Source: an uncultured Nitrospiraceae bacterium
GTDB taxonomy: Bacteria > Nitrospirota > Nitrospiria > Nitrospirales > Nitrospiraceae
Assembly: GCA_963706325.1 (NCBI GenBank)
Contig: CAVPLT010000004.1
Coordinates: forward strand, 1,072,031 to 1,136,030
Direction: 5' to 3'
DNA length: 64,000 nucleotides
Under the pieces are notes generated by a model that did not search any database, was not told the DNA's origin, and saw nothing but the letters and a program-made list of their open reading frames with translations. Below are positions 1-64,000 of the stretch, one piece after another. The position numbers and the translations under genes are program-made. Position 1 is the first letter of the stretch. Every line of letters starts with the position of its first letter.

Positions 1-1
1 A

Positions 2-3000
2 GTCTCGACGGGCAGGACGGTACCTGCAGCAAGCGCCAAGCCGCGCGCCTTGTTGATTCAGTTAGAGTTCGAAACCTGGGCTACCGCACGTCCATGGACG
101 TACAGCGCGGCCTTCGGCGTACAGGAAGGCTTGTTAGCCAACGGAGTCGAGTGTGTGACCGTTCCAGCCATCGCCGAGAATCCCTGCGCAAGTCCGACAT
201 CCTGGGTCTACCATGCCAAGCAAGCCCTAGCGGGTCAGCACTTCGACCAAGTATGGTTGTGGCTGATCCACACTCCGCTTGATCAGGCCATTCTTGAATG
301 GGTCGCGGAACTCGCGCCCGTGCGAGTCGGGGTGCTGATGGAGTCTCTCCGGTACGATGCGGAAGACTATGCCTGGGCGCCGCAGTTGAAACATCGGCAA
401 GGACAACTCGAAGCGCAACTGCCTTATCTGACTCACGTGCTGGCTCCCGATGAGCAAGACGCGGCCGAACTCAACAGGCACGGATCAGCCAATGCGCTCT
501 GGTGGCCGCCGATGGTGCCGGAACGATTCATTATCCATCCCTCCGGCAGCCCTACGCAATCACAAGCCGTCTTCCACGGCACGCCCTATGGACGCCGTCG
601 GGATTGGGTGAGCCACTCACATCTCACAGGCCGACTCCATTGCGTTAAAGCGGCGCAGCCTCAGACCAAGAACCAGCGCTTGTTCGATCAGCTGCAACAG
701 ACGGCCGCTCAGTACCTTCGTGAAGGCCACGCGGTGACCGAGGCCGCCATCCATGAATACGTTCAGGCGCTGCAACAGATCCGACTCGCCGAGTTCACTG
801 AATGGATGGCGCACCTTCTGCAGTGGCCGGCTATTGTAAACTTACCGAGCTTGGCCAAGTTTTATGGCGGCCGTGTCATCGAGGCCATGGCGGCGGGACG
901 GCCCGTGATTTCCTGGAGTATTCCCGATCATCCGAAGAACCTGAGCTTGTTTGAGCCGGAGAGAGAAATTCTGTTGTTCCAACAGGACGACCCGGGCGGA
1001 CTTGCTCAGCATATTGATCGCATCCTGCATGATCGTCCGTTTGCCAACGCGCTGGCGCAACAAGCACAGAACAAGATCAGGCTGTATCACACGGCCGAAC
1101 GTCGACTGCAGGGCACGCTGGAGTGGATTCGAACCGGACAATTACCAGACTACGGGCAGTCGACCCACGGCGATCAACGAACATTCGAGACAGCTACGTC
1201 TAGACTGGCACAGCACCCCTCAACGAGTGACGCTATAAACCGCCGGAATGTTCGAACGCCCCAGTCATCATTACGCGAGACGACTATGGATCAGAACGCA
1301 TTTTATGTGGATCTGTTTGTCAATAAACCCGCTTGGTCAACGCCCGACCCGAATCCCGACGAGGCGGCCCGCTGGTCAAAGATCGCCTCATTTCTTGAAT
1401 GTATCTTGCGGGAGGCACGGCAAAACAATCCCGAGCGAACCCTCCGGATTCTTGATGTGGGATGTGGGCGTGGATGGCTGACGAATCTTGCGACGGCCTA
1501 TGGCGCATGCGAAGGAATTGAGCCGGTCGCGGGGGTGATCGAGCATGCGCGACGCATGTTTCCCCATCTCCGGTTTGAAGCTGGCACGCCCGAAACCCTA
1601 TTGGCGCGATCAGACTTCAAGCCGTTCGACATCGTCCTCTGTTCGGAAGTTATTGAACATGTCCCGCACGCAAACAAACCGGTATTCGTGCAACAACTCG
1701 CGCAACTTCTCACTTCTGATGGGTATCTCGTACTGACGACACCGAGGGGAGACGTGTGGAATGAGTGGCAGAAGATCGCTCCGCCGAATCAGCCCGTGGA
1801 AGATTGGGTGACAGAGCAACAGCTCGGTCAGTTGTTAAGCGACGGGGGATTTCGTCATTTGGGCCTGGAACGAATCCCGATCGAGGTCCCGTCATTGCGG
1901 TATTTTCCAGCCGCCACGCCCCACGATGTTCGAAGCGTGAAGCTCCTGCCGATCTATCAAGTATGGGCCTGTCGCCGCACGACGACTGCTGTCTCGCCAT
2001 CGATTGCCTATACCAAGCCTCCGATGGTCTCGGTCATTGTGCCGACGTATAACCGGCCTGAACGGTTGCGTGCCGCGCTCGACAGCGTGAATCGACAACA
2101 ATATCGGGATTTTGAAGTAATCGTGGTCAATGACGGCACCATTCCGGTCGAATCCGTCGTATCGGACGTGAACCAGGCCGGGCGCATCACCCTGGTGAAC
2201 CACGATCGCAATCGGGGGCTGGCCGCGTCACGTAATACCGGCCTTCGTCTCGCCAAAGGCGTCTATATTGCCTATCTCGATGACGACGACCGATTTCTGC
2301 CCGATCACCTCGGCACCCTCGTCGCTTGTCTCGAACGCGGCGAGCACCACGTCGCCTACTCGGATGCCTGGCGTGTGATCGAGCATCAAGTAAACGGAAT
2401 CATCGCCGAAGCGGGTCGCGATCGGCCCCATTCCTCTGACTTCTCCGCCTCTCGATTGCTCGTTGAAAACTATATCCCGGTTCTGTGCTTGATGCATCGC
2501 CGGTCTTGTCTGGATGACGTCGGGTTGTTCGACGAATGCCTGTTCGTGCATGAAGATTGGGACCTCTGGATCAGACTCGCTACACTATATGCCTTCGCAC
2601 ATATCCCCCGTACGACCGCAGAATTCACCTGGCGGAGCGATGGATCATCCATGTCCAGTCGCGATCAGGATGCCTTCACGCGAACCATGGATATCATTTA
2701 TCGAAAATACTTTTCTTATACGGCGGGGCATCCGAACATCCTGGCAGCTCAGCGAGAGCGTTTGAAGGGAATGAAGGCACGCGTCAGCCCCACCCCGTAC
2801 CACTGCTCTATCATTATCCCTGTGTGGAACAATATCGCTCTTACGCAGCAATGTCTGATGGCGCTCGCGGATGTCACCGAGGGCGCGACGTTCGAAGTGG
2901 TCGTGGTCGACAACGGGTCCACCGATGGCGTGCAGGATTTTCTGCAGACGCTCGGCGGAGATGTGCAAGTCATTCGCAATCAAGACAATCTTGGATTTGC

Positions 3001-4414
3001 CAAAGCCTGTAACCAGGGCGCGCGGGCGGCGCGAGGGGAGTACCTGGTTTTTCTGAATAACGACACGATTCCCTTGAACGGATGGCTGACGGCACTGATC
3101 GAGGAAGTCCGCACCCATTCAGATGTGGCGGTCGTCGGCAGCAAACTGCTGTACGAAGACGGCACCATTCAACATGCGGGTGTCGCCTTCTCTCGTGAGT
3201 GGTTCCTGCCCTATCACATCTACCGCGGTTTCGATGCCCATGCCGCCAGCGTGTCCCGTCGCCGAGAACTGGATTGTGTGACCGCGGCCTGCATGCTCGT
3301 GCGTCGAGAGGCCTTCGAGGAAGTAGGCGGATTCGATGAAGGGTACCGAAATGGGTTTGAGGATGTCGATCTGTGTCTCAAGATTCGGGAGAAAAACCGG
3401 AAGATCATCTATCAGCCCCAGAGCGTGCTCTATCATTTGGAGAGCCGCACGCCGGGACGAAAGGCCCATGACCTTGACAACAGCCGACGCCTTCACGAAC
3501 GCTGGGCAGCGTCTTGGTGGCTCGCCGACGAAGATCGTATCCACTTCGAGGATGGGTATGCCCTGCACACCTATGTGGATGACGGAAAACTCGGCTATCG
3601 CCTCCGCCTCATCGACGATCCTACAACACGAGCGGAACGAGGCCTCGTAGCAGAGGTACAATCTGGCGCCCATCGGCGGGATCTAGAGAAGGTCGTCGAA
3701 CTCCTGACACGCGTCGATGAGTGGCCGGCGGATGTGTGGATCCTTCGCTGGGCGGCTCTCCTCTGTCTGGGGGTCATGCATCCGCGGCTAGCCATTCCGT
3801 TCTGGCGACGCGTGCTGATGTTAGAGGAGGATGCGCAAGGCCGCATCGCGCTCGCCAAACATGCGCTCGAATCAGAATCCCTCGACGAGGCGGACGTGCA
3901 TCTGGCCGCCCTGCTGAGGAATGAGCCCTCGCATGGAGAAGGCTGGTTACTGCGCGGGATCGTCGCCATGCAACAGAATACATACGCAGAGGCGGAAAGC
4001 GCCTTTGAACGAGCCAAGCTGTCCGGCGCGGATCCACGCAAGGCATCGCTAGGAATGGTCATGGCCGCGATGGGCGCCAACCGATCAGAAAAGGCCTGGG
4101 ACCTAATACTTCCGCTCTCCGCAGACCACCCGGACGATGAAGAATGCATGCACTGGCTCCTGCGTTGTGGAACGGCCCTCGAACGGTGGGATGCTGTGAG
4201 CTCGCGGCTCACAACCTTTCTCATTCGCAATCCCGGCAATATGGCCTTGCGGTTTGCGCTTGCCGGTGTGTTGCTCAGATCCGGCAGGCGGACAGAGGCT
4301 CGGCGGGAATGTGACATGCTCAGCGCCCTGGATCCTACCTTTGATGGGTTGAGTGAGCTCACGAGAATGCTGGCCGAACCACCGCCAAAGTTGGTTCCAC
4401 ATCATGCTGCCTGA
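2..4414 (+). CDS. Giant multidomain glycosyltransferase (CgeB/GT4-like + class I SAM methyltransferase + GT2 + GT2 + TPR), probably 5'-truncated by the window edge
   Basis: The frame is open from base 2 (ORF track starts it at TTG 50). Motifs: RVIEAMAAGRPVI...LFEPEREILLF (CgeB/Glyco_trans_1_2-like), ILDVGCGRG and CSEVIEH (methyltransferase), VSVIVPTYNR...YLDDDD (GT2), CSIIIPVWN...FLNNDT...GFEDVDLC (GT2), and Ala/Leu-rich helical TPR-like repeats at the C-terminus. Confidence 0.9.
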   Translation, partial: VSTGRTVPAASAKPRALLIQLEFETWATARPWTYSAAFGVQEGLLANGVECVTVPAIAENPCASPTSWVYHAKQALAGQHFDQVWLWLIHTPLDQAILEWVAELAPVRVGVLMESLRYDAEDYAWAPQLKHRQGQLEAQLPYLTHVLAPDEQDAAELNRHGSANALWWPPMVPERFIIHPSGSPTQSQAVFHGTPYGRRRDWVSHSHLTGRLHCVKAAQPQTKNQRLFDQLQQTAAQYLREGHAVTEAAIHEYVQALQQIRLAEFTEWMAHLLQWPAIVNLPSLAKFYGGRVIEAMAAGRPVISWSIPDHPKNLSLFEPEREILLFQQDDPGGLAQHIDRILHDRPFANALAQQAQNKIRLYHTAERRLQGTLEWIRTGQLPDYGQSTHGDQRTFETATSRLAQHPSTSDAINRRNVRTPQSSLRETTMDQNAFYVDLFVNKPAWSTPDPNPDEAARWSKIASFLECILREARQNNPERTLRILDVGCGRGWLTNLATAYGACEGIEPVAGVIEHARRMFPHLRFEAGTPETLLARSDFKPFDIVLCSEVIEHVPHANKPVFVQQLAQLLTSDGYLVLTTPRGDVWNEWQKIAPPNQPVEDWVTEQQLGQLLSDGGFRHLGLERIPIEVPSLRYFPAATPHDVRSVKLLPIYQVWACRRTTTAVSPSIAYTKPPMVSVIVPTYNRPERLRAALDSVNRQQYRDFEVIVVNDGTIPVESVVSDVNQAGRITLVNHDRNRGLAASRNTGLRLAKGVYIAYLDDDDRFLPDHLGTLVACLERGEHHVAYSDAWRVIEHQVNGIIAEAGRDRPHSSDFSASRLLVENYIPVLCLMHRRSCLDDVGLFDECLFVHEDWDLWIRLATLYAFAHIPRTTAEFTWRSDGSSMSSRDQDAFTRTMDIIYRKYFSYTAGHPNILAAQRERLKGMKARVSPTPYHCSIIIPVWNNIALTQQCLMALADVTEGATFEVVVVDNGSTDGVQDFLQTLGGDVQVIRNQDNLGFAKACNQGARAARGEYLVFLNNDTIPLNGWLTALIEEVRTHSDVAVVGSKLLYEDGTIQHAGVAFSREWFLPYHIYRGFDAHAASVSRRRELDCVTAACMLVRREAFEEVGGFDEGYRNGFEDVDLCLKIREKNRKIIYQPQSVLYHLESRTPGRKAHDLDNSRRLHERWAASWWLADEDRIHFEDGYALHTYVDDGKLGYRLRLIDDPTTRAERGLVAEVQSGAHRRDLEKVVELLTRVDEWPADVWILRWAALLCLGVMHPRLAIPFWRRVLMLEEDAQGRIALAKHALESESLDEADVHLAALLRNEPSHGEGWLLRGIVAMQQNTYAEAESAFERAKLSGADPRKASLGMVMAAMGANRSEKAWDLILPLSADHPDDEECMHWLLRCGTALERWDAVSSRLTTFLIRNPGNMALRFALAGVLLRSGRRTEARRECDMLSALDPTFDGLSELTRMLAEPPPKLVPHHAA

Positions 4415-5597
4415 ACCAGCAGCTGAGAGCCGAGCCCTGGTGATTCAACAGGCACGGTTGGGAGATCTCGTGCAATCGCTTCCTGCGATTGAGGCCGTGC
4501 GAGCATGTTATGCCGATCGTCCAGTGGATCTTCTATGCCCGACCCCCTTGGGACCTGTCCTCGCGAGGTCCCAAGCCATTCGCCGAATCATACCCTGGGA
4601 CGGTGGTCAGTGGCGGGTATGGGTCGATCAATGGACGCAGGATCCGGCAGCGACCTTGCGCACAATTCAGAACTTCATCGCCTCGCTTGGGGACATCGAA
4701 TATGACCGCGTCTACAATTTGAATCAGCACGCACGAGGCATTTTGATGGCGCATTTGTTTACGAGCCACTCCGTGGAAGCCAGCCAAAGGACGCAAACGA
4801 ATTCAGGCGTGAACCCATGGACGCTGTATCTCCGACAGGTGGCCAAGGAGCGTGGAAAAAATCGCGTACATCTGGCGGATGCGTGGTGCGGCCTGTGCGG
4901 GGTGAAACCGCGTGGCCGTGCGCCTATCTTGGATCTCGAAGGGGCCGCGCTTCCTGAGGATCTCACCCAAATCGGCCAACAGAAAGGACTGTGGGTTGCT
5001 GTTGTAACCGGGGCAGGGGATTCGGCACGTTGTATTTCGCCCGTTGTGTGGGCTCATTGGATTCGGGAGTTCCTGACGCAGGTGGATGATGGGCAGGTGG
5101 TCTTGATCGGAAGCGGGCAGGAGCGTGAGGCCGGGCAGGCAATTTTGGAAATGAGTCCAACTTTATTGCAGGGACGCGTATGGGACACGACCGGTCGTAC
5201 GACGCTCCCTCAGCTCATGACCTTGCTAACCAAGTGCCGTTGGACGGTTGGGGCGGACACTGGACCACTGCATTTGGCCACCGCTCTCGGTAGCCGTGCG
5301 TTGGGACTCTACTTCGCGCGCGCCCGGGTCCACGAAACCGGTCCCTATGGGGAAGGCCATTGGGTCTATCAATATTCAACCCAGGAGCAGCCAGACAATT
5401 GGCCCATCGAGGAGAGTATTGAATTGATATGTGATGGGCGCCTTCGCCCGGCCCCTGGATGGTCCCTTTGGAGGAGTCACTTGGATCAATGGGGTGTCTG
5501 CTTCGAGGACGGCTCCGCACCACACGAGGCTGATCTACAACGAGCCACTGTCTGGCAATCACTTTCTCCCACTTTGTATGAATCGGCGGCCGCATGA
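4404..5597 (+). CDS. Glycosyltransferase family 9 (heptosyltransferase-like)
   Basis: ARLGDLVQ N-terminal motif and GADTGPLHLATALG...ETGPYG. ATG at 4404 overlaps the upstream stop. Confidence 0.88.
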   Translation: MLPEPAAESRALVIQQARLGDLVQSLPAIEAVRACYADRPVDLLCPTPLGPVLARSQAIRRIIPWDGGQWRVWVDQWTQDPAATLRTIQNFIASLGDIEYDRVYNLNQHARGILMAHLFTSHSVEASQRTQTNSGVNPWTLYLRQVAKERGKNRVHLADAWCGLCGVKPRGRAPILDLEGAALPEDLTQIGQQKGLWVAVVTGAGDSARCISPVVWAHWIREFLTQVDDGQVVLIGSGQEREAGQAILEMSPTLLQGRVWDTTGRTTLPQLMTLLTKCRWTVGADTGPLHLATALGSRALGLYFARARVHETGPYGEGHWVYQYSTQEQPDNWPIEESIELICDGRLRPAPGWSLWRSHLDQWGVCFEDGSAPHEADLQRATVWQSLSPTLYESAAA

Positions 5598-7411
5598 ACA
5601 TATTCAACGAGAACATCACCAGGTTGTCCAGTCGGTATCCGGAGCTGGCAGCCGTCACAAGATCCGCTGCCGGAGGAGCTCTTACAATCGAACCATCTCG
5701 CAAGGGCACCCCCTCGGCGCAGCGATCCGGTCGATGGATTCATAGCGCCTATGATCCCGTTCGTGAAGCGGACACCTGGGCGAACACCCACGCGCCGCTT
5801 TGCCAACCCGGAGAGACAATCGTCATCGCCGGAGTCGGACTGCTCTACCATGTGGAGGCGCTTCGCAATCGTCTTTCACCGGATTGCTCCATTGCAGTGC
5901 TGATTCCCAATATCCAAGAATTCCACGACAGTCTATCGACTCGCGCACTAGGCCTTTGGAGCGAACGCATTACCTGGCTTTTCGGAACGCCTTTGGAGAG
6001 CGCACAGAAGCTCGCAGCAACCGGTCGGCCTTTGCGCTGTCTCTCCTATACACCGGCCGCTCACCCGGATGCCGACTTCCACCAGGCGTTTCAGCAGGTC
6101 CTGCGTCGCCATATCGCGAGCCACACCGGAGGCCAACTGACTATTACATTGGTGGGGCCGATTTATGGCGGGTCGCTGCCGATCGCTCATTATGTGAAGC
6201 GCGCGCTTGAAACCCTTGGCCATAAGGTGCAGTGGATCGATCATAGCCTTCATGCAGCGAGCTACGAAGCTATGGGCAGGCTGAAAGACGCGCGCAATCG
6301 GCAGCTGATGCAAAGCCGCATGGCCGAAGTGTTGAGCCAATGGACCTTGGCTTCGCTGGCTGAATCCCCTCCAGACCTCGTGTTGTCGCTGGCCCAGGCT
6401 CCCCTGACATTGCCGGTCTTGGAGCACTTGCGCAAAAAGAATTTTCTGACGGCGATGTGGTTTGTGGAAAACTATCGTCATCTCACCTATTGGCAACAGA
6501 TGGCGCCGGGGTATGACTACTGGTTTGTCTTTCAGCAGGGCCAATGCCCTGGTGCCTTCCGGCAGGCAGGCGCGAAAAATGTGAGCTATTTGCCGATGGC
6601 CGCAGACCCGGCCATCCATCACCCAATGACTCTGTCGGATAAAGACCGACGTGACTATGGGGCGGACGTGTCATTCGTCGGCGCCGGATACGCCAATCGC
6701 CGGCAACTGTTCCCCGCACTCCTCCGGCAACCCTGGTCATTCAAACTCTGGGGGAATGAATGGGAGGGCGCCGATGATCTTCAATCCGTACTGCAATTGA
6801 ACGGCACCCGGATCGATACCCTCACGTGCATGAAGGTCTTCAATGCCACAGCCATCAATCTCAATCTGCATTCCACCACCGGAGTTGGGCTGGATCCACA
6901 GGCGGATTTCGTCAATCCACGCACCTTCGAATTAGCCTCCTGTGGGGCCTTTCAATTGGTCGACCACCGCTCATTGCTCCAGGAATTTTTCACTGCTCAG
7001 GAGATGGTCTCGTTTCGAACCTTTAATGAGGTTCCAGGACTGGTAGGACAATGGTTAGGAGATTCTGCAGCTCGACAAGCCATGTCAGCTGCCGCTCAGG
7101 CACGCGTCTTAGGCGCGCATACCTACGCGCATCGAATGAAGGATCTGCTCTCGCACATCGGTGTCTCCCAGCCGGATCGAGTCGGCGCTGTCTTGCGAGG
7201 CGATCGGCAGCAAGAGGCGTTGCTCACACGTTGCGCGAATGATCCTCCGCTGGAAGCACTCCTCAAGGAATGTCCGGCAGGCCAGCGGATCGAACTGAAA
7301 GATCTGGCGGCGCGAGTCCGGGCCAAGGGACCTTCGTCGACTCTTAAGCGAGATGAACTCATGGTGCTGATGCTGGATGAATATCGGAGTGAGACCCGAG
7401 ATTTGGTATGA
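5594..7411 (+). CDS. Maf-like N-terminal domain fused to a CgeB/DUF3880-type glycosyltransferase
   Basis: N-terminal WIHSAYDPVREA...GVGLLYHV resembles Maf N-termini. C-terminal YLPMAADP, DVSFVG, NPRTFELASCGAFQL and HTYAHRM are CgeB-family motifs. ATGA overlaps on both sides. Confidence 0.8.
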   Translation: MNIFNENITRLSSRYPELAAVTRSAAGGALTIEPSRKGTPSAQRSGRWIHSAYDPVREADTWANTHAPLCQPGETIVIAGVGLLYHVEALRNRLSPDCSIAVLIPNIQEFHDSLSTRALGLWSERITWLFGTPLESAQKLAATGRPLRCLSYTPAAHPDADFHQAFQQVLRRHIASHTGGQLTITLVGPIYGGSLPIAHYVKRALETLGHKVQWIDHSLHAASYEAMGRLKDARNRQLMQSRMAEVLSQWTLASLAESPPDLVLSLAQAPLTLPVLEHLRKKNFLTAMWFVENYRHLTYWQQMAPGYDYWFVFQQGQCPGAFRQAGAKNVSYLPMAADPAIHHPMTLSDKDRRDYGADVSFVGAGYANRRQLFPALLRQPWSFKLWGNEWEGADDLQSVLQLNGTRIDTLTCMKVFNATAINLNLHSTTGVGLDPQADFVNPRTFELASCGAFQLVDHRSLLQEFFTAQEMVSFRTFNEVPGLVGQWLGDSAARQAMSAAAQARVLGAHTYAHRMKDLLSHIGVSQPDRVGAVLRGDRQQEALLTRCANDPPLEALLKECPAGQRIELKDLAARVRAKGPSSTLKRDELMVLMLDEYRSETRDLV

Positions 7412-9072
7412 GCAAACAGGTGCTTCTCATAAACATCACCCGGATGGGCGACCTCGTCCAAATGGGCACGCTCTTGCAGCGTCTACAGCATGAGTGGCCA
7501 GGCGCTGCGGTCGATCTCGTCGTCGACCGACGGTTCGCGTCGGTGGCCAGCCTCCTCCCGCATCTGCGACATGTCGTAGCCTATGATTTTCACGGTCTGG
7601 TCGATGAGAGCCGGGCACAAGCGAAGGACGTTGTGACCCTTTTCCAAGACATAACTCGATGGGCAGCGCCATTGGTGGAGGCGCAGTACGACCGCGTCAT
7701 CAACCTGACCTTCAACCGGCGAAGCGGGTTTCTCACTTCCTATGTCGGCGCCAGAGAAATACGCGGTATCGCGGCCCCGAAGGATGGGGACGTAGCCATT
7801 CACAACCCCTGGATGGCCTATCTGACCGACGTGCACAACCAACGTGCCTTCAATCAGTTCAATTTGGTTGATATTTATGCATTAGGCGGGAGCGGCCCTG
7901 GACCCTTTGCGCCTTTGTCGATTACCGTGCCTCTTAGTACCGACCGGTGGGCACGCGAATTTCTCTCGCCCTATGGTGCTGGAGACCAGACTACCTGGGT
8001 TGCGGTGCAGGTCGGTGCCAGCGATTCAATGAAGGCGTGGCGGCCTGAGTTGTTCGGCCAGACCTTAGCCAGCCTGAGTAGGCGAACAAAGGTTGGTTAT
8101 GTTTTCATCGGTACCGAGGAAGAGCGGAAAGTCAGTCTTCTCGCCCAGCGAGCCTATCAACAGGCCGGAGGAACCGGCCACCTGTGCGAAGCGATCGGCC
8201 GGACGGCGCTGCCTCAGTTAGCGGCCTTGTTGAAGCAATGCCGATTGCTCCTGACGAACGACACCGGACCAATGCATTTGGCGGTGGGGGTGGGGACTCC
8301 GGTCGTCGATCTCTCGGTCGGCCATGTGGACTTTCGCGAAACGGGTCCCTACGGGCCAGGCCATTTGATCGTGCAGCCGGACATGGCCTGTGCGCCCTGT
8401 GGATTCGATCAGGTCTGTTTTCATCACGCGTGTAAGGACCGAATTGTGCCGGACCAGATCGCGGCCCTCTGCGCATATGTACTGAGTGGAGCCGAGTTCC
8501 CCGAGGGCACCACCGGGATCAGAATCTATGGCTCTCGGATTGATGAAGATGGGTTGGGAAGCGCCCGACTTTTAGCGGGACGTGAAGATGCCACGGTCGA
8601 CTGGTACGGTCGGTTCTGGCGAAGGTTTTGGTTTGAGCAATTCACCGGCACTGCTAGTCAGATTTCGCCGTGCGAGGGGGGCCCGCAGGATTATGATGAG
8701 GCGCTGCAGTGTTTTCATCGTCTCACGCCCCTCGTGCGCGCGCTCGTGTCCTATGCAAGAGAAATGGTGCGGTTAGCCAAACAGCATCCGTTGCCCGTCT
8801 CCGCGTTGCAACAGTTGCAACTCCGTGAGCGCGCAGACCGTCAGCAGGCCGTTACCCTCAGTCTGCAAAGTCCGTCGACCGCTTCCCTCGCTGTGGCGCT
8901 CTTGCGCGACACGCACAATGACGACGGAAACGAGCTGACGGCCATGGTGCTGGCTCGGCTGGCAACCTATCAACGATGGCAGGGAAGACTGAACCAGGTT
9001 ATCACATATTTTAATTCGCTTCGAAACGGCCGAGTGAAGTCACACGCCATCCCCATGGCACGATCTGCCTAG
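7408..9072 (+). CDS. Glycosyltransferase family 9 with C-terminal extension
   Basis: TRMGDLVQ, TNDTGPMHLAVGVGTPVV, ETGPYG and a Cys cluster CAPCGFDQVCFHHAC. Confidence 0.88.
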   Translation: MSKQVLLINITRMGDLVQMGTLLQRLQHEWPGAAVDLVVDRRFASVASLLPHLRHVVAYDFHGLVDESRAQAKDVVTLFQDITRWAAPLVEAQYDRVINLTFNRRSGFLTSYVGAREIRGIAAPKDGDVAIHNPWMAYLTDVHNQRAFNQFNLVDIYALGGSGPGPFAPLSITVPLSTDRWAREFLSPYGAGDQTTWVAVQVGASDSMKAWRPELFGQTLASLSRRTKVGYVFIGTEEERKVSLLAQRAYQQAGGTGHLCEAIGRTALPQLAALLKQCRLLLTNDTGPMHLAVGVGTPVVDLSVGHVDFRETGPYGPGHLIVQPDMACAPCGFDQVCFHHACKDRIVPDQIAALCAYVLSGAEFPEGTTGIRIYGSRIDEDGLGSARLLAGREDATVDWYGRFWRRFWFEQFTGTASQISPCEGGPQDYDEALQCFHRLTPLVRALVSYAREMVRLAKQHPLPVSALQQLQLRERADRQQAVTLSLQSPSTASLAVALLRDTHNDDGNELTAMVLARLATYQRWQGRLNQVITYFNSLRNGRVKSHAIPMARSA

Positions 9073-9116
9073 CAACAATACGATGAAGGTGGATATCTTT
9101 TTGGAGGAGCCACGTC

Positions 9117-9659
9117 ATGCACATTACCCTTGATGAAGAACAATGGCAGGTATCGGATGAGAGCTCGTTGATGGAAATCCTGGCTACGATTAGTGACAGG
9201 GCGCAGGCTCAGCATCGCATCGTGACGTCATTAACCATCGGTGGGAAAGCGATCAGCGATCGCGATCTTGCGCCGGGCTTTCTCAATCAATCCGGCAAGA
9301 ATCTGGGTGCGGTTCAAGCCATTTCTAAATCGCTTCACTCAATCATTACAGAAGCGAAACATGCGATCGATCGGTTTGCCGCCCAATTGCGCAAGGACGG
9401 CCAAAGCCTGCTCACCCCGTTACGTTCGGGGTCCGGCCATGTCGGGTCGATCGACAGCTGGCTTGGGCGCCTGGCGGACTACACGGAGATGTTAGAAGCC
9501 GGTCGCACCCAAGGCGTCGCGGGCCTATCAGCTGCCACGCTCCTCCCTTGGATTCAGGAACTGTTAGGCGCGCGCTCCAGCGCCGACCCGGTTCGTGTCG
9601 CCGATGTATTGGAATACGAAATATTGCCTCGCCTCACTGAATCAACCTTGGCCGCTTGA
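9117..9659 (+). CDS. Hypothetical protein upstream of flagellin
   Basis: Strong SD (GGAGGAG), 180 aa, C-terminal DPVRVADVLEYEILPRL motif. Confidence 0.75.
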   Translation: MHITLDEEQWQVSDESSLMEILATISDRAQAQHRIVTSLTIGGKAISDRDLAPGFLNQSGKNLGAVQAISKSLHSIITEAKHAIDRFAAQLRKDGQSLLTPLRSGSGHVGSIDSWLGRLADYTEMLEAGRTQGVAGLSAATLLPWIQELLGARSSADPVRVADVLEYEILPRLTESTLAA

Positions 9660-9737
9660 TGTTCATTGTGCTCCAATACTACACACAGACAGGTAATGTC
9701 TCTCATTACAATCATTTCATGTGCTTCTTGAGACACT

Positions 9738-9764
9738 TAAGTCTTCTTGATATGGCGCCGATAA
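9738..9764 (+). promoter_or_regulatory. Sigma-28 (FliA) promoter of fliC
   Basis: TAAG-N15-GCCGATAA: perfect -10 box and canonical spacing. Confidence 0.85.
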
Positions 9765-9838
9765 GGGGCACAGCAATACGGTAATAGGATGGGCGGGGAT
9801 GTGCGCACATCTTCCTCAGGCCTGGTTACCACCTCGTT

Positions 9839-9890
9839 GGCACGGATGCCGGCGAATGTTCGAGAGTAGTGCAGAGCCTTCAGGAGGAAG
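9839..9890 (+). promoter_or_regulatory. Two CsrA-type GGA hairpins in the fliC leader, the second overlapping the SD
   Basis: GGCA-CGGA-TGCC (9839-9850) and CTTC-AGGAG-GAAG (9878-9890). Confidence 0.65.
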
Positions 9891-9896
9891 TACGTC

Positions 9897-10724
9897 ATGG
9901 CATTAGTTGTCAATACCAACATCTCGTCCCTGGCCGCGCAGCGGAACCTGTCGGTCAACCAAGCCTCATTGGCGAAATCGGTTGAGCATTTGTCGTCTGG
10001 CTTGCGCATTACCCGCGCATCCGACGATGCGGCAGGATTGGGCGTGTCCGAAACCTTGCGGGCGCAGATCCGCAGCATCAACCAAGCCACCCGGAACGCG
10101 GGCGACGGCATCAGCTTGACGCAAACAGCGGATGGCGCGGCCGCGTCGATCGGTAGCCTGTTGGGCCGTATGCGCGAATTGGCCACGCAGGCGGCCAGTG
10201 GAACGGTGGGCACGACCGAGCGGTCGTACCTGGACCAGGAATTTGTGGCGTTGCGTTCTGAAATCGATCGTATCTCGACGACGACGGAATTCAACGGTCA
10301 AGCGTTGCTGAGCGGAAGCAGCAATACTTTCTCGGTGTTCGTCGGGTTCAAGAGCGGATCGGGCAACTCCTTGTCCGTCGCGCTGGATGACCTCGACGTC
10401 GCATCCGTCGGATTGACCGGGGCGAGCGTCTCGACGGCGGCAGCGGCACAGGCCGTGCTCTCCAACATCGACGGCGCAATCAGCTCGGTGGCAACCGCCC
10501 GTGCGAATTACGGGTCGATTCAAAGCCGTTTCGATGCCGCGATTCAGAACCTTACGGTCACGGCAGAGAATTTCACGGCAGCAGATTCGCGGATCCGCGA
10601 TGCGGACATTGCCCAAGAAACCTCCCTGTTCACGAGGAACCAGATCCTCACACAGTCCGGCATTGCGATCTTGGCCCAAGCCAATGCGCTGCCACAGCAA
10701 GCATTAGCGTTGCTGCGAGGGTAA
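9897..10724 (+). CDS. fliC: Flagellin (short, 275 aa)
   Basis: MALVVNTNISSLAAQRNL, LSSGLRITRASDDAAGL, SRIRDADIAQE, LAQANALPQQALALLR. Confidence 0.97.
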   Translation: MALVVNTNISSLAAQRNLSVNQASLAKSVEHLSSGLRITRASDDAAGLGVSETLRAQIRSINQATRNAGDGISLTQTADGAAASIGSLLGRMRELATQAASGTVGTTERSYLDQEFVALRSEIDRISTTTEFNGQALLSGSSNTFSVFVGFKSGSGNSLSVALDDLDVASVGLTGASVSTAAAAQAVLSNIDGAISSVATARANYGSIQSRFDAAIQNLTVTAENFTAADSRIRDADIAQETSLFTRNQILTQSGIAILAQANALPQQALALLRG

Positions 10725-10737
10725 GGCCTCATCCGTT

Positions 10738-10767
10738 GGAGAGCCCTCTCGCAAGAGAGAGCTCTCC
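10738..10767 (+). terminator. Stable stem-loop after fliC (attenuator or 3' stabiliser, no U tract)
   Basis: GGAGAGC-C-CTCTC-GCAA-GAGAG-A-GCTCTCC with a GNRA loop, 14 nt after the stop. Confidence 0.55.
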
Positions 10768-10791
10768 GCGGACTGGTCCTAGGAGGGTAAC

Positions 10792-11151
10792 ATGGTCCCA
10801 GACGTATCAAAAGGTGCGGATCTCCTCGCAAACAATAGTCATGCGAGCCAGAATGCTCCGCAGCATACCCCTGTGCGGAAAGCAGAGGAATGGGTCCCCG
10901 AACCGCAGTCCCCTAGGGTTGCGGTCAACAAGCAAGAACTCGAACAGGCCCTCACGCGGGTGCGTGAGGTCTTTCAAAAAGCCGATTCCCGCGTGGAGTT
11001 TTCGATCGATCCCGATCTTGATCGGGTGGTGGTCAAAATCATGGACGGGGAATCAGGCACCGTGATCCGCCAGATTCCGCAAAAGGAAGTCCTCGAGCTT
11101 GCAAAGAGCTTAGAGGCTCCAACTGGATTATTGCTGCACCAGAAGGGGTAG
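10792..11151 (+). CDS. flaG: Flagellar protein FlaG
   Basis: VEFSIDPDLDRVVVKIMDGESGTVIRQIP motif; lies between fliC and fliD. Confidence 0.9.
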   Translation: MVPDVSKGADLLANNSHASQNAPQHTPVRKAEEWVPEPQSPRVAVNKQELEQALTRVREVFQKADSRVEFSIDPDLDRVVVKIMDGESGTVIRQIPQKEVLELAKSLEAPTGLLLHQKG

Positions 11152-11177
11152 CAATACCACGACATGAAAGGGATGTC

Positions 11178-12560
11178 ATGGCGATTAGCTTCGGGGGATT
11201 AGGCAATGGCGTGGACTTTGGCCAAGTCGTCACAGAGTTGGTCAAAGTCCAACGTCAGCCGATAGATAAACTGACCGCGGCGAAACTAGATCTGCAGAAA
11301 AAACTCACCGACTACGGCCAACTTGGCACCAAGCTATTAGCCCTTCAAAGCGCCGCGAGTCAGTTACGCCTTCCCAGCAGCTTTGACCAGTCAACCAGCA
11401 CCGTAAGTAATGAAAGCGTTCTGAACGCTCAGTCTTCTGCCGGCGCGGGCACAGGAAGTTATACTGTGCAGGTTACTCAGCTTGCCAAGGCCAACCAAAT
11501 TACGAATAAGGCCGCGAAGGCAGTGTCGAATACGACCGATGCCATCGTGTCGGGCGGTGCCGGAACCTTTACCTTTAAAGTTGGCTCAGGTACCAATCAA
11601 GTGGTGACGCTCAAGGATGGTGCGACACTCGATGACCTCCGTTCCGCCATCAACGATCTTGGAGCCGGCGTCACCGCCTCTGTGATCAATACCGGCACGG
11701 AGTCGAGTCCCGCCTATCGACTGACACTCACCGCGACCAGTTCAGGCGCAAGCAACTCTATTTCGATCGTGACTGATACGACATCGCTCGACTTCCTCAA
11801 TGGAAGCGGGACGGGTGGTTCCGACACTTTACAGGCGGGGCAAAATGCCATCCTGGTAATCGGCGATCCGGATCAGACCCCGATCACCATTCAGAGAGAG
11901 AGCAATGTGGTGACTGATGCCATCCCCGATGTCACCCTGACATTAAAGTCGAAGACGACGACCGACCCCGTCACGGTTAATATCAATTCAGATCCTGAGC
12001 GCGTCAAGACCAATATCAAGAATCTGGCGACTGCATACAATGATATCGTCAAATTTATCAATGAACGCACCGCCTACGATGTGACGACTAAAACGGGCGG
12101 CGATTTTTTCAATGAAAGCACCGCAAAGGGCGTGCTTACCCGGTTACGCAGCGCTCTCACGAGCCAAGTGAGCGGGAACTCCGCATTTCAGACCTTGGGA
12201 CAAATCGGATTCAAAACCGAACGCGACGGCACGATGACTATTGACGAAGCCAAGTTGGACTCGGCACTGGCGAGTAATTATTCTGCAACGAAATCACTCT
12301 TTGTGACTCAGCCGACTTCGACAGGCATCGCCCAGCAAATTACGCAAGTGGTGGATCTCTTGGATAGCGTCGATACAGGAGCCTTTACGATTCGAAAAAA
12401 TGCGATTACTGATCAAATCACTCGAATGACGGCCGAAATAGCCCGCAAAGAAACTATTTCGAGTCAATACGAAGAGCGCCTTCGACTTCAATACGCGTCT
12501 CTAGATGGTCTGCTTCAACAAATGCAAGCACAAACCAGCTCACTACAGCAGCTGAGATAA
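11178..12560 (+). CDS. fliD: Flagellar filament cap protein
   Basis: ISFGGLGNGVDFGQVVTELV, GSYTVQVTQLAKA, ESNVVTDAIPDVTLTL, RLRLQYASLD. Confidence 0.95.
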   Translation: MAISFGGLGNGVDFGQVVTELVKVQRQPIDKLTAAKLDLQKKLTDYGQLGTKLLALQSAASQLRLPSSFDQSTSTVSNESVLNAQSSAGAGTGSYTVQVTQLAKANQITNKAAKAVSNTTDAIVSGGAGTFTFKVGSGTNQVVTLKDGATLDDLRSAINDLGAGVTASVINTGTESSPAYRLTLTATSSGASNSISIVTDTTSLDFLNGSGTGGSDTLQAGQNAILVIGDPDQTPITIQRESNVVTDAIPDVTLTLKSKTTTDPVTVNINSDPERVKTNIKNLATAYNDIVKFINERTAYDVTTKTGGDFFNESTAKGVLTRLRSALTSQVSGNSAFQTLGQIGFKTERDGTMTIDEAKLDSALASNYSATKSLFVTQPTSTGIAQQITQVVDLLDSVDTGAFTIRKNAITDQITRMTAEIARKETISSQYEERLRLQYASLDGLLQQMQAQTSSLQQLR

Positions 12561-12575
12561 CTACGAAGGCCAACC

Positions 12576-12968
12576 ATGATTGCCAATGCCGCCAATGCGT
12601 ATCAGCAGACTCAGGTGATGACCGCGAACCGGGTGCAGTTGATCGTGCTGCTCTATGACTCCGCGATTCAGTCTTTGGAATTGGCCCGAGAAGCCATTCT
12701 CACCAACAACTACAAAGACAAAGCCCGTTTTCTCGACCGCAGCATTGCCATTGCAGGGGAACTGTCCAGTGTCTTAGATTTTGAACGGGGAGGAGAGATT
12801 GCCGTCTCGTTGCATCGACTCTACGATTACATTGTGCAGCAGTGCATTCAAGCCAATCTACGGCACAATGGCAAACAGCTGGATGGCCCGATACGTTGCC
12901 TGGGCACATTGCGCGAGGGCTGGCAGGTCGTGGCTCGCCAGGAAGCGGTGGCCCATGCCGGCAGCTAG
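12576..12968 (+). CDS. fliS: Flagellin chaperone FliS
   Basis: AYQQTQVMTA...LIVLLYD, LDFERGGEIAVSLHRLYDY, LREGW. Confidence 0.95.
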   Translation: MIANAANAYQQTQVMTANRVQLIVLLYDSAIQSLELAREAILTNNYKDKARFLDRSIAIAGELSSVLDFERGGEIAVSLHRLYDYIVQQCIQANLRHNGKQLDGPIRCLGTLREGWQVVARQEAVAHAGS

Positions 12969-13299
12969 GCACACTTCTACGCTCCAACCCAATGGTGCCC
13001 AGGCCATCGAGCTTCTTACACAAGAAGCCTTTGAGGCATCACAAGAAGGCGATTGGGATCGAGTAGCCACCTGCTACGAGAGTCGAGGAATCACCCTGCA
13101 AACATGTGTTATTGATCAGGCATTGGCACACCGTGTCATGACTCAGGACGAACAAGTCCGTGCAGCGGTACTGGTGGCGCAAGCCGCTTTATCCAGTTTG
13201 CTTGCTGACGCCGCGCAGGTGACACATCAACTTCGACGTCTGCGGGAGAGCGTAGGACACGTGTCCTCGGGACAGGAAACAATGCACCGTGAAGCCTAA
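12955..13299 (+). CDS. FliT-like chaperone
   Basis: Overlaps the fliS end; helical, with a GDWDRV motif typical of FliT. ATG at 12955 chosen as start. Confidence 0.6.
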   Translation: MPAARHTSTLQPNGAQAIELLTQEAFEASQEGDWDRVATCYESRGITLQTCVIDQALAHRVMTQDEQVRAAVLVAQAALSSLLADAAQVTHQLRRLRESVGHVSSGQETMHREA

Positions 13300-13576
13300 C
13301 TTCTCCATATTCCATCCGGCGTCTGCCGATACACCTCATCTCCTGACTCCGCTGGAAACGATACTGATCAGTCCTATTCTAACTAGCGCGCGAAATGCCA
13401 CGGAAGGCAGATAGTGTACCACGCAATTCAGGCAAGCTTGAGATGGAAGAATAGCATGCGTCGCGCGCCGCTCATCGATGAGCGTTCTGCATCAGCCGGA
13501 AACCACGGTTGGGCGCGACACACTTTTAACCTTCTACAAGCCGAGCCACATCGCTATCCATAGACGAGGCGCTTTC

Positions 13577-14188
13577 ATGACTTCTCCGAGGGACATACCG
13601 GGCGCATTTGCTCACATGGAAGCCAAGAACGAAGAGCGGCGGGAATGGTTGCGCATTGACGATCGACTGCTCCTGGAGTATCGACTGGTCGATGAGCCTG
13701 CAGAAGCGATGAATCATTACCTTCCCCCTGCTACCGAAGACACTATCGCCACGGCCGTTTCGAAGCCAACGATAGATTTGTTGGCTGGGGCGGGCGAAAC
13801 CTTCGCGGGTTCTCCCTTGTTGCCCTGGGTGTCGAAGATCGACTGGATGCTCGAAACGATTCTGAAGTCGCTTGCCAAAGGCCACCCCGGAAGTGTGCAA
13901 ATTGCACGATTGACCGAAGTGGATATCAGTGCCGGCGGTGTGGGTTTCAACACTCCACGCCACTTCCAGTCAGATGACGTGTTGGTCCTCAAGCTCATTC
14001 TTCCGCCGTTCAGTATGATTGAGGCGACCGCTCGGATTATTCGAGTGGCTGGGGCAGGGAAGGGAGAGACAGGATACCATGTTGCGACGCAGTTTATTGA
14101 TCTGGCGGGCGACGACCAGGAACTGATCATTCGTCACATTCTTCAGGTGCAAGCGGAACGTTTGCGGGCAAGAAGAGCGGCCCACTGA
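13577..14188 (+). CDS. PilZ-domain c-di-GMP-binding protein
   Basis: RxxxR (RREWLR) and DxSxxG (DISAGG) motifs plus C-terminal beta-barrel pattern. ATG 13577 follows GAGG. Confidence 0.85.
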   Translation: MTSPRDIPGAFAHMEAKNEERREWLRIDDRLLLEYRLVDEPAEAMNHYLPPATEDTIATAVSKPTIDLLAGAGETFAGSPLLPWVSKIDWMLETILKSLAKGHPGSVQIARLTEVDISAGGVGFNTPRHFQSDDVLVLKLILPPFSMIEATARIIRVAGAGKGETGYHVATQFIDLAGDDQELIIRHILQVQAERLRARRAAH

Positions 14189-14200
14189 GCGCGCTTCTTG

Positions 14201-15136
14201 TCAGGCGGCCTGTCCTGGCACCGGAGCCCCGGACAGGACAGGTTCTATGGCAGGACAGGTAATGATGCCTAGCAACTTCTGCGCCGCTTGCTCAAGAGCC
14301 AGTGAAGCAGGTGCTGTCGGCTCAAACTCAACCACTGGCAGATAACTGCGAACCGCACGAGTCATTGCCGAATCGTCCGGAATCTCGCCCAGCATCGTCA
14401 GATCTCCCCCGACATACTCCTTCAGTAATTTCTTCAACTGCAGCACGTTGACCCGGGACTTACCGGACACGCGGTTGACGATGAGGTGGGGTTGAAACCC
14501 CTGCAGCGTTCGGCTCGCAGTCTCTCGGGCGTTCGGGTCCGTCTCTTCGACAGCCTGGATGACCTGCTCAATACTGGAAAAGTCGCGATCGGAAAGCGCC
14601 TCGCTGACCGCATCCCGCGACAAAAACGCCGACAGAACCCGGCGAATGGCTGCCAGCTTGATGAAACGATAGAGGTCGAGGACAGAGGTCGGATCCGGAG
14701 TGGCCACCGTTAGGTAATGATCGGCCATAAGGAAGAAGTCCAGCGCATGGTAACTGGTCCCTGCGCCGATGTCGACGAGGATAACATCCGCTTGGAGCTG
14801 TCGAAAGTGACGGATCAGTCGTTTTTTTTTGGCATAGGGAAGATTCGCCGTAGCCAAGGTGTCGCCCGTGCCGGGAATCAAGTGGAGGAAGGGATGCGCC
14901 GAGACAGGCTGAAGAACATCCTCAAGGCGTTCGACACGACGTTCAATAAAATCGGTCAAGGTGCGGGGAGGGTGCAACATGCCGAACAATATATGGGCAT
15001 CAGCTCCCCCCACGTCTAGATCGGCCAACACCACCCGCTTGCCCTGCTTTGCCAGCAACATCGATAGGTTTGCGGCCACCACGCTTTTACCAACACCACC
15101 CTTCCCTGAACCGACTGACACGATTGTCGTCGCCAT
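14201..15136 (-). CDS. MinD/FlhG/ParA-family ATPase
   Basis: Deviant Walker A SGKGGVGKS, DLDVGGA, DIGAG, TPDPTS, IVNR. Start at MATTIVSV. Confidence 0.9.
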   Translation of the reverse strand: MATTIVSVGSGKGGVGKSVVAANLSMLLAKQGKRVVLADLDVGGADAHILFGMLHPPRTLTDFIERRVERLEDVLQPVSAHPFLHLIPGTGDTLATANLPYAKKKRLIRHFRQLQADVILVDIGAGTSYHALDFFLMADHYLTVATPDPTSVLDLYRFIKLAAIRRVLSAFLSRDAVSEALSDRDFSSIEQVIQAVEETDPNARETASRTLQGFQPHLIVNRVSGKSRVNVLQLKKLLKEYVGGDLTMLGEIPDDSAMTRAVRSYLPVVEFEPTAPASLALEQAAQKLLGIITCPAIEPVLSGAPVPGQAA

Positions 15137-15299
15137 ACGTACCGGTCCCTCGCGCTTGGGTGAGTTCACCATTCCTTCTTTCGGTCCCGAGGTGACAAAA
15201 CATGAGCGGAGGTACTGCCGAATGCCTGGATAGTCCGCGGGGCAACCAGCCGCTGAACCAATGGGTCCTATTTCACCCCATTCTCCACAAACTGGCAAC

Positions 15300-15327
15300 T
15301 AAAGTTTGAGACGGCGCCCACCGATAG
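15300..15327 (+). promoter_or_regulatory. Putative sigma-28 promoter of the HTH-che operon
   Basis: TAAAGTTT-N12-ACCGATAG: perfect -35 octamer, spacer 1 nt longer than canonical. Confidence 0.55.
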
Positions 15328-15337
15328 CATATCCGTC

Positions 15338-15568
15338 ATGAACAACGCCATCGCAGCAACAACCAAAGTCAATGTCGAGAGTGCACCGTCTACGGAGAAC
15401 GAGATTTTGACCGTGACGGAGGTCGCGCGATTTTTGCGCGTGCCAAAGTCCACGGTGTATAAGCTCGCCCGCTTGGGGCAGCTTCCCGCATCTAAAATCG
15501 GGAAACATTGGCGATTTCTCAGGCGTGACATTCACGATTGGATGCACAACCGGACCCAACAAAACTGA
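15338..15568 (+). CDS. Excisionase-like (HTH_17) DNA-binding protein
   Basis: ILTVTEVARFLRVPKSTVYKLARLGQLPASKIGKHWRF. Confidence 0.85.
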   Translation: MNNAIAATTKVNVESAPSTENEILTVTEVARFLRVPKSTVYKLARLGQLPASKIGKHWRFLRRDIHDWMHNRTQQN

Positions 15569-15680
15569 TCCCTCTCGAGGGAGTGCAGTATGTCGGGTCG
15601 GGCAGCACCACCAGACGCTCGGATATCCAAAGGGTCCGAGGCAGGGTCCTATCACCTGAATGGGTTAGGAGAGGCAGTCA

Positions 15681-16544
15681 ATGGCCGACATAAATACCCT
15701 GAGGAAAACGGACGCGCCCGCACCTAAATTGACGGCCGAGACATTCAAACAGCTGGGGGATCTGATCTACGAAATGACCGGCATTCATTTTCAGGATAAC
15801 AAAACCTATCTTTTGGAAAGCCGGTTGTTGCCTCGCTTGAAAGCCTGTCGATGTCAAACCTTCGAGAGCTATCTCAACTACCTGCGCTTCGATGCGTATC
15901 GGGATCGCGAAGTCACCGAACTTTACACGGTCATCACCACGAACGAGACGTACTTTTTCCGCGACGAAGCCCAGCTGGAAAGCTTTATGAAGGTCATGAT
16001 TCCAGAAGTCATGAAGACGAACGCGGCAACCAAACAAATCCGCATCTGGAGCGCCGCCTGTTCGACTGGAGATGAACCCTATACGTTGGCATTGTTACTG
16101 CGTGATTATCCGCCCCTGAACGGCTGGAGCATCGACATACTGGCTACGGACATCAGCGAAAATGTATTAAATATCGCCCGAGCAGCCACTTACAGCTCAC
16201 ATTCACTGCGCAAAGTTCCGCCGGCCATGATCGCCAAGTATTTCACCGGGAAGAAAGAGCAGCAAACCCTCGTCCCGCAGGTGAAAGACATGGTGCGATT
16301 CATGAACGTGAATCTGTACGACCGTCCGAGACTCAAACTGGTGCGAGGTATCGATATCGTGTTTTGCCGTAACTGCCTCATCTATTTTGACGACAAGGCG
16401 AAAGCGCAGATTGTCTCCGACTTGCGCGATGCCTTGCGCCCGAAAGGGTTTTTGATGATCGGGTTTTCCGAGACGTTGCACGACAAGACCGGGCACTTCC
16501 GAGCTATTCATGCAGGCCGTTCCGTTATTCATGAGAAACAGTAG
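15681..16544 (+). CDS. cheR: Chemotaxis methyltransferase
   Basis: [37 protein letters not shown]. Confidence 0.96.
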
Positions 16545-16555
16545 GAGGAGTACTC

Positions 16556-16936
16556 ATGCCAGCTGATCCAAATATGAAGATTCTCGTCGTGGATGACATG
16601 TCAACCATGCGACGTATCGTCAAGAATATCCTCAAGCAACTGGGCTTTAATAATTTGGAAGAAGCCGAAAATGGCCAGGAAGCCTTGACCAAGTTAAAGG
16701 CCGACACGTACGGCTTCGTGGTGTCCGACTGGAATATGCCGATCATGATGGGGATCGACATGCTGCGCGCCATCCGCGCCGATGAGAAGCTGAAGAAAAT
16801 TCCCGTCTTGATGGTCACGGCGGAAGCGCAAAAAGAAAATCTGATGGAAGCTGTGCAAGCCGGGGTCAGCAACTATGTCGTCAAACCGTTCACTGCTGAG
16901 ACGATGCAAGAAAAGATCAATAAGATTTTCAAGTAA
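16556..16936 (+). CDS. cheY: Chemotaxis response regulator
   Basis: [31 protein letters not shown]. Confidence 0.96.
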
Positions 16937-16958
16937 TCGTCTCTAACCAGTGAGGGTG

Positions 16959-17612
16959 ATGATGGCACAACCACGAGGCGCAGCGCAGTCGCGAGACGAA
17001 ATGGACGACCCTGAAGCGGACGGGAAGGCGCCGGACACCAAGCTCTACGAGGAACTCGGTGAGCTCGCAAGATTTATCGATACCACGATGAAGACCCTGT
17101 CTGAATTCAGCGCCCCGGTCAATGCTTCGACGGAACAACTGCCTCAGGCGCAGACCCACCTCCTGAATCTCAAGACTCAGACCGAACAGGGTACCCATAG
17201 GGTCATGCTTGAAGTAGAGGCCATCCAGGACAATCACACCCGGATCAGCAACATGCTGAAGGAACTGACGCAGGGACTGCAGCATGCGCAGGTGGCCCCT
17301 GGACTCATACAACAGGCAAACAAAATAGGACAGCAGCTCGGACAAGACGACAAACGATTGCTTGACATCATGACGGCGTTATCGTTCCAGGATTTGGTTG
17401 CGCAGAGTGTCAACAAACTCGTGACGATTCTCGACGAAGTCGAACATAAATTGCTACAGCTCGTGGTGGTGTTCGGCCCTTATCAAAAGCAGGCCGCCAA
17501 AAAAGATCAAAGCAAAGCCACTGAGATGCTGAAACAGTTGGAAGCGACTAAGAATACCTCGATGGATCAGGATTTGGCCGATGAGATTCTCAAGCAATTC
17601 GGTTTTAACTGA
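16959..17612 (+). CDS. cheZ: CheY-P phosphatase CheZ
   Basis: LYEELGELAR, TEQGTHRVM, catalytic FQDLVAQ (DxxxQ), C-terminal DQDLADEILKQFGF. Start uncertain (16950-16962). Confidence 0.88.
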   Translation: MMAQPRGAAQSRDEMDDPEADGKAPDTKLYEELGELARFIDTTMKTLSEFSAPVNASTEQLPQAQTHLLNLKTQTEQGTHRVMLEVEAIQDNHTRISNMLKELTQGLQHAQVAPGLIQQANKIGQQLGQDDKRLLDIMTALSFQDLVAQSVNKLVTILDEVEHKLLQLVVVFGPYQKQAAKKDQSKATEMLKQLEATKNTSMDQDLADEILKQFGFN

Positions 17613-17621
17613 GGTGGGGTT

Positions 17622-19511
17622 ATGAGCGATGAAATGCAGGAAATACTCAACGACTTTCTGACGGAATCGAATGAAATGCTGGAGGTGTTAGACCAGCGCT
17701 TCGTCACCCTCGAATCCGATCCCAACAACACCGACCTCCTGAACGAGATCTTTCGTGCCATGCATAGCATGAAAGGGTCGGCCGGCTTTCTCGGATTCAA
17801 TCATTTAGTCAACGTAGCCCATCGCGGAGAAAACATTCTGAACAAGCTCCGCCAGGGTGACATGGCTGTCAGCCCGACGATCATTAGCGTCATCCTCGAG
17901 ACCATTGACGTCATTAAGGCCATCATGGCCGACATTCGCGCAACCGGCACAGACACCCATGTCGCCACGGACGCCATCGCGGCCACTTTGGACGCTATCC
18001 TTAATGGCAATAGCAGCGCAGCCGCGCCACCCGTGACATCCTCGGCGACCCCGAGCGGGGCCACAGCGCCGGCGCCGTCAATTGCTCCGGCCCATTCTGT
18101 AGAACCTGCACAGACATTAGGTGAAATCCTGGTGAACGAGGGCTTGGCGTCGAAGGATCAAGTACTGGACGCCCTCAACGCCCAACAGCATCAGCCGGAC
18201 CCGAAGACGCCTCTGGGCGAAATTCTCTTGCAGGCCAAAGCGATCACCGAACGCGCGCTGGACCAGGCGCTTCATAAACAGGAGAAGCAACCCAAGCCGG
18301 CTGAAGAAGACGCCACCATCCGGGTGGAAACGAAGCGCCTCGACAGTGTGATGAATCTGGTCGGCGAATTGGTCTTAGGTCGCAATCGATTGATCAAGAT
18401 AGGCACCCAACTAGAACAGAATCATGAGTCCGATCCTCAGGTCCGGGTGTTGAGCGAAACCCTCGCGCAGCTGAATTTGGTGACGACCGATTTACAGTTG
18501 GCCGTCATGAAAACCCGCATGCTCCCGATCAAAAAAGTGTTTGCAAAGCTGCCCCGAATGGTCCGCGACCTGTCGCAGAAACTCAATAAACAGGTCCGTC
18601 TGGAAATGCGCGGCGAAGAGACTGAGCTCGACAAGTCCGTCGCCGACGAAATCGGCGATCCGCTGGTGCACTTGGTGCGCAATGCGATCGACCACGGTAT
18701 CGAAACTCCCGTGGAGCGACAGGCCAAAGGAAAACCTGGCGAAGGACAGTTGACCATTGCCGCGAGCCAGGAAGGCAACAGCATTGTTATCCGCATTAAC
18801 GATGACGGGCGCGGGATTCCAGTCGACAAGATCAAAGCCAAGGCCCTCGCCAAAGGACTGATTAGCGAGGCCGAACTGGCGACCATGGAGCATCGCGAAG
18901 TCTTGAACCTCATCTTCCTGCCGGGGTTCAGCACAGCCGAGCAAGTCACGGATGTCTCCGGGCGTGGCGTCGGGATGGACGTCGTGCGAACCAACATTCG
19001 CAAGATCAACGGCAGTGTGGATCTCGAATCTGAACCGGGCAAGGGAAGCCAGATTATCATTAAGCTGCCTTTGACGATCGCGATTATTCAGGCGTTGATG
19101 GTGGAAGTCGAGCAGTCCATTTTCGCTATCCCGCTGAGTACTGTCATCGAAGCAGTGCGCATTTCTCGCACCGACATCAAGACCATCAATGGGCGAGAAG
19201 TGCTGCACCTGCGGGATCGCGTGCTGCCACTCATTCGCCTGGCGCAGGAGTTTGACATTCCGACAAACTCCGAGCGCGAGCGGTTTTACGTTGTGGTGGC
19301 CGCCTTGGGCGACCGACGTGTCGGGGTCGTGGTGGATGAACTGCGCTCCCAGGAGGAAGTCGTCATCAAGTCTATCTGGGACTATCTCGAAACCGTCAAA
19401 GGGGTATCCGGCGCCACGATTACCGGCGAGGGCAAGGTCGTGCTCATTCTGGACACCTCGGAATTGGTCCAGAATGCGCGAGCCTGGCATAACAGTGGGG
19501 TTGCGGCCTGA
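17622..19511 (+). CDS. cheA: Chemotaxis histidine kinase CheA with MshEN-like insert
   Basis: P1 IFRAMHSMKGSAG, P3 IRVETKRLDSVMNLVGELV, P4 HLVRNAIDHG...GFSTAEQVTDVSGRGVGMDVV, P5 CheW-like domain. Confidence 0.97.
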   Translation: MSDEMQEILNDFLTESNEMLEVLDQRFVTLESDPNNTDLLNEIFRAMHSMKGSAGFLGFNHLVNVAHRGENILNKLRQGDMAVSPTIISVILETIDVIKAIMADIRATGTDTHVATDAIAATLDAILNGNSSAAAPPVTSSATPSGATAPAPSIAPAHSVEPAQTLGEILVNEGLASKDQVLDALNAQQHQPDPKTPLGEILLQAKAITERALDQALHKQEKQPKPAEEDATIRVETKRLDSVMNLVGELVLGRNRLIKIGTQLEQNHESDPQVRVLSETLAQLNLVTTDLQLAVMKTRMLPIKKVFAKLPRMVRDLSQKLNKQVRLEMRGEETELDKSVADEIGDPLVHLVRNAIDHGIETPVERQAKGKPGEGQLTIAASQEGNSIVIRINDDGRGIPVDKIKAKALAKGLISEAELATMEHREVLNLIFLPGFSTAEQVTDVSGRGVGMDVVRTNIRKINGSVDLESEPGKGSQIIIKLPLTIAIIQALMVEVEQSIFAIPLSTVIEAVRISRTDIKTINGREVLHLRDRVLPLIRLAQEFDIPTNSERERFYVVVAALGDRRVGVVVDELRSQEEVVIKSIWDYLETVKGVSGATITGEGKVVLILDTSELVQNARAWHNSGVAA

Positions 19512-19605
19512 GGAGAATCTGAAGCGTCGTTCGTGATGTGTCCGACCCTGCAGCCGAGGGCCGCTTTACGAACGACGAATCGAGTCCGAAAGAATCGGAG
19601 GAAGT

Positions 19606-20586
19606 ATGTCGACTCTCATCAATGAAATCGATGCTCGGACCCGGCTCGCCGGCGCGAACCAGATGGAGCTATTGCTGTTCAAGCTGGGGACCAACGAAAT
19701 CTTCGGGATCAACGTCTTCAAGGTCCGCGAAGTCATGAAATTGCCGGAACTCACACAAATCCCGGAAGCGGATAACCGCATTGTAGGCATGGCCAACATT
19801 CGGGGAATTATGGTTCCGGTCGTGGGTCTCAAGCGCAGTTTGGGCTTGGGAGCGGAGGGGGAGGGGCAACCGGGATCCGCCACCGCGCATCCCTACCTGA
19901 TCGTGTCCGAATACAATGGGAGCCTACAGGGGTTCCTCGTGGCAGGAGTCGATCGCATCATTCGCTTCTCCTGGTCCGCCATTAAGACGCCTCCGGCGAT
20001 CGTCAGGGAAAATAACAAGGGCGCGGTCACGGCCGTCACGATGTTGGACGACGGTCGCATGGTGTTGATTCTCGACGTCGAAAAAGTCCTGAACGATATT
20101 TGTCCCCGCTCGGATGATGAGGTCTTTGCCGGTATGGTGGCCACGCCGGCGCTCAAATCTAAGTGCATGTTGTTTGCCGACGATTCCTCGGTGGCCCGCA
20201 CCCAAATTCGCAAGGCCCTGGAACGTCTCGAGATGTCCTACATCATGACTACGACGGGGGGCGAGGCCTGGACAAAACTGCAAGCCCTCGCGGATCAGGC
20301 CACTGCTGAAGGCAAAGAACGCGTGGATCAGATCCAATGCATCTTGAGCGACATTGAGATGCCGGAGATGGATGGTTTTACCTTGACGAAACACATTCGC
20401 GCCGACCCGAGGCTCGCGCACTTGCCCGTCATGCTCCATTCCTCCTTGACGGGAGCGTGCAATATGGAAAAAGGCAAAGCGGTCGGCGCCACTGACTACA
20501 TCACCAAATTTGACGCCAAAATGCTGGGCGAAAAACTTTCTTTATACGTTGGGCAAGAACTGCCACAGGCCAGCAAGGCCGCCTAA
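19606..20586 (+). CDS. cheV: CheW-REC protein CheV
   Basis: FGINVFKVREV CheW domain plus REC (ADDS, SDIEMPEMDG, HSSL). Confidence 0.93.
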   Translation: MSTLINEIDARTRLAGANQMELLLFKLGTNEIFGINVFKVREVMKLPELTQIPEADNRIVGMANIRGIMVPVVGLKRSLGLGAEGEGQPGSATAHPYLIVSEYNGSLQGFLVAGVDRIIRFSWSAIKTPPAIVRENNKGAVTAVTMLDDGRMVLILDVEKVLNDICPRSDDEVFAGMVATPALKSKCMLFADDSSVARTQIRKALERLEMSYIMTTTGGEAWTKLQALADQATAEGKERVDQIQCILSDIEMPEMDGFTLTKHIRADPRLAHLPVMLHSSLTGACNMEKGKAVGATDYITKFDAKMLGEKLSLYVGQELPQASKAA

Positions 20587-20599
20587 CCGACCAGCTCAC

Positions 20600-20627
20600 T
20601 CAAGCTTTCACAGCAGACGGCCGATCT
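20600..20627 (+). promoter_or_regulatory. Putative internal sigma-28 promoter upstream of cheB
   Basis: TCAAG-N15-GCCGATCT, same spacing as the fliC promoter. Confidence 0.5.
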
Positions 20628-20641
20628 AGCACACAGACGTT

Positions 20642-21739
20642 ATGGCGCTTCCACTTTCACAGATGAGCCTCGCGACCCCAAAGGTTCGCGTCTTGGTCGT
20701 AGACGATTCCGCCTTCATGCGAAAAAGCCTGACTGCCATGCTCGAAGAAGGCAAACAGATTCAAGTGGTAGGTGTGGCGCGGAACGGGGAAGAAGCCGTT
20801 CAGCAGGTGCAACAGTTGAAACCAGACGTGGTCACGATGGATGTGGAAATGCCCGGCATGACGGGTCTACAAGCATTGCAGCAAATCATGGCAAAACATC
20901 CGGTGCCCGTCATCATGGTCAGTTCCATCACCATCGAGGGCGCGCAGGAAACGCTGCAAGCCCTGGAATGGGGCGCGGTAGATTTCGTCCCGAAACAGTT
21001 GGATGGCGTCGCCTCTAAAATTGCCGAGATTCAAAAGCTGCTGGTGTCCAAAGTGTTGGAAGCCAGACATGCGCGCTTAAAGATGAGAGCCATCCCGCTG
21101 ACCGGGCAGGCGAAGATGGCCGTCCCACCTGCCCAATCGCTCAGTAGCTTTTCTGTCAGCGTAACCCGCGGCACGAAATTGATCGCCATCGGCTGTTCGA
21201 CGGGAGGCCCCCAGGCCCTGTTCGAAATTATGCCGATGATCCCGGCAGATTGCCCGGCCGGTATCGTCATCGTCCAACATATGCCGAAATCGTTTACCAA
21301 ACCGTTTGCGGAACGGTTGAACAATCTCTGCGCGCTTGAGGTGCGTGAAGCCGTCGATGGGGATGAAATCAAAGCAGGCCGGATTCTCGTGGCCCCTGGC
21401 GGCCTGCAGTTTCGAATCGTCAAGAGAACCATCACGAGCTCGGTCGTCAAACTGTCGCCGAACGTCGAAAACCATCCCCACGCCCCCTCCGTCGACATCA
21501 TGCTGAACTCGGTGGCGGCGCTCTACGGCGAGCGCAGTATCGGCGTGATCCTCACTGGGATGGGTCACGACGGGTTGGAAGGCATGAAAGCAATCAAGGC
21601 AGCAAAAGGTCGAACGGTGGCACAGGATGAAGCATCGAGTGTCGTGTACGGCATGCCAAAAGCCGTCGTGGAAGCCGGGTGTGCAGAGAAAGTGGTTTCG
21701 CTATCCAAGGTGATCGGCGAAGTCATGAATATGGTGTGA
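20642..21739 (+). CDS. cheB: Chemotaxis methylesterase
   Basis: REC domain plus GCSTGGP, VQHMP, PSVD, ILTGMGHDG, VVYGMP. Confidence 0.96.
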   Translation: MALPLSQMSLATPKVRVLVVDDSAFMRKSLTAMLEEGKQIQVVGVARNGEEAVQQVQQLKPDVVTMDVEMPGMTGLQALQQIMAKHPVPVIMVSSITIEGAQETLQALEWGAVDFVPKQLDGVASKIAEIQKLLVSKVLEARHARLKMRAIPLTGQAKMAVPPAQSLSSFSVSVTRGTKLIAIGCSTGGPQALFEIMPMIPADCPAGIVIVQHMPKSFTKPFAERLNNLCALEVREAVDGDEIKAGRILVAPGGLQFRIVKRTITSSVVKLSPNVENHPHAPSVDIMLNSVAALYGERSIGVILTGMGHDGLEGMKAIKAAKGRTVAQDEASSVVYGMPKAVVEAGCAEKVVSLSKVIGEVMNMV

Positions 21740-21766
21740 CAGGGAGCGTCATCTCAATCGTTCACA

Positions 21767-23473
21767 ATGGAGAGGGTAGGAGGCGTTATGGGGAGCATGT
21801 TTAAGGGTATGACTATCGGGCCTAAGTTCATTCTGTCGATTTCTGCCGTGGCACTGCTGGTCATCACGCTCGGCCTGGTGGTCCTGTACCAACAGGAAGA
21901 AGCCAAAATGGACACCATGCTATCCGGGCGTAGCAGCGTAATCAGCACACAGATTATGATTGGTCGCGCGTATATCACGCAGAACTATGTGGCCAAGATC
22001 AAGAAATCGAAGGCAGGCGCAGATATGCAGGTCTTGAAAGACCATACCGGAGTCTCCGATGCCATCCCGTTTCCCGCGACCGCGGTGAGGGAGATGGGAG
22101 AGGAAGCTTCCCGAACCGGCCTCTACAGCGCGCGCTTGGTGAGCCAAAATCCAATGAATCCTGCCAATAGTCCCAAGGATAATTTTGAAAGCGAAGCGAT
22201 CCGGGCCATTATGGCGGGCGCTGACCATTATTCCCGACGCGATGATGTCAATGGAGTGCAGACATTTCGCCGCGCAGTTGCCGATAAGGCTTCGGCTGCA
22301 GCCTGTTTGAGCTGCCACACCAACAACCAAGTGGGAGACACTCTCGGCATGCTGAGCCTCTCGCTTCCAATGTCTGAGGCTATTGCGCTCTCGAGTCGCT
22401 CCATGTGGCAGACCGGCGGTCTTATGGCAGGCGTGGTCGTGATCGTTATGGTGGTCACCTATTTCTTGCTCCGTAATATCGTCCTGAAACCTTTGGCGAA
22501 AATGAGCGATATTTCCCGGGACATCGCCAAAGGCGAAGGCGACCTCACCAAGCGTGTGCCGTCGGATGGCAATGATGAAATTGCGCACATGGGCGGGTAC
22601 TTCAATGAGTTCATCGAAAAGCTGCAGCAGATGATCAAAAAAGTAGCGCACGTGACGGACAAAGTGGCTTCTGCCTCCGTCGAATTGTCTGCCACGGCCG
22701 AAGAAATTTCCAAGGGGACTGACACCCTGACTTCGCGCGCCTCCCAAACAGCGGCTGCGGTGGAAGAGATGAATGCGACTGTCGGGCAAGTCGCGCAGAA
22801 TTCTGGCAAAGCCGCCAGCCTGGCTCAGGATACCGTGAAGACTGCGCAAGAAGGCGGAACGGTGGTGTCTAGCACCATCTCCGGGATGCAGCAGTTGTCT
22901 GAAGCCGTGTCCAATTCAGCAACGATTATCTCTGACCTGGGGAAATCGTCCGATCAAATCGGCGAGATTGTGCGCACCATCGAAGATATCGCCGACCAGA
23001 CCAACTTGCTGGCATTGAACGCCGCAATCGAAGCGGCTCGTGCTGGTGAGCAAGGACGAGGATTCGCCGTGGTGGCCGATGAAGTCCGGAAACTGGCCGA
23101 ACGGACGACCAAAGCCACCAAAGAAATCGGAGATATGATCCGCCAGATCCAGCACGATACGCGAGGCGCCGTCGACTCGATGCAGCAGGGGACGCAGAAA
23201 GTGACGGCCGGCGTCGACCTGGTCAATAAGACCGGCGAAGCCCTGTCCCAGATCGTTCGGATGGTATCCGAAAGCGCCGATATGATCCGGCAGATTGCCG
23301 TGGCGTCTGAAGAGCAATCCGTGGCGACACAGCAGATCGCCAGCGACATCGAAAATGTGGCGAAGGTCACCAAAGAGTCGTCGTCGGGGGCCCATGAGTC
23401 GGCCAAGGCCAGCCAAGATCTGAGTCAGCTGGCGGTCGAACTGCAGGGAATCGTGGGTGGCTTCAAGATCTAA
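21767..23473 (+). CDS. Methyl-accepting chemotaxis protein with periplasmic c-type heme (DUF3365-like) sensor
   Basis: Two TM segments, periplasmic NPMNPANSP...CLSCH, HAMP (GDLTKRV...DEIA), signalling core [40 protein letters not shown]. Start may be 21788. Confidence 0.93.
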
Positions 23474-23500
23474 GCGCCCAACCACGAGAAGGAGCCCAGC

Positions 23501-24019
23501 ATGAGCGCCACTGAACAACAGGTCAACCCCCTCTACCAGGCGTCCGCAGACAACCCTGCGGACCGCCTGGGCGAGAAATCCGGTGACGATCTCCTGCAGT
23601 TCGTCATCTGTCTGATCGGGAGTGAAGAATTCGCGGTCGATGTGCTGAGTGTCCAGGAAATAAATCGGATTGTAGAGGTCACTCGAGTTCCGAAGACGCC
23701 GCCCTACGTTGAAGGCGTCATCAACCTCCGAGGCCGGATCATTCCCGTGCTGGATTTGCGAAAGCTGTTCGGCCTTGCCGGCGCCCAACAGACCACACAG
23801 ACTCGTATTGTGGTGGTGTCCGTGCAGGCGCGCCTGGTTGGGTTGATCGTGGACTCGGTTGAAGAGGTCCTTCGCGTCCCTCGAAGCGCCATCGAACCGC
23901 CGCCCTCGGTCGGCACGATGGCTGGAGCGGAATTCACCCAAGGCGTGGGACGCATTGATGATCGGCTGCTTATCTTAGTGGATTTGAGTCGACTGCTCCT
24001 AGCGCGAGAAGCGGCCTAG
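23501..24019 (+). CDS. cheW: Chemotaxis coupling protein
   Basis: FAVDVLSVQEI, YVEGVINLRGRIIPVLDLR, GLIVDSVEEV. Confidence 0.95.
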   Translation: MSATEQQVNPLYQASADNPADRLGEKSGDDLLQFVICLIGSEEFAVDVLSVQEINRIVEVTRVPKTPPYVEGVINLRGRIIPVLDLRKLFGLAGAQQTTQTRIVVVSVQARLVGLIVDSVEEVLRVPRSAIEPPPSVGTMAGAEFTQGVGRIDDRLLILVDLSRLLLAREAA

Positions 24020-24160
24020 TAGGGCTACTGTCCAGCGAGTGAGAGGTACGCGGGGGAGTGCGAAGCACCTACGCGCAGGCCAGATCTGCCGCCTCAAATC
24101 TTTGAATGGCTGCGCGGAGAGCGGATCGTGACGAAAGCTCTGTCACGGTGTAGGAATATC

Positions 24161-24415
24161 TTAGGAACTTTGAGCGTCGGACGGAGAGGGCGGGGAGGAG
24201 CCGCGGCGATTCTGAGCTTCGAGCACCCGTTCAAGCAGCTGTAATGACTCCGACAACAGATCCGAAGCACAGCTCAGAGTGACATGAAATTGGTGCATGG
24301 CTTCCGGCCAGCGACCTTCCTGCTGCAGGACCTGAAATTTCCGATGTTGCTCATCCAGAATGGCTTGTTTGGCATCAAGCATCAAGCTATCAGCAGAACC
24401 CACAGGCACCTCCAT
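24161..24415 (-). CDS. Hypothetical small helical protein
   Basis: 84-aa ORF filling the cheW-motA gap, with plausible amphipathic composition. Confidence 0.55.
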   Translation of the reverse strand: MEVPVGSADSLMLDAKQAILDEQHRKFQVLQQEGRWPEAMHQFHVTLSCASDLLSESLQLLERVLEAQNRRGSSPPSPSDAQSS

Positions 24416-24539
24416 GACAACCCATTGTGACTGTGGCGCACGCTACCAAAGTATTTCCGGAAGGCGCAAGCCCACCGTTCAGATTTCACACGGTACTTTT
24501 GAGGGACACCATCGCACGTGGTGCTAAGGTAATCGAATC

Positions 24540-25310
24540 TTGGATATCGCCACTATATTGGGCGTCGTCATAGCAATCGTCTCCATCCTCGGTGGCCAGG
24601 CTCTCGAGGGCGGACACATCGGGTCGGTGCTGCAATTAACGGCCTTTATCATCGTCATGGGTGGAACGATCGGGGCCTGCTGCGTGCAAAATCCGCTTCC
24701 AGTCGTGATTAAATCGATCACCTCAGTTAGCCTTGTATTGACCAATCCATCCCACGACGTCAAAGGCACGATTACGCAAATCCTGGAGTTGGCCAATGTG
24801 TCGCGGAAGCAAGGTCTGCTCGCCCTCGAAGGGAGATTGAAGGACCTACATGATCCGTTTTTTAAAAAAGGCGTACAGCTCATCGTCGACGGGACCGACC
24901 CTAAACTCCTCCAAGAAATTCTGGAGATCGAGGTAGAGCAGCACGAGGAAAGCGGGGTGCATGCCGCCAAGGTCTGGGAAGCCGCCGGAGGGTATGCGCC
25001 GACGGTCGGAATCCTCGGCGCCGTGCTCGGCTTGATCCATGTGATGGAAAATCTGGCTGACCCATCCAAGCTGGGCGGAGGAATTGCCGTGGCGTTCGTC
25101 GCTACCGTCTACGGTGTTGGAGCCGCTAATCTGTTTTTCCTCCCGATTGCCAACAAAATGAAGTTTAAAATTAAGGAAGAAGCCGGCTTACGGACGATGG
25201 TGATTTTGGGCCTCGTCGGGCTTGCCCAGGGAGAAAACCCCCGACTCCTCCAAGAGAAACTGGAAAGCTATCTGCCTCCGCACGAGCGGACGAAGGAAGA
25301 CAAGAAATAA
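24540..25310 (+). CDS. motA: Flagellar motor stator protein A
   Basis: MDIATILG, RKQGLLALE, GGYAPTVGILGAVLGLI, AFVATVYG, GENP. TTG start. Confidence 0.95.
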   Translation: MDIATILGVVIAIVSILGGQALEGGHIGSVLQLTAFIIVMGGTIGACCVQNPLPVVIKSITSVSLVLTNPSHDVKGTITQILELANVSRKQGLLALEGRLKDLHDPFFKKGVQLIVDGTDPKLLQEILEIEVEQHEESGVHAAKVWEAAGGYAPTVGILGAVLGLIHVMENLADPSKLGGGIAVAFVATVYGVGAANLFFLPIANKMKFKIKEEAGLRTMVILGLVGLAQGENPRLLQEKLESYLPPHERTKEDKK

Positions 25311-25390
25311 CAGCGTTTGTCCATCTTGAAGCGCATCTCGGTGGCAAGTATTCACGTCGCGGTTCACCAGGTACGTTGTTCGGTCTCCTC

Positions 25391-26170
25391 ATGGCCAAGA
25401 AAAAACACGAAGAGCACGAAAATCACGAACGCTGGCTGGTGTCGTACGCCGACTTCATCACCCTGCTGTTCGCCTTTTTTGTCGTCATGTATTCGGTATC
25501 GTCTGTGAACGAGGGCAAATATCGAACTGTCAGCGATTCCATCAAAGCCGCACTGAATCCAATCAATAGCGTCCCATCCAGCCGGTTGCCTTTTGCTGTC
25601 GGCGCCGCGAGACCGGCGACGATCACCTCTGACATGGCGAGCACGGGCGACCCCGTTATCCGTCGGATGCGGGAGATCATCACCAGGCTCAACCCAAATC
25701 TCAAGGGAGACATCTCAGAGGTCAAAATTATTGAAAGCGGTCATGGCACAATCATGATTTCCTTGCCGGAATCCATTCTCTTCCAAAGCGGAGAAGCCCG
25801 AGTCCGGTCGGAAGCCCTCCCATTTTTGAAGGCGCTGTCCGAAATTCTGATCGAAATGGATCGCCACATCCGAGTTCTGGGTCATACGGACAATGTGCCG
25901 ATCCGAACGGCGCAATTTCCATCCAACTGGGAACTATCGGCCGGACGTGCGGTCATGGTCGTGAGGATTTTTGCCGAACTTTATGGGGTGCCACTTACTC
26001 ATCTATCCGCCACCGGCCAGGCAGATGCCAAACCACTTGCCAGTAACGATACGCCCGAAGGGCGGACGAAGAACCGCAGAGTTGAAATTATCATTCTCGA
26101 ACATACCGCCAATGAAAACACCTTGGATTCTTTACTTCCCAAGGAACCCTCTCCAACTCGTCTCTTCTGA
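25391..26170 (+). CDS. motB: Flagellar motor stator protein B
   Basis: WLVSYADFITLLFAFFVVMY; OmpA-like GHTDNVP, SNWELS, NRRVEI. Confidence 0.95.
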   Translation: MAKKKHEEHENHERWLVSYADFITLLFAFFVVMYSVSSVNEGKYRTVSDSIKAALNPINSVPSSRLPFAVGAARPATITSDMASTGDPVIRRMREIITRLNPNLKGDISEVKIIESGHGTIMISLPESILFQSGEARVRSEALPFLKALSEILIEMDRHIRVLGHTDNVPIRTAQFPSNWELSAGRAVMVVRIFAELYGVPLTHLSATGQADAKPLASNDTPEGRTKNRRVEIIILEHTANENTLDSLLPKEPSPTRLF

Positions 26171-26246
26171 TGGGCCGGGAAAAATGACCTAAAAGAATTC
26201 TAGTTTTCCTGCAGTGCCTCTGGCTCGACTCCCTGCCTGTTCAGAT

Positions 26247-26274
26247 TCAAGATGCAGCTCATAATGACCGATAA
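26247..26274 (+). promoter_or_regulatory. Putative sigma-28 promoter upstream of the DUF420 gene
   Basis: TCAAG-N15-ACCGATAA. Confidence 0.5.
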
Positions 26275-26347
26275 AAACACAGTGCCGGTGTATGAATCTG
26301 GATCAGAGAGGACTCTTGCCGATTCAGTACTTGCCCAGGGACACAGC

Positions 26348-26809
26348 ATGGACCTCAAGACAATTGTTTGGTATCTGGTACTGTCCAGTCTGACGGTCGC
26401 TTATTTGGTCGTGCTGGCAGGCGTCCGATCGGCCAAGTCGCACGATGTGTCCCACCACTCGCATCGCATGATCGTCGGGTGCACGATCATCGGCATTTGG
26501 CTGGTGGCGTACGTGCTCAAACAATTGCTTTTCGGGCGTGATTCGTTTCGAGGCCCGGAGACTCAATACTGGTCGGTGTATGTCCCGATTTTTGTCACCC
26601 ACATGCTCCTCGCCGTCACCACCATAGGACTGGGAGCCTACAATTTATACATGGGGCTCCATCGCCTTCGGTACGGCAGCGTGGGCGCGATGGTCGCGGG
26701 CATGACCACCCACCGTCGAATGGGCAATGCACTCGTCTGGACTTTCAGCGGCACTATGCTGACGGCCTATCTTGTGTACCTGATGCTATTTGTCTGGTAC
26801 TCGGAGTAA
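26348..26809 (+). CDS. DUF420-like four-TM membrane protein
   Basis: Four hydrophobic helices with conserved His (HHSHRM, THMLLA, HRRMG) and C-terminal LVYLMLF. Confidence 0.7.
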   Translation: MDLKTIVWYLVLSSLTVAYLVVLAGVRSAKSHDVSHHSHRMIVGCTIIGIWLVAYVLKQLLFGRDSFRGPETQYWSVYVPIFVTHMLLAVTTIGLGAYNLYMGLHRLRYGSVGAMVAGMTTHRRMGNALVWTFSGTMLTAYLVYLMLFVWYSE

Positions 26810-27062
26810 CGCTATGAATGACTCGAGCACTAAACAGACGTACGACGACTTCCCCGCGCCCATCTTCGGCGAAAGCGACCTTCACCCGAGAAGAACATGG
26901 TCGCTTGATATTTCGCGCCAGGAGCATGAAAACCGCGTCTGGCACATGCGGGTGCTAGCACCTCTCAACCTTTCCGTTCTTTGTCGACATTCTCTCAACC
27001 ATTCTGATTCATGTTCCACGTGGGTGTTGCACTAACCTTTCAGAAGAAGCAAGGGAGTAGCC

Positions 27063-27401
27063 ATGACTATTACAGAAGAGATTCACAGCGATACCGCAAC
27101 CTTGAAATTAGAAGGCAGCTTTACCTACACCCAACGAAAGTTGTTCCAGGAGACGCTTAAAAACCTCGACCCCAAGACTGTCGAACATATCGTCGTCGAC
27201 CTCTCGCAGGTTTCGTTCCTCGATAGCGCAGCGTTAGGACTGTTGATGATCACGCATCGGCAATTAGTGGCCGACAAACGCAAACTCTCTTTGGCGCATC
27301 CCCAGTCGACGGTCAGACAGATTATTGAATTGGCCAACCTGCATAAAACGATTCCTCTCATCGAATCGACGGTCGCGCCGTTGGCAAAGAAAAGCGCGTA
27401 A
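27063..27401 (+). CDS. STAS-domain anti-anti-sigma factor
   Basis: VVDLSQVSFLDSAALGLL; SD GGGAG. Confidence 0.9.
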   Translation: MTITEEIHSDTATLKLEGSFTYTQRKLFQETLKNLDPKTVEHIVVDLSQVSFLDSAALGLLMITHRQLVADKRKLSLAHPQSTVRQIIELANLHKTIPLIESTVAPLAKKSA

Positions 27402-27433
27402 CGGCAGGCTCGCACGCCATTAAGGGCCCATGC

Positions 27434-27784
27434 ATGCAGATCACTGAGCGCCGGGTCGGTCAGGCCATCATTCTCAATTTGGTGGGAGAATTGACCTATG
27501 CCAACCGAAGCGCTTTCAAGGGAGCGGTGGAGCGGAGTAAACAGGCCGGCTGCCGTCATCTCATCTTGAGCATGGAGAGAGTTCGGTTTCTCGACAGCTC
27601 TGCGCTCGGCATGCTGGCGCTACTGGTCCAAAACCTAAAAGGTTCGCAAGCGACTGTGAGTCTAGTCAACCCGCAGAGCTATGTCAGGGAGATCATCACG
27701 CTGGCGAATCTGCATCGATTGTTGCCGGTCTACAATACGGAACAGGACGCCCTCGCAGGAGAGCGGCTCCCGACGGTTGGGTGA
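27434..27784 (+). CDS. STAS-domain anti-anti-sigma factor
   Basis: VRFLDSSALGML...VYNTEQDAL. Confidence 0.9.
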   Translation: MQITERRVGQAIILNLVGELTYANRSAFKGAVERSKQAGCRHLILSMERVRFLDSSALGMLALLVQNLKGSQATVSLVNPQSYVREIITLANLHRLLPVYNTEQDALAGERLPTVG

Positions 27785-29061
27785 GCGGAACGCACGACGT
27801 GGCACAGCCCGCACAAGAGAGAGTGAACCATCCCTCAGCCGAGCCGGGGAAACCCGCTCCCGTCATTCTGCTCGTCGACGACGACGATATTACCCGTACC
27901 AGCCTGGCCGCGCGACTAAAACGATTGGGATATCAGGTCATCGAAGCCGGCGATGGGAATGCCGGCCTGGTAGCGACGAGGACACACCGTCCTGACCTTA
28001 TTATTCTTGATTGGATGATGCCCGGACTGGACGGGCCGAGCGTCTGTGAAGCCATTCGGGCGGATGCGGAACTCAAATCCAGTCACGTCGTCTTAATGAC
28101 GGCGCACGATCGGCCCGATCAAATTGCGGAAGGCCTCTCGCGCGGAGCAGATGATTTCCTGAGCAAAGCGGCCAGCAAGCAAGAAGTTCTGGCGCGGGTC
28201 CAGGCCAGTCTCCGATCGAGCGCGCTCGTCCGCGAAATTGAACGGACACGCGATGATCTCGACGCCTCCCACCGGTTGCTGTCTGCGAAACAGGAAGAGC
28301 TCGAAAGTGAGCTCCAGTGTGCGGCCGACTTCGTCGCCTCGCAACTCCCTCCACCAGGCGCGCCGGCGTCGGGACTCACGATGCACTGGGCCTACCAACC
28401 GTCGCTTGCTCTGGGCGGTGATTTGTTCCAAGTGAGTCAATGGGGAACCGACACCTTGGGCCTCTACATTCTCGACGCCTCCGGCCACGGCGTGGCGGCG
28501 GCCTTGCGCGCCATTGCCTTAATGAGCTTTCTCCGCGAGGACAATCTGGCGAAGGCCGTCGGCAGCTACGACCCGGGCGACATCATCAATGAAGCGAATC
28601 GCCGCTTTCCATTGACGCAAGAAGGTGAATACTTCACGCTTTGGGTCGGTCGTCTCCACCTGCCGTCACGAACGCTTACCTATGCGGCGGCCGGCCACAG
28701 CGGCGCATTCGTGCACTCCGTCGACGGGACATCCGAATGGCTGTCCGCCGCCAGCCTGCCTCTGGGATTTGATGCGGGAACGACATTCGAAACCGGCTGC
28801 ACGCAGTTGCGGACGCGCGACCGACTCTATTTGTTGAGCGACGGCATCTACGAGGCTCCGTCGCCGACCGGCGAACTTTGGGGTCGGACGCGTCTCCAAC
28901 AGACGCTCGAGGCGAATCGCCATCTCGGCCTCGAGGAGTGCATAGACGAAACGATGACGACAGCTCGACAGTGGCTTGGTAGCGCAGTGTTTCCGGATGA
29001 TGTGGCCCTCGTCGGATTAGAAGTGCTCGATCAGGGCATCCCGCTCAGGAGTGAGCCATGA
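27781..29061 (+). CDS. Response regulator with PP2C (SpoIIE/RsbU) phosphatase domain
   Basis: REC (VDDD, LDWMMP) plus GGDL, DASGHG, SDGI, DDVAL. Confidence 0.92.
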   Translation: MSGTHDVAQPAQERVNHPSAEPGKPAPVILLVDDDDITRTSLAARLKRLGYQVIEAGDGNAGLVATRTHRPDLIILDWMMPGLDGPSVCEAIRADAELKSSHVVLMTAHDRPDQIAEGLSRGADDFLSKAASKQEVLARVQASLRSSALVREIERTRDDLDASHRLLSAKQEELESELQCAADFVASQLPPPGAPASGLTMHWAYQPSLALGGDLFQVSQWGTDTLGLYILDASGHGVAAALRAIALMSFLREDNLAKAVGSYDPGDIINEANRRFPLTQEGEYFTLWVGRLHLPSRTLTYAAAGHSGAFVHSVDGTSEWLSAASLPLGFDAGTTFETGCTQLRTRDRLYLLSDGIYEAPSPTGELWGRTRLQQTLEANRHLGLEECIDETMTTARQWLGSAVFPDDVALVGLEVLDQGIPLRSEP

Positions 29062-29420
29062 TGGGATCCCACAGGGCACTGGACCTGGCGGCAGCGTTGG
29101 ATCGATTCGATGGCGACCACGAACTGTTCCTGACTCTGGCCGGCATGTTTGTCGAACGCGTGCCACAGACACTGAACAGCATCCAGACGGCGCTTGCCAT
29201 GCACGACCTTCCTCTGCTGGCCAAGGAAGCGCACAAACTGAAAGGCTCGGCTTTAGAGTTCTGCGCGCATCCGACGGTCGCCGCTGCAACCCAGCTCGAG
29301 ACATCGGCTCGAGCGGCCGCGATGCAGGACATGGCCGCGCTCTGTGAACGGGTGCTGACGGAAACACAGCGCCTGACTACCGAGTTGAAGGGCATTATGG
29401 AAAAAGGATTTCCGTCATGA
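29058..29420 (+). CDS. Stand-alone Hpt phosphotransfer protein
   Basis: AHKLKGSA Hpt motif. Confidence 0.9.
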   Translation: MMGSHRALDLAAALDRFDGDHELFLTLAGMFVERVPQTLNSIQTALAMHDLPLLAKEAHKLKGSALEFCAHPTVAAATQLETSARAAAMQDMAALCERVLTETQRLTTELKGIMEKGFPS

Positions 29421-30316
29421 TGCCGTCAGGCGCCCCCAAAACACTCCTGGTCGTGGCTTCCGATGCGGAAACGCAAGCCCTGGCGCTTGAACAGGCCAAG
29501 CCGCGCGGCTTGGCGGTCATTGTGGCGCCAGACCCACCAGGAGCCATAGCCATGCTGGATACGACCGTGCCTGATGTTGTGCTGAGCGATTTCTGCCTTC
29601 CAGACAGAACCGGGCTCTCCATGATCCGAGATATTCGCCGGCGCTGCTCACACATCCCGTTGATCGCCATGGCGGAGCAGGGGAGTGATTCAACCATGCT
29701 CGAGGCGCTTCGAGCCGGCGCAATTGATTATCTGTATAAACCGGTCATCGGTCCGCAGCTCGCATCGGCATTGGACCGGGCTCTCCAGCTGATTCCACAG
29801 ACCGTCGTGGATGTGCCTGGAATCGAGCAAGCAGAGTATAGCGTGGTGATTGGCACCGACCCCGCAAATGTGGAAGCCTGTGTCGCCTGGCTGATCGCGG
29901 AGACTGCTACGATGCTTCCTGACACGCAACGCCTGCATCTGCGGACCACCTTGATCGAACTCATCGTCAATGCTGTTGAACATGGCAGTCTCGAAATCTT
30001 CTACCAGGAAAAACACGAAGCGTTGGGAAACGACCAATATGACAGCCTCATCGCTCAGCGCCGGCGGGATCCACAGTTTGCCCGACGCCGCGTCATCATC
30101 CGGGCCTGCTGTGACAAGGTCGCCCGCAGCATCCGCTACACCATCACCGACGAAGGTTCAGGGTTCGGGTGGAATGGGTTTCTCACCCGATCGGATGAAC
30201 CCTGTGATAGCCGCGTCGCCAACGGGCGAGGTGTCTTCCTCGCGAAAGCCTTCTTTCCGGATCTGACCTACAATGAACGTGGGACCGAAGTCACCTTTTC
30301 CGTGCCGCTGCCCTAG
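29417..30316 (+). CDS. REC + RsbW-like anti-sigma Ser kinase (HATPase_c_2)
   Basis: REC (LSDFCLP, YLYKP) plus ELIVNAVEHG, DEGSGF, NGRGVFL, YNERGTEV. Confidence 0.88.
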   Translation: MMPSGAPKTLLVVASDAETQALALEQAKPRGLAVIVAPDPPGAIAMLDTTVPDVVLSDFCLPDRTGLSMIRDIRRRCSHIPLIAMAEQGSDSTMLEALRAGAIDYLYKPVIGPQLASALDRALQLIPQTVVDVPGIEQAEYSVVIGTDPANVEACVAWLIAETATMLPDTQRLHLRTTLIELIVNAVEHGSLEIFYQEKHEALGNDQYDSLIAQRRRDPQFARRRVIIRACCDKVARSIRYTITDEGSGFGWNGFLTRSDEPCDSRVANGRGVFLAKAFFPDLTYNERGTEVTFSVPLP

Positions 30317-30562
30317 CGGTGGCGTCATCACGCTGTCGATCATCCGGCAGAACCGCGTGACGCGCAGCGCCTTCGAAGAGTAAGACCACGAGCCCGGGCC
30401 ATTTACTCTCTTCCGAGAAGGCGCGATGCAGGCGGCTGGATCAGTGCCGCTCACCAAACGACTTGTCCTATGCCTGTGAAGGCCGCTTGACGGAAATCGA
30501 GGGCGCGGATTATCCTCTCCTCCAAATCAAGTGATTCCCTCCTATAACTGAAGAGGCACCGC

Positions 30563-30802
30563 ATGACACAGCCCCCGCGTGGGACGCTTTCGCTTCTGCT
30601 CCTGTTCTCGCTGACCGCGTGCAGTACCAGCGAATGGGTCCATCCCAACAAACAGAAGGATCAATTCACGCTGGACTACAACAAGTGTCAGGCCGATGCC
30701 ATGCGGGATCCCAAACTCCAACAGGGCATTCAACTGCTCACCATCCAAGCAACCGAACGTTGTGTCCAAAAAATGGGCTGGCGGTTGGTGGAGAAGGAGT
30801 AA
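30563..30802 (+). CDS. Small lipoprotein
   Basis: Lipobox LTAC, WVHPNK motif, two further Cys, C-terminal GW. Confidence 0.75.
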   Translation: MTQPPRGTLSLLLLFSLTACSTSEWVHPNKQKDQFTLDYNKCQADAMRDPKLQQGIQLLTIQATERCVQKMGWRLVEKE

Positions 30803-30814
30803 GGAAGGAGGCTT

Positions 30815-32869
30815 TTACAAGAAGCGCAAACGAGTCATGAATTCATGCGGGACTGGTCCGGTATGTTCCACGCGCAGGGTCGTAATCGGCTCCTTAGAAC
30901 CGTACCGTTTCGAAGCCCATCCGCCCACCGGCCGCACGCTCCCCTCACAGAGCAGGGTCGTGCCCCCTTCAATGGTGAGCAGGAGCGGCCGATCCAATCC
31001 TTCCAGGCGATAGCCTCCGTCAACGGGGATCGGTTGGCAGCCCAAATGCCAATTCAACTCCAGGTGATGAACACCGGTGCCCGTAAGCCAATCCCAGATC
31101 ATCCAGGTGCCGGGTGGTTCATACGACATGCCGCGTAAATGGGTCACGCCCAATCGGCCCTTATAGCCATAATGTCTGGCAATGACCGTAATTTTTCCTT
31201 CCGGCGTCTCATCTTTGTAGACCAGATGGGTTTCGAACGGCATGGACCAGGCCATGGGGCCATCTTGTACGGCTTGATCGAACCCATCGATCGTCACCGT
31301 GTTGTGCGCGCGAGTTCCCCGAAAATAACTCCGCCACTGAGGATTGCCCGTATACGTATAAGCGCCTGGGTCAATCAGCACGTCCCGCGATCCCACCTGA
31401 AGCAAGACAGACAACGCATCGGCATGGCCATGCGCATAGTCTGGGGCCATGCCCAACGCCCCGTGGTCGAAAATCGCCTGCTCTGAATCCCGCCCGCGAA
31501 CAATCGAATAGCCGGAGAGATGAAACGTCGTCAGCCCCGGTGAGCGCGGCTTGGCGGGTGTTGAAAAACGCAGATAGGGAGACAGGGCGGTTTCGTGTGC
31601 GCCATCGCCGATCGGCGGGAGCCTCCCATTCGCGCTGTTGCGGAACTCCTCCAGAAACTCGCGGCTGCGGTCGAACACCTGGCGAATCTTCTCCGGAACA
31701 GGCTGTTGCCGATGATCGAGCAGCGCGAGCACCAGCCCATACAGGTCGGTACTGAACTGAAGGTATCCCAACCCCTGTTCCTGGCTGCCGCCATCATGGC
31801 TGATGTGCCTCGGGGTGTTCTCTTCCAGCAAGTAATGCCCGAAGGCCAGCCATCGTTCCGCTTGTTGCATTTCAGGAAACAGGCTACCGGCATAAATCAA
31901 GGCCGTGGCCGCCGCGAGCGTGTCATGCGGCGTAGCCAGGCGGAGTGATAGACGTTTCCGGATCAATTCCGCGTGGCCGGATATCAAGGTGAGGACAGCC
32001 GGCCAGGCTCGCTCAGGCGCCGGTAGCCAGGGGCGAATCAAATCCATGGCGTAACAGACGGCCAGAAGACGAAGCGCGCATTCCGTCGGAGAAATGTAAT
32101 GGATGCCGGTCAAAAATGGATTGGCGTCGACCCAGGAGAGGAGCTGCGCTTCACAGACTGCAGCGGCGCGCTCGCGTAGCGCCGACTCGGCCTGCTGCGC
32201 CAAGAGGGCAAGCAGTACCAAGTGCTGAAGACGCGAGGGCTCCCAAGTCATCCGGATATCTCCGGAGGGATTGCTCGCCCGTACGGGAATGTCGGCGAAG
32301 AACCGACGTGGCCACGCCTCGCCCGTATCGGGCGACCGATGCCAGCAGGATCCGTCCTGACTCCATTGCCAGGGATAACCGAACACGGTCAGGGATCCCT
32401 TCAGCAACGCTTCCAGTTGTCCGTCGTCAGGAGGGATCTGCCAGGCCAACGCAGGCAGCAGTGGCGACTGACTCGTGCAGAAGGCATAACGCGATAACTC
32501 CTGCGCCGTAAAGTGGCGGTCGAGTGAGCCTCGCCTGAATCGCTGTTGCAGATGGAGCAGCGAAAACAGACCGCGTTCCCGAGCCTGACGCCACCATTCC
32601 ACGCGACTGGGCGCCACAAGGGCTTTCACCGAGGAGGCGAGGCGTTGCGGCAGAACATTGGGATTGAAAGACAGTGTTACGCGCACTGGAATGCCATGAG
32701 GAAATCGTCTGGTTAAAAGAGGTGAACAAGCGTCCGTCCGTTCGGCCACGAAAGATGGCCAGCGTCGTTGATAGGCACAGTACAATCGTCGAGCGCTGAG
32801 GTCAATGCCGAAGTACCACGTAGTACCTTCAAGAGGTTGCCAACGTATGAGAGTGCGGAATTGCGACAA
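30815..32869 (-). CDS. Heparinase II/III-family (polysaccharide lyase-like) protein
   Basis: DIRMTWEPSRLQH, DGGSQEQ, PPIGD, HGHADALS, IDPGAYTY, AHNTVTIDG. Start uncertain. Confidence 0.85.
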   Translation of the reverse strand: MSQFRTLIRWQPLEGTTWYFGIDLSARRLYCAYQRRWPSFVAERTDACSPLLTRRFPHGIPVRVTLSFNPNVLPQRLASSVKALVAPSRVEWWRQARERGLFSLLHLQQRFRRGSLDRHFTAQELSRYAFCTSQSPLLPALAWQIPPDDGQLEALLKGSLTVFGYPWQWSQDGSCWHRSPDTGEAWPRRFFADIPVRASNPSGDIRMTWEPSRLQHLVLLALLAQQAESALRERAAAVCEAQLLSWVDANPFLTGIHYISPTECALRLLAVCYAMDLIRPWLPAPERAWPAVLTLISGHAELIRKRLSLRLATPHDTLAAATALIYAGSLFPEMQQAERWLAFGHYLLEENTPRHISHDGGSQEQGLGYLQFSTDLYGLVLALLDHRQQPVPEKIRQVFDRSREFLEEFRNSANGRLPPIGDGAHETALSPYLRFSTPAKPRSPGLTTFHLSGYSIVRGRDSEQAIFDHGALGMAPDYAHGHADALSVLLQVGSRDVLIDPGAYTYTGNPQWRSYFRGTRAHNTVTIDGFDQAVQDGPMAWSMPFETHLVYKDETPEGKITVIARHYGYKGRLGVTHLRGMSYEPPGTWMIWDWLTGTGVHHLELNWHLGCQPIPVDGGYRLEGLDRPLLLTIEGGTTLLCEGSVRPVGGWASKRYGSKEPITTLRVEHTGPVPHEFMTRLRFL

Positions 32870-33041
32870 CTGTATAAACTTGAAACAGTGAGTGAAGGGT
32901 TTCTCCTTCAGAGACGTTTGTTACTTACACCTCCGCGATGAATTGTGGTAATGATATGGGTTCAGTAATCAACAAGTGACGTTCCCGATCCGAAGAATCC
33001 GATAGAGGTCAGTTCATAATACTGATAAGGCGGCAGGTAGC

Positions 33042-34052
33042 GTGAAAAAAGCATTGATCACCGGCATCAGCGGCCAAGATGGATCGTATCTCGCCGAACT
33101 ACTGTTGGCGAAGGGCTATGAGGTCCACGGCATCATCCGGCGCTCCAGTTCCTTGAACACCGCTCGCATCGACGGCATCTATCAAGATCCCCATGTTCCG
33201 GAGGCCCGATTGCGGCTCGTCTATGGCGATCTCAACGACGCCAGTTCGCTCAATCGAATTCTCCGCACGATTCAGCCGGATGAGATCTACAACCTCGGCG
33301 CGCAAAGCCATGTGCGCGTGAGTTTCGACGTGCCGGAATATACCGCAGAGGTCACGGCGCTTGGGGCAGTTCGCCTATTGGAAGCCATTCGCGAATCCGG
33401 CATCCGGCCCAAGTTCTATCAGGCCTCGTCCAGCGAGATGTTCGGCAAAGTGCAGGAAATTCCTCAGCGCGAGAGCACGCCATTTTACCCACGCAGCCCA
33501 TACGGAGCCGCCAAGGTCTATGCCCACTGGATTACCGTCAATTACCGTGAAGCCTACGACCTGTTTGCCTGCAGCGGCATTCTCTTCAATCATGAATCGC
33601 CGAGAAGGGGAGAAACGTTCGTCACGCGGAAAATCACTCGCGCGGCCGCTCGGATTAAGCTGGGCGTGCAGCAAGACCTGTATCTGGGCAATCTCGACGC
33701 CAAACGCGATTGGGGCTTTGCCGGCGACTATGTGCAGGCTATGTGGATGATGCTGCAAGCCGATCAACCGGACGATTACGTAATCGCCACCGGGGAAACC
33801 CACACGGTGCGTGAGTTTCTGGATCGTGCATTCAGCTATCTCGATTTGGATTGGAAGCAGTACGTCAAGATCGATCCCCGCTATTATCGGCCCACCGAGG
33901 TCGACTTGTTAATCGGGGATGCTTCCAAAGCCAAGCAGATGTTGGGATGGGAGCCGAAAGTGTGTTTCGATGACCTCGTCGTCGTGATGGTGGAGGCAGA
34001 TCTACGCGCTGAACGATGTCTTCTCGAAGGGACCAGAGGAGTGCGGGCATGA
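33042..34052 (+). CDS. gmd: GDP-mannose 4,6-dehydratase
   Basis: [39 protein letters not shown]. Confidence 0.97.
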
Positions 34053-35011
34053 CGTCCTATTGGTCTGATAAACGGGTGGTTGTCACAGGGGGAGCCGGGT
34101 TTCTCGGTTCGGTCGTGGTTGAGCAGCTTCGAAAGGCAGGTTGTCAAACCATCATGATTCCTCGAAGCAGAGACTACGATCTCGTTCAGATGGACGCAGT
34201 GCAGCGGCTCTATGATGATGCTAGACCTGATCTCGTACTGCACCTGGCCGCCCGGGTGGGAGGGATCGGCGCCAACCAAGCAAATGCCGGCCGGTTCTTC
34301 TACGACAACCTGATGATGGGCACGCAGCTCATGGAAGTGGGGCGGCAGCGGGGGCTTAAGAAATTCGTGGCGCTGGCCACTATCTGTGCCTATCCCAAAT
34401 ACACTCCGGTCCCCTTTCGTGAGGAAGACCTGTGGAGCGGATACCCGGAAGAGACCAATGCGCCCTATGGCTTAGCCAAAAAGATGATGCTGGTCCAGGC
34501 CCAGGCCTATCGTCAGCAATATGGGTTCAATGCCGTTGTGCTTTTTCCGGTGAATCTCTATGGCCCTGGCGACAACTTCGACATGCAAACCTCGCATGTC
34601 ATTCCGGCCTTGATCAGAAAATGTGTCGAAGCGCAGGCGCGAGGTGACCGCCAAGTGGTTCTGTGGGGCGACGGCTCGCCGTCGCGGGAGTTTTTATATG
34701 TTGATGACGCAGCACGCGCCATTCTGCTTGCGGGCGAGCACTATGATGGAAACGAACCCATTAACGTAGGAACAGGGCAGGAGATTACGATCCAAGATCT
34801 GGCGCACTTGATTGCCGATGAAGTAGGATTCGGCGGGGAACTTGTCTGGGATACCGCCAAACCGAACGGGCAACCTCGTCGTTGCCTGGAAGTAAGCCGA
34901 GCGAAAAATCTCTTCGGATTTGAGGCCGCGTGGTCACTACGCGAAGGGATCAAGGAGACGGTGTCTTGGTATCGTTCTCACCAGGCTGTGATTAGAGAAG
35001 TGGTGTTCTAG
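34049..35011 (+). CDS. fcl: GDP-L-fucose synthase
   Basis: [45 protein letters not shown] overlap with gmd. Confidence 0.95.
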
Positions 35012-35096
35012 GCGCGTGGCAGACGATTCGTAATTCCCTATCCTTACTTCGCCTATACAGGCATAAACCCTCGCTGGCAGCGTCACACCAACGGAT

Positions 35097-36614
35097 ATGA
35101 TTCACTCGAAATCCATTTCTCGCCCAATCTCTTCACAAGCAATGAGGGGTCTTGTCACAAGCGGGATGCTGTGGACCACATTCGGTACCTTGGCGAGCAA
35201 GTTCGCAAGTCTTGGCGCACAACTAGTCCTTGGCTGGGTACTGAGCAAAGAAGATTTCGCACTCTATGCCATCGCGATTTCTTGGTCCACGATCATCCTG
35301 GCCTTGAGAAACGGTGGCACACAGCGATTGCTGATACAGCAGGGCAGCAGGTATGAGGAATGTGCGACAGTCTTCTTCAAGATCGCTCTACTTTTTAACG
35401 GATTCGGCTTTCTTGTCCTCGCCCTGGTTGCACCAGGACTCTCTTCTCTCTATGACAGTCCTGAACTCACCAGGATGCTGTGGATCATTGCCCTTTCTCT
35501 TCCCCTGAACACGGTAGCCATGGTGTTTCAAGCCAAACTGTCGTCGGATCTAAACTTCAGAAAGTATACGCAGCTGAACATATGGTCAGCCATCTTGCGC
35601 CACGGTTCGATGGTAGGTTTTGCCCTCATGGGATTAGGACCGCTCAGTTTCGTCCTTCCGCTCATCATCATTTCCCTGTTCGAAACCATGGGTGGATGGT
35701 ATTTGGTAGGCACGTGGCCCCCCAACCGACCATTAACATGGCAAGGGTTATCTGTGGTGTTACGAGACAGCCGTTGGATCATGTTGACGACCTTGGCCGG
35801 CATCCTGGCAATCAACGGCGACTACTTGGCGATCAGTTTGTTGCAATCGAAGGAAATCCTCGGCGTCTACTACTTCGGGTTTCAACTGACGTTCTCAATG
35901 GCCATTTTATTCACCAATGGTGTCGAAGCGATCATGATGCCTACATTCTCTCACCTCGAGCACGATCAGGAGAGGCAAAAAATTGCCTTTTTCCAAGCGG
36001 TCCGAGTGCTCACGCTCGGAGCGACCTTAACCTGCTTCGCGTTGGTTCCCGCTGCGGCCGCTTTCGTTCACACTTTGTGGGGCGGGAAGTGGGACAACGC
36101 CATCCCGGTCGTGCAATTGCTGGCCCTGAGCTTGCCAATCAAAATGGTGATGCCGCTCTGTCGATCTCTCATGGAAGGCCGCGGGGAGTGGCGACTTGTC
36201 TCGACGTTACTCCTGGCGGACGGGATTGGCACCGTCATCGCCGGTGGACTAGGGGCATGGGTTGGCGGCGTGACGTCAATCGCGTCTGTGATCAGCGCGT
36301 ACAATCTGGCTTTCGGGCTATGCTCTTGTGGATACATTGCACAACGGATCGGCGGGCGGTTAAGCGCCGCATTTGTTCCAATGCTCTCTGCGTTCGCATT
36401 CGGAATCCTTGCCCTGCTGGCCACATCACTATTGACGTACCTGGGTTCAGTCGATAGCTTGAATATGTGGCATGCGGGAATATCAATCCTTCTTTATGTC
36501 GGGATCTATCTCGGCCTGACCAGGGTCTTTTTAAGGGACAGTCTCACGGAAGTCATCAGTTTGATACTGAGAGGCATTCCTGATCCCAGGCGAGCGAAAA
36601 GGTCGATGAGATGA
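35097..36614 (+). CDS. wzx: Wzx-type oligosaccharide flippase
   Basis: Polytopic membrane protein with LSKEDFALY, GDYLAI...LGVYYFGFQ and GGKWDNAIP motifs. Confidence 0.85.
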   Translation: MIHSKSISRPISSQAMRGLVTSGMLWTTFGTLASKFASLGAQLVLGWVLSKEDFALYAIAISWSTIILALRNGGTQRLLIQQGSRYEECATVFFKIALLFNGFGFLVLALVAPGLSSLYDSPELTRMLWIIALSLPLNTVAMVFQAKLSSDLNFRKYTQLNIWSAILRHGSMVGFALMGLGPLSFVLPLIIISLFETMGGWYLVGTWPPNRPLTWQGLSVVLRDSRWIMLTTLAGILAINGDYLAISLLQSKEILGVYYFGFQLTFSMAILFTNGVEAIMMPTFSHLEHDQERQKIAFFQAVRVLTLGATLTCFALVPAAAAFVHTLWGGKWDNAIPVVQLLALSLPIKMVMPLCRSLMEGRGEWRLVSTLLLADGIGTVIAGGLGAWVGGVTSIASVISAYNLAFGLCSCGYIAQRIGGRLSAAFVPMLSAFAFGILALLATSLLTYLGSVDSLNMWHAGISILLYVGIYLGLTRVFLRDSLTEVISLILRGIPDPRRAKRSMR

Positions 36615-37945
36615 TCGGCATTTCTGCATATGCCGCCATAGCAGCAGGCTTGTTCGTCTCGCTCTGGAGGTATCCTGCAGTCGCACTCGCAGGTGTATTC
36701 TGCATGTTTGCGCTGGAGCAGTGGGGCCAAGCCACCACTGGTTTCTTCGCACAACACCACACCGCCACTAATTTCCTGATAGGTGGAATGCTTGTACTCG
36801 CTTTGGTCATTCAAGGGGTCAGAAAGGGATTTTTAATTTTTTCCGGCTATCCGGCAGTCGGTTGGCTCACGTTGGCCTTGTTTCTTTATGCCTTTGCTTC
36901 AACGCAATGGGCTCCTCGTCCAGATATCAGCCTAGACCTATGGCAGAGTCGGTGGCCCTATATCGTAACCATGCTGGTGTTGACCCCATTGCTTATCACA
37001 GAAACCCAAGATCTGCGGTCTGCCTATACAGGGTTATTCCTGATCGGAGGAACGCTGTCGATACTCCTGCTGTTCTTCGTCAAATGGGAGGCTCGACGAA
37101 TAGTACTTGACCATGGCCTGGGAAATCCTCTCGCAGTAGCTGCCGTAGCAGGTATGGTTGTCCTCACTTCCATTCTGGCCGATCCCTGGCCGCGTTCGAA
37201 ATGGTGGATTCCTTTCAAGTGGACGATTGCCATCCTGTGTCTAATGCTCGTCATAAAATCAGGTTCCCGCGGCCAGCTCCTAGGAGTACTTCTCGTTTCT
37301 GTGGCTTGCTGGCCCATAAGCCGTGGTCTGGCCAATGTCAAACAATTTGCAGTCCTGAGTATCGTGATCTTGCTCCTTGGGACAGCCACTACCTGGACCA
37401 TTCAGGAATTTTCTAGCCAACAGTTGGTTTATGGGGGACGCGCGAGGTGGAGTGAACAATCCGCGCAGGAGGATGTCTCAGGCCGTCTTAATAATGCACT
37501 ACTGCTTGTTCGGCTGGCCTACTCCTCCCCCGAAACAGTGCTCTTCGGCTTGGGGAATTCGGCATCGTATGATCCGCGCATCCTCGGGATCTACCCTCAC
37601 TTCGTGCCGTTGGAAGTGCTGGCTGAAGAGGGACTTATTGGGTTTGCCTTGTATGGGATAATCTTCTACTGTCTATTGTGCACCACCATTCGATGTTTCC
37701 GCATCGCTGCCACTGACCCGGCAGAACGACTCTTGCTGGGAGGACTCATAGGCCTGTGCCTATTCACCTTCATTCTTTCGCTCAAGCAGGGAAGTCTGCT
37801 GCTTAATTTAGAACCATTTATGTTGGCAATTATCCTCGGGCGGTACGAACGACTTCTGTCGAAGAGCCTTACGACTGAGGGTGCAATAGAAGAGGAGCGT
37901 GAAGATGAGGAGCTCTTGGCATTCATCAGGTATCCGGCTCTTTAA
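36611..37945 (+). CDS. Wzy polymerase / O-antigen ligase-like membrane protein
   Basis: Multi-TM; SGSRG, SGRL, LFGLG, YPHFVPLEVLAEEGLIG. Confidence 0.8.
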   Translation: MIGISAYAAIAAGLFVSLWRYPAVALAGVFCMFALEQWGQATTGFFAQHHTATNFLIGGMLVLALVIQGVRKGFLIFSGYPAVGWLTLALFLYAFASTQWAPRPDISLDLWQSRWPYIVTMLVLTPLLITETQDLRSAYTGLFLIGGTLSILLLFFVKWEARRIVLDHGLGNPLAVAAVAGMVVLTSILADPWPRSKWWIPFKWTIAILCLMLVIKSGSRGQLLGVLLVSVACWPISRGLANVKQFAVLSIVILLLGTATTWTIQEFSSQQLVYGGRARWSEQSAQEDVSGRLNNALLLVRLAYSSPETVLFGLGNSASYDPRILGIYPHFVPLEVLAEEGLIGFALYGIIFYCLLCTTIRCFRIAATDPAERLLLGGLIGLCLFTFILSLKQGSLLLNLEPFMLAIILGRYERLLSKSLTTEGAIEEEREDEELLAFIRYPAL

Positions 37946-38135
37946 GCCATCACCATGGACATATAAACTGCGCCTCACTCTGGACTGATAGGCTGAAAGC
38001 ATAAAATGAAAGCCCCGATGACATTGGGTTTACCCACATCCGATTCTTTCGATCTTTCGATTCTTTCGAAAATCGGTCGGCATATGAAATGACATTTGAT
38101 CCTCAGGGCTCATACGGCCAATTTTCGGGCATGAG

Positions 38136-39287
38136 ATGATGCTCTCGCGCCATTCAACCACACCAAGAGTTGCGGTGATTTACCATTTCTTTGCGCACTA
38201 CCGCTCCGCAATCATGCGAGAGCTGCTCGACTGTAAAGATATTGAATACTTCTTAGTCGGTGACCGATCAGACCCTGACAACTCGATTGAGCCATGGCAA
38301 CCACCGGAGGACCGACTATTGTTCGCCCCTTGCACAAAGATTACTTCTAGTCTGCTATGGCAGAAAGGGTTGGTTCGTTTGGCTCTGCGGCATGACATCG
38401 ACGTCATGATCTTTCTCGGCAATGCGAACTTCCTCAGCACTTGGGTCGCAGCCTTGTTGGCGCGGCTGAAGGGAAAGCGGGTCTTATTTTGGACGCATGG
38501 CTGGATGCGAAAGGAGCAGGGGTTTAAAGGCACAATCAGAAATCTCTTCTACCGCCTTGCCCACGGGCTTCTTCTCTACGGTCCCCGTGCAAGGCTGATC
38601 GGAGTCCAAAATGGGTTCCATGGGGACGGTCTCTACGTTGTCTACAATAGCTTGGACTTACAAACGCAATCAAAAATCAGGGCTCATGTGACTCCTGATC
38701 GTCTGAGACATATCCGAGAGAGGTGTTTTCCGAATTCAAACGCCCCCATCTTGATCTGTACCGGTAGACTTACCAAACCGAAAGGCTTGGCAATTCTGTT
38801 AGAAGCGATGTCTCTATTACAGGAGCAGGGGTTCAGAACCTGTTTACTATTGGTCGGTGAGGGGCCGGAACGCGAATCTTTAATACAGATGGCCAATGAC
38901 CTTCGTCTCACCGTGCATTTCTATGGTGCCTGTTACAACGAAGAGCTTCTCGCGGAACTGATCATGTCGGCCAACATAACCGTCTCGCCTGGTCAGGTCG
39001 GTCTCACCGCCATGCATAGTCTTGCCTACGGAACTCCGGTCATTACCCATGATGACCCTGCTAATCAAATGCCTGAGTGGGAAGCGATCCTTCCAGGAAA
39101 AACGGGAGACTTTTTCAGATGTGGTGATGTCCAGGATTTGGCTAAGACGATACGTAAATGGTGCCTGCATCCTTGGCCTGACGAAGATGTCCGCAGTCAA
39201 TGCATGGCCATTATTGAGCATCGGTACAATCCAAATTTTCAGCGGCATGTGATTAACCGTGCAGTGGCTGGATTGGTGGCAGAATAG
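38136..39287 (+). CDS. Glycosyltransferase family 4
   Basis: WTHG, GRLTKPKG, VGEGPER, GLTAMHSLAYGTPVIT. Confidence 0.88.
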   Translation: MMLSRHSTTPRVAVIYHFFAHYRSAIMRELLDCKDIEYFLVGDRSDPDNSIEPWQPPEDRLLFAPCTKITSSLLWQKGLVRLALRHDIDVMIFLGNANFLSTWVAALLARLKGKRVLFWTHGWMRKEQGFKGTIRNLFYRLAHGLLLYGPRARLIGVQNGFHGDGLYVVYNSLDLQTQSKIRAHVTPDRLRHIRERCFPNSNAPILICTGRLTKPKGLAILLEAMSLLQEQGFRTCLLLVGEGPERESLIQMANDLRLTVHFYGACYNEELLAELIMSANITVSPGQVGLTAMHSLAYGTPVITHDDPANQMPEWEAILPGKTGDFFRCGDVQDLAKTIRKWCLHPWPDEDVRSQCMAIIEHRYNPNFQRHVINRAVAGLVAE

Positions 39288-39339
39288 GGTCGCGTCCATG
39301 TGTGTCGACGATAGCCTATAAACTCGAGAGCGATGAGCC

Positions 39340-39909
39340 GTGCAATCCGTTAGTAATAAGTTGCGATCGGTGCCATGGAGCTATAAGTTTGTCCGCTGGA
39401 TTCTTATAACCTATCGTCGACGACGCTTTGGGCTTAAACGGGTACACGCTACCTTTTATATGGCGAGAGGCTGTTTGGTGAGCCGCGATTTGGTCGCACA
39501 CGAATATAGCTTTATCAATATGGGCTGTGTCCTTGGGCCAAAAGTCGAACTTGGTCGTTATGTCATGCTTGGACCTTACGTTTCGGTTGTGGGGAATGAC
39601 CATGTTACGTCAAAAGCGGGAGTGCCGATCATTTTTTCAGGACGCCCTCCCCAAAAGCAGACGTTCGTAGAGGACGATGCTTGGATTGGATTTGGAACAA
39701 TCATTGTGGCCGGTGTAAGAATCGGTCGAGGAGCGATTGTGGGGGCTGGTTCCGTTGTGACAAAGGATGTCCCTCCTTATGAAATTCATGCTGGGGTGCC
39801 GGCAAAAAAGATCGGTGAACGATTCGCGAATGAAACCCAACGTCTGAAACACGATGCCATGTTGGACGGACCTATAGTTGCTGGCCAATACTGTTCTTCA
39901 ATTCATTGA
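39340..39909 (+). CDS. Hexapeptide-repeat O-acetyltransferase
   Basis: VEDDAWIG...GVRIGRGAIVGAGSVVTKDVPPYEIHAGVPAK. GTG start. Confidence 0.88.
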   Translation: MQSVSNKLRSVPWSYKFVRWILITYRRRRFGLKRVHATFYMARGCLVSRDLVAHEYSFINMGCVLGPKVELGRYVMLGPYVSVVGNDHVTSKAGVPIIFSGRPPQKQTFVEDDAWIGFGTIIVAGVRIGRGAIVGAGSVVTKDVPPYEIHAGVPAKKIGERFANETQRLKHDAMLDGPIVAGQYCSSIH

Positions 39910-39971
39910 TCTACGAATATGTCAATCGAATAGGTCCATTTCAGACTAAAGCCTTGAGCCTCCGATAACCT

Positions 39972-40517
39972 ATGCATAAACTAAATTTTAACTCATCCCC
40001 CTCTCACTCTGTGAAGAATAAAGTGGGAAGGGTTTTATGGAGAACAGTCTGGCTGTTACTTTATCGTCCAAGTCCCAGATTTGCTCATGGATGGAGACGG
40101 TTCCTGTTGCGTCTGTTTAAAGCAAAAATCGGCAACGCAGCTCATCCTTATCCGTCAGCAATTATATGGGCCCCATGGAACCTTGAAATGGGACAGCATA
40201 GCTGCCTTGGGGATCATACTGATTGCTATTGTGTAGACAAGATTACAATAGGGCCTCATTCCACAATTAGCCAATACAGCTTTCTCTGCACGGCCAGCCA
40301 TGATTATGAACAATTGGGATTCCCTGTCATCACCGCACCTATCACAATTGGGGAACAATCCTGGATAGCTGCAGATGTGTTTGTGGGGCCTGGGGTCACT
40401 ATTGGAAATGGTGCTGTGATAGGAGCCAGATCAACGGTTTTTCAAAGTGTAGCCGACTGGACAGTTGTGGTGGGAAACCCGGCAAGGGAAATCAAAAAAA
40501 GAAGTTGCAGTGCATGA
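39972..40517 (+). CDS. WcaF-like acetyltransferase
   Basis: WRRFLLRLF, PWNLEMG, SQYSFLCTASHDY, GNPA. Confidence 0.88.
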   Translation: MHKLNFNSSPSHSVKNKVGRVLWRTVWLLLYRPSPRFAHGWRRFLLRLFKAKIGNAAHPYPSAIIWAPWNLEMGQHSCLGDHTDCYCVDKITIGPHSTISQYSFLCTASHDYEQLGFPVITAPITIGEQSWIAADVFVGPGVTIGNGAVIGARSTVFQSVADWTVVVGNPAREIKKRSCSA

Positions 40518-41596
40518 GCAATAATCATAACTCCGAGGTGGAGAATACGCTAATGAGAGAAAAACCCAAGCCTGTTGCGACTGTGGTTATCACCACTAGA
40601 AATCGCATGGAAATGCTGCAACCGGCCATTGTCTCGGCCCTATCACAGCAAGGTGAGATCGAAGTACTTGTCATGGACGATGCTTCCACAGATGGGAGCG
40701 TCGAGATGGTTAAGAGGACTTTCCCTACCGTTCGGATTGTCACCTCACCAAAACGCTGTGGTCTTATCGTTCAAAGAAATCGAGCAGCCAAACTGGCGCG
40801 TGCCCCTATTATTTTTTCTCTAGACGATGACGCAATCTTTACGTCTCGTCATGTTATTTCTCAAGCGCTACCATATTTCAAGGATGAAAGAGTCGGCGCA
40901 CTGGCTCTCCCGTTAATTAACATTATTGACGGCCTGAAGCGGGAGTTCTATGCAGGGAGACCAACACAAGAAGATGCCTTCTGGGTTATGCATTCATTCA
41001 CTGGTGCCGCTTATGCGGTCAGACGCGATATATTCTTAACACTGGGAGGATTTCAGGGACACCTTTTTCACTGGGGAGAAGAGCCCGAGTATTCTCAGCG
41101 AATGCTTAATGCTGGAAGAGTGGTCCGGTTGGCAATCACGGATCCTATCCATCATTTCCCGGCAGCGGAAGGGAGGCACAAGAGAGGCAAGAATGTGTGG
41201 CTCTATCGAAACATGATTTTAGCCTCATGGTATACCGCACCGCGATCCCTGTTATTCCCAATCCTCGCGGTTCAAACCGTTCGTTGCCTCGCAAGGGGTG
41301 CTAGCAACATTCGTCAGTTGCCCATTGCAATTGAAGGTCTAGTTCGCGGTTATGCCTCGTGTCTAGCTAGGGGGGCAAAGCGAACGCCGATTTCCTCTCA
41401 AACATTCAAGTTATTCGTTGAACTGAACAAGCGACGATTTGTGCCATACGAAGAAATCGCTTCCAGGCTGGCTCCGCTAGAATTTCTAGCAGGGGTCGGA
41501 CGAGAAAAATTACGAATCACCAGGAGCTGGCCGCCAAGACCTGGTGATCGGTCAGAGAGAACTGAATGTCGCCTTCGATGTTGCCGCTATCCGTGA
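40514..41596 (+). CDS. Glycosyltransferase family 2
   Basis: VVITTRNR, DDASTD, SLDDDA, WGEE. Start uncertain (40514 or 40553). Confidence 0.85.
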   Translation: MSNNHNSEVENTLMREKPKPVATVVITTRNRMEMLQPAIVSALSQQGEIEVLVMDDASTDGSVEMVKRTFPTVRIVTSPKRCGLIVQRNRAAKLARAPIIFSLDDDAIFTSRHVISQALPYFKDERVGALALPLINIIDGLKREFYAGRPTQEDAFWVMHSFTGAAYAVRRDIFLTLGGFQGHLFHWGEEPEYSQRMLNAGRVVRLAITDPIHHFPAAEGRHKRGKNVWLYRNMILASWYTAPRSLLFPILAVQTVRCLARGASNIRQLPIAIEGLVRGYASCLARGAKRTPISSQTFKLFVELNKRRFVPYEEIASRLAPLEFLAGVGREKLRITRSWPPRPGDRSERTECRLRCCRYP

Positions 41597-42456
41597 TAAT
41601 CCTGACCTTTAATGAAGAGAGTAACATTGGTGCTTGTTTGGAAAGCGTTATCCCATGGGCCCAGGAGGTATTGGTCGTAGATTCGGGGAGTACAGACCGT
41701 ACTTTGGACATTGTGGGATCTTATGGAGCGAGAGTCTTTAGCCACCCGTTCCAAAACTATTCACACCAAAGAAACTGGGCTCAGGAGAACTTACCGTTAT
41801 CTTATGAATGGGTATTTCATATCGATGCTGACGAACGAGTATCGCTCGAACTTGCCCAAGGCGTCCGCAAGTTCTTCAGTGACGCATCAAACGAACAGCA
41901 CGTTTCAGGGCTCATGGTTCGGCGCAAGATAATATTTTTCGGAAAACCCATCGTGCATGGCGGCCTTTATCCCACTTATCACTGCAGAATCTTTCGGAAA
42001 CAGCGTGGCCGTTGTGAAGACCGAGAGTACGACCAACACTTTCTAATTGATGGCAAAACCTGCACGATCGAGGCAGACTTATTGGAACTCACCGCCACCT
42101 CTCTCTTTTCATGGACTGCTAGGCATAACAAGTGGGCACAAATGGAGGCCAAGCAGCTGTTACTTGGAACTCGTGAGGGCCAAGCCGTTTCTGTTCAACC
42201 AAAACTTACTGGTTCGCCGATTGAACGACGAAGATGGTTACGGGCCCGTGTGTATGAAAGTTCTCCGCTGTTTTTACGGCCCTTATTGTACTTCTTCACA
42301 CGATACCTGTTTAGAGGGGGATTTCTGGATGGCACCCCAGGTCTGATTTATCACGTCTTGCAGGGCTTCTGGTTTCGGTTTTATGTGGACGCGTGTTGCT
42401 ACGAACTGCATCAACGCGAGAAGCCCTCGCTTACACGGTATTCCGAAAAGAAATAG
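41566..42456 (+). CDS. Glycosyltransferase family 2 (WaaE/beta-glucosyltransferase-like)
   Basis: LSVIILTFNEE, VDSGSTDRT, QRNWA, IDADE, GFLDG. Confidence 0.9.
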   Translation: MSPSMLPLSVIILTFNEESNIGACLESVIPWAQEVLVVDSGSTDRTLDIVGSYGARVFSHPFQNYSHQRNWAQENLPLSYEWVFHIDADERVSLELAQGVRKFFSDASNEQHVSGLMVRRKIIFFGKPIVHGGLYPTYHCRIFRKQRGRCEDREYDQHFLIDGKTCTIEADLLELTATSLFSWTARHNKWAQMEAKQLLLGTREGQAVSVQPKLTGSPIERRRWLRARVYESSPLFLRPLLYFFTRYLFRGGFLDGTPGLIYHVLQGFWFRFYVDACCYELHQREKPSLTRYSEKK

Positions 42457-42506
42457 CCTGCAGCTAGGATTGTTCATTCCTCCTGAGCACCACAACATCG
42501 TTACAA

Positions 42507-43724
42507 ATGAAATTATTCTTCGTCAATCGTTTCTTCTATCCGGACCATTCAGCCACCAGCCAGCTTTTAACGGACTTGGCATGTTGTTTGGCTCGATTAA
42601 ATATGGACGTTTGGGTGGTAACCGGTCGGCAGGCCTACGACAATCCTGATGCTATCTTGGAGGATGGGAACTTGGTGCAAGGTGTCCACATCATACGCCT
42701 GTGGTCCAGCCGCTTCGGACGCCAACGGTTATGGGGACGAGCGATCGACTATGGCACCTTTTATTTGAGCGCGCTATGGTGCTTGCTAAGAAGCGTCCAA
42801 GCCGGTGACGTCGTCGTTGCCAAGACGGACCCCCCTTTGATTTCAGTCATCGCCGACGTTGCCACCAGGTTGCGAGGCGCAATCCTGATCAATTGGATTG
42901 AAGACCTATTTCCCGAAGTTGCCTCGGCCTTGGCTCTGCAGGGAACCGGTTGGCTCGAGCGCCCGCTCCGTACCATTAGGAATAGATCGCTGCTGACAGC
43001 CCGACGAAATGTCGTCATTGGGGAGGGTATGGCAAAGAGGCTTCGAGGGGAGGGGATTCCATCTGACAGTATTAAGGTAATCCACAATTGGGCCGATGGA
43101 CTGGCCATTCAACCCATTGATGCCCAGAAAAACGAGCTAAGGCGCGAGTGGAATCTTGACGATAAATTCGTGGTGGGCTACTCAGGTAATTTTGGAAGGG
43201 CTCATGAGTTCCGCACGATCCTTTCAGCAGCGGAGATCCTTCGAGATCATACACGTATCATATTTCTCTTCATTGGAGCCGGTGCCCAATTGGCATCGAT
43301 GCGCCATGAAGTTGAAAGTAAACGATTGAGAAATGTCATATTCAAGCCCTATCAGCCACGGGATCAGCTTTCGATGAGTCTCAGCGTGCCTGACATTCAT
43401 GTGATTTCGCTTTTGCCCGCACTCGAAGGCTTGATCGTTCCAAGCAAATTTTATGGTATTGCAGCAGCAGGAAGGCCGATGCTCTATATCGGCGACAAGG
43501 AGGGAGAACTTCCACAGTTGATACGAAGCGGGCAATGTGGCTTCTCGGTGGAGGTGCATCAGGACAAGGAAGCAGCCGCTGTCATTAACAGGGTGGCTCG
43601 AGATACGGCCGCTTGCAGGCGATTAGGAGATCGGGCACGGATTCTATTCCACCAGCGATTCGAGAGATCTTATGCGGAGCGAGCATGGCAAAGGGTGATC
43701 GCAGAAGCAATACATCAGGCATGA
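42507..43724 (+). CDS. Glycosyltransferase family 4 (WcaI-like)
   Basis: NRFFYPD, TDPP, DLFPE, HNWAD, YSGNFG, VPSKFY. Confidence 0.9.
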   Translation: MKLFFVNRFFYPDHSATSQLLTDLACCLARLNMDVWVVTGRQAYDNPDAILEDGNLVQGVHIIRLWSSRFGRQRLWGRAIDYGTFYLSALWCLLRSVQAGDVVVAKTDPPLISVIADVATRLRGAILINWIEDLFPEVASALALQGTGWLERPLRTIRNRSLLTARRNVVIGEGMAKRLRGEGIPSDSIKVIHNWADGLAIQPIDAQKNELRREWNLDDKFVVGYSGNFGRAHEFRTILSAAEILRDHTRIIFLFIGAGAQLASMRHEVESKRLRNVIFKPYQPRDQLSMSLSVPDIHVISLLPALEGLIVPSKFYGIAAAGRPMLYIGDKEGELPQLIRSGQCGFSVEVHQDKEAAAVINRVARDTAACRRLGDRARILFHQRFERSYAERAWQRVIAEAIHQA

Positions 43725-43761
43725 AACTATTTCATTCGCTGCGTTTAAACGGAGTAATCAA

Positions 43762-44679
43762 ATGATGAAAAGCACTCGCACCATTGTGACGTTAGGTGTA
43801 GTGTCCGTGCTCGGGATTCTGGCAATGGCGATGTCGGACAGCACTATAACGACGCCCATCGCTCAGGCCAAAGCCGTGCCGGAGAAGAAACCGTTCATGG
43901 TGCTTGACGGTACGCTCTATACCGACAAACCGGATCTTTCTCAGCACGGAATCCAACCCATCACTATGGCTTATGTGAGCCAGTTCGGAAATGATTGGTA
44001 CAAGAATGCGTCACGTTTGCCTGAAAAGGCGGCTGTGCAAAAACTAGCCCGCGAAGCCCAAGAAAATACACGTCCTGTGGTGCTCGATATCGAACATTGG
44101 TCACTGAAGGGAAATTCCAGCCAAGTGCAGGATAGCCTATCAAAGTACATGACCGTCCTGCAGTGGTTCAAAGAGGCGGCTCCGGGTTTGACTGTCGGCT
44201 ACTATGGAGCTCCGCCCTTGCGCGACTACTGGAGGGCAATTAGTCCACCGACAAGCAAGGAGCGGAAATCGCTTTCAGAAGATAATGATCGGCTTCAACC
44301 TCTGGCAGAAGCGGTGGATATCCTATTTCCCCCACTCTACACCTTCTATACCGACCAAGGCGGATGGGTACGATATGCATATGGCCAGATAGCAGAAGCG
44401 CGACGCTGTGCAAATGGAAAGCCCGTCTATGTGTTTCTATGGCCTCAATACCACGACTCCAACCGCAAGCTCGCGGGATCGTATCTACCGGCTGATTACT
44501 GGCGGCTCGAATTGGAAACTGCGAAGCAATACGCCGATGGGATTGTTCTTTGGGGTGGGTGGGGAAGCAACAATCGGCCAGCCAAATGGGAGGACAATGC
44601 CGTCTGGTGGAAAGTGACAAAAGATTTCATGGCGACGGTCGTGTCATCCAATCATCCGGCCGATATAAAACCGAATTAG
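43762..44679 (+). CDS. Secreted TIM-barrel glycoside hydrolase-like protein (GH56 hyaluronidase-like motifs)
   Basis: N-terminal signal/anchor; VLDIEHW, VGYYG, NDRL...LFPPLY, GIVLWGG. Confidence 0.65.
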   Translation: MMKSTRTIVTLGVVSVLGILAMAMSDSTITTPIAQAKAVPEKKPFMVLDGTLYTDKPDLSQHGIQPITMAYVSQFGNDWYKNASRLPEKAAVQKLAREAQENTRPVVLDIEHWSLKGNSSQVQDSLSKYMTVLQWFKEAAPGLTVGYYGAPPLRDYWRAISPPTSKERKSLSEDNDRLQPLAEAVDILFPPLYTFYTDQGGWVRYAYGQIAEARRCANGKPVYVFLWPQYHDSNRKLAGSYLPADYWRLELETAKQYADGIVLWGGWGSNNRPAKWEDNAVWWKVTKDFMATVVSSNHPADIKPN

Positions 44680-44861
44680 CCGTTCTCTACCGTGACGTGC
44701 TCAAGCTGACGGAAGATCGCCTCATTCCGAGACATATGGGGTGAAAAACCAACTTGAGTTGTTGCTCAAGCAGATTTTACGACCCAACTTAATAAAGTAA
44801 AATTTGAAGTCACTATACCACTGGCAGCCCATTGAACAGCACACATATAGAGGCACCAAGC

Positions 44862-45656
44862 ATGAACATAATAGCAACAGACAAAAAACCCCTTACAGCT
44901 CAATATAACGAAAGATTTTACAACTCTCAGATGGACGGTTCTTATCGTAGTGCAAGTGAGTATGTAAAGTACCTATCACAGTTATACCAGCCAGAAAGCG
45001 TCATTGATTTCGGATGCGGAAGAGGCACTTGGTTAAAAGCCTTCAAAGACATAGGAGTTGAGCGACTAGTCGGTTTGGATGGGAAATGGAATAGTCAAGG
45101 TAGAATGGTAGAGCAATCAATAAAATTTGTTCCAGTTGATCTAAACGGGCCCGTTAACATATCCGAAAAATTCGACATAGCTATTTCGCTCGAAGTAGCA
45201 GAACACCTTAAAGACTCCTCTGCCGATAGCTTCGTAAATAACATGATTGCCTCTTCGGATGTGGTTATGTTCGGCGCTGCCTACCCTTCGCAAGGCGGCA
45301 CTGACCATATGAATGAACAGCCGCCTACCTATTGGGCAAATATTTTCTTGAAATATGGGTATGTACCGTATGACATTTTTAGACCAGTATTTTGGGGGAG
45401 TCCAACAGTTAGCTTCTGGTATCAACAAAACACTTTTTTATACGTTAGATCCAGTTCTAGAGTTAACGAAACACTGAAAAACATGGGTCATAAACCAATA
45501 CTAAACACTGCATTTATGAATTGTGTCCACCCAACCCTGTACAATTTGAAACTATCGTCCTTATCTGTAAAATCAATGGTTATTCATTCAATCAAAAAGG
45601 CTATTCCGAAAAGACTATATCCCGTAGCACTCAGAATCAAAGATTTCCTCACCTAA
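44862..45656 (+). CDS. Class I SAM-dependent methyltransferase (low GC)
   Basis: VIDFGCGRGTW, SLEVAEHL, QGGTDHMNEQ. A spot-counted line (45481-45540) is 40% GC. Confidence 0.88.
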   Translation: MNIIATDKKPLTAQYNERFYNSQMDGSYRSASEYVKYLSQLYQPESVIDFGCGRGTWLKAFKDIGVERLVGLDGKWNSQGRMVEQSIKFVPVDLNGPVNISEKFDIAISLEVAEHLKDSSADSFVNNMIASSDVVMFGAAYPSQGGTDHMNEQPPTYWANIFLKYGYVPYDIFRPVFWGSPTVSFWYQQNTFLYVRSSSRVNETLKNMGHKPILNTAFMNCVHPTLYNLKLSSLSVKSMVIHSIKKAIPKRLYPVALRIKDFLT

Positions 45657-45856
45657 GCCAAATATTTTTGCCTTTCATAACTATAAAAGGGGAGAAATGT
45701 TGGAAATGCTTCTTCCGGCTATGGCGTGGCAGCCCGATAGACTTGCCCTTTCCCCCGTCCGGTTCACCACCACAAGGAAGTTGACTCCTGTGGCATAGGC
45801 TCCCGTAACTCGAAACAGTCAAAAGGAGAATTTTCTGGCACACTAACCGAAGAGTG

Positions 45857-46118
45857 AGACGTCTGAGGCCGAGGCCGCCGGCACCCACGGGCTAACCGTG
45901 GCCGAGGTGGAGGACTGGCGGGAGAAATTTCTGTTGGGGCGGAGCACTCAAGAAAGGCAGCCGACGTTCCAGACCTTTGAGGAGGCGCGGCAAATCATTC
46001 GAGACTGGATCTAGTGGTACAACCACGCGCGCCCGCATCAGGCCTTGGGCTATCGAAGCCTGGTTTAATACCGAGCCCAACCATCAATCCAGGTGGCTTG
46101 ATTTCGGGGAGCACTACA
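45857..46118 (+). mobile_element. Internally deleted IS3-family remnant with right end
   Basis: OrfA fragment (HGLTVAEVEDWREKFLLG) joined to the OrfB C-terminus (FQTFEEARQIIRDWI*WYNHARPHQALGYRS), ending ...GGGGAGCACTACA (IS3-type CA terminus). Confidence 0.7.
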
Positions 46119-46767
46119 CGATTCTGAAAGAGGCCGATGCGGGTCGTCCCATCAATGAAATCTGGCGACACTACGGCATCGACTCGGCAACGTACTACAA
46201 ATGGAAGGCGAAGTGCGGCGGCCTCGATGCGTCGGATGTGAAGCGGTTGAAGGACCTGTAGCACGAGAACGGTCGGCTCAAACGGATGTATTCCGACCTC
46301 TCGTTGGAGAACCCGGCGCGAAAGGATGTCCTCGCAAAAAAGCTCTCAGGGTTGTTGAACGGCGGGAGGTCGTGACGCATCTGGTCACGGTGCACGGCCT
46401 TCCGGTTCAGCGGGGCTGCCGCGTGATGGGATAGAACCGGGCGACATACGATCGCTCCCTCGTGGATTGGGCCGGACGCGATGCCCCGGTGATCGCGGCG
46501 CTGACCACGCTCGTGGCCGCAAAGAGCGCTGGGGCTTTTGGAAGTGTTGTGATCGGCTCCAACTCGATGGCCATCCCTGGAATCAGAAACGACGATGGCG
46601 GGTGGACTGGCACCTCCGGTTCCACTTGCCGCGACGGACGAAGGAGCGGCTGCCGCCTCGTCGTGCTGCCCCATGCCAATGCGGTCTGGGCCGTCGATTT
46701 TATGAGCGACACGCTCGATGGCGGCCGTCGGGTCCGGACGTTATACGTGCTGGATGAAGGTGTCCGC
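46119..46767 (+). pseudogene. Decayed IS3-family (IS407-group-like) transposase orfA/orfB, truncated at the junction
   Basis: ILKEADAGRPINEIWRHYGIDSATYYKWKAK...KDL*HEN; OrfB RWGFWK...NAVWAVDFMSDTLDGGRRVRTLYVLDEGVR with stops and frameshifts. Confidence 0.8.
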
Positions 46768-47329
46768 AGTCCCGACAGCCTGACGCACGCGCTGTACGAG
46801 GCGGCGACGGCGGCGCTCGGCGGGGCGGGACACGAGGTCGTCGGCCTCGACCTGTACGCCGAGGGGCTGGCGCCGGCCATGTCCGCGGCGGAGCGGCGCG
46901 CGCTACCACACGGACCAGCCCATCCTCGATCCGCAGGTCGCCCGGCACGCCGAGCTGGTGCGCACGACCGAGGCGCTGGTGTTCGTGTACCCCACGTGGT
47001 GGGCGGCGCCGCCCGCCATCCTGAAGGGGTGGCTCGAGCGGGTGCTCGTGCCGGGCGTGGCCTTCCACCTCGATCCGAGGACGAGGCAAGGTGGCCGCGG
47101 CCTGCGGCACGTGCGCCGGCTCGTCGGCATCACGACCTACGGGTCGTCGCGCCGGTACGTGCGGTGCTCGGCGATCCGGCCGGCGCACGCTTCATGCGGG
47201 CGCTGCGGATGCTGTGCGCCCGTCGGTGCCGGCGCACGTGGCTCGCCCTGTACGGGATGGACACCGCCACCGTCGGCGAGCCGGCGCGGTTCCTCGACCG
47301 CGTCGCCGCAACGGATGGCCCGGCTGTGA
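46768..47329 (+). CDS. Flavodoxin-fold NAD(P)H:quinone oxidoreductase, 5'-truncated and frameshifted
   Basis: SPDSLTHAL...DLYAEG, LVFVYPTWWAAPPAILKGWLERV, ITTYGS. The N-terminal HAHP strand is missing. Confidence 0.75.
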
Positions 47330-47930
47330 GGGCGGAGGTGCTCGTGCACGCCCATCCGGTGGCCACCAGCTTCAGCGCCGCGCTGCGGGACTGCGCCGTG
47401 GCGGCGCTCGCGGCGCGCGGTCGACGACGTCGACGTGCTCGACCTGTACGCCGAGGGCTTCGACCCCTACCTCGACGCCGACGAGTGGGTCGCCGTGGAC
47501 CGGATACGCCCGGCGCGGGCGAGGACCGTCCGGACGACTCGCCGCCTACATCGCCCGCCTGCGCCGCGCCGACCACCTCGTGTTCGTCTACCCGACGTGG
47601 TTCGGGGGCCCGCCGGCGATGTTCAAGGGCTGGCTCGACCGCGTGTGGGTGGAAGGCGTGGCCTTCGAGAAGGTGCCCGGCAGCAACCGGCCCCGCGCCC
47701 GCCTGCAGCACGTCCGTTCGATCACGGTGATCACGACGTACGGCTCGTCGCGGCGGGTCAACATCGCTCGAGGGCGAGCCGGGCAAGCGCCTCGTCGCCG
47801 GTGGCTGCGGGTGCTGTGCCACCCGCTGGCCCGATCGCGCTGGCTCGCGCTCTACGACATGGACCGCACCACCGACGCCGGCGCGGCGCCGTTCCTCGAC
47901 CGCGTCGAGCGGGCATGGCCGCCTCGAGCG
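47326..47930 (+). CDS. Second flavodoxin-fold NAD(P)H:quinone oxidoreductase (frameshifted)
   Basis: VLVHAHPVATSF, LDLYAEGFDP, LVFVYPTWFGGPPAMFKGWLDRV, TTYGS. End approximate. Confidence 0.75.
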
Positions 47931-47932
47931 GA

Positions 47933-49200
47933 TCACGGGTCCACGCCGGTCCTCGCCCACGATGCGCGAGCCGCGGTCGTAGGTGACGTAGTTCCACGCC
48001 CAGTTGACCAGCACGTTGGCCCGGTTGCGGAAGCCGATCAGGTACAGCAGGTGCAGGCCGAGCCACGCCAGCCAGCCGAGACGCCGCAGAGGCGGATGCC
48101 GCCGGGCAGCTCGGCCACGGCGTCGTGGCGCCCGATCGTGGCCATCGAGCCCTTGTCGAAGTAGCGGAACGGCGACGTCGGCCGGCCGTCGAGCCGGGCG
48201 TGGATCATGCGGCCGGCGTGGCGGCCGCCCTGGATGGCCACCTGGGCCACGCCCGGCAGGGCCGCCGTCGGCCGTCGCCGGCCGCCGGCGGCGATGTCGC
48301 CGACGGCGAACACCTCGGGATGGTCGGGCACCGACAGGTCGGGGTTCACCACGAGGCGCCCGCCCCGCGCCGGCGGCGACGCCGCAGCGAACGCGCCAGC
48401 GGGCTGGCCTCGACGCCGGCCGTCCACACCAACGTGCCGGCGGGGATGCGGGTGCCGTCGCTCAGGTGCACGGCGTCGGCCTCCACCTTGTCGACGCCGA
48501 CGCCGAGCACGCACCTCGACGCCCCGCTTGGTAGCGACCGGTAGGGCCCGGTCGGGACAGCGTGGCGCGAACGTGCCGAGCAGGCGGTCGGCCGTCTCGA
48601 CGAGCACGATGCGGGCCCGGCGCACGTCGAGGTTCGGGTAGTCCTTGCGAACACCTTCGCGAACAGCTCGGCCAGCCCGCCGGCCAGCTCCACCCCGGTC
48701 GGGCCACCGCCGGCAGATCACGACGGTGAGCACGCCGTCGTCGACGGCTCGCCGGGTCGGTGGCCGCCCGCTCGAACGTGCGCAGGAGTGCGATCGCAGG
48801 GCGACGGCGTCGGCGAGGCGTCTTCAGCTCGAAGGCGTGCTCGCCCACGCCCGGCACGCCGTAGTCGGCGCCGACACCGCACCGGCGGCGATGACGAGGT
48901 GGTCGTAGGCGAGGTCGCCCTCGGTCGAGCACGACTCGCCGGCCGTCGAGATCGATGCCGGTGACCCGCTCCATGCGGAAGTCGACGTTGCGCTGGCGAT
49001 GGAAGATGCCGCGCGCCGGGAAGGCGACGTCGTCGGCGTCGAGACCGGCGGTGGCCACCTGGTACAGCAGCGGCTGGAAGGTGTGGAAGTTGTTGGCGTC
49101 GACGAGGGTGACGTCGACCGGTGCGTCGCGGAGGGCCTTGACCGCCGCCAGCCCGCCGAAGCCGGCGCCGATGACGACGACGCGTGGCGGCCTCGTACAC
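47933..49200 (-). CDS. ndh: Type II NADH dehydrogenase (frameshifted)
   Basis: VVVIGAGFGGL, FQPLLYQVATAGL, ELAGGLAE, VFAVGD, PGVAQVAIQGG, FRYFDKGSMATIGR. Confidence 0.85.
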
Positions 49201-49210
49201 GGCCGCGCCC

Positions 49211-50133
49211 TCACGCCGTCGCGCAGCCGATGCGCGAGCGCGCCACGCACCGGCCGCCACCGCGGCAGTTGTGCTCGGCCAGCGCGAGGTTGGCGGGCAC
49301 GCTGTCGCCGGCCGTGACGGCGGCGATGCGCTCCAGCACGTAGGGCGTGACGGCCGGGCCGGTGATGCTCGGCGTCGGCGGCGTCGGCCAGCGCGGCGGC
49401 GAGGACGTGCGTCGATCGGCGGCGGGTCGAGCTCGGCGTCCTGGCGGGATGGGCACGGCCAGCAGCACGCCGGCGTCGGTCGCGGGCCCGGTTGGCGAGC
49501 ACGGCCGCCACCTCCGCGGCCGACTCGACGCGGTGCGGCACGGGCAGCCCGGACGAGCGGGTGTAGAAGGCGGGGAACCAGTCGTGGCGCCAGCCGAGCA
49601 CCGGGACGCCGATGCGTCTCCAGCTCCTCGAGCGTGCGGGGGAGGTCGAGGAACGCCTTGGCGCCGGCGCACACGGTGACGAGCGGGTGGTGGGCGATGG
49701 CGCCGAGGTCGGCGGACACGTCACCGGTCACCTCGGCGCCGCGGTGCACGCCGCCGATGCCACCGGTGGCGAACACCGAGATGCCGGCGGCGTCGGCCAG
49801 GGCCAGCGCCGCCGACACCGTCGTGGCGCCGTACGGCCACGCCGGGCGACGGCGACGGCCAGGTCGCGCTCGGCCGCCTTGCGCGCCGGTCCGCAGATGC
49901 GGTCGTGCTCGCTCGGCGTCGACGCCCACCCGGGCGACGCCGTCGAGCACGGCCGTGAGGGCGGGCACGGCGCCGGCCGCCCGCACCGCGGCGACGCAGC
50001 GCTCGAGCGCTTCGGCGTTGGCCGGCTCGGGCAGGCCGAGGTTGGAGAAGATCGTCGACTCGAGCGCCACGACCGCCGCGCCGTCGGCCAGGGCGTCGGC
50101 CACCTCGGGGTGCACGAGTGGGGTGAGCGGCAC
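49211..50133 (-). CDS. psuG: Pseudouridine-5'-phosphate glycosidase (frameshifted)
   Basis: VVALESTI, ATTVSA, FATGGIGGVHRGA, SADL, CAGAKAFLDL, GPAVTPYVL. Confidence 0.85.
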
Positions 50134-50215
50134 GCCGGCATCCTGCCAGGCCGGTCGGCGGCGGCCGAAGGGCCGGGCCGAGCGGCCGAAGGGCGCGATC
50201 AGGCGATCGTGCCCG

Positions 50216-50947
50216 TCAGGCGACCGTGCCCTCGAGCAGCGCCGGCTGCTGCGAGGTCGGCACGCCACCGGCGGCCTCGTCGGTCACGACCAGCGCCGTG
50301 AGGCCGCCGTCGACCGTGAACGGCTCGACCGCCGGCCGGTGGCCGAGCACGCCGAGGGAGATGACCTGGTCATCGATGACGCCCCACAGCTGGTACGTGC
50401 GGTCGGGGCCGAGGTCGGCCAGCTCGCGCAGGGAGATCACCCCCAGGCCGCCGGGCTCGACGACGGCCACGGCCCGCTGGGTCCCGTCCTCGCCCTTCAG
50501 CACCACGCGAGTGGCGTCCGGATCGGCCATCGCGTGGTCGAAGACCTGGGCCATGCTGTCGAGCTCGCTGCGCGACGAGCGAGGGCTCGCGCGACGGCGA
50601 CCACGGTGATGACGACGGCCGCGGCAGCCGCGGCGACCCGCCGCGCCGACGACCGCCGCCGTGGGCCAGCGCCGCCGGCGGGCCGGCAGCACCTTGGCCA
50701 GCTCGGGGCCGGGCGCCGGCGCTCGCTCCTCGATCGAGCCGGCGATCCGGTCCCACAGCCCCTCGGGGGCGGGGGCGCCGCTGAAGGCCAGCAGCGTGGC
50801 CACCTCGCGGTGCTGTCGACCTCGGCCCGGGCCCGCGGGTTGTCGTCGAGGTACTCCTCGACCCTCGGCGCTCGTCGTCGTCGACGGCGTCGAGGGCGTA
50901 GGCGCCGAGCAGCTCCTCGATCTCGTCGGGGCGTCAGCGTCGCTCAC
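50216..50947 (-). CDS. RskA-like anti-sigma factor (frameshifted)
   Basis: APEGLWDRI, a TM segment, [23 protein letters not shown] overlap with the sigma gene. Confidence 0.75.
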
Positions 50948-51525
50948 GCCTCTACCCACCGTGATGCCGACGGCGGCCAGCTCACCGCGCAGCCGCTTCA
51001 GCCCGGCGCGGATGCGGCTCTTGACCGTGCCCTCGGGCTCGCCGAGCCGCGCCGCCACCTCGCGGTAGGTGTGGCCGCCGAAGTAGGCCAGCTCGATCGC
51101 CACCGCGCTCGCGCGGCGGGCAGCGTCCATCGACTGCGCGGACCTGCTCGGCCGTGGCCAGGTCCCACACCTCGTGCTCGAGGTCGTAGCCGCGCCTCGG
51201 CCGTGCGCCGGGCGTCGCGCTCCTCCGCGGGCCGGCGGGCGCCCTCCGAGCGGAGCAGGTCGACGGCGCGACCGTGGGTCTGGGCGAGGAGGTAGCTGCG
51301 CAGCGTGCCCCGGGCGGGGTCGAACCGCTCCGGGTCGTTCCACAGCCGCAGGAACACCTCCTGCACCACCTCCTCGGCCAGGGCCTGGTCGGTCAGCAGG
51401 CGCCGGGCCAGCCCGAAGACGGCGCCGGCGTGGCGGCGGTAGGCCTCGGCCAGCGCCTCCTGGCGGTAGCGCCCGATGGCGACCACGAGCGCCGCATCGG
51501 AGACGTCGCGAACGCTCGCGCACAC
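50944..51525 (-). CDS. ECF sigma factor (SigK-like, frameshifted)
   Basis: [32 protein letters not shown]...[15 protein letters not shown]. Start approximate. Confidence 0.85.
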
Positions 51526-51607
51526 CGGTCGTACGACGCGACGTCCGGATGGTCCGCGTCCGCCGGATCACGCCCGGCCCAGGACGGCAGTCACGCCCGG
51601 CCGACGG

Positions 51608-52767
51608 TCACGCTGCACCACCTCGACGTGCGGGGTCTGCGGGAACAGGTCGACGAGCGTCGACTGGACGTGGCGGTAGCCGTGGCCGTCCAAGCAGCGC
51701 GGCGTCGCGGGCCAGCGAGGCCGGATCGCAGCTGACGAGCACGAGGCGGGCCGCGCCGGTCGCGGCCAGCGCGTCGGCCGCGGCCGCGCCGAGGCCGGCC
51801 GCGGCGGGTCGGCGATCACGAGCGCCGGCCGGCTCCGGGCGCCAGCGGGCCACGTCGACGCGGACGACCGTGGCGTCCCGGTCCGCCAGGTTGCCGGGCG
51901 TCGCGGCACGAGGAGGCCGAGCTCTCGACCGCGACGACCCGCCCCGTCACGGGCAGGCACGCCGGCGAACAGCCCGACGCCGGCGTAGGCGTCGACGACC
52001 GTCCCGCCGACCGACGTCGTCGCCGGCCGCCTGCGCCACGGCGGCGACGAGCGCCTCGGCGCCGTCGGGGCGGGTCTGGAAGAACGAGCGGGCCGAGACG
52101 CGCAACGGCCGGCCGGCGACCTCCTCGGTCAGCCACGCGTCCGGTCGCGACGCACGTCGGCGGGAGGTCGGCGGCGGCCGCGGCGTCCTCGGGGACGACC
52201 AGGACCGAGCCGCTCGCCGGTCGCGACGCCGCAGCGCAGCGTCACCTCGTCGGCACCCGGGAAGCGGGCCTCGGCGATGAGCTCGGCCAAGGCCGGGTGG
52301 GCGACGAGGCAGTCGTCGACCGGGACGACGTCGTGCGAGCGCAGCCCGGAAGCCGGCCCGACCGTCGGTGACCGCCAGCCGCACGGTGGTGCGGAAGCCC
52401 CGGTGGGCAGCTCCGGGCCGTCCACGACGACCGCTCCGGCCACGCCGCCGGTGCGGGTCAGCGCCTCCTCGACGATCCGCCGCTTCAGCGCCCGCTGCTC
52501 CGCGGGCTCGATGTGCTGCCACCCGCAGCCGCCGCAGCCCGCGGCGACGTACGGGCACGGCGGCTCGACCCGACCGGGCGACGCGTCGACCACCCGCTCG
52601 ACGACGGCTCGGGCGTAGTCCCGCTCCTCGACCATCCGGGCCACGACCAGCTCGCCCGGCAGCGCGCCGCGGACGAACACCACCCGGCCCGACGCCTCCC
52701 GGGCGATGGCGTCGCCGCCGGCCGCCATCGCCGTGGGCCGCAGCTCGATCAGCTCGGGCCCGGTCAT
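51608..52767 (-). CDS. TRAM-domain 23S rRNA m5U methyltransferase (RlmD/TrmA family, frameshifted)
   Basis: VFVRGALPGE, PPCPY...CGGCGWQH, SFFQ, LVSCDPASLARD, DLFPQTPHVEVV. Confidence 0.85.
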
Positions 52768-52804
52768 CGTGGAACCGTACGGGTCGTGGGCTACCGTCGA
52801 TCCC

Positions 52805-53514
52805 GTGGCTGATCGGGCCGCTCCCCGCATCCAGATCGCTCCCGTCGGTCCTCCCGGCCGACTTCGCCCGCCTCGGCGAGGAGGTCGCCGCCCTCGAGGC
52901 CGCCGGCGTCGATCGCATCCAGTGGGACGTGATGGACGGCCAGTTCGTCCCCAACATCACGTTCGGCCCCGACGTCATCGCGGCGGCCCGCCGCCACACC
53001 TCCCTGCCGTTCGAGGCCCACCTCATGATCCTGCACGCCGGAGCTGCTGGCCGCGGAGTTCGTGGAGGCCGGCTGCGAGCGGCTGATCGTCCACGCCGAG
53101 TCGGTCGACCCACCTCCACCGCACGCCTGGACCTCGTCCGCTCGCTCGGCGCGACGCCGGCGTGGCCATCGCCCCGGCCACCCCGGCCATCGCCGTCGCG
53201 CTACGTGCTCGACCTGGTCGACATGGTGCTGGTCATGACGGTGAACCCCGGCTTCGGCGGCCAGGACTACCTGGCCACCATGGAGCCGAAGATCGCCGAG
53301 GTCCGGGGCATGATCGCAGGCGTCGGGCTTCGACGTCGACGTCGAGGTCGACGGCGGCATCAGCGCCAAGACGGTGGCCGGCGGCGGCGGCGGCCGGGGC
53401 CAACGTGCTGGTGGCGGGCAGCGCGCTGTTCCACCATCCCGACGGCCTCGGGCCACGCCGTGGCCGAGCTCCGCGACGCTGGCCGAGGCGGCCTTCCCCT
53501 GGCTGGACGCCTGA
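52805..53514 (+). CDS. rpe: Ribulose-phosphate 3-epimerase (frameshifted)
   Basis: PSVLPADFARL, DVMDGQFVPNITFG, EAHLMI, MTVNPGFGGQ, VAGSALF. Confidence 0.9.
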
Positions 53515-53750
53515 CGGCTCCCCACCGCCGCGCGCTGCCCGCCGCCGGCGCTGCCGCCGGCCGAGGCGCGCCGGCCGACCGGGCCGCCGGCCGACCAGGC
53601 CGCCCGACCGGCACCCGCCGGACCGGGTCGATCCGCGACACCCTCCGAGGCAGGCACGAATGTGCCGAGGAAGCGGGGGCGCTCCGTGACAACCTCGGCC
53701 TGAGCGGCGGGCCGGCGCTGGGTGACGCACCCCCTGCGTACCATCGCCCG

Positions 53751-56700
53751 ATGGCGTTCGACCTGGTGCGCACGACGTACGGGCCCGCCGCGCTCGACGC
53801 GCTGGCGGCCGCCGTGGCGCGCGCCAAGGGGGACGAGCCCCTCCGGCCGGTCACCGTGGTCGTCCCGTCCAACTACGCCGGCGTGGCCGCTCGCCGGGCG
53901 CTGGCCCGCCGCCACGGCGTGATCGGCGTGGGGTTCGTGACCCTGTACCGGCTGGCCGAGCTGCTCGCCGGGCCGACGCTGGCACGGTCCGGCCGGGTGC
54001 CCGTCTCCTCGTCCGGTCGTGGCGACGGCGTTCCGGGCCGCCCTGGCGCGAGGACCCGGGGCTGTTCGGGCCCGTCGCGCGACCAGCCCGTCGACCGTGG
54101 AGGCGCTGCGGCGGGTCCACCGCGAGCTGCGGGACCTGGACGACCTGCAGCGCCGTCGCCTCGGCCCAGAGCGACGCCCGGGCCGCGGCGGTGGTGGCGA
54201 TCGACGAGCGGGTCACCGAGCGGCTCGCAGACCCGCTGGCACGACGAGACCGACCTGATGGTGACCGCGGCCGCGCTCGTCCGGGGTGGCGACGCCGTGG
54301 TCGACGTCGGCCCGCTCGTCGTCCACCTGCCGCAGCAGATCTCGAGCTCGGCGGCGCGGCTGCTCCAGGCCGTGGCCGCGCACGCGCCGGTCACGGTGAT
54401 CGCCGGGCTGACCGGGCGGGCCGACGCACCCGTGGAGCGTCTCCTCGGGCGGCTCGACCTGGCCGGGGAGCCGCCCGCTCCGCCCACGCCGGCCGGCCTC
54501 AGCCCCGAACCGTTCGTCGAGCTGACGGTCGCCGCGGACGAGGACGACGAGGTCCGCACCGCTCTTCGCCGCGTCGTCGAGGCGGCCGAGGCCGGCGTCG
54601 CCCTGGAGCGCATCGCCATCGTCCACGCGCCACGGGCTCCGTACGGCCGGCTGCTCTCCGAGCACCTGACCGCGGCCCGGCTGCCCTGGAACGGGATCAC
54701 CGCGTCGTCGGTGACGGAGCGCGTGGCCGGCCGCACGCTGCTCGGTCTGCTCGATCTGGACGCCACGGCGCTCCGCCGGCGGGACGTGTTCGCGCTGCTG
54801 GCCTCGGTGCCCCCGTCGCGTCGCCGGCCGGTGGCGGCGCTGGGAGCGGCAGGCCCGGCGGGCCCGGCGTGGTGAACGGCCGGCAGCCAGTGGGACGAGC
54901 GGCTGGCGGCGAGAGCGGCGGATCAGCGTCGCCAAGCGGACGCCGGTGGCGACGCGGAGGCCTGGCGGTACGAGGAGGCCGAGCGGGCCGACGAGCTGCG
55001 TGCCTTCGTCGCGGACCTGGCCGAGCGGCTCGAGCCGCCGACGCAGCCGACGTGGGCCGCGCACGCCCGGTGGGCCGGCCGCCTGCTGGAGCTCGTCATC
55101 GGCGGGCCCGTGCAGCAGGCGCGGTGGAGCCCCGAGGAGCGAGCGCGCCGTCGAGCGGGTCGAGCGGGTGCTCGACCGCCTGGCCCGCCTCGACGGTGTG
55201 GCCGACGACGTCGAGGGCCACGGTGTCGATCGGTCCGTGTTCCGGGCCGCGCTCGACGCCGAGCTGGCCGACGGCCCGGCCACCGTCGGACGCCTCGGCG
55301 AGGGGATCTTCGTCGGCCCGATCCCGCTCGCGGTGGGGATCGACGCCGACCTGGTCATCGTCCTCGGCCTGGTCGAGGGCGGCCTGCCCGGCGGGCTGGG
55401 CGACGACCCGCTGCTCTCCGACCGCACCCGCCGCACGCTCGACGGCGCGCTCACCACCGCGGCCGAGCGCCGCGAGGGCCTCCACCACCAGCTCCTGGCC
55501 GTCGCCGGCGCCGCCCAGCGGTACCGTCGTGGCCAGCCGTGCCGCTCGCCGACCTGCGCACCGGGAGCACCCGCTACGCGCTCGCGCTGGCTGGGCGGGT
55601 TGGAGCGGGCGGCCCCGGCCCGCACCGTCCGCCACACGTCGTTCCACGACGGCCTCGCGCGACGGCCTGCCTCCCGCCAGCGAGCAGGAGGCCGGCCTGA
55701 CCGACCTGCAGCGGACGCGCTCCAGCGGGCACGCGCTCGATGTCGCACCCACTGTCCCGCGGCGACCAGGCCCTCCATCGGGCGCTTGACGCTGATGGAA
55801 GCCCGGGCCAGCGACCAGCTGACCGCGTTCGACGGGAACCTGGCCTCCCTCGCTGCCGCGGGCGTCGACCTCGCACCGCGCCAGCCGGTCGCCCCGACCG
55901 CGCTCGAGGCCTGGGCCCGCTGCCCGTTCAGCTACTTCGTCCGGCACGTGCTCGGCGTCCGGGAGCGTCGATGCGCTGCAGGAGGAGCTGTCCCTCCGCC
56001 CGGCCGACCGCGGCGTCCTCGTGCACGCCGTGCTGGAGTCCGTGGTCGGCGAGCTGATCCGCTCGGGCGACGTGCCGGAGCCGGACCAGCCGTGGTCGGT
56101 GCCGGCCCTCGGCCGGCTGGCGGCCGAGCTCGACGCTCGATGCGAGGCGACCGAGTCGGAGGGCGAGGTCGGCCCGGCCCTGCACTGGCAGCTCGAGCAG
56201 CGGCGGCTCCGGCGGCGGCTGGACGGCTTCGTCGAGCTCGACCTCGCCGGCACGCGCGGAGCACGGGGTGCGCCCGGCGGCGACCGAGCTCCCGTTCGGC
56301 ACGGACCGATCCTTCGCCGTCGCCCTGCCGGACGGCCGGGCCTGGCCCTGCACGGCACGATCGACCGCGTCGACGCCGGGCCACATCGGTTGGCCGTCAT
56401 CGACTACAAGACCGGCCAGGCCCGGTCCAGCCAGACGAGACCCGTTCGTCGGCGGCGACCTCCGTCTGCAGCTCCCCATCTACGCCCTCGCCGACCGCGA
56501 CCTCCTCGGGCGGCCGGACGACGACGTGGTGGCCGAGTACTGGCACCTCCACGACCAGCACGACCGGCGCAAGCGCCTGCCCGTCGACGTCGACCCGCCG
56601 ACCCTGGCGCCGCCTGTCCGAGGTCCTCGCCGCCATCGTCGACGGCATCGCCGCCGGGCTGTTCGTGCCCCACCCGGACGAGCCCGACCCCTGGCGGCGC

Positions 56701-56867
56701 GCCCGCTGCGCCTACTGCGATCCCGACGGCGCCGACACCGCGACGCTGTGGGGGCAGTGGCAGCACAAGCGCCGGGATCCCGTGCTCGACGGCTACCGGC
56801 GGCTGGTCGATGACGTGGACGACGACGACGGCCGGCGAGCCGGAGCGACGACGGAGCCGCGCCATGA
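53751..56867 (+). CDS. AddB-like subunit: inactive helicase fold + PD-(D/E)XK nuclease (frameshifted)
   Basis: PVTVVVPSN, APTALEAWARCPFSYF, HGTIDRVD...VIDYKTG, LQLPIYA, CAYC. ATGA overlap with the next gene. Confidence 0.75.
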
Positions 56868-59800
56868 GCGACGCCGCCCGCCTCGCCGACGAGGACGCAC
56901 ACGACAGCATCGCCCACGACCTCGGATCCACCCTGTTCGTGTCGGCCGGCGCGGGCTCCGGCAAGACCACCGAGCTGGTCCGCCGCGTCGTCGCGCTCGT
57001 GAGCGCAGGCACGGCCATCGAGTCGATCGCCGCCATCACCTTCACGGAGAAGGCGGCCGACGAGCTGCGCCAGCGGGTCCGCTTGGCCCTGCTCGAGCAG
57101 GCCGCCGACGACGGCGACGGCTGGTGCAGGAGCGCTGCCGCACCGCGCTCGACGACCTCGACCAAGCCGCCCTGTGCACGCTGCACGCGTTCGCACAGCG
57201 CATCCTGACCGCCTACCCGGTCGAGGCCGGGCTGCCCCCGGCGCTGTCGGTGCTGGACGAGATCGCCTCGGAGCTCGACTTCGACCAGCGCTTCCGGGCC
57301 TTCTACTCGGAGCTCCTGGGCCGCCCCGAGCTGGAGCGCACGGTCGTCCTGGCGTTGGAGCTCGGCATCACCGACGCCCAGCTGCGGACGGTGGCCGAGC
57401 AGCTCGACGACAACTGGGACCGCGTGCAGCGTCCCGACGGACCTCGTCCGGAGCCTCCGGCCCTCGACCTCCGGCCGCTCGTGGACGCCGGGCGGGAGCT
57501 GCTCGCGGCCAGCCTCGGGCTGGGGGTGACCGACAGGCTGGCTGTCTACCTGCAGGGCTGGTTGCCGGGCTGGCTCGAGGAGGTGGACGACCTGGCCGGG
57601 CCGGGCGTCGACGCGGTCGACGTCCTCGACGTGCTGCTCCACACCGAGCCACCCAAGACGGGCGGCCTCGGCGGCGGCGGCTGGGCGACGACCGGCTACG
57701 GCAGCGCGACGGCCGCCCGCGCCGCGGCGAAGGGCCTGGTCGACCGCACGCTCGAGGGCAGCGCCCTGGCGCACGACGTTCGACCCGGTGATCGAGGCCG
57801 TCCTCGGCCGTCTCGGCGACGAGCTGGCCAGCTTCACCGTGGCCGAGGCGGAGCACCGCCGCCGGGACGGGCGCCTCGCCTTCCACGACCTCCTCGTCCT
57901 GGCCCGCGACATGCTCCGCCACCCGCCTCGGGGACGGGTCCGCGGCGCTGCTGCGCAGCGCTACAGCCGGCTCCTGCTCGACGAGTTCCAGGACACCGAC
58001 CCCATCCAGGTCGAGATCGCGTCGCTCCTCGCCGCCGATCCGACGGCACCGGCCGTGGCCGGCCACCTCCCACCGCTGCCCGGTCGGCTCTTCTTCGTCG
58101 GCGACCCGAAGCAGTCGATCTACCGCTTCCGTCGGGCCGACATCGCCACCTTCCTGCGCACGCCCAGCCGTCACCGACCAGCCGGTGCACCTCACCGCCA
58201 ACTTCCGCAACGCCAGCCGGTGGTCGGCTGGATCAACGCCACCTTCGGCCGGCTCATCACGGCGACGGACGAGGGGATCTGCGCAGCCGGCCTACCAGCC
58301 GCTGCAGCCGGTCCGCCGCCCGAGCTCGCCGGCCCGCCCGTCTCGCCCTGGGCGAGCGAGCACGCCGACAAGCCCCTGGCCGGCGAGCTCCGCGCCCGTG
58401 AGGTCCGCGACGTCGTACCTCGATCAGGGAGGCATCCTGGCCGGCTGGGAGGTGAGCGACGACGAGGGTCCGCCCGCCCGGCCCGGCCCGCCGACATCGC
58501 CATCCTCATCCCGGGCCGGACCGTGCTCGATGCCCTCGAGGACGCGCTCGGGCGCCGACATCCCCTACCGCACCGAGAGCAGCTCGCTGGCCTACGCCAG
58601 CCGGGAGGTGCGGGACCTGCTGCTGGCGCTCCGGGCCGTCGACGACGCGACCGACGAGCTGGCGCTGGTGAGCACCCTGCGCTCGGCGCTGTTCGGGTGC
58701 ACCGACGTCGACCTGTACCGGTGGCGGGCGAGCGGGGCGGCCGCTGGAACCTCGTGGGGGGCCACCGCCCCGAGCCGGAGGCCGACGACCCCGTCCACGA
58801 CGCCATGACCTACCTCGGGCGCGCGTCGGCCGGCGGCACTGGACTGCGCCGGCCGACCTGCTCGATCGCCTCGTCCGCGACCGGCGGGTCCTGGAGGGTG
58901 GCCGGACCGTCGCCGCTCGACGTGTGGCGCCGGGTGCGCTACCTGCTCGAGCAGGCCCGGGCCTGGCGTGAGGCCGGGGGCGGCTCCCTCCGCGACTACG
59001 TGGCGTGGACCCGCCGCCAGACCGGGCCACCGGCCGCGTCGCCGAGTCCGTGCTCGAGGACGGCGAGGCGGTGGAGGACGGGCCGGCGGGGGCGACGACC
59101 CGAGGCGGTCGGGCGACGACGCGGTGCGGATCATGACGATCCACGCCGCGAAGGGCCTGGAGTTCCCGATCATGGTGGTGTGCGGCTCACCACCCCGCCC
59201 GGCGGGCGCGCCGCGGCGTCGAGGTGCTTCGGCCCCGACGGCGAGACGATCCTCCGCCTCAGCCCGACCTTCGTCACCCGGGAGTACGAGGCCACCAAGG
59301 CGCTCGACGAGCAGCTCGACGAGTACGAGCGGCGCCGGCTGCTCTACGTCGCCTGCACCCGGGCGAGAGATCACCTGGTCGTGTCCCTCCACCGCGACGG
59401 CCGCCGGAACGGCGCGCAGCTCCTGGCCGAGCTGCGTCACCGGACCAGGCGCGACCTCGCCGAGCTGGCCGGTGAGGAGGGTCGCGGCATCGCTCGCCGT
59501 CGCCCCACCTCCGCGGCCGACCGGCCCGCCGGGCGCCGCGGCCCGAGCCGACCGCACCGACCTCGCGGCGCGGCGGGCGCAGCGGAGACCCGGATCGCCA
59601 CCGCCCGGCGTCCCGGGCTCGCTCCGGCCACCGGACTGGCCGCGCTGGCGCTGGCCGGCCGGGCCGGCCCGCACCGGCAGGACGACGACCGCTTCGAGGA
59701 CCTCGCCGGCGCGCCCGCCCCGGACGACGCCGAGCCCGGCCTGGCCAAGCGGCGGCGTCGACCTCGACCAGCCGCCCTGGCAGAAGGGCCGCTACGGCAC

Positions 59801-60411
59801 CGCCATCGGCCGGGCCGTCCACGCCGTGCTCCAGACGGTCGACCTGACCACCGGCGCCGGCCTCGACCACGCCGCCGCGGCCCAGGCCGCAGCCGAGGGC
59901 ATCGAGCGGCGAGCAGGAGCGCATCGCCGCCCTGGCCCGCTCGGCCCTCACCGCACCGTCGGTGGTCGCGGCCGCGGCGCCGGGCTGCTGGCGGGAGGTC
60001 TTCGTGGGCCCGCCCTTCGACGGCACGACGCTCGAGGGCTACGTCGACCTGCTCTACCGCTCAGCAGAGGGCCTGGTCGTGGTCGACTACAAGACCGACC
60101 AGCTGGCCGGCGACGCCGAGCTCGACGGCAAGCTGGCGGTACCGGCTGCAGCTGGCGGCCTACGCGCTGGCGGTGCAGCGCGTCACCGGCGAGGAGGTCG
60201 TCGACGGCCGATGCTGGTGTTCTGCTCGACGCAGGGACCGGCGACGGAGCGTCCGGTTCCTGAGCTGGCGGCGGCGATGGCCGAGGTCGAAGTCCTCGTC
60301 GGCCTGCCTCGCAGCGACCATCCGGACGCCCCCGACGATGAGTCGGCCGGCCAGGCCCAGCTCTTCAACGACGCGGGCTACGGGCGGCTGGGCGGGGACG
60401 AGTCCGTGTAG
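56864..60411 (+). CDS. AddA/RecB-like UvrD helicase-nuclease (frameshifted)
   Basis: AGAGSGKTT, AITFTEKAADEL, LDEFQDTDPIQ, VGDPKQSIYRFR, MTIHAAKGLEFP, RLLYVACTRARD, GYVDLL...VDYKTD. Confidence 0.88.
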
Positions 60412-60429
60412 GGGTGCCGGCTCGAGACC

Positions 60430-61140
60430 GGACCGGTCCGCAGCACACGGTTCCCGCTGCTTGAGCGACACCAGCACCGTCAGCAGCCCCGCCGATGAGC
60501 GTCGGGACGAGGAAGGCGACGATCGACCTAGCCACTTGCCCGACAGGCCGCTGAGAGCAGACCGGTGTCGACCGTCGACCCGTCGAGGTTGGTGGTGTAC
60601 ACCGGGTCGTCGCTCGATGCAGGGGTCGTCGTCGGGCTGGTCGGGAAGGGGCGGACCTTGGACATGAGCACGTTGGTGGCCGGATCGACGGCGGCGCCAC
60701 CACGTACTGACTGCCCTCCCTCACGAAGCCGGTGTCGTCGGGGTACTCGACGCTCACCCGGGTGGCGGGGAGTCTCGCCCTGGCGGATCTGGGCGACGTC
60801 GAAGCGGGCGGTCGGTCCCGGCCGTGCCGATGACCGTGCCGACGAAGACCACCGATAGGGCAGGAGGTCCTTGCACTCGGGCGGGATCTTCGTCGTGGTC
60901 GTCGACAGGATCGAGGTGGTCTCGCCGGGGCGTTGGGCCACGGTGCGTTGGGATCGACCGGCTCGTTGGGGTCACGGCACCGTGTTGGGTCGACCGGTGG
61001 GACGGTGGTCGGCTCAGGCGTCTGCGCACCTACCGGCCCGGACAGAGGCCAGCGCGGGCGAGGCCAGCGAGACCGTCACGGCCAGCAGCGCCGCAACGCC
61101 GAGGACGCGTACGACGAGCCGCGGCACGGAGCAACCGTAG
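60430..61140 (-). CDS. Hypothetical exported/membrane protein (frameshifted, boundaries approximate)
   Basis: Thr/Pro-rich fragments across frames (TTTTKIPPECKD, VVFVGTV, VEYPDD) and a C-terminal hydrophobic stretch. Confidence 0.4.
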
Positions 61141-61207
61141 TCAAGGAGGTCCTCGGCGCTCCGTCGTGCCCCACGCCGGCCGCGCGACGCGAGGCCGGTC
61201 GGTGACC

Positions 61208-61994
61208 TCAGCGGCCCTCGAACTTCGGTTCGCGCTTCCCAGGAACGCGGCCATCGCCTCGGCGATGTCGGCCGTCCCGAAGTTCACCGTCTGGGCCCAG
61301 CCCTCGTCCTCGAGGGCCTGCTCCAGCGTGACGTCGAAGCAGTTGTTGAGCATCCGCTTGGTCTGGGCCAGGGCGATCGGCGGCCCGGCCGCCAGGCGCC
61401 TGCGCCCAGTCGTCGACGAAGGCGTCGAGCTGACCGGCGGGGACGACCCGGTTCACCAGCCCGATCGCCTCGGCCTCCTTGGCCGAGATGATGTCGGCGA
61501 AGAAGGCCAGCTCCTTGGCCCGGTGCAGGCCGACCAGCCGGGGCAGCAGCCACGAGCCGCCGAAGTCGATCGACAGCCCCCGGCGGGCGAAGATCTCGGA
61601 GAAGCGGGCCTCGTCGGAGGCGACGATGAGGTCGCAGCCGAGGGCCATGTTGGCAGCCCGCGCCCGCCGCGACGCCGCCGACCTTGGCGATCACCGGCTG
61701 TGGCAGGCGGTCCAGCGCGAGGCACACGTCGCCGACGTGGCGCATGGCGTGCCACTGGTGCGGGCGCTGCCCCCCGCCGTCGGCCCTGCCGCCGCTCAGG
61801 TCGGCGCCCGAGCAGAACGCCCCACCGGCGCCCGTGAGCACGACGACGCGGTCGTCGCGTGCCCGGCGATGTCCCGGAACGTCGCCAGCAGCTCGTCCCA
61901 CATCGCGTCGTTGATGGCGTTCTTCTTCTCCGGCCGGTTCGAGGGTGATGGTGACGATGCCACCTTCGACCCGCTTGACCTCGATCGTCTCCAT
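61208..61994 (-). CDS. Enoyl-CoA hydratase/isomerase family protein (frameshifted)
   Basis: LTGAGGAFCSGADL, PVIAKVGGVAAG, ALGCDLIVAS, DFGGSWLLPRLVG, KREPKFEGR. Confidence 0.88.
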
Positions 61995-62028
61995 GCGGCC
62001 GGACGATACTCGCGGGGCTGATCCCGCC

Positions 62029-62138
62029 ATGGGCTTCAACCCGTATCGCCGGTTCGCCGGCGCCGCTCGGACTACGTGCTCGTGGCCGTGGCCGTGCTGG
62101 TGGCGATCGTCCTCGTGCTGTGGGCCTTCTTCGGGTGA
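62029..62138 (+). CDS. Small single-TM protein (one frameshift)
   Basis: MGFNPYRRF then, in a shifted frame, RSDYVLVAVAVLVAIVLVLWAFFG*. Confidence 0.5.
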
Positions 62139-62355
62139 GCGGCTCGCCGGGCCGACCTCGGCGAGGTCGAGCGTCGCCGGAGGTCCAGCCCGTACGAGGC
62201 CACCAAGCGCTACTGGTGCCCGGGCTGCAACCAGGAGATCGCGCGGGCACCGGCCACGTGGTGGTCGTGCCCCTCGCCGCGCGCCGGACCTCCGCCGGCA
62301 CTGGCACCACGCCTGCTGGGACCCGCCGGCGTCGGCCGAGGCGGCCGTCGCATGA
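62135..62355 (+). CDS. Small conserved actinobacterial Cys/His (zinc-binding) protein (frameshifted)
   Basis: KRYWCPGCNQEI...GHVVVVP...RRHWHHACW across frames. Confidence 0.6.
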
Positions 62356-62700
62356 CGCTCGAGGACGCTGACCGCGCACCACCGCGGCCACGTCGAAGCG
62401 GACCTCCCGGCACGTCCGGCCCGGCGCTGGGCCAGCCACTCTCCGCCAGGCGGCGCAGGCGGGCCTGCTTGCTCGCCGTCACCGCCTCGAACGGGCGAGC
62501 CGAAGGCGGTCGCCCTTGCGCCTTGACCTCGCAGAACACGACGACGCCGGGCCCGGCCGACGACGAGGTCGAGCTCACCGGTGCGCGAACGCCAGTTGCG
62601 GGCCAGCACCTGGTACCCGTGGGCCTCGTACCAGCGCGCCACCTGGGTCTCGCCGAACGCCCCGGTGAGCCTGGTTCGCCCCGGCCGCTCGGACGTCCCC
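62340..62700 (-). CDS. yraN: YraN-family endonuclease (frameshifted, boundaries approximate)
   Basis: GAFGE, GYQVLARNWRSRTGELDLV, VVFCEVK, EAVTASKQARLRRLA, RFDVAAV. Confidence 0.8.
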
Positions 62701-62701
62701 G

Positions 62702-62995
62702 TCAGATCTCCTGCCGGGGGAGCTCCTCGACGTTGACGTCCTTGAACGTCACCACCCGCACGCTCGGCACGAACCGGCTCTTGCGGTACATGTCCCACAC
62801 CCAGGCGTCCGGGAGCTCGACCTCGACGATGGGACGGGCGCCGTCGGACACGACGTTCACGGACACCTCGTTGGCCAGGTAGAAGCGCCGCTCGGTCTCC
62901 ACGGCGTACCGGAACATGGCGGCGACGTCCTGGTACTCCTGGGCCAGCTGGAGCTCTCGGTCGGCCTCGTAGTTCTCGAGGTCCTCGGTGCTCAC
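62702..62995 (-). CDS. DUF2469 family protein
   Basis: MSTEDLENYE, VETERRFYLAN, DAWVWDMYR..RFV, VTFKDVNVEEL. Confidence 0.9.
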   Translation of the reverse strand: MSTEDLENYEADRELQLAQEYQDVAAMFRYAVETERRFYLANEVSVNVVSDGARPIVEVELPDAWVWDMYRKSRFVPSVRVVTFKDVNVEELPRQEI

Positions 62996-63032
62996 CAGGG
63001 CCGACGCCTAGGCGCGGCCCGGGCGGCCACGA

Positions 63033-63384
63033 TCAGACCGGTCGCGCTTCTCCTTGATCTTGGCGGCCTTCCCGCTGCGATCCCGGAGGTAGTAGAGCTT
63101 GGCCCGGCGGACGTCGCCCCGGCGTGACGACCTCGAGCTTGGCGATGATCGGCGAGTGGACCGGGAAGGTGCGCTCGACGCCGACCTGGAAGCTGACCTT
63201 GCGGACCGTGAAGGTCTCCTGCAGGCCCGAGCCCTGGCGGGCGATGACGTGGCCCTGGAAGACCTGGACCCGCTCCCGGGTGCCCTCGACGACGCGGACG
63301 TGCACCTTGACCAGATCGCCCGGCCAGAAGTCGGGGATGTCGGTTCGCAGGCTGTCCTGATCGATCGACGTCGGTGGGTTTCAT
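63033..63384 (-). CDS. rplS: 50S ribosomal protein L19 (frameshifted)
   Basis: [41 protein letters not shown]. Confidence 0.92.
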
Positions 63385-63406
63385 GGCGCGGACGGCTCCT
63401 GGGGCG

Positions 63407-64000
63407 TCACGGGGGGACGGGGAAGTCAGTAGGCGCAGCAGGTGGTATCTCCCTCAACAGCACCCCCTCCTCGTCCGTCAGCCCGCCCCTCGCCTCGAGG
63501 AGGTCGGGCCGCTCTCGCAGCGTGCGGTGGAGGGACTGGGCGTGCCGCCAGCGGGCGATCGCCCCGTGGTCGCCCGAGCGGAGCACCTCGGGCACGTCCA
63601 GGACCGGAACTCGGCCGGCCTGGTGAACTGCGGCTCCTCCAGCAGGCCGCCGCGGCCGAACGACTCGGACTCCGCCGAGCTCTCGTTGCCCATCACGCCG
63701 GCGACGCAGCCGGGTCACGGCCTCGATCGACCACGCACGCGGCCACCTCGCCGCCGGCCAGGACGTAGTCGCCCACGACAGCTCGCCGTCGACGAGGTGC
63801 TGACGCACCCGGTGGTCGACGCCCTCGTAGCGGCCGCACAGCAGGCTGAAGCCGTCGGGGCCGGCGCAGCTCCCGGGCGAGGCCGTGGTCGAACCGCCGG
63901 CCGCCCGGCCCGAGCAGGTACAGCGGCGGGGCGGGTCGGCGGCCTCGACGCTGCGAAGACCGGCTCGGGCCGCAGCACCATCCCGGCGCCGCCTCCGAAG
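63407..64000 (-). CDS. trmD: tRNA (guanine-N1)-methyltransferase, 5' part outside the window (frameshifted)
   Basis: [47 protein letters not shown]. Confidence 0.9.

Follow-up and report, generated by a model that had tools for sequence, protein, structure and literature searches.

The window analysed here, a stretch of 64,000 nucleotides from a Nitrospira assembly, corresponds to positions 1,072,031-1,136,030 of contig C4; because that contig is 1,136,030 bp long, the last base of the window is also the contig end. The assembly comprises 8 contigs and 4.24 Mb, its contigs have 54–57% GC, and its quality score in the collection is 96.07% complete and 2.08% contaminated. Contig sizes and the pattern of errors suggest a long-read origin. 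The features of the window are as follows.

1..45,656, + strand: native Nitrospira DNA with glycosyltransferases, flagellar and chemotaxis genes, and a polysaccharide cluster with a methyltransferase gene last; reading frames intact (MotA identity, synteny, frameshift count, protein families)
30,484..32,822, + strand: branch point, a stretch also found at C6:2164-4502 (98.1% identity, 44 substitutions, no gaps)
45,850..46,118, + strand: first decayed IS remnant, with an internal deletion and stop codons; on the right it runs directly into the IS3 remnant (matches in genus relatives; translation)
46,119..46,767, + strand: decayed IS3-family remnant, cut shortly past the WAVDF motif of the catalytic core (copies in G007 and G018; HTH_Tnp_1)
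46,462..47,730, + strand: spurious 422-aa open reading frame, not a fusion protein; pieces of IS3 orfB and of both flavodoxin genes, separated by off-frame stretches (no Pfam family)
46,764..46,768, no strand: junction, with at most 1–2 unassigned bases and no spacer (codon comparison with two IS3 copies and four flavodoxin genes; repeat scan)
46,768..47,329, + strand: Flavodoxin_2 gene 1 of Acidimicrobiia, first 10 codons missing, 3 frameshifts (Pfam, blastn, codon alignment)
47,326..47,930, + strand: flavodoxin-fold gene 2, paired in tandem with its paralogue as in G031-G034; frameshifted, with an approximate end (Pfam, homology)
47,919..52,760, - strand: NADH dehydrogenase II-like, Indigoidine_A (psuG-like), anti-sigma RskA, ECF sigma factor and TRAM/TrmA-like methyltransferase genes, all frameshifted (Pfam)
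52,839..59,970, + strand: rpe, PD-(D/E)XK nuclease and UvrD-like helicase genes, frameshifted (Pfam)
61,211..64,000, - strand: trmD (cut by the contig end), rplS, DUF2469, yraN and enoyl-CoA hydratase genes, frameshifted except DUF2469 (Pfam)

Nitrospira DNA and two decayed insertion sequences

The left side of the window belongs to the host. MotA (24,540-25,307) shares 91% identity with a protein labelled Nitrospira sp.; the remaining taxon-named matches of left-side proteins are to Nitrospira, Nitrospiraceae or Nitrospirae. All three genus relatives searched are collinear with it, mostly at 70–80% identity, G007 over 1-37,300 and both G009 and G018 over 1,300-34,000 or more. Frameshift-aware alignment of G007 proteins reveals a single apparent frameshift in 35,098 nt and 33 genes; the stops in three rows of that alignment arise where the alignments begin upstream of open reading frames that are themselves intact.

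The polysaccharide cluster has two further features. A secreted-looking protein of 305 residues (43,762-44,679) has a weak match to Glyco_hydro_56 (hyaluronidase), and two stretches related to it lie in tandem in G007. The methyltransferase gene that closes the cluster (44,862-45,656) is low in GC, with a GC3 of 0.39, and its best metagenome relative is 62% identical; these properties are consistent with a real acquired gene.

Two insertion-sequence remnants follow. The first has its stronger matches in genus relatives, at 77–87%, and the translated peptide suggests to which family it may belong. The second, over 46,119-46,766, corresponds to positions 115-780 of a 1,209-bp element and is 76–78% identical over 648 bp to the copies in G007 and G018. 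G007 holds four matching copies, with the intact element measuring 1,209 bp. The remnant shares the orfA/orfB layout of this host-genus element. Unlike the intact G007 copies, it has lost the two inverted repeats together with the later portion of its catalytic core, and it carries stop codons, missense changes, and deletions of 1 bp and 17 bp. Its left end has been replaced by the right end of the first remnant. The best matches to the inverted repeats in the window, 17/30 for IRL and 19/30 for IRR, both lie far from the junction, and neither repeat is present. The remnant spans orfB residues 15-210 of a 346-residue stop-to-stop frame and thus has neither the terminal repeats nor the complete DDE core of an active IS3, given the positions that we take the DDE residues to occupy within orfB. 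As it stands it cannot have mobilised adjoining DNA. Its missing 3' half was not found at any other contig end; the search gave only a 76.5% fragment, at C4:343,655.

Assignment of the IS3 to the actinobacterial DNA was considered and rejected, since the remnant matches copies in the Nitrospira genus and a contig of public run X1 joins it to the upstream remnant. Some match to the 7.5-kb query was found in 14 of 18 genus genomes, and the flavodoxin part had no sizeable match among the 30 relatives searched.

The junction and the Acidimicrobiia tail

Composition changes abruptly within the window, as it does in chimeric contigs, in both GC content and tetranucleotide usage. The sequence-only reading had cited spot counts of 60%, 40% and 75% GC at 18601-18660, 45481-45540 and 47401-47460, and recounting gives exactly 0.60, 0.40 and 0.75. 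Per-kilobase GC is 45–61% throughout to 46,000, 64% in the junction kilobase and 70–79% after it; the final two 10-kb bins of C4 have 76% and 74%. All 18 one-kilobase windows of C4 above 68% GC lie at its 3' end, and elsewhere in the genome only the first kilobase of C6 exceeds that value. The tetranucleotide profiles that the sequence-only reading had proposed as a check give the same picture: the last eight 2-kb windows of C4 lie at distances of 0.46–0.60 from the host mean, as compared with a mean of 0.150 (sd 0.020, maximum 0.344) for 1,920 core windows. GC3 is 0.92–0.98 in four pieces of the tail and 0.66–0.70 in the three host genes motA, cheA and gmd.

Composition is a poor guide to the exact position of the join. 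A GC-only change point falls at 46,359 and a Markov change point at 46,711; the GC-rich IS3 blurs both, and they were set aside in favour of homology. IS3 homology to the Nitrospira-genus copies stops at 46,766, position 780 of the element. Acidimicrobiia homology begins at 46,774 by blastn, and codon alignment identifies AGT at 46,768 as flavodoxin codon 11. At the join the IS3 copies read GGC GTG CGG GAA GGC and the window reads GGT GTC CGC AGT CCC GAC AGC; four Acidimicrobiia flavodoxin genes carry H-P-x-x-x-S from codon 9, which places AGT at codon 11. The junction that had been set at about 46,767 is thus located directly at 46,767/46,768. With at most 1–2 bases left unassigned, neither a spacer nor an adapter would fit. 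The repeat scan found no repeat shared across or flanking the junction, and microhomology is limited to about 4 nt or less.

The in-frame passage from the IS3 (YVLDEGVR) into the 5'-truncated flavodoxin gene (SPDSLTHAL) is present as described earlier, and it is a one-in-three coincidence. The 422-aa open reading frame was correctly called an artefact: it has no Pfam match and strings together segments of three genes, some read in frame and some out of frame. The sequence-only reading had also pointed to the lack of an IS end and of a target duplication. Both are indeed absent, but this carries little weight alone, because the IS3 was already decayed and had lost its left end too. The window contains one junction, and not the two host junctions with IS ends, att sites or target duplication that would mark an island or composite transposon.

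The tail extends for 17.2 kb to the contig end, starting mid-gene and ending mid-gene. Pfam searches with 24 submitted ORFs identified Flavodoxin_2 twice, Pyr_redox_2, Indigoidine_A, RskA_C, sigma-70, TRAM, Ribul_P_3_epim, PDDEXK_1, UvrD, ECH_1, UPF0102, DUF2469, L19 and tRNA_m1G_MT, bearing out the earlier naming of trmD, rplS, DUF2469, yraN and rpe. No mobility gene appeared among the matches of the submitted tail ORFs, a subset of the ORFs called; beside the tail there is only the decayed IS3. For DUF2469, most of the best relatives among 80 retained loci belong to Acidimicrobiales, Ilumatobacteraceae or unclassified Actinomycetota, with identities of no more than 81%, and all five actinobacterial genomes of this kind that were searched match the tail. 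(Unfiltered tblastn with GC-rich ORFs returned low-complexity noise.) Classification of the two sides, another of the proposed checks, therefore yields different phyla, Nitrospira on the left and Acidimicrobiia on the right.

Gene order is that of Acidimicrobiales chromosomes. G033 is collinear with the tail in four blocks at 69–80% identity (46,774-50,150, 52,823-53,499, 53,778-60,290 and 61,212-63,999); the sigma-rskA-trmA block is missing from these and adjoins the flavodoxin genes in G032. Each of the four Acidimicrobiia genomes examined likewise has the tandem Flavodoxin_2 pair (46,768-47,930 in the window) close to its trmA/rpe region. As in chimeric contigs, genes expected in single copy are redundant: rplS, trmD, yraN and rpe occur both in the tail and on host contigs, where rpsP-trmD-rplS-yraN lie at C7:767.9-771.0 kb and rpe at C1:776.5 kb. 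The host copy of RplS is 52% identical to the G033 protein, the tail copy 74–85%.

The tail is also rich in errors, as had been claimed. Frameshift-aware alignment gives 54 frameshifts in 8,343 nt, or about 6.5 per kb, affecting 12 of 13 genes, with no in-frame stops; first-pass densities of 6.8 and 7.3 per kb had taken in mis-called reference ORFs. The frameshift densities of the two sides of the window differ about 200-fold. The same method applied between reference genomes gives 0 frameshifts in 4,980 nt and 1 in 3,737 nt. Counts are equal against four different genomes for flavodoxin gene 1 (3), ECH (5) and trmD (7), and for ndh, rskA and trmA the supporting references come from one genome (some of the references being duplicates of a single genome). 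Two of the reference genomes, G033 (rpe) and G032 (flavodoxin genes), have frameshifts of their own and are imperfect controls. Gap counts from blastn were rejected as a measure of error, the controls giving 10–21 per kb and the tail 24–28. Tail proteins retain normal identity to their orthologues (rplS 84%, psuG 81%, rpe 79%). Dense indels without substitution-type decay continue up to the contig end, the pattern of an unpolished read tail. Indels without stops, normal orthologue identity and native GC3 together suggest raw-read error rather than the decay of pseudogenes.

Continuation of the locus, public sequence and other contig ends

The expected native continuation of the left side lies elsewhere in the assembly. 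Past 32,822, the end of the stretch shared with C6, the two contigs carry different polysaccharide clusters, and in all three relatives the locus continues into DNA that is found here on C6, from 18,141 in G007, 18,161 in G018 and 14,513 in G009. The shared 2.3-kb stretch suggests that two Nitrospira haplotypes occur together, with their surface-polysaccharide loci swapped, and were binned into one genome. The cluster on C4 would then be a dead-end branch on which coverage tapers off. Another pair of contig ends, C4:1-4454 and C5:347,471-351,906, overlaps at 90.5% and may be a further strain branch or an unpolished end.

Contigs assembled from public runs X1, X2 and X5, which belong to two studies, agree with the left side in 17 of the 17 pieces listed, at 0–2 differences and without gaps, although any of the public runs compared could be the source sample itself. 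Over 45,852-46,410 the X1 and X2 contigs match without differences (pieces 45,852-46,316 and 46,103-46,410), and cover of the remnant reaches 46,410. The decay of the IS3 up to 46,410 is real, since these short-read contigs reproduce it. Among the pieces listed for 4 of the 24 listed runs, at a depth of only 2–5, no piece, joint or loose end falls at 46,767, which tells neither for nor against the join. Run X5 has depth in 12 of 12 bins to 46,004 and none in 16 of 18 later bins; its cover fades already before the junction, and a gap of this sort carries no weight. The 15 right-side pieces listed are about 87–95% alike; because they may derive from other Acidimicrobiia, they do not serve as a measure of read error. 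An exact 26-nt scan of metagenome contigs for the same-strain junction gave no matches, and a scan of metagenomes with the methyltransferase gave 25 loci, the best at 62% identity, with no same-strain contig across 46,767.

Other ends of this assembly also look foreign. The 3' end of C7 (L144:5400-12000) holds yidC, a gene for a GTPase, and argB, whose product shares 94% identity with a protein labelled Bradyrhizobium sp.; over its last 12 kb this contig matches the three relatives only in a short argB stretch, and its tail has long open frames. Two IS110 transposases lie upstream of the Bradyrhizobium-like DNA, and the foreign tail may extend tens of kilobases further. C6:1-2163 has 62–74% GC in most 200-bp bins ahead of an abrupt switch to Nitrospira sequence. 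First in it comes a frameshifted alpha/beta-hydrolase gene of about 72% GC and next a helicase/MTES_1575 fragment, and both look foreign. C1:1-1102, at about 64% GC, precedes a 2.6-kb, 96.6% overlap with the 5' end of C7; the nearest Atlas clusters of its ORF are mostly Pseudomonadota, which is a lead only. Both C6:1-2163 and C1:1-1102 lie outside the overlaps with other contigs. The assembly probably has further foreign contig ends.

Origin of the join

There is hardly any room for doubt that the tail is a data artefact of some kind. The sequence-only reading had favoured a misjoin or chimeric long read over horizontal gene transfer, and the different phyla, the error profiles, the duplicates of host genes and the expected native continuation on C6 all support that choice. 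The most probable source of the tail, with a good margin of confidence, is a chimeric long read that extended a thinly covered, dead-end strain branch. Two Nitrospira strain variants would share the chromosome to about 32,822 and then diverge into the different polysaccharide clusters. Synteny shows that the assembler carried the C6 variant into the conserved downstream genes, leaving the C4 variant as the dead end. The chimeric molecule would consist of Nitrospira DNA broken in the old IS3 remnant and an Acidimicrobiia fragment of at least 17.2 kb broken in a flavodoxin gene, both captured in one read. With no other reads available for correction, the tail may have kept its raw-read indels, hence some 6.5 frameshifts per kb.

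It is possible, though considerably less likely, that the assembler erred without any chimeric molecule, the graph walk or the consensus step leaving the Nitrospira dead end for Acidimicrobiia reads of low coverage; the tail would be an artefact all the same. One study (10.1101/2025.04.22.649783) describes contigs from long-read metagenome assemblers that are chimeric across phyla, and the C7 tail of the present assembly looks cleaner than a single read. At the C4 junction, however, the two sides have at most about 4 nt in common, and an overlap would have had nothing to use, while the length of the tail and its evenly spread errors seem to fit one read. We infer a chimeric read rather than an assembler jump at this join because shared sequence is lacking and the tail is read-like in length and errors. 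The long open frames of the C7 tail fit an assembler misjoin better than a single read, and more than one artefact mechanism may therefore be at work in the assembly.

A genuine recent transfer of the Acidimicrobiia segment into a Nitrospira subpopulation, through illegitimate recombination or IS activity and followed by decay or poor polishing, is very improbable. The junction does fall within an IS remnant, where a polysaccharide locus that varies between strains comes to its end, but this IS3 is long dead and lacks both ends, and the segment carries ordinary housekeeping genes, none of its Pfam matches being to a mobility gene. Dense indels without stops, normal orthologue identity and unchanged GC3 are unlike pseudogene decay. 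No second junction returns to Nitrospira, the relatives searched hold no sizeable counterpart of the flavodoxin part, and different foreign-looking DNA occurs at other contig ends. A real transfer would need the dead IS, the housekeeping content, the lack of a return junction and the unrelated foreign DNA at other ends to coincide. In a more specific form, which is fainter still, a soil Nitrospira subpopulation would very recently have acquired at least 17 kb of Acidimicrobiia chromosome, trmD and a gene for a ribosomal protein included, at its variable polysaccharide locus through end joining without homology, and the frameshifts would be due to poor polishing of a rare haplotype.

Artefacts of this kind are already known. 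Chimeric contigs from long-read metagenomes include phylum-crossing joins, recognised by a sudden shift in GC, gene-level taxonomy and unexpected single-copy genes, and some trace a minor subpopulation that only a few reads, or one, support (10.1101/2025.04.22.649783). The join on C4 is of the same cross-phylum type and bears the same signs in GC, taxonomy and single-copy genes. It differs from the contigs of that study in that those came from PacBio HiFi data and were tested by read clipping, whereas the tail here is rich in indels and is judged from sequence. Ligation-derived chimeric nanopore reads, in which unrelated DNA is joined in one read, are described for microbial standards in PMC13141652 and PMC5600009, together with the false structural variants and gene fusions to which they lead. 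The account in PMC13141652 stresses inverted-repeat chimeras and raw-signal features; the join described here is known from its letters alone.

The tail is almost certainly an artefact of an already known kind and not a real biological feature. It bears on quality control, in that an assembly scored as 2.08% contaminated still ends one contig in DNA of another phylum that duplicates rplS, trmD, yraN and rpe. Positions 46,768-64,000 should be masked, and findings near the contig ends of this genome are suspect. Cross-phylum tails of this sort can give rise to spurious reports of horizontal transfer, fused genes and novel proteins.
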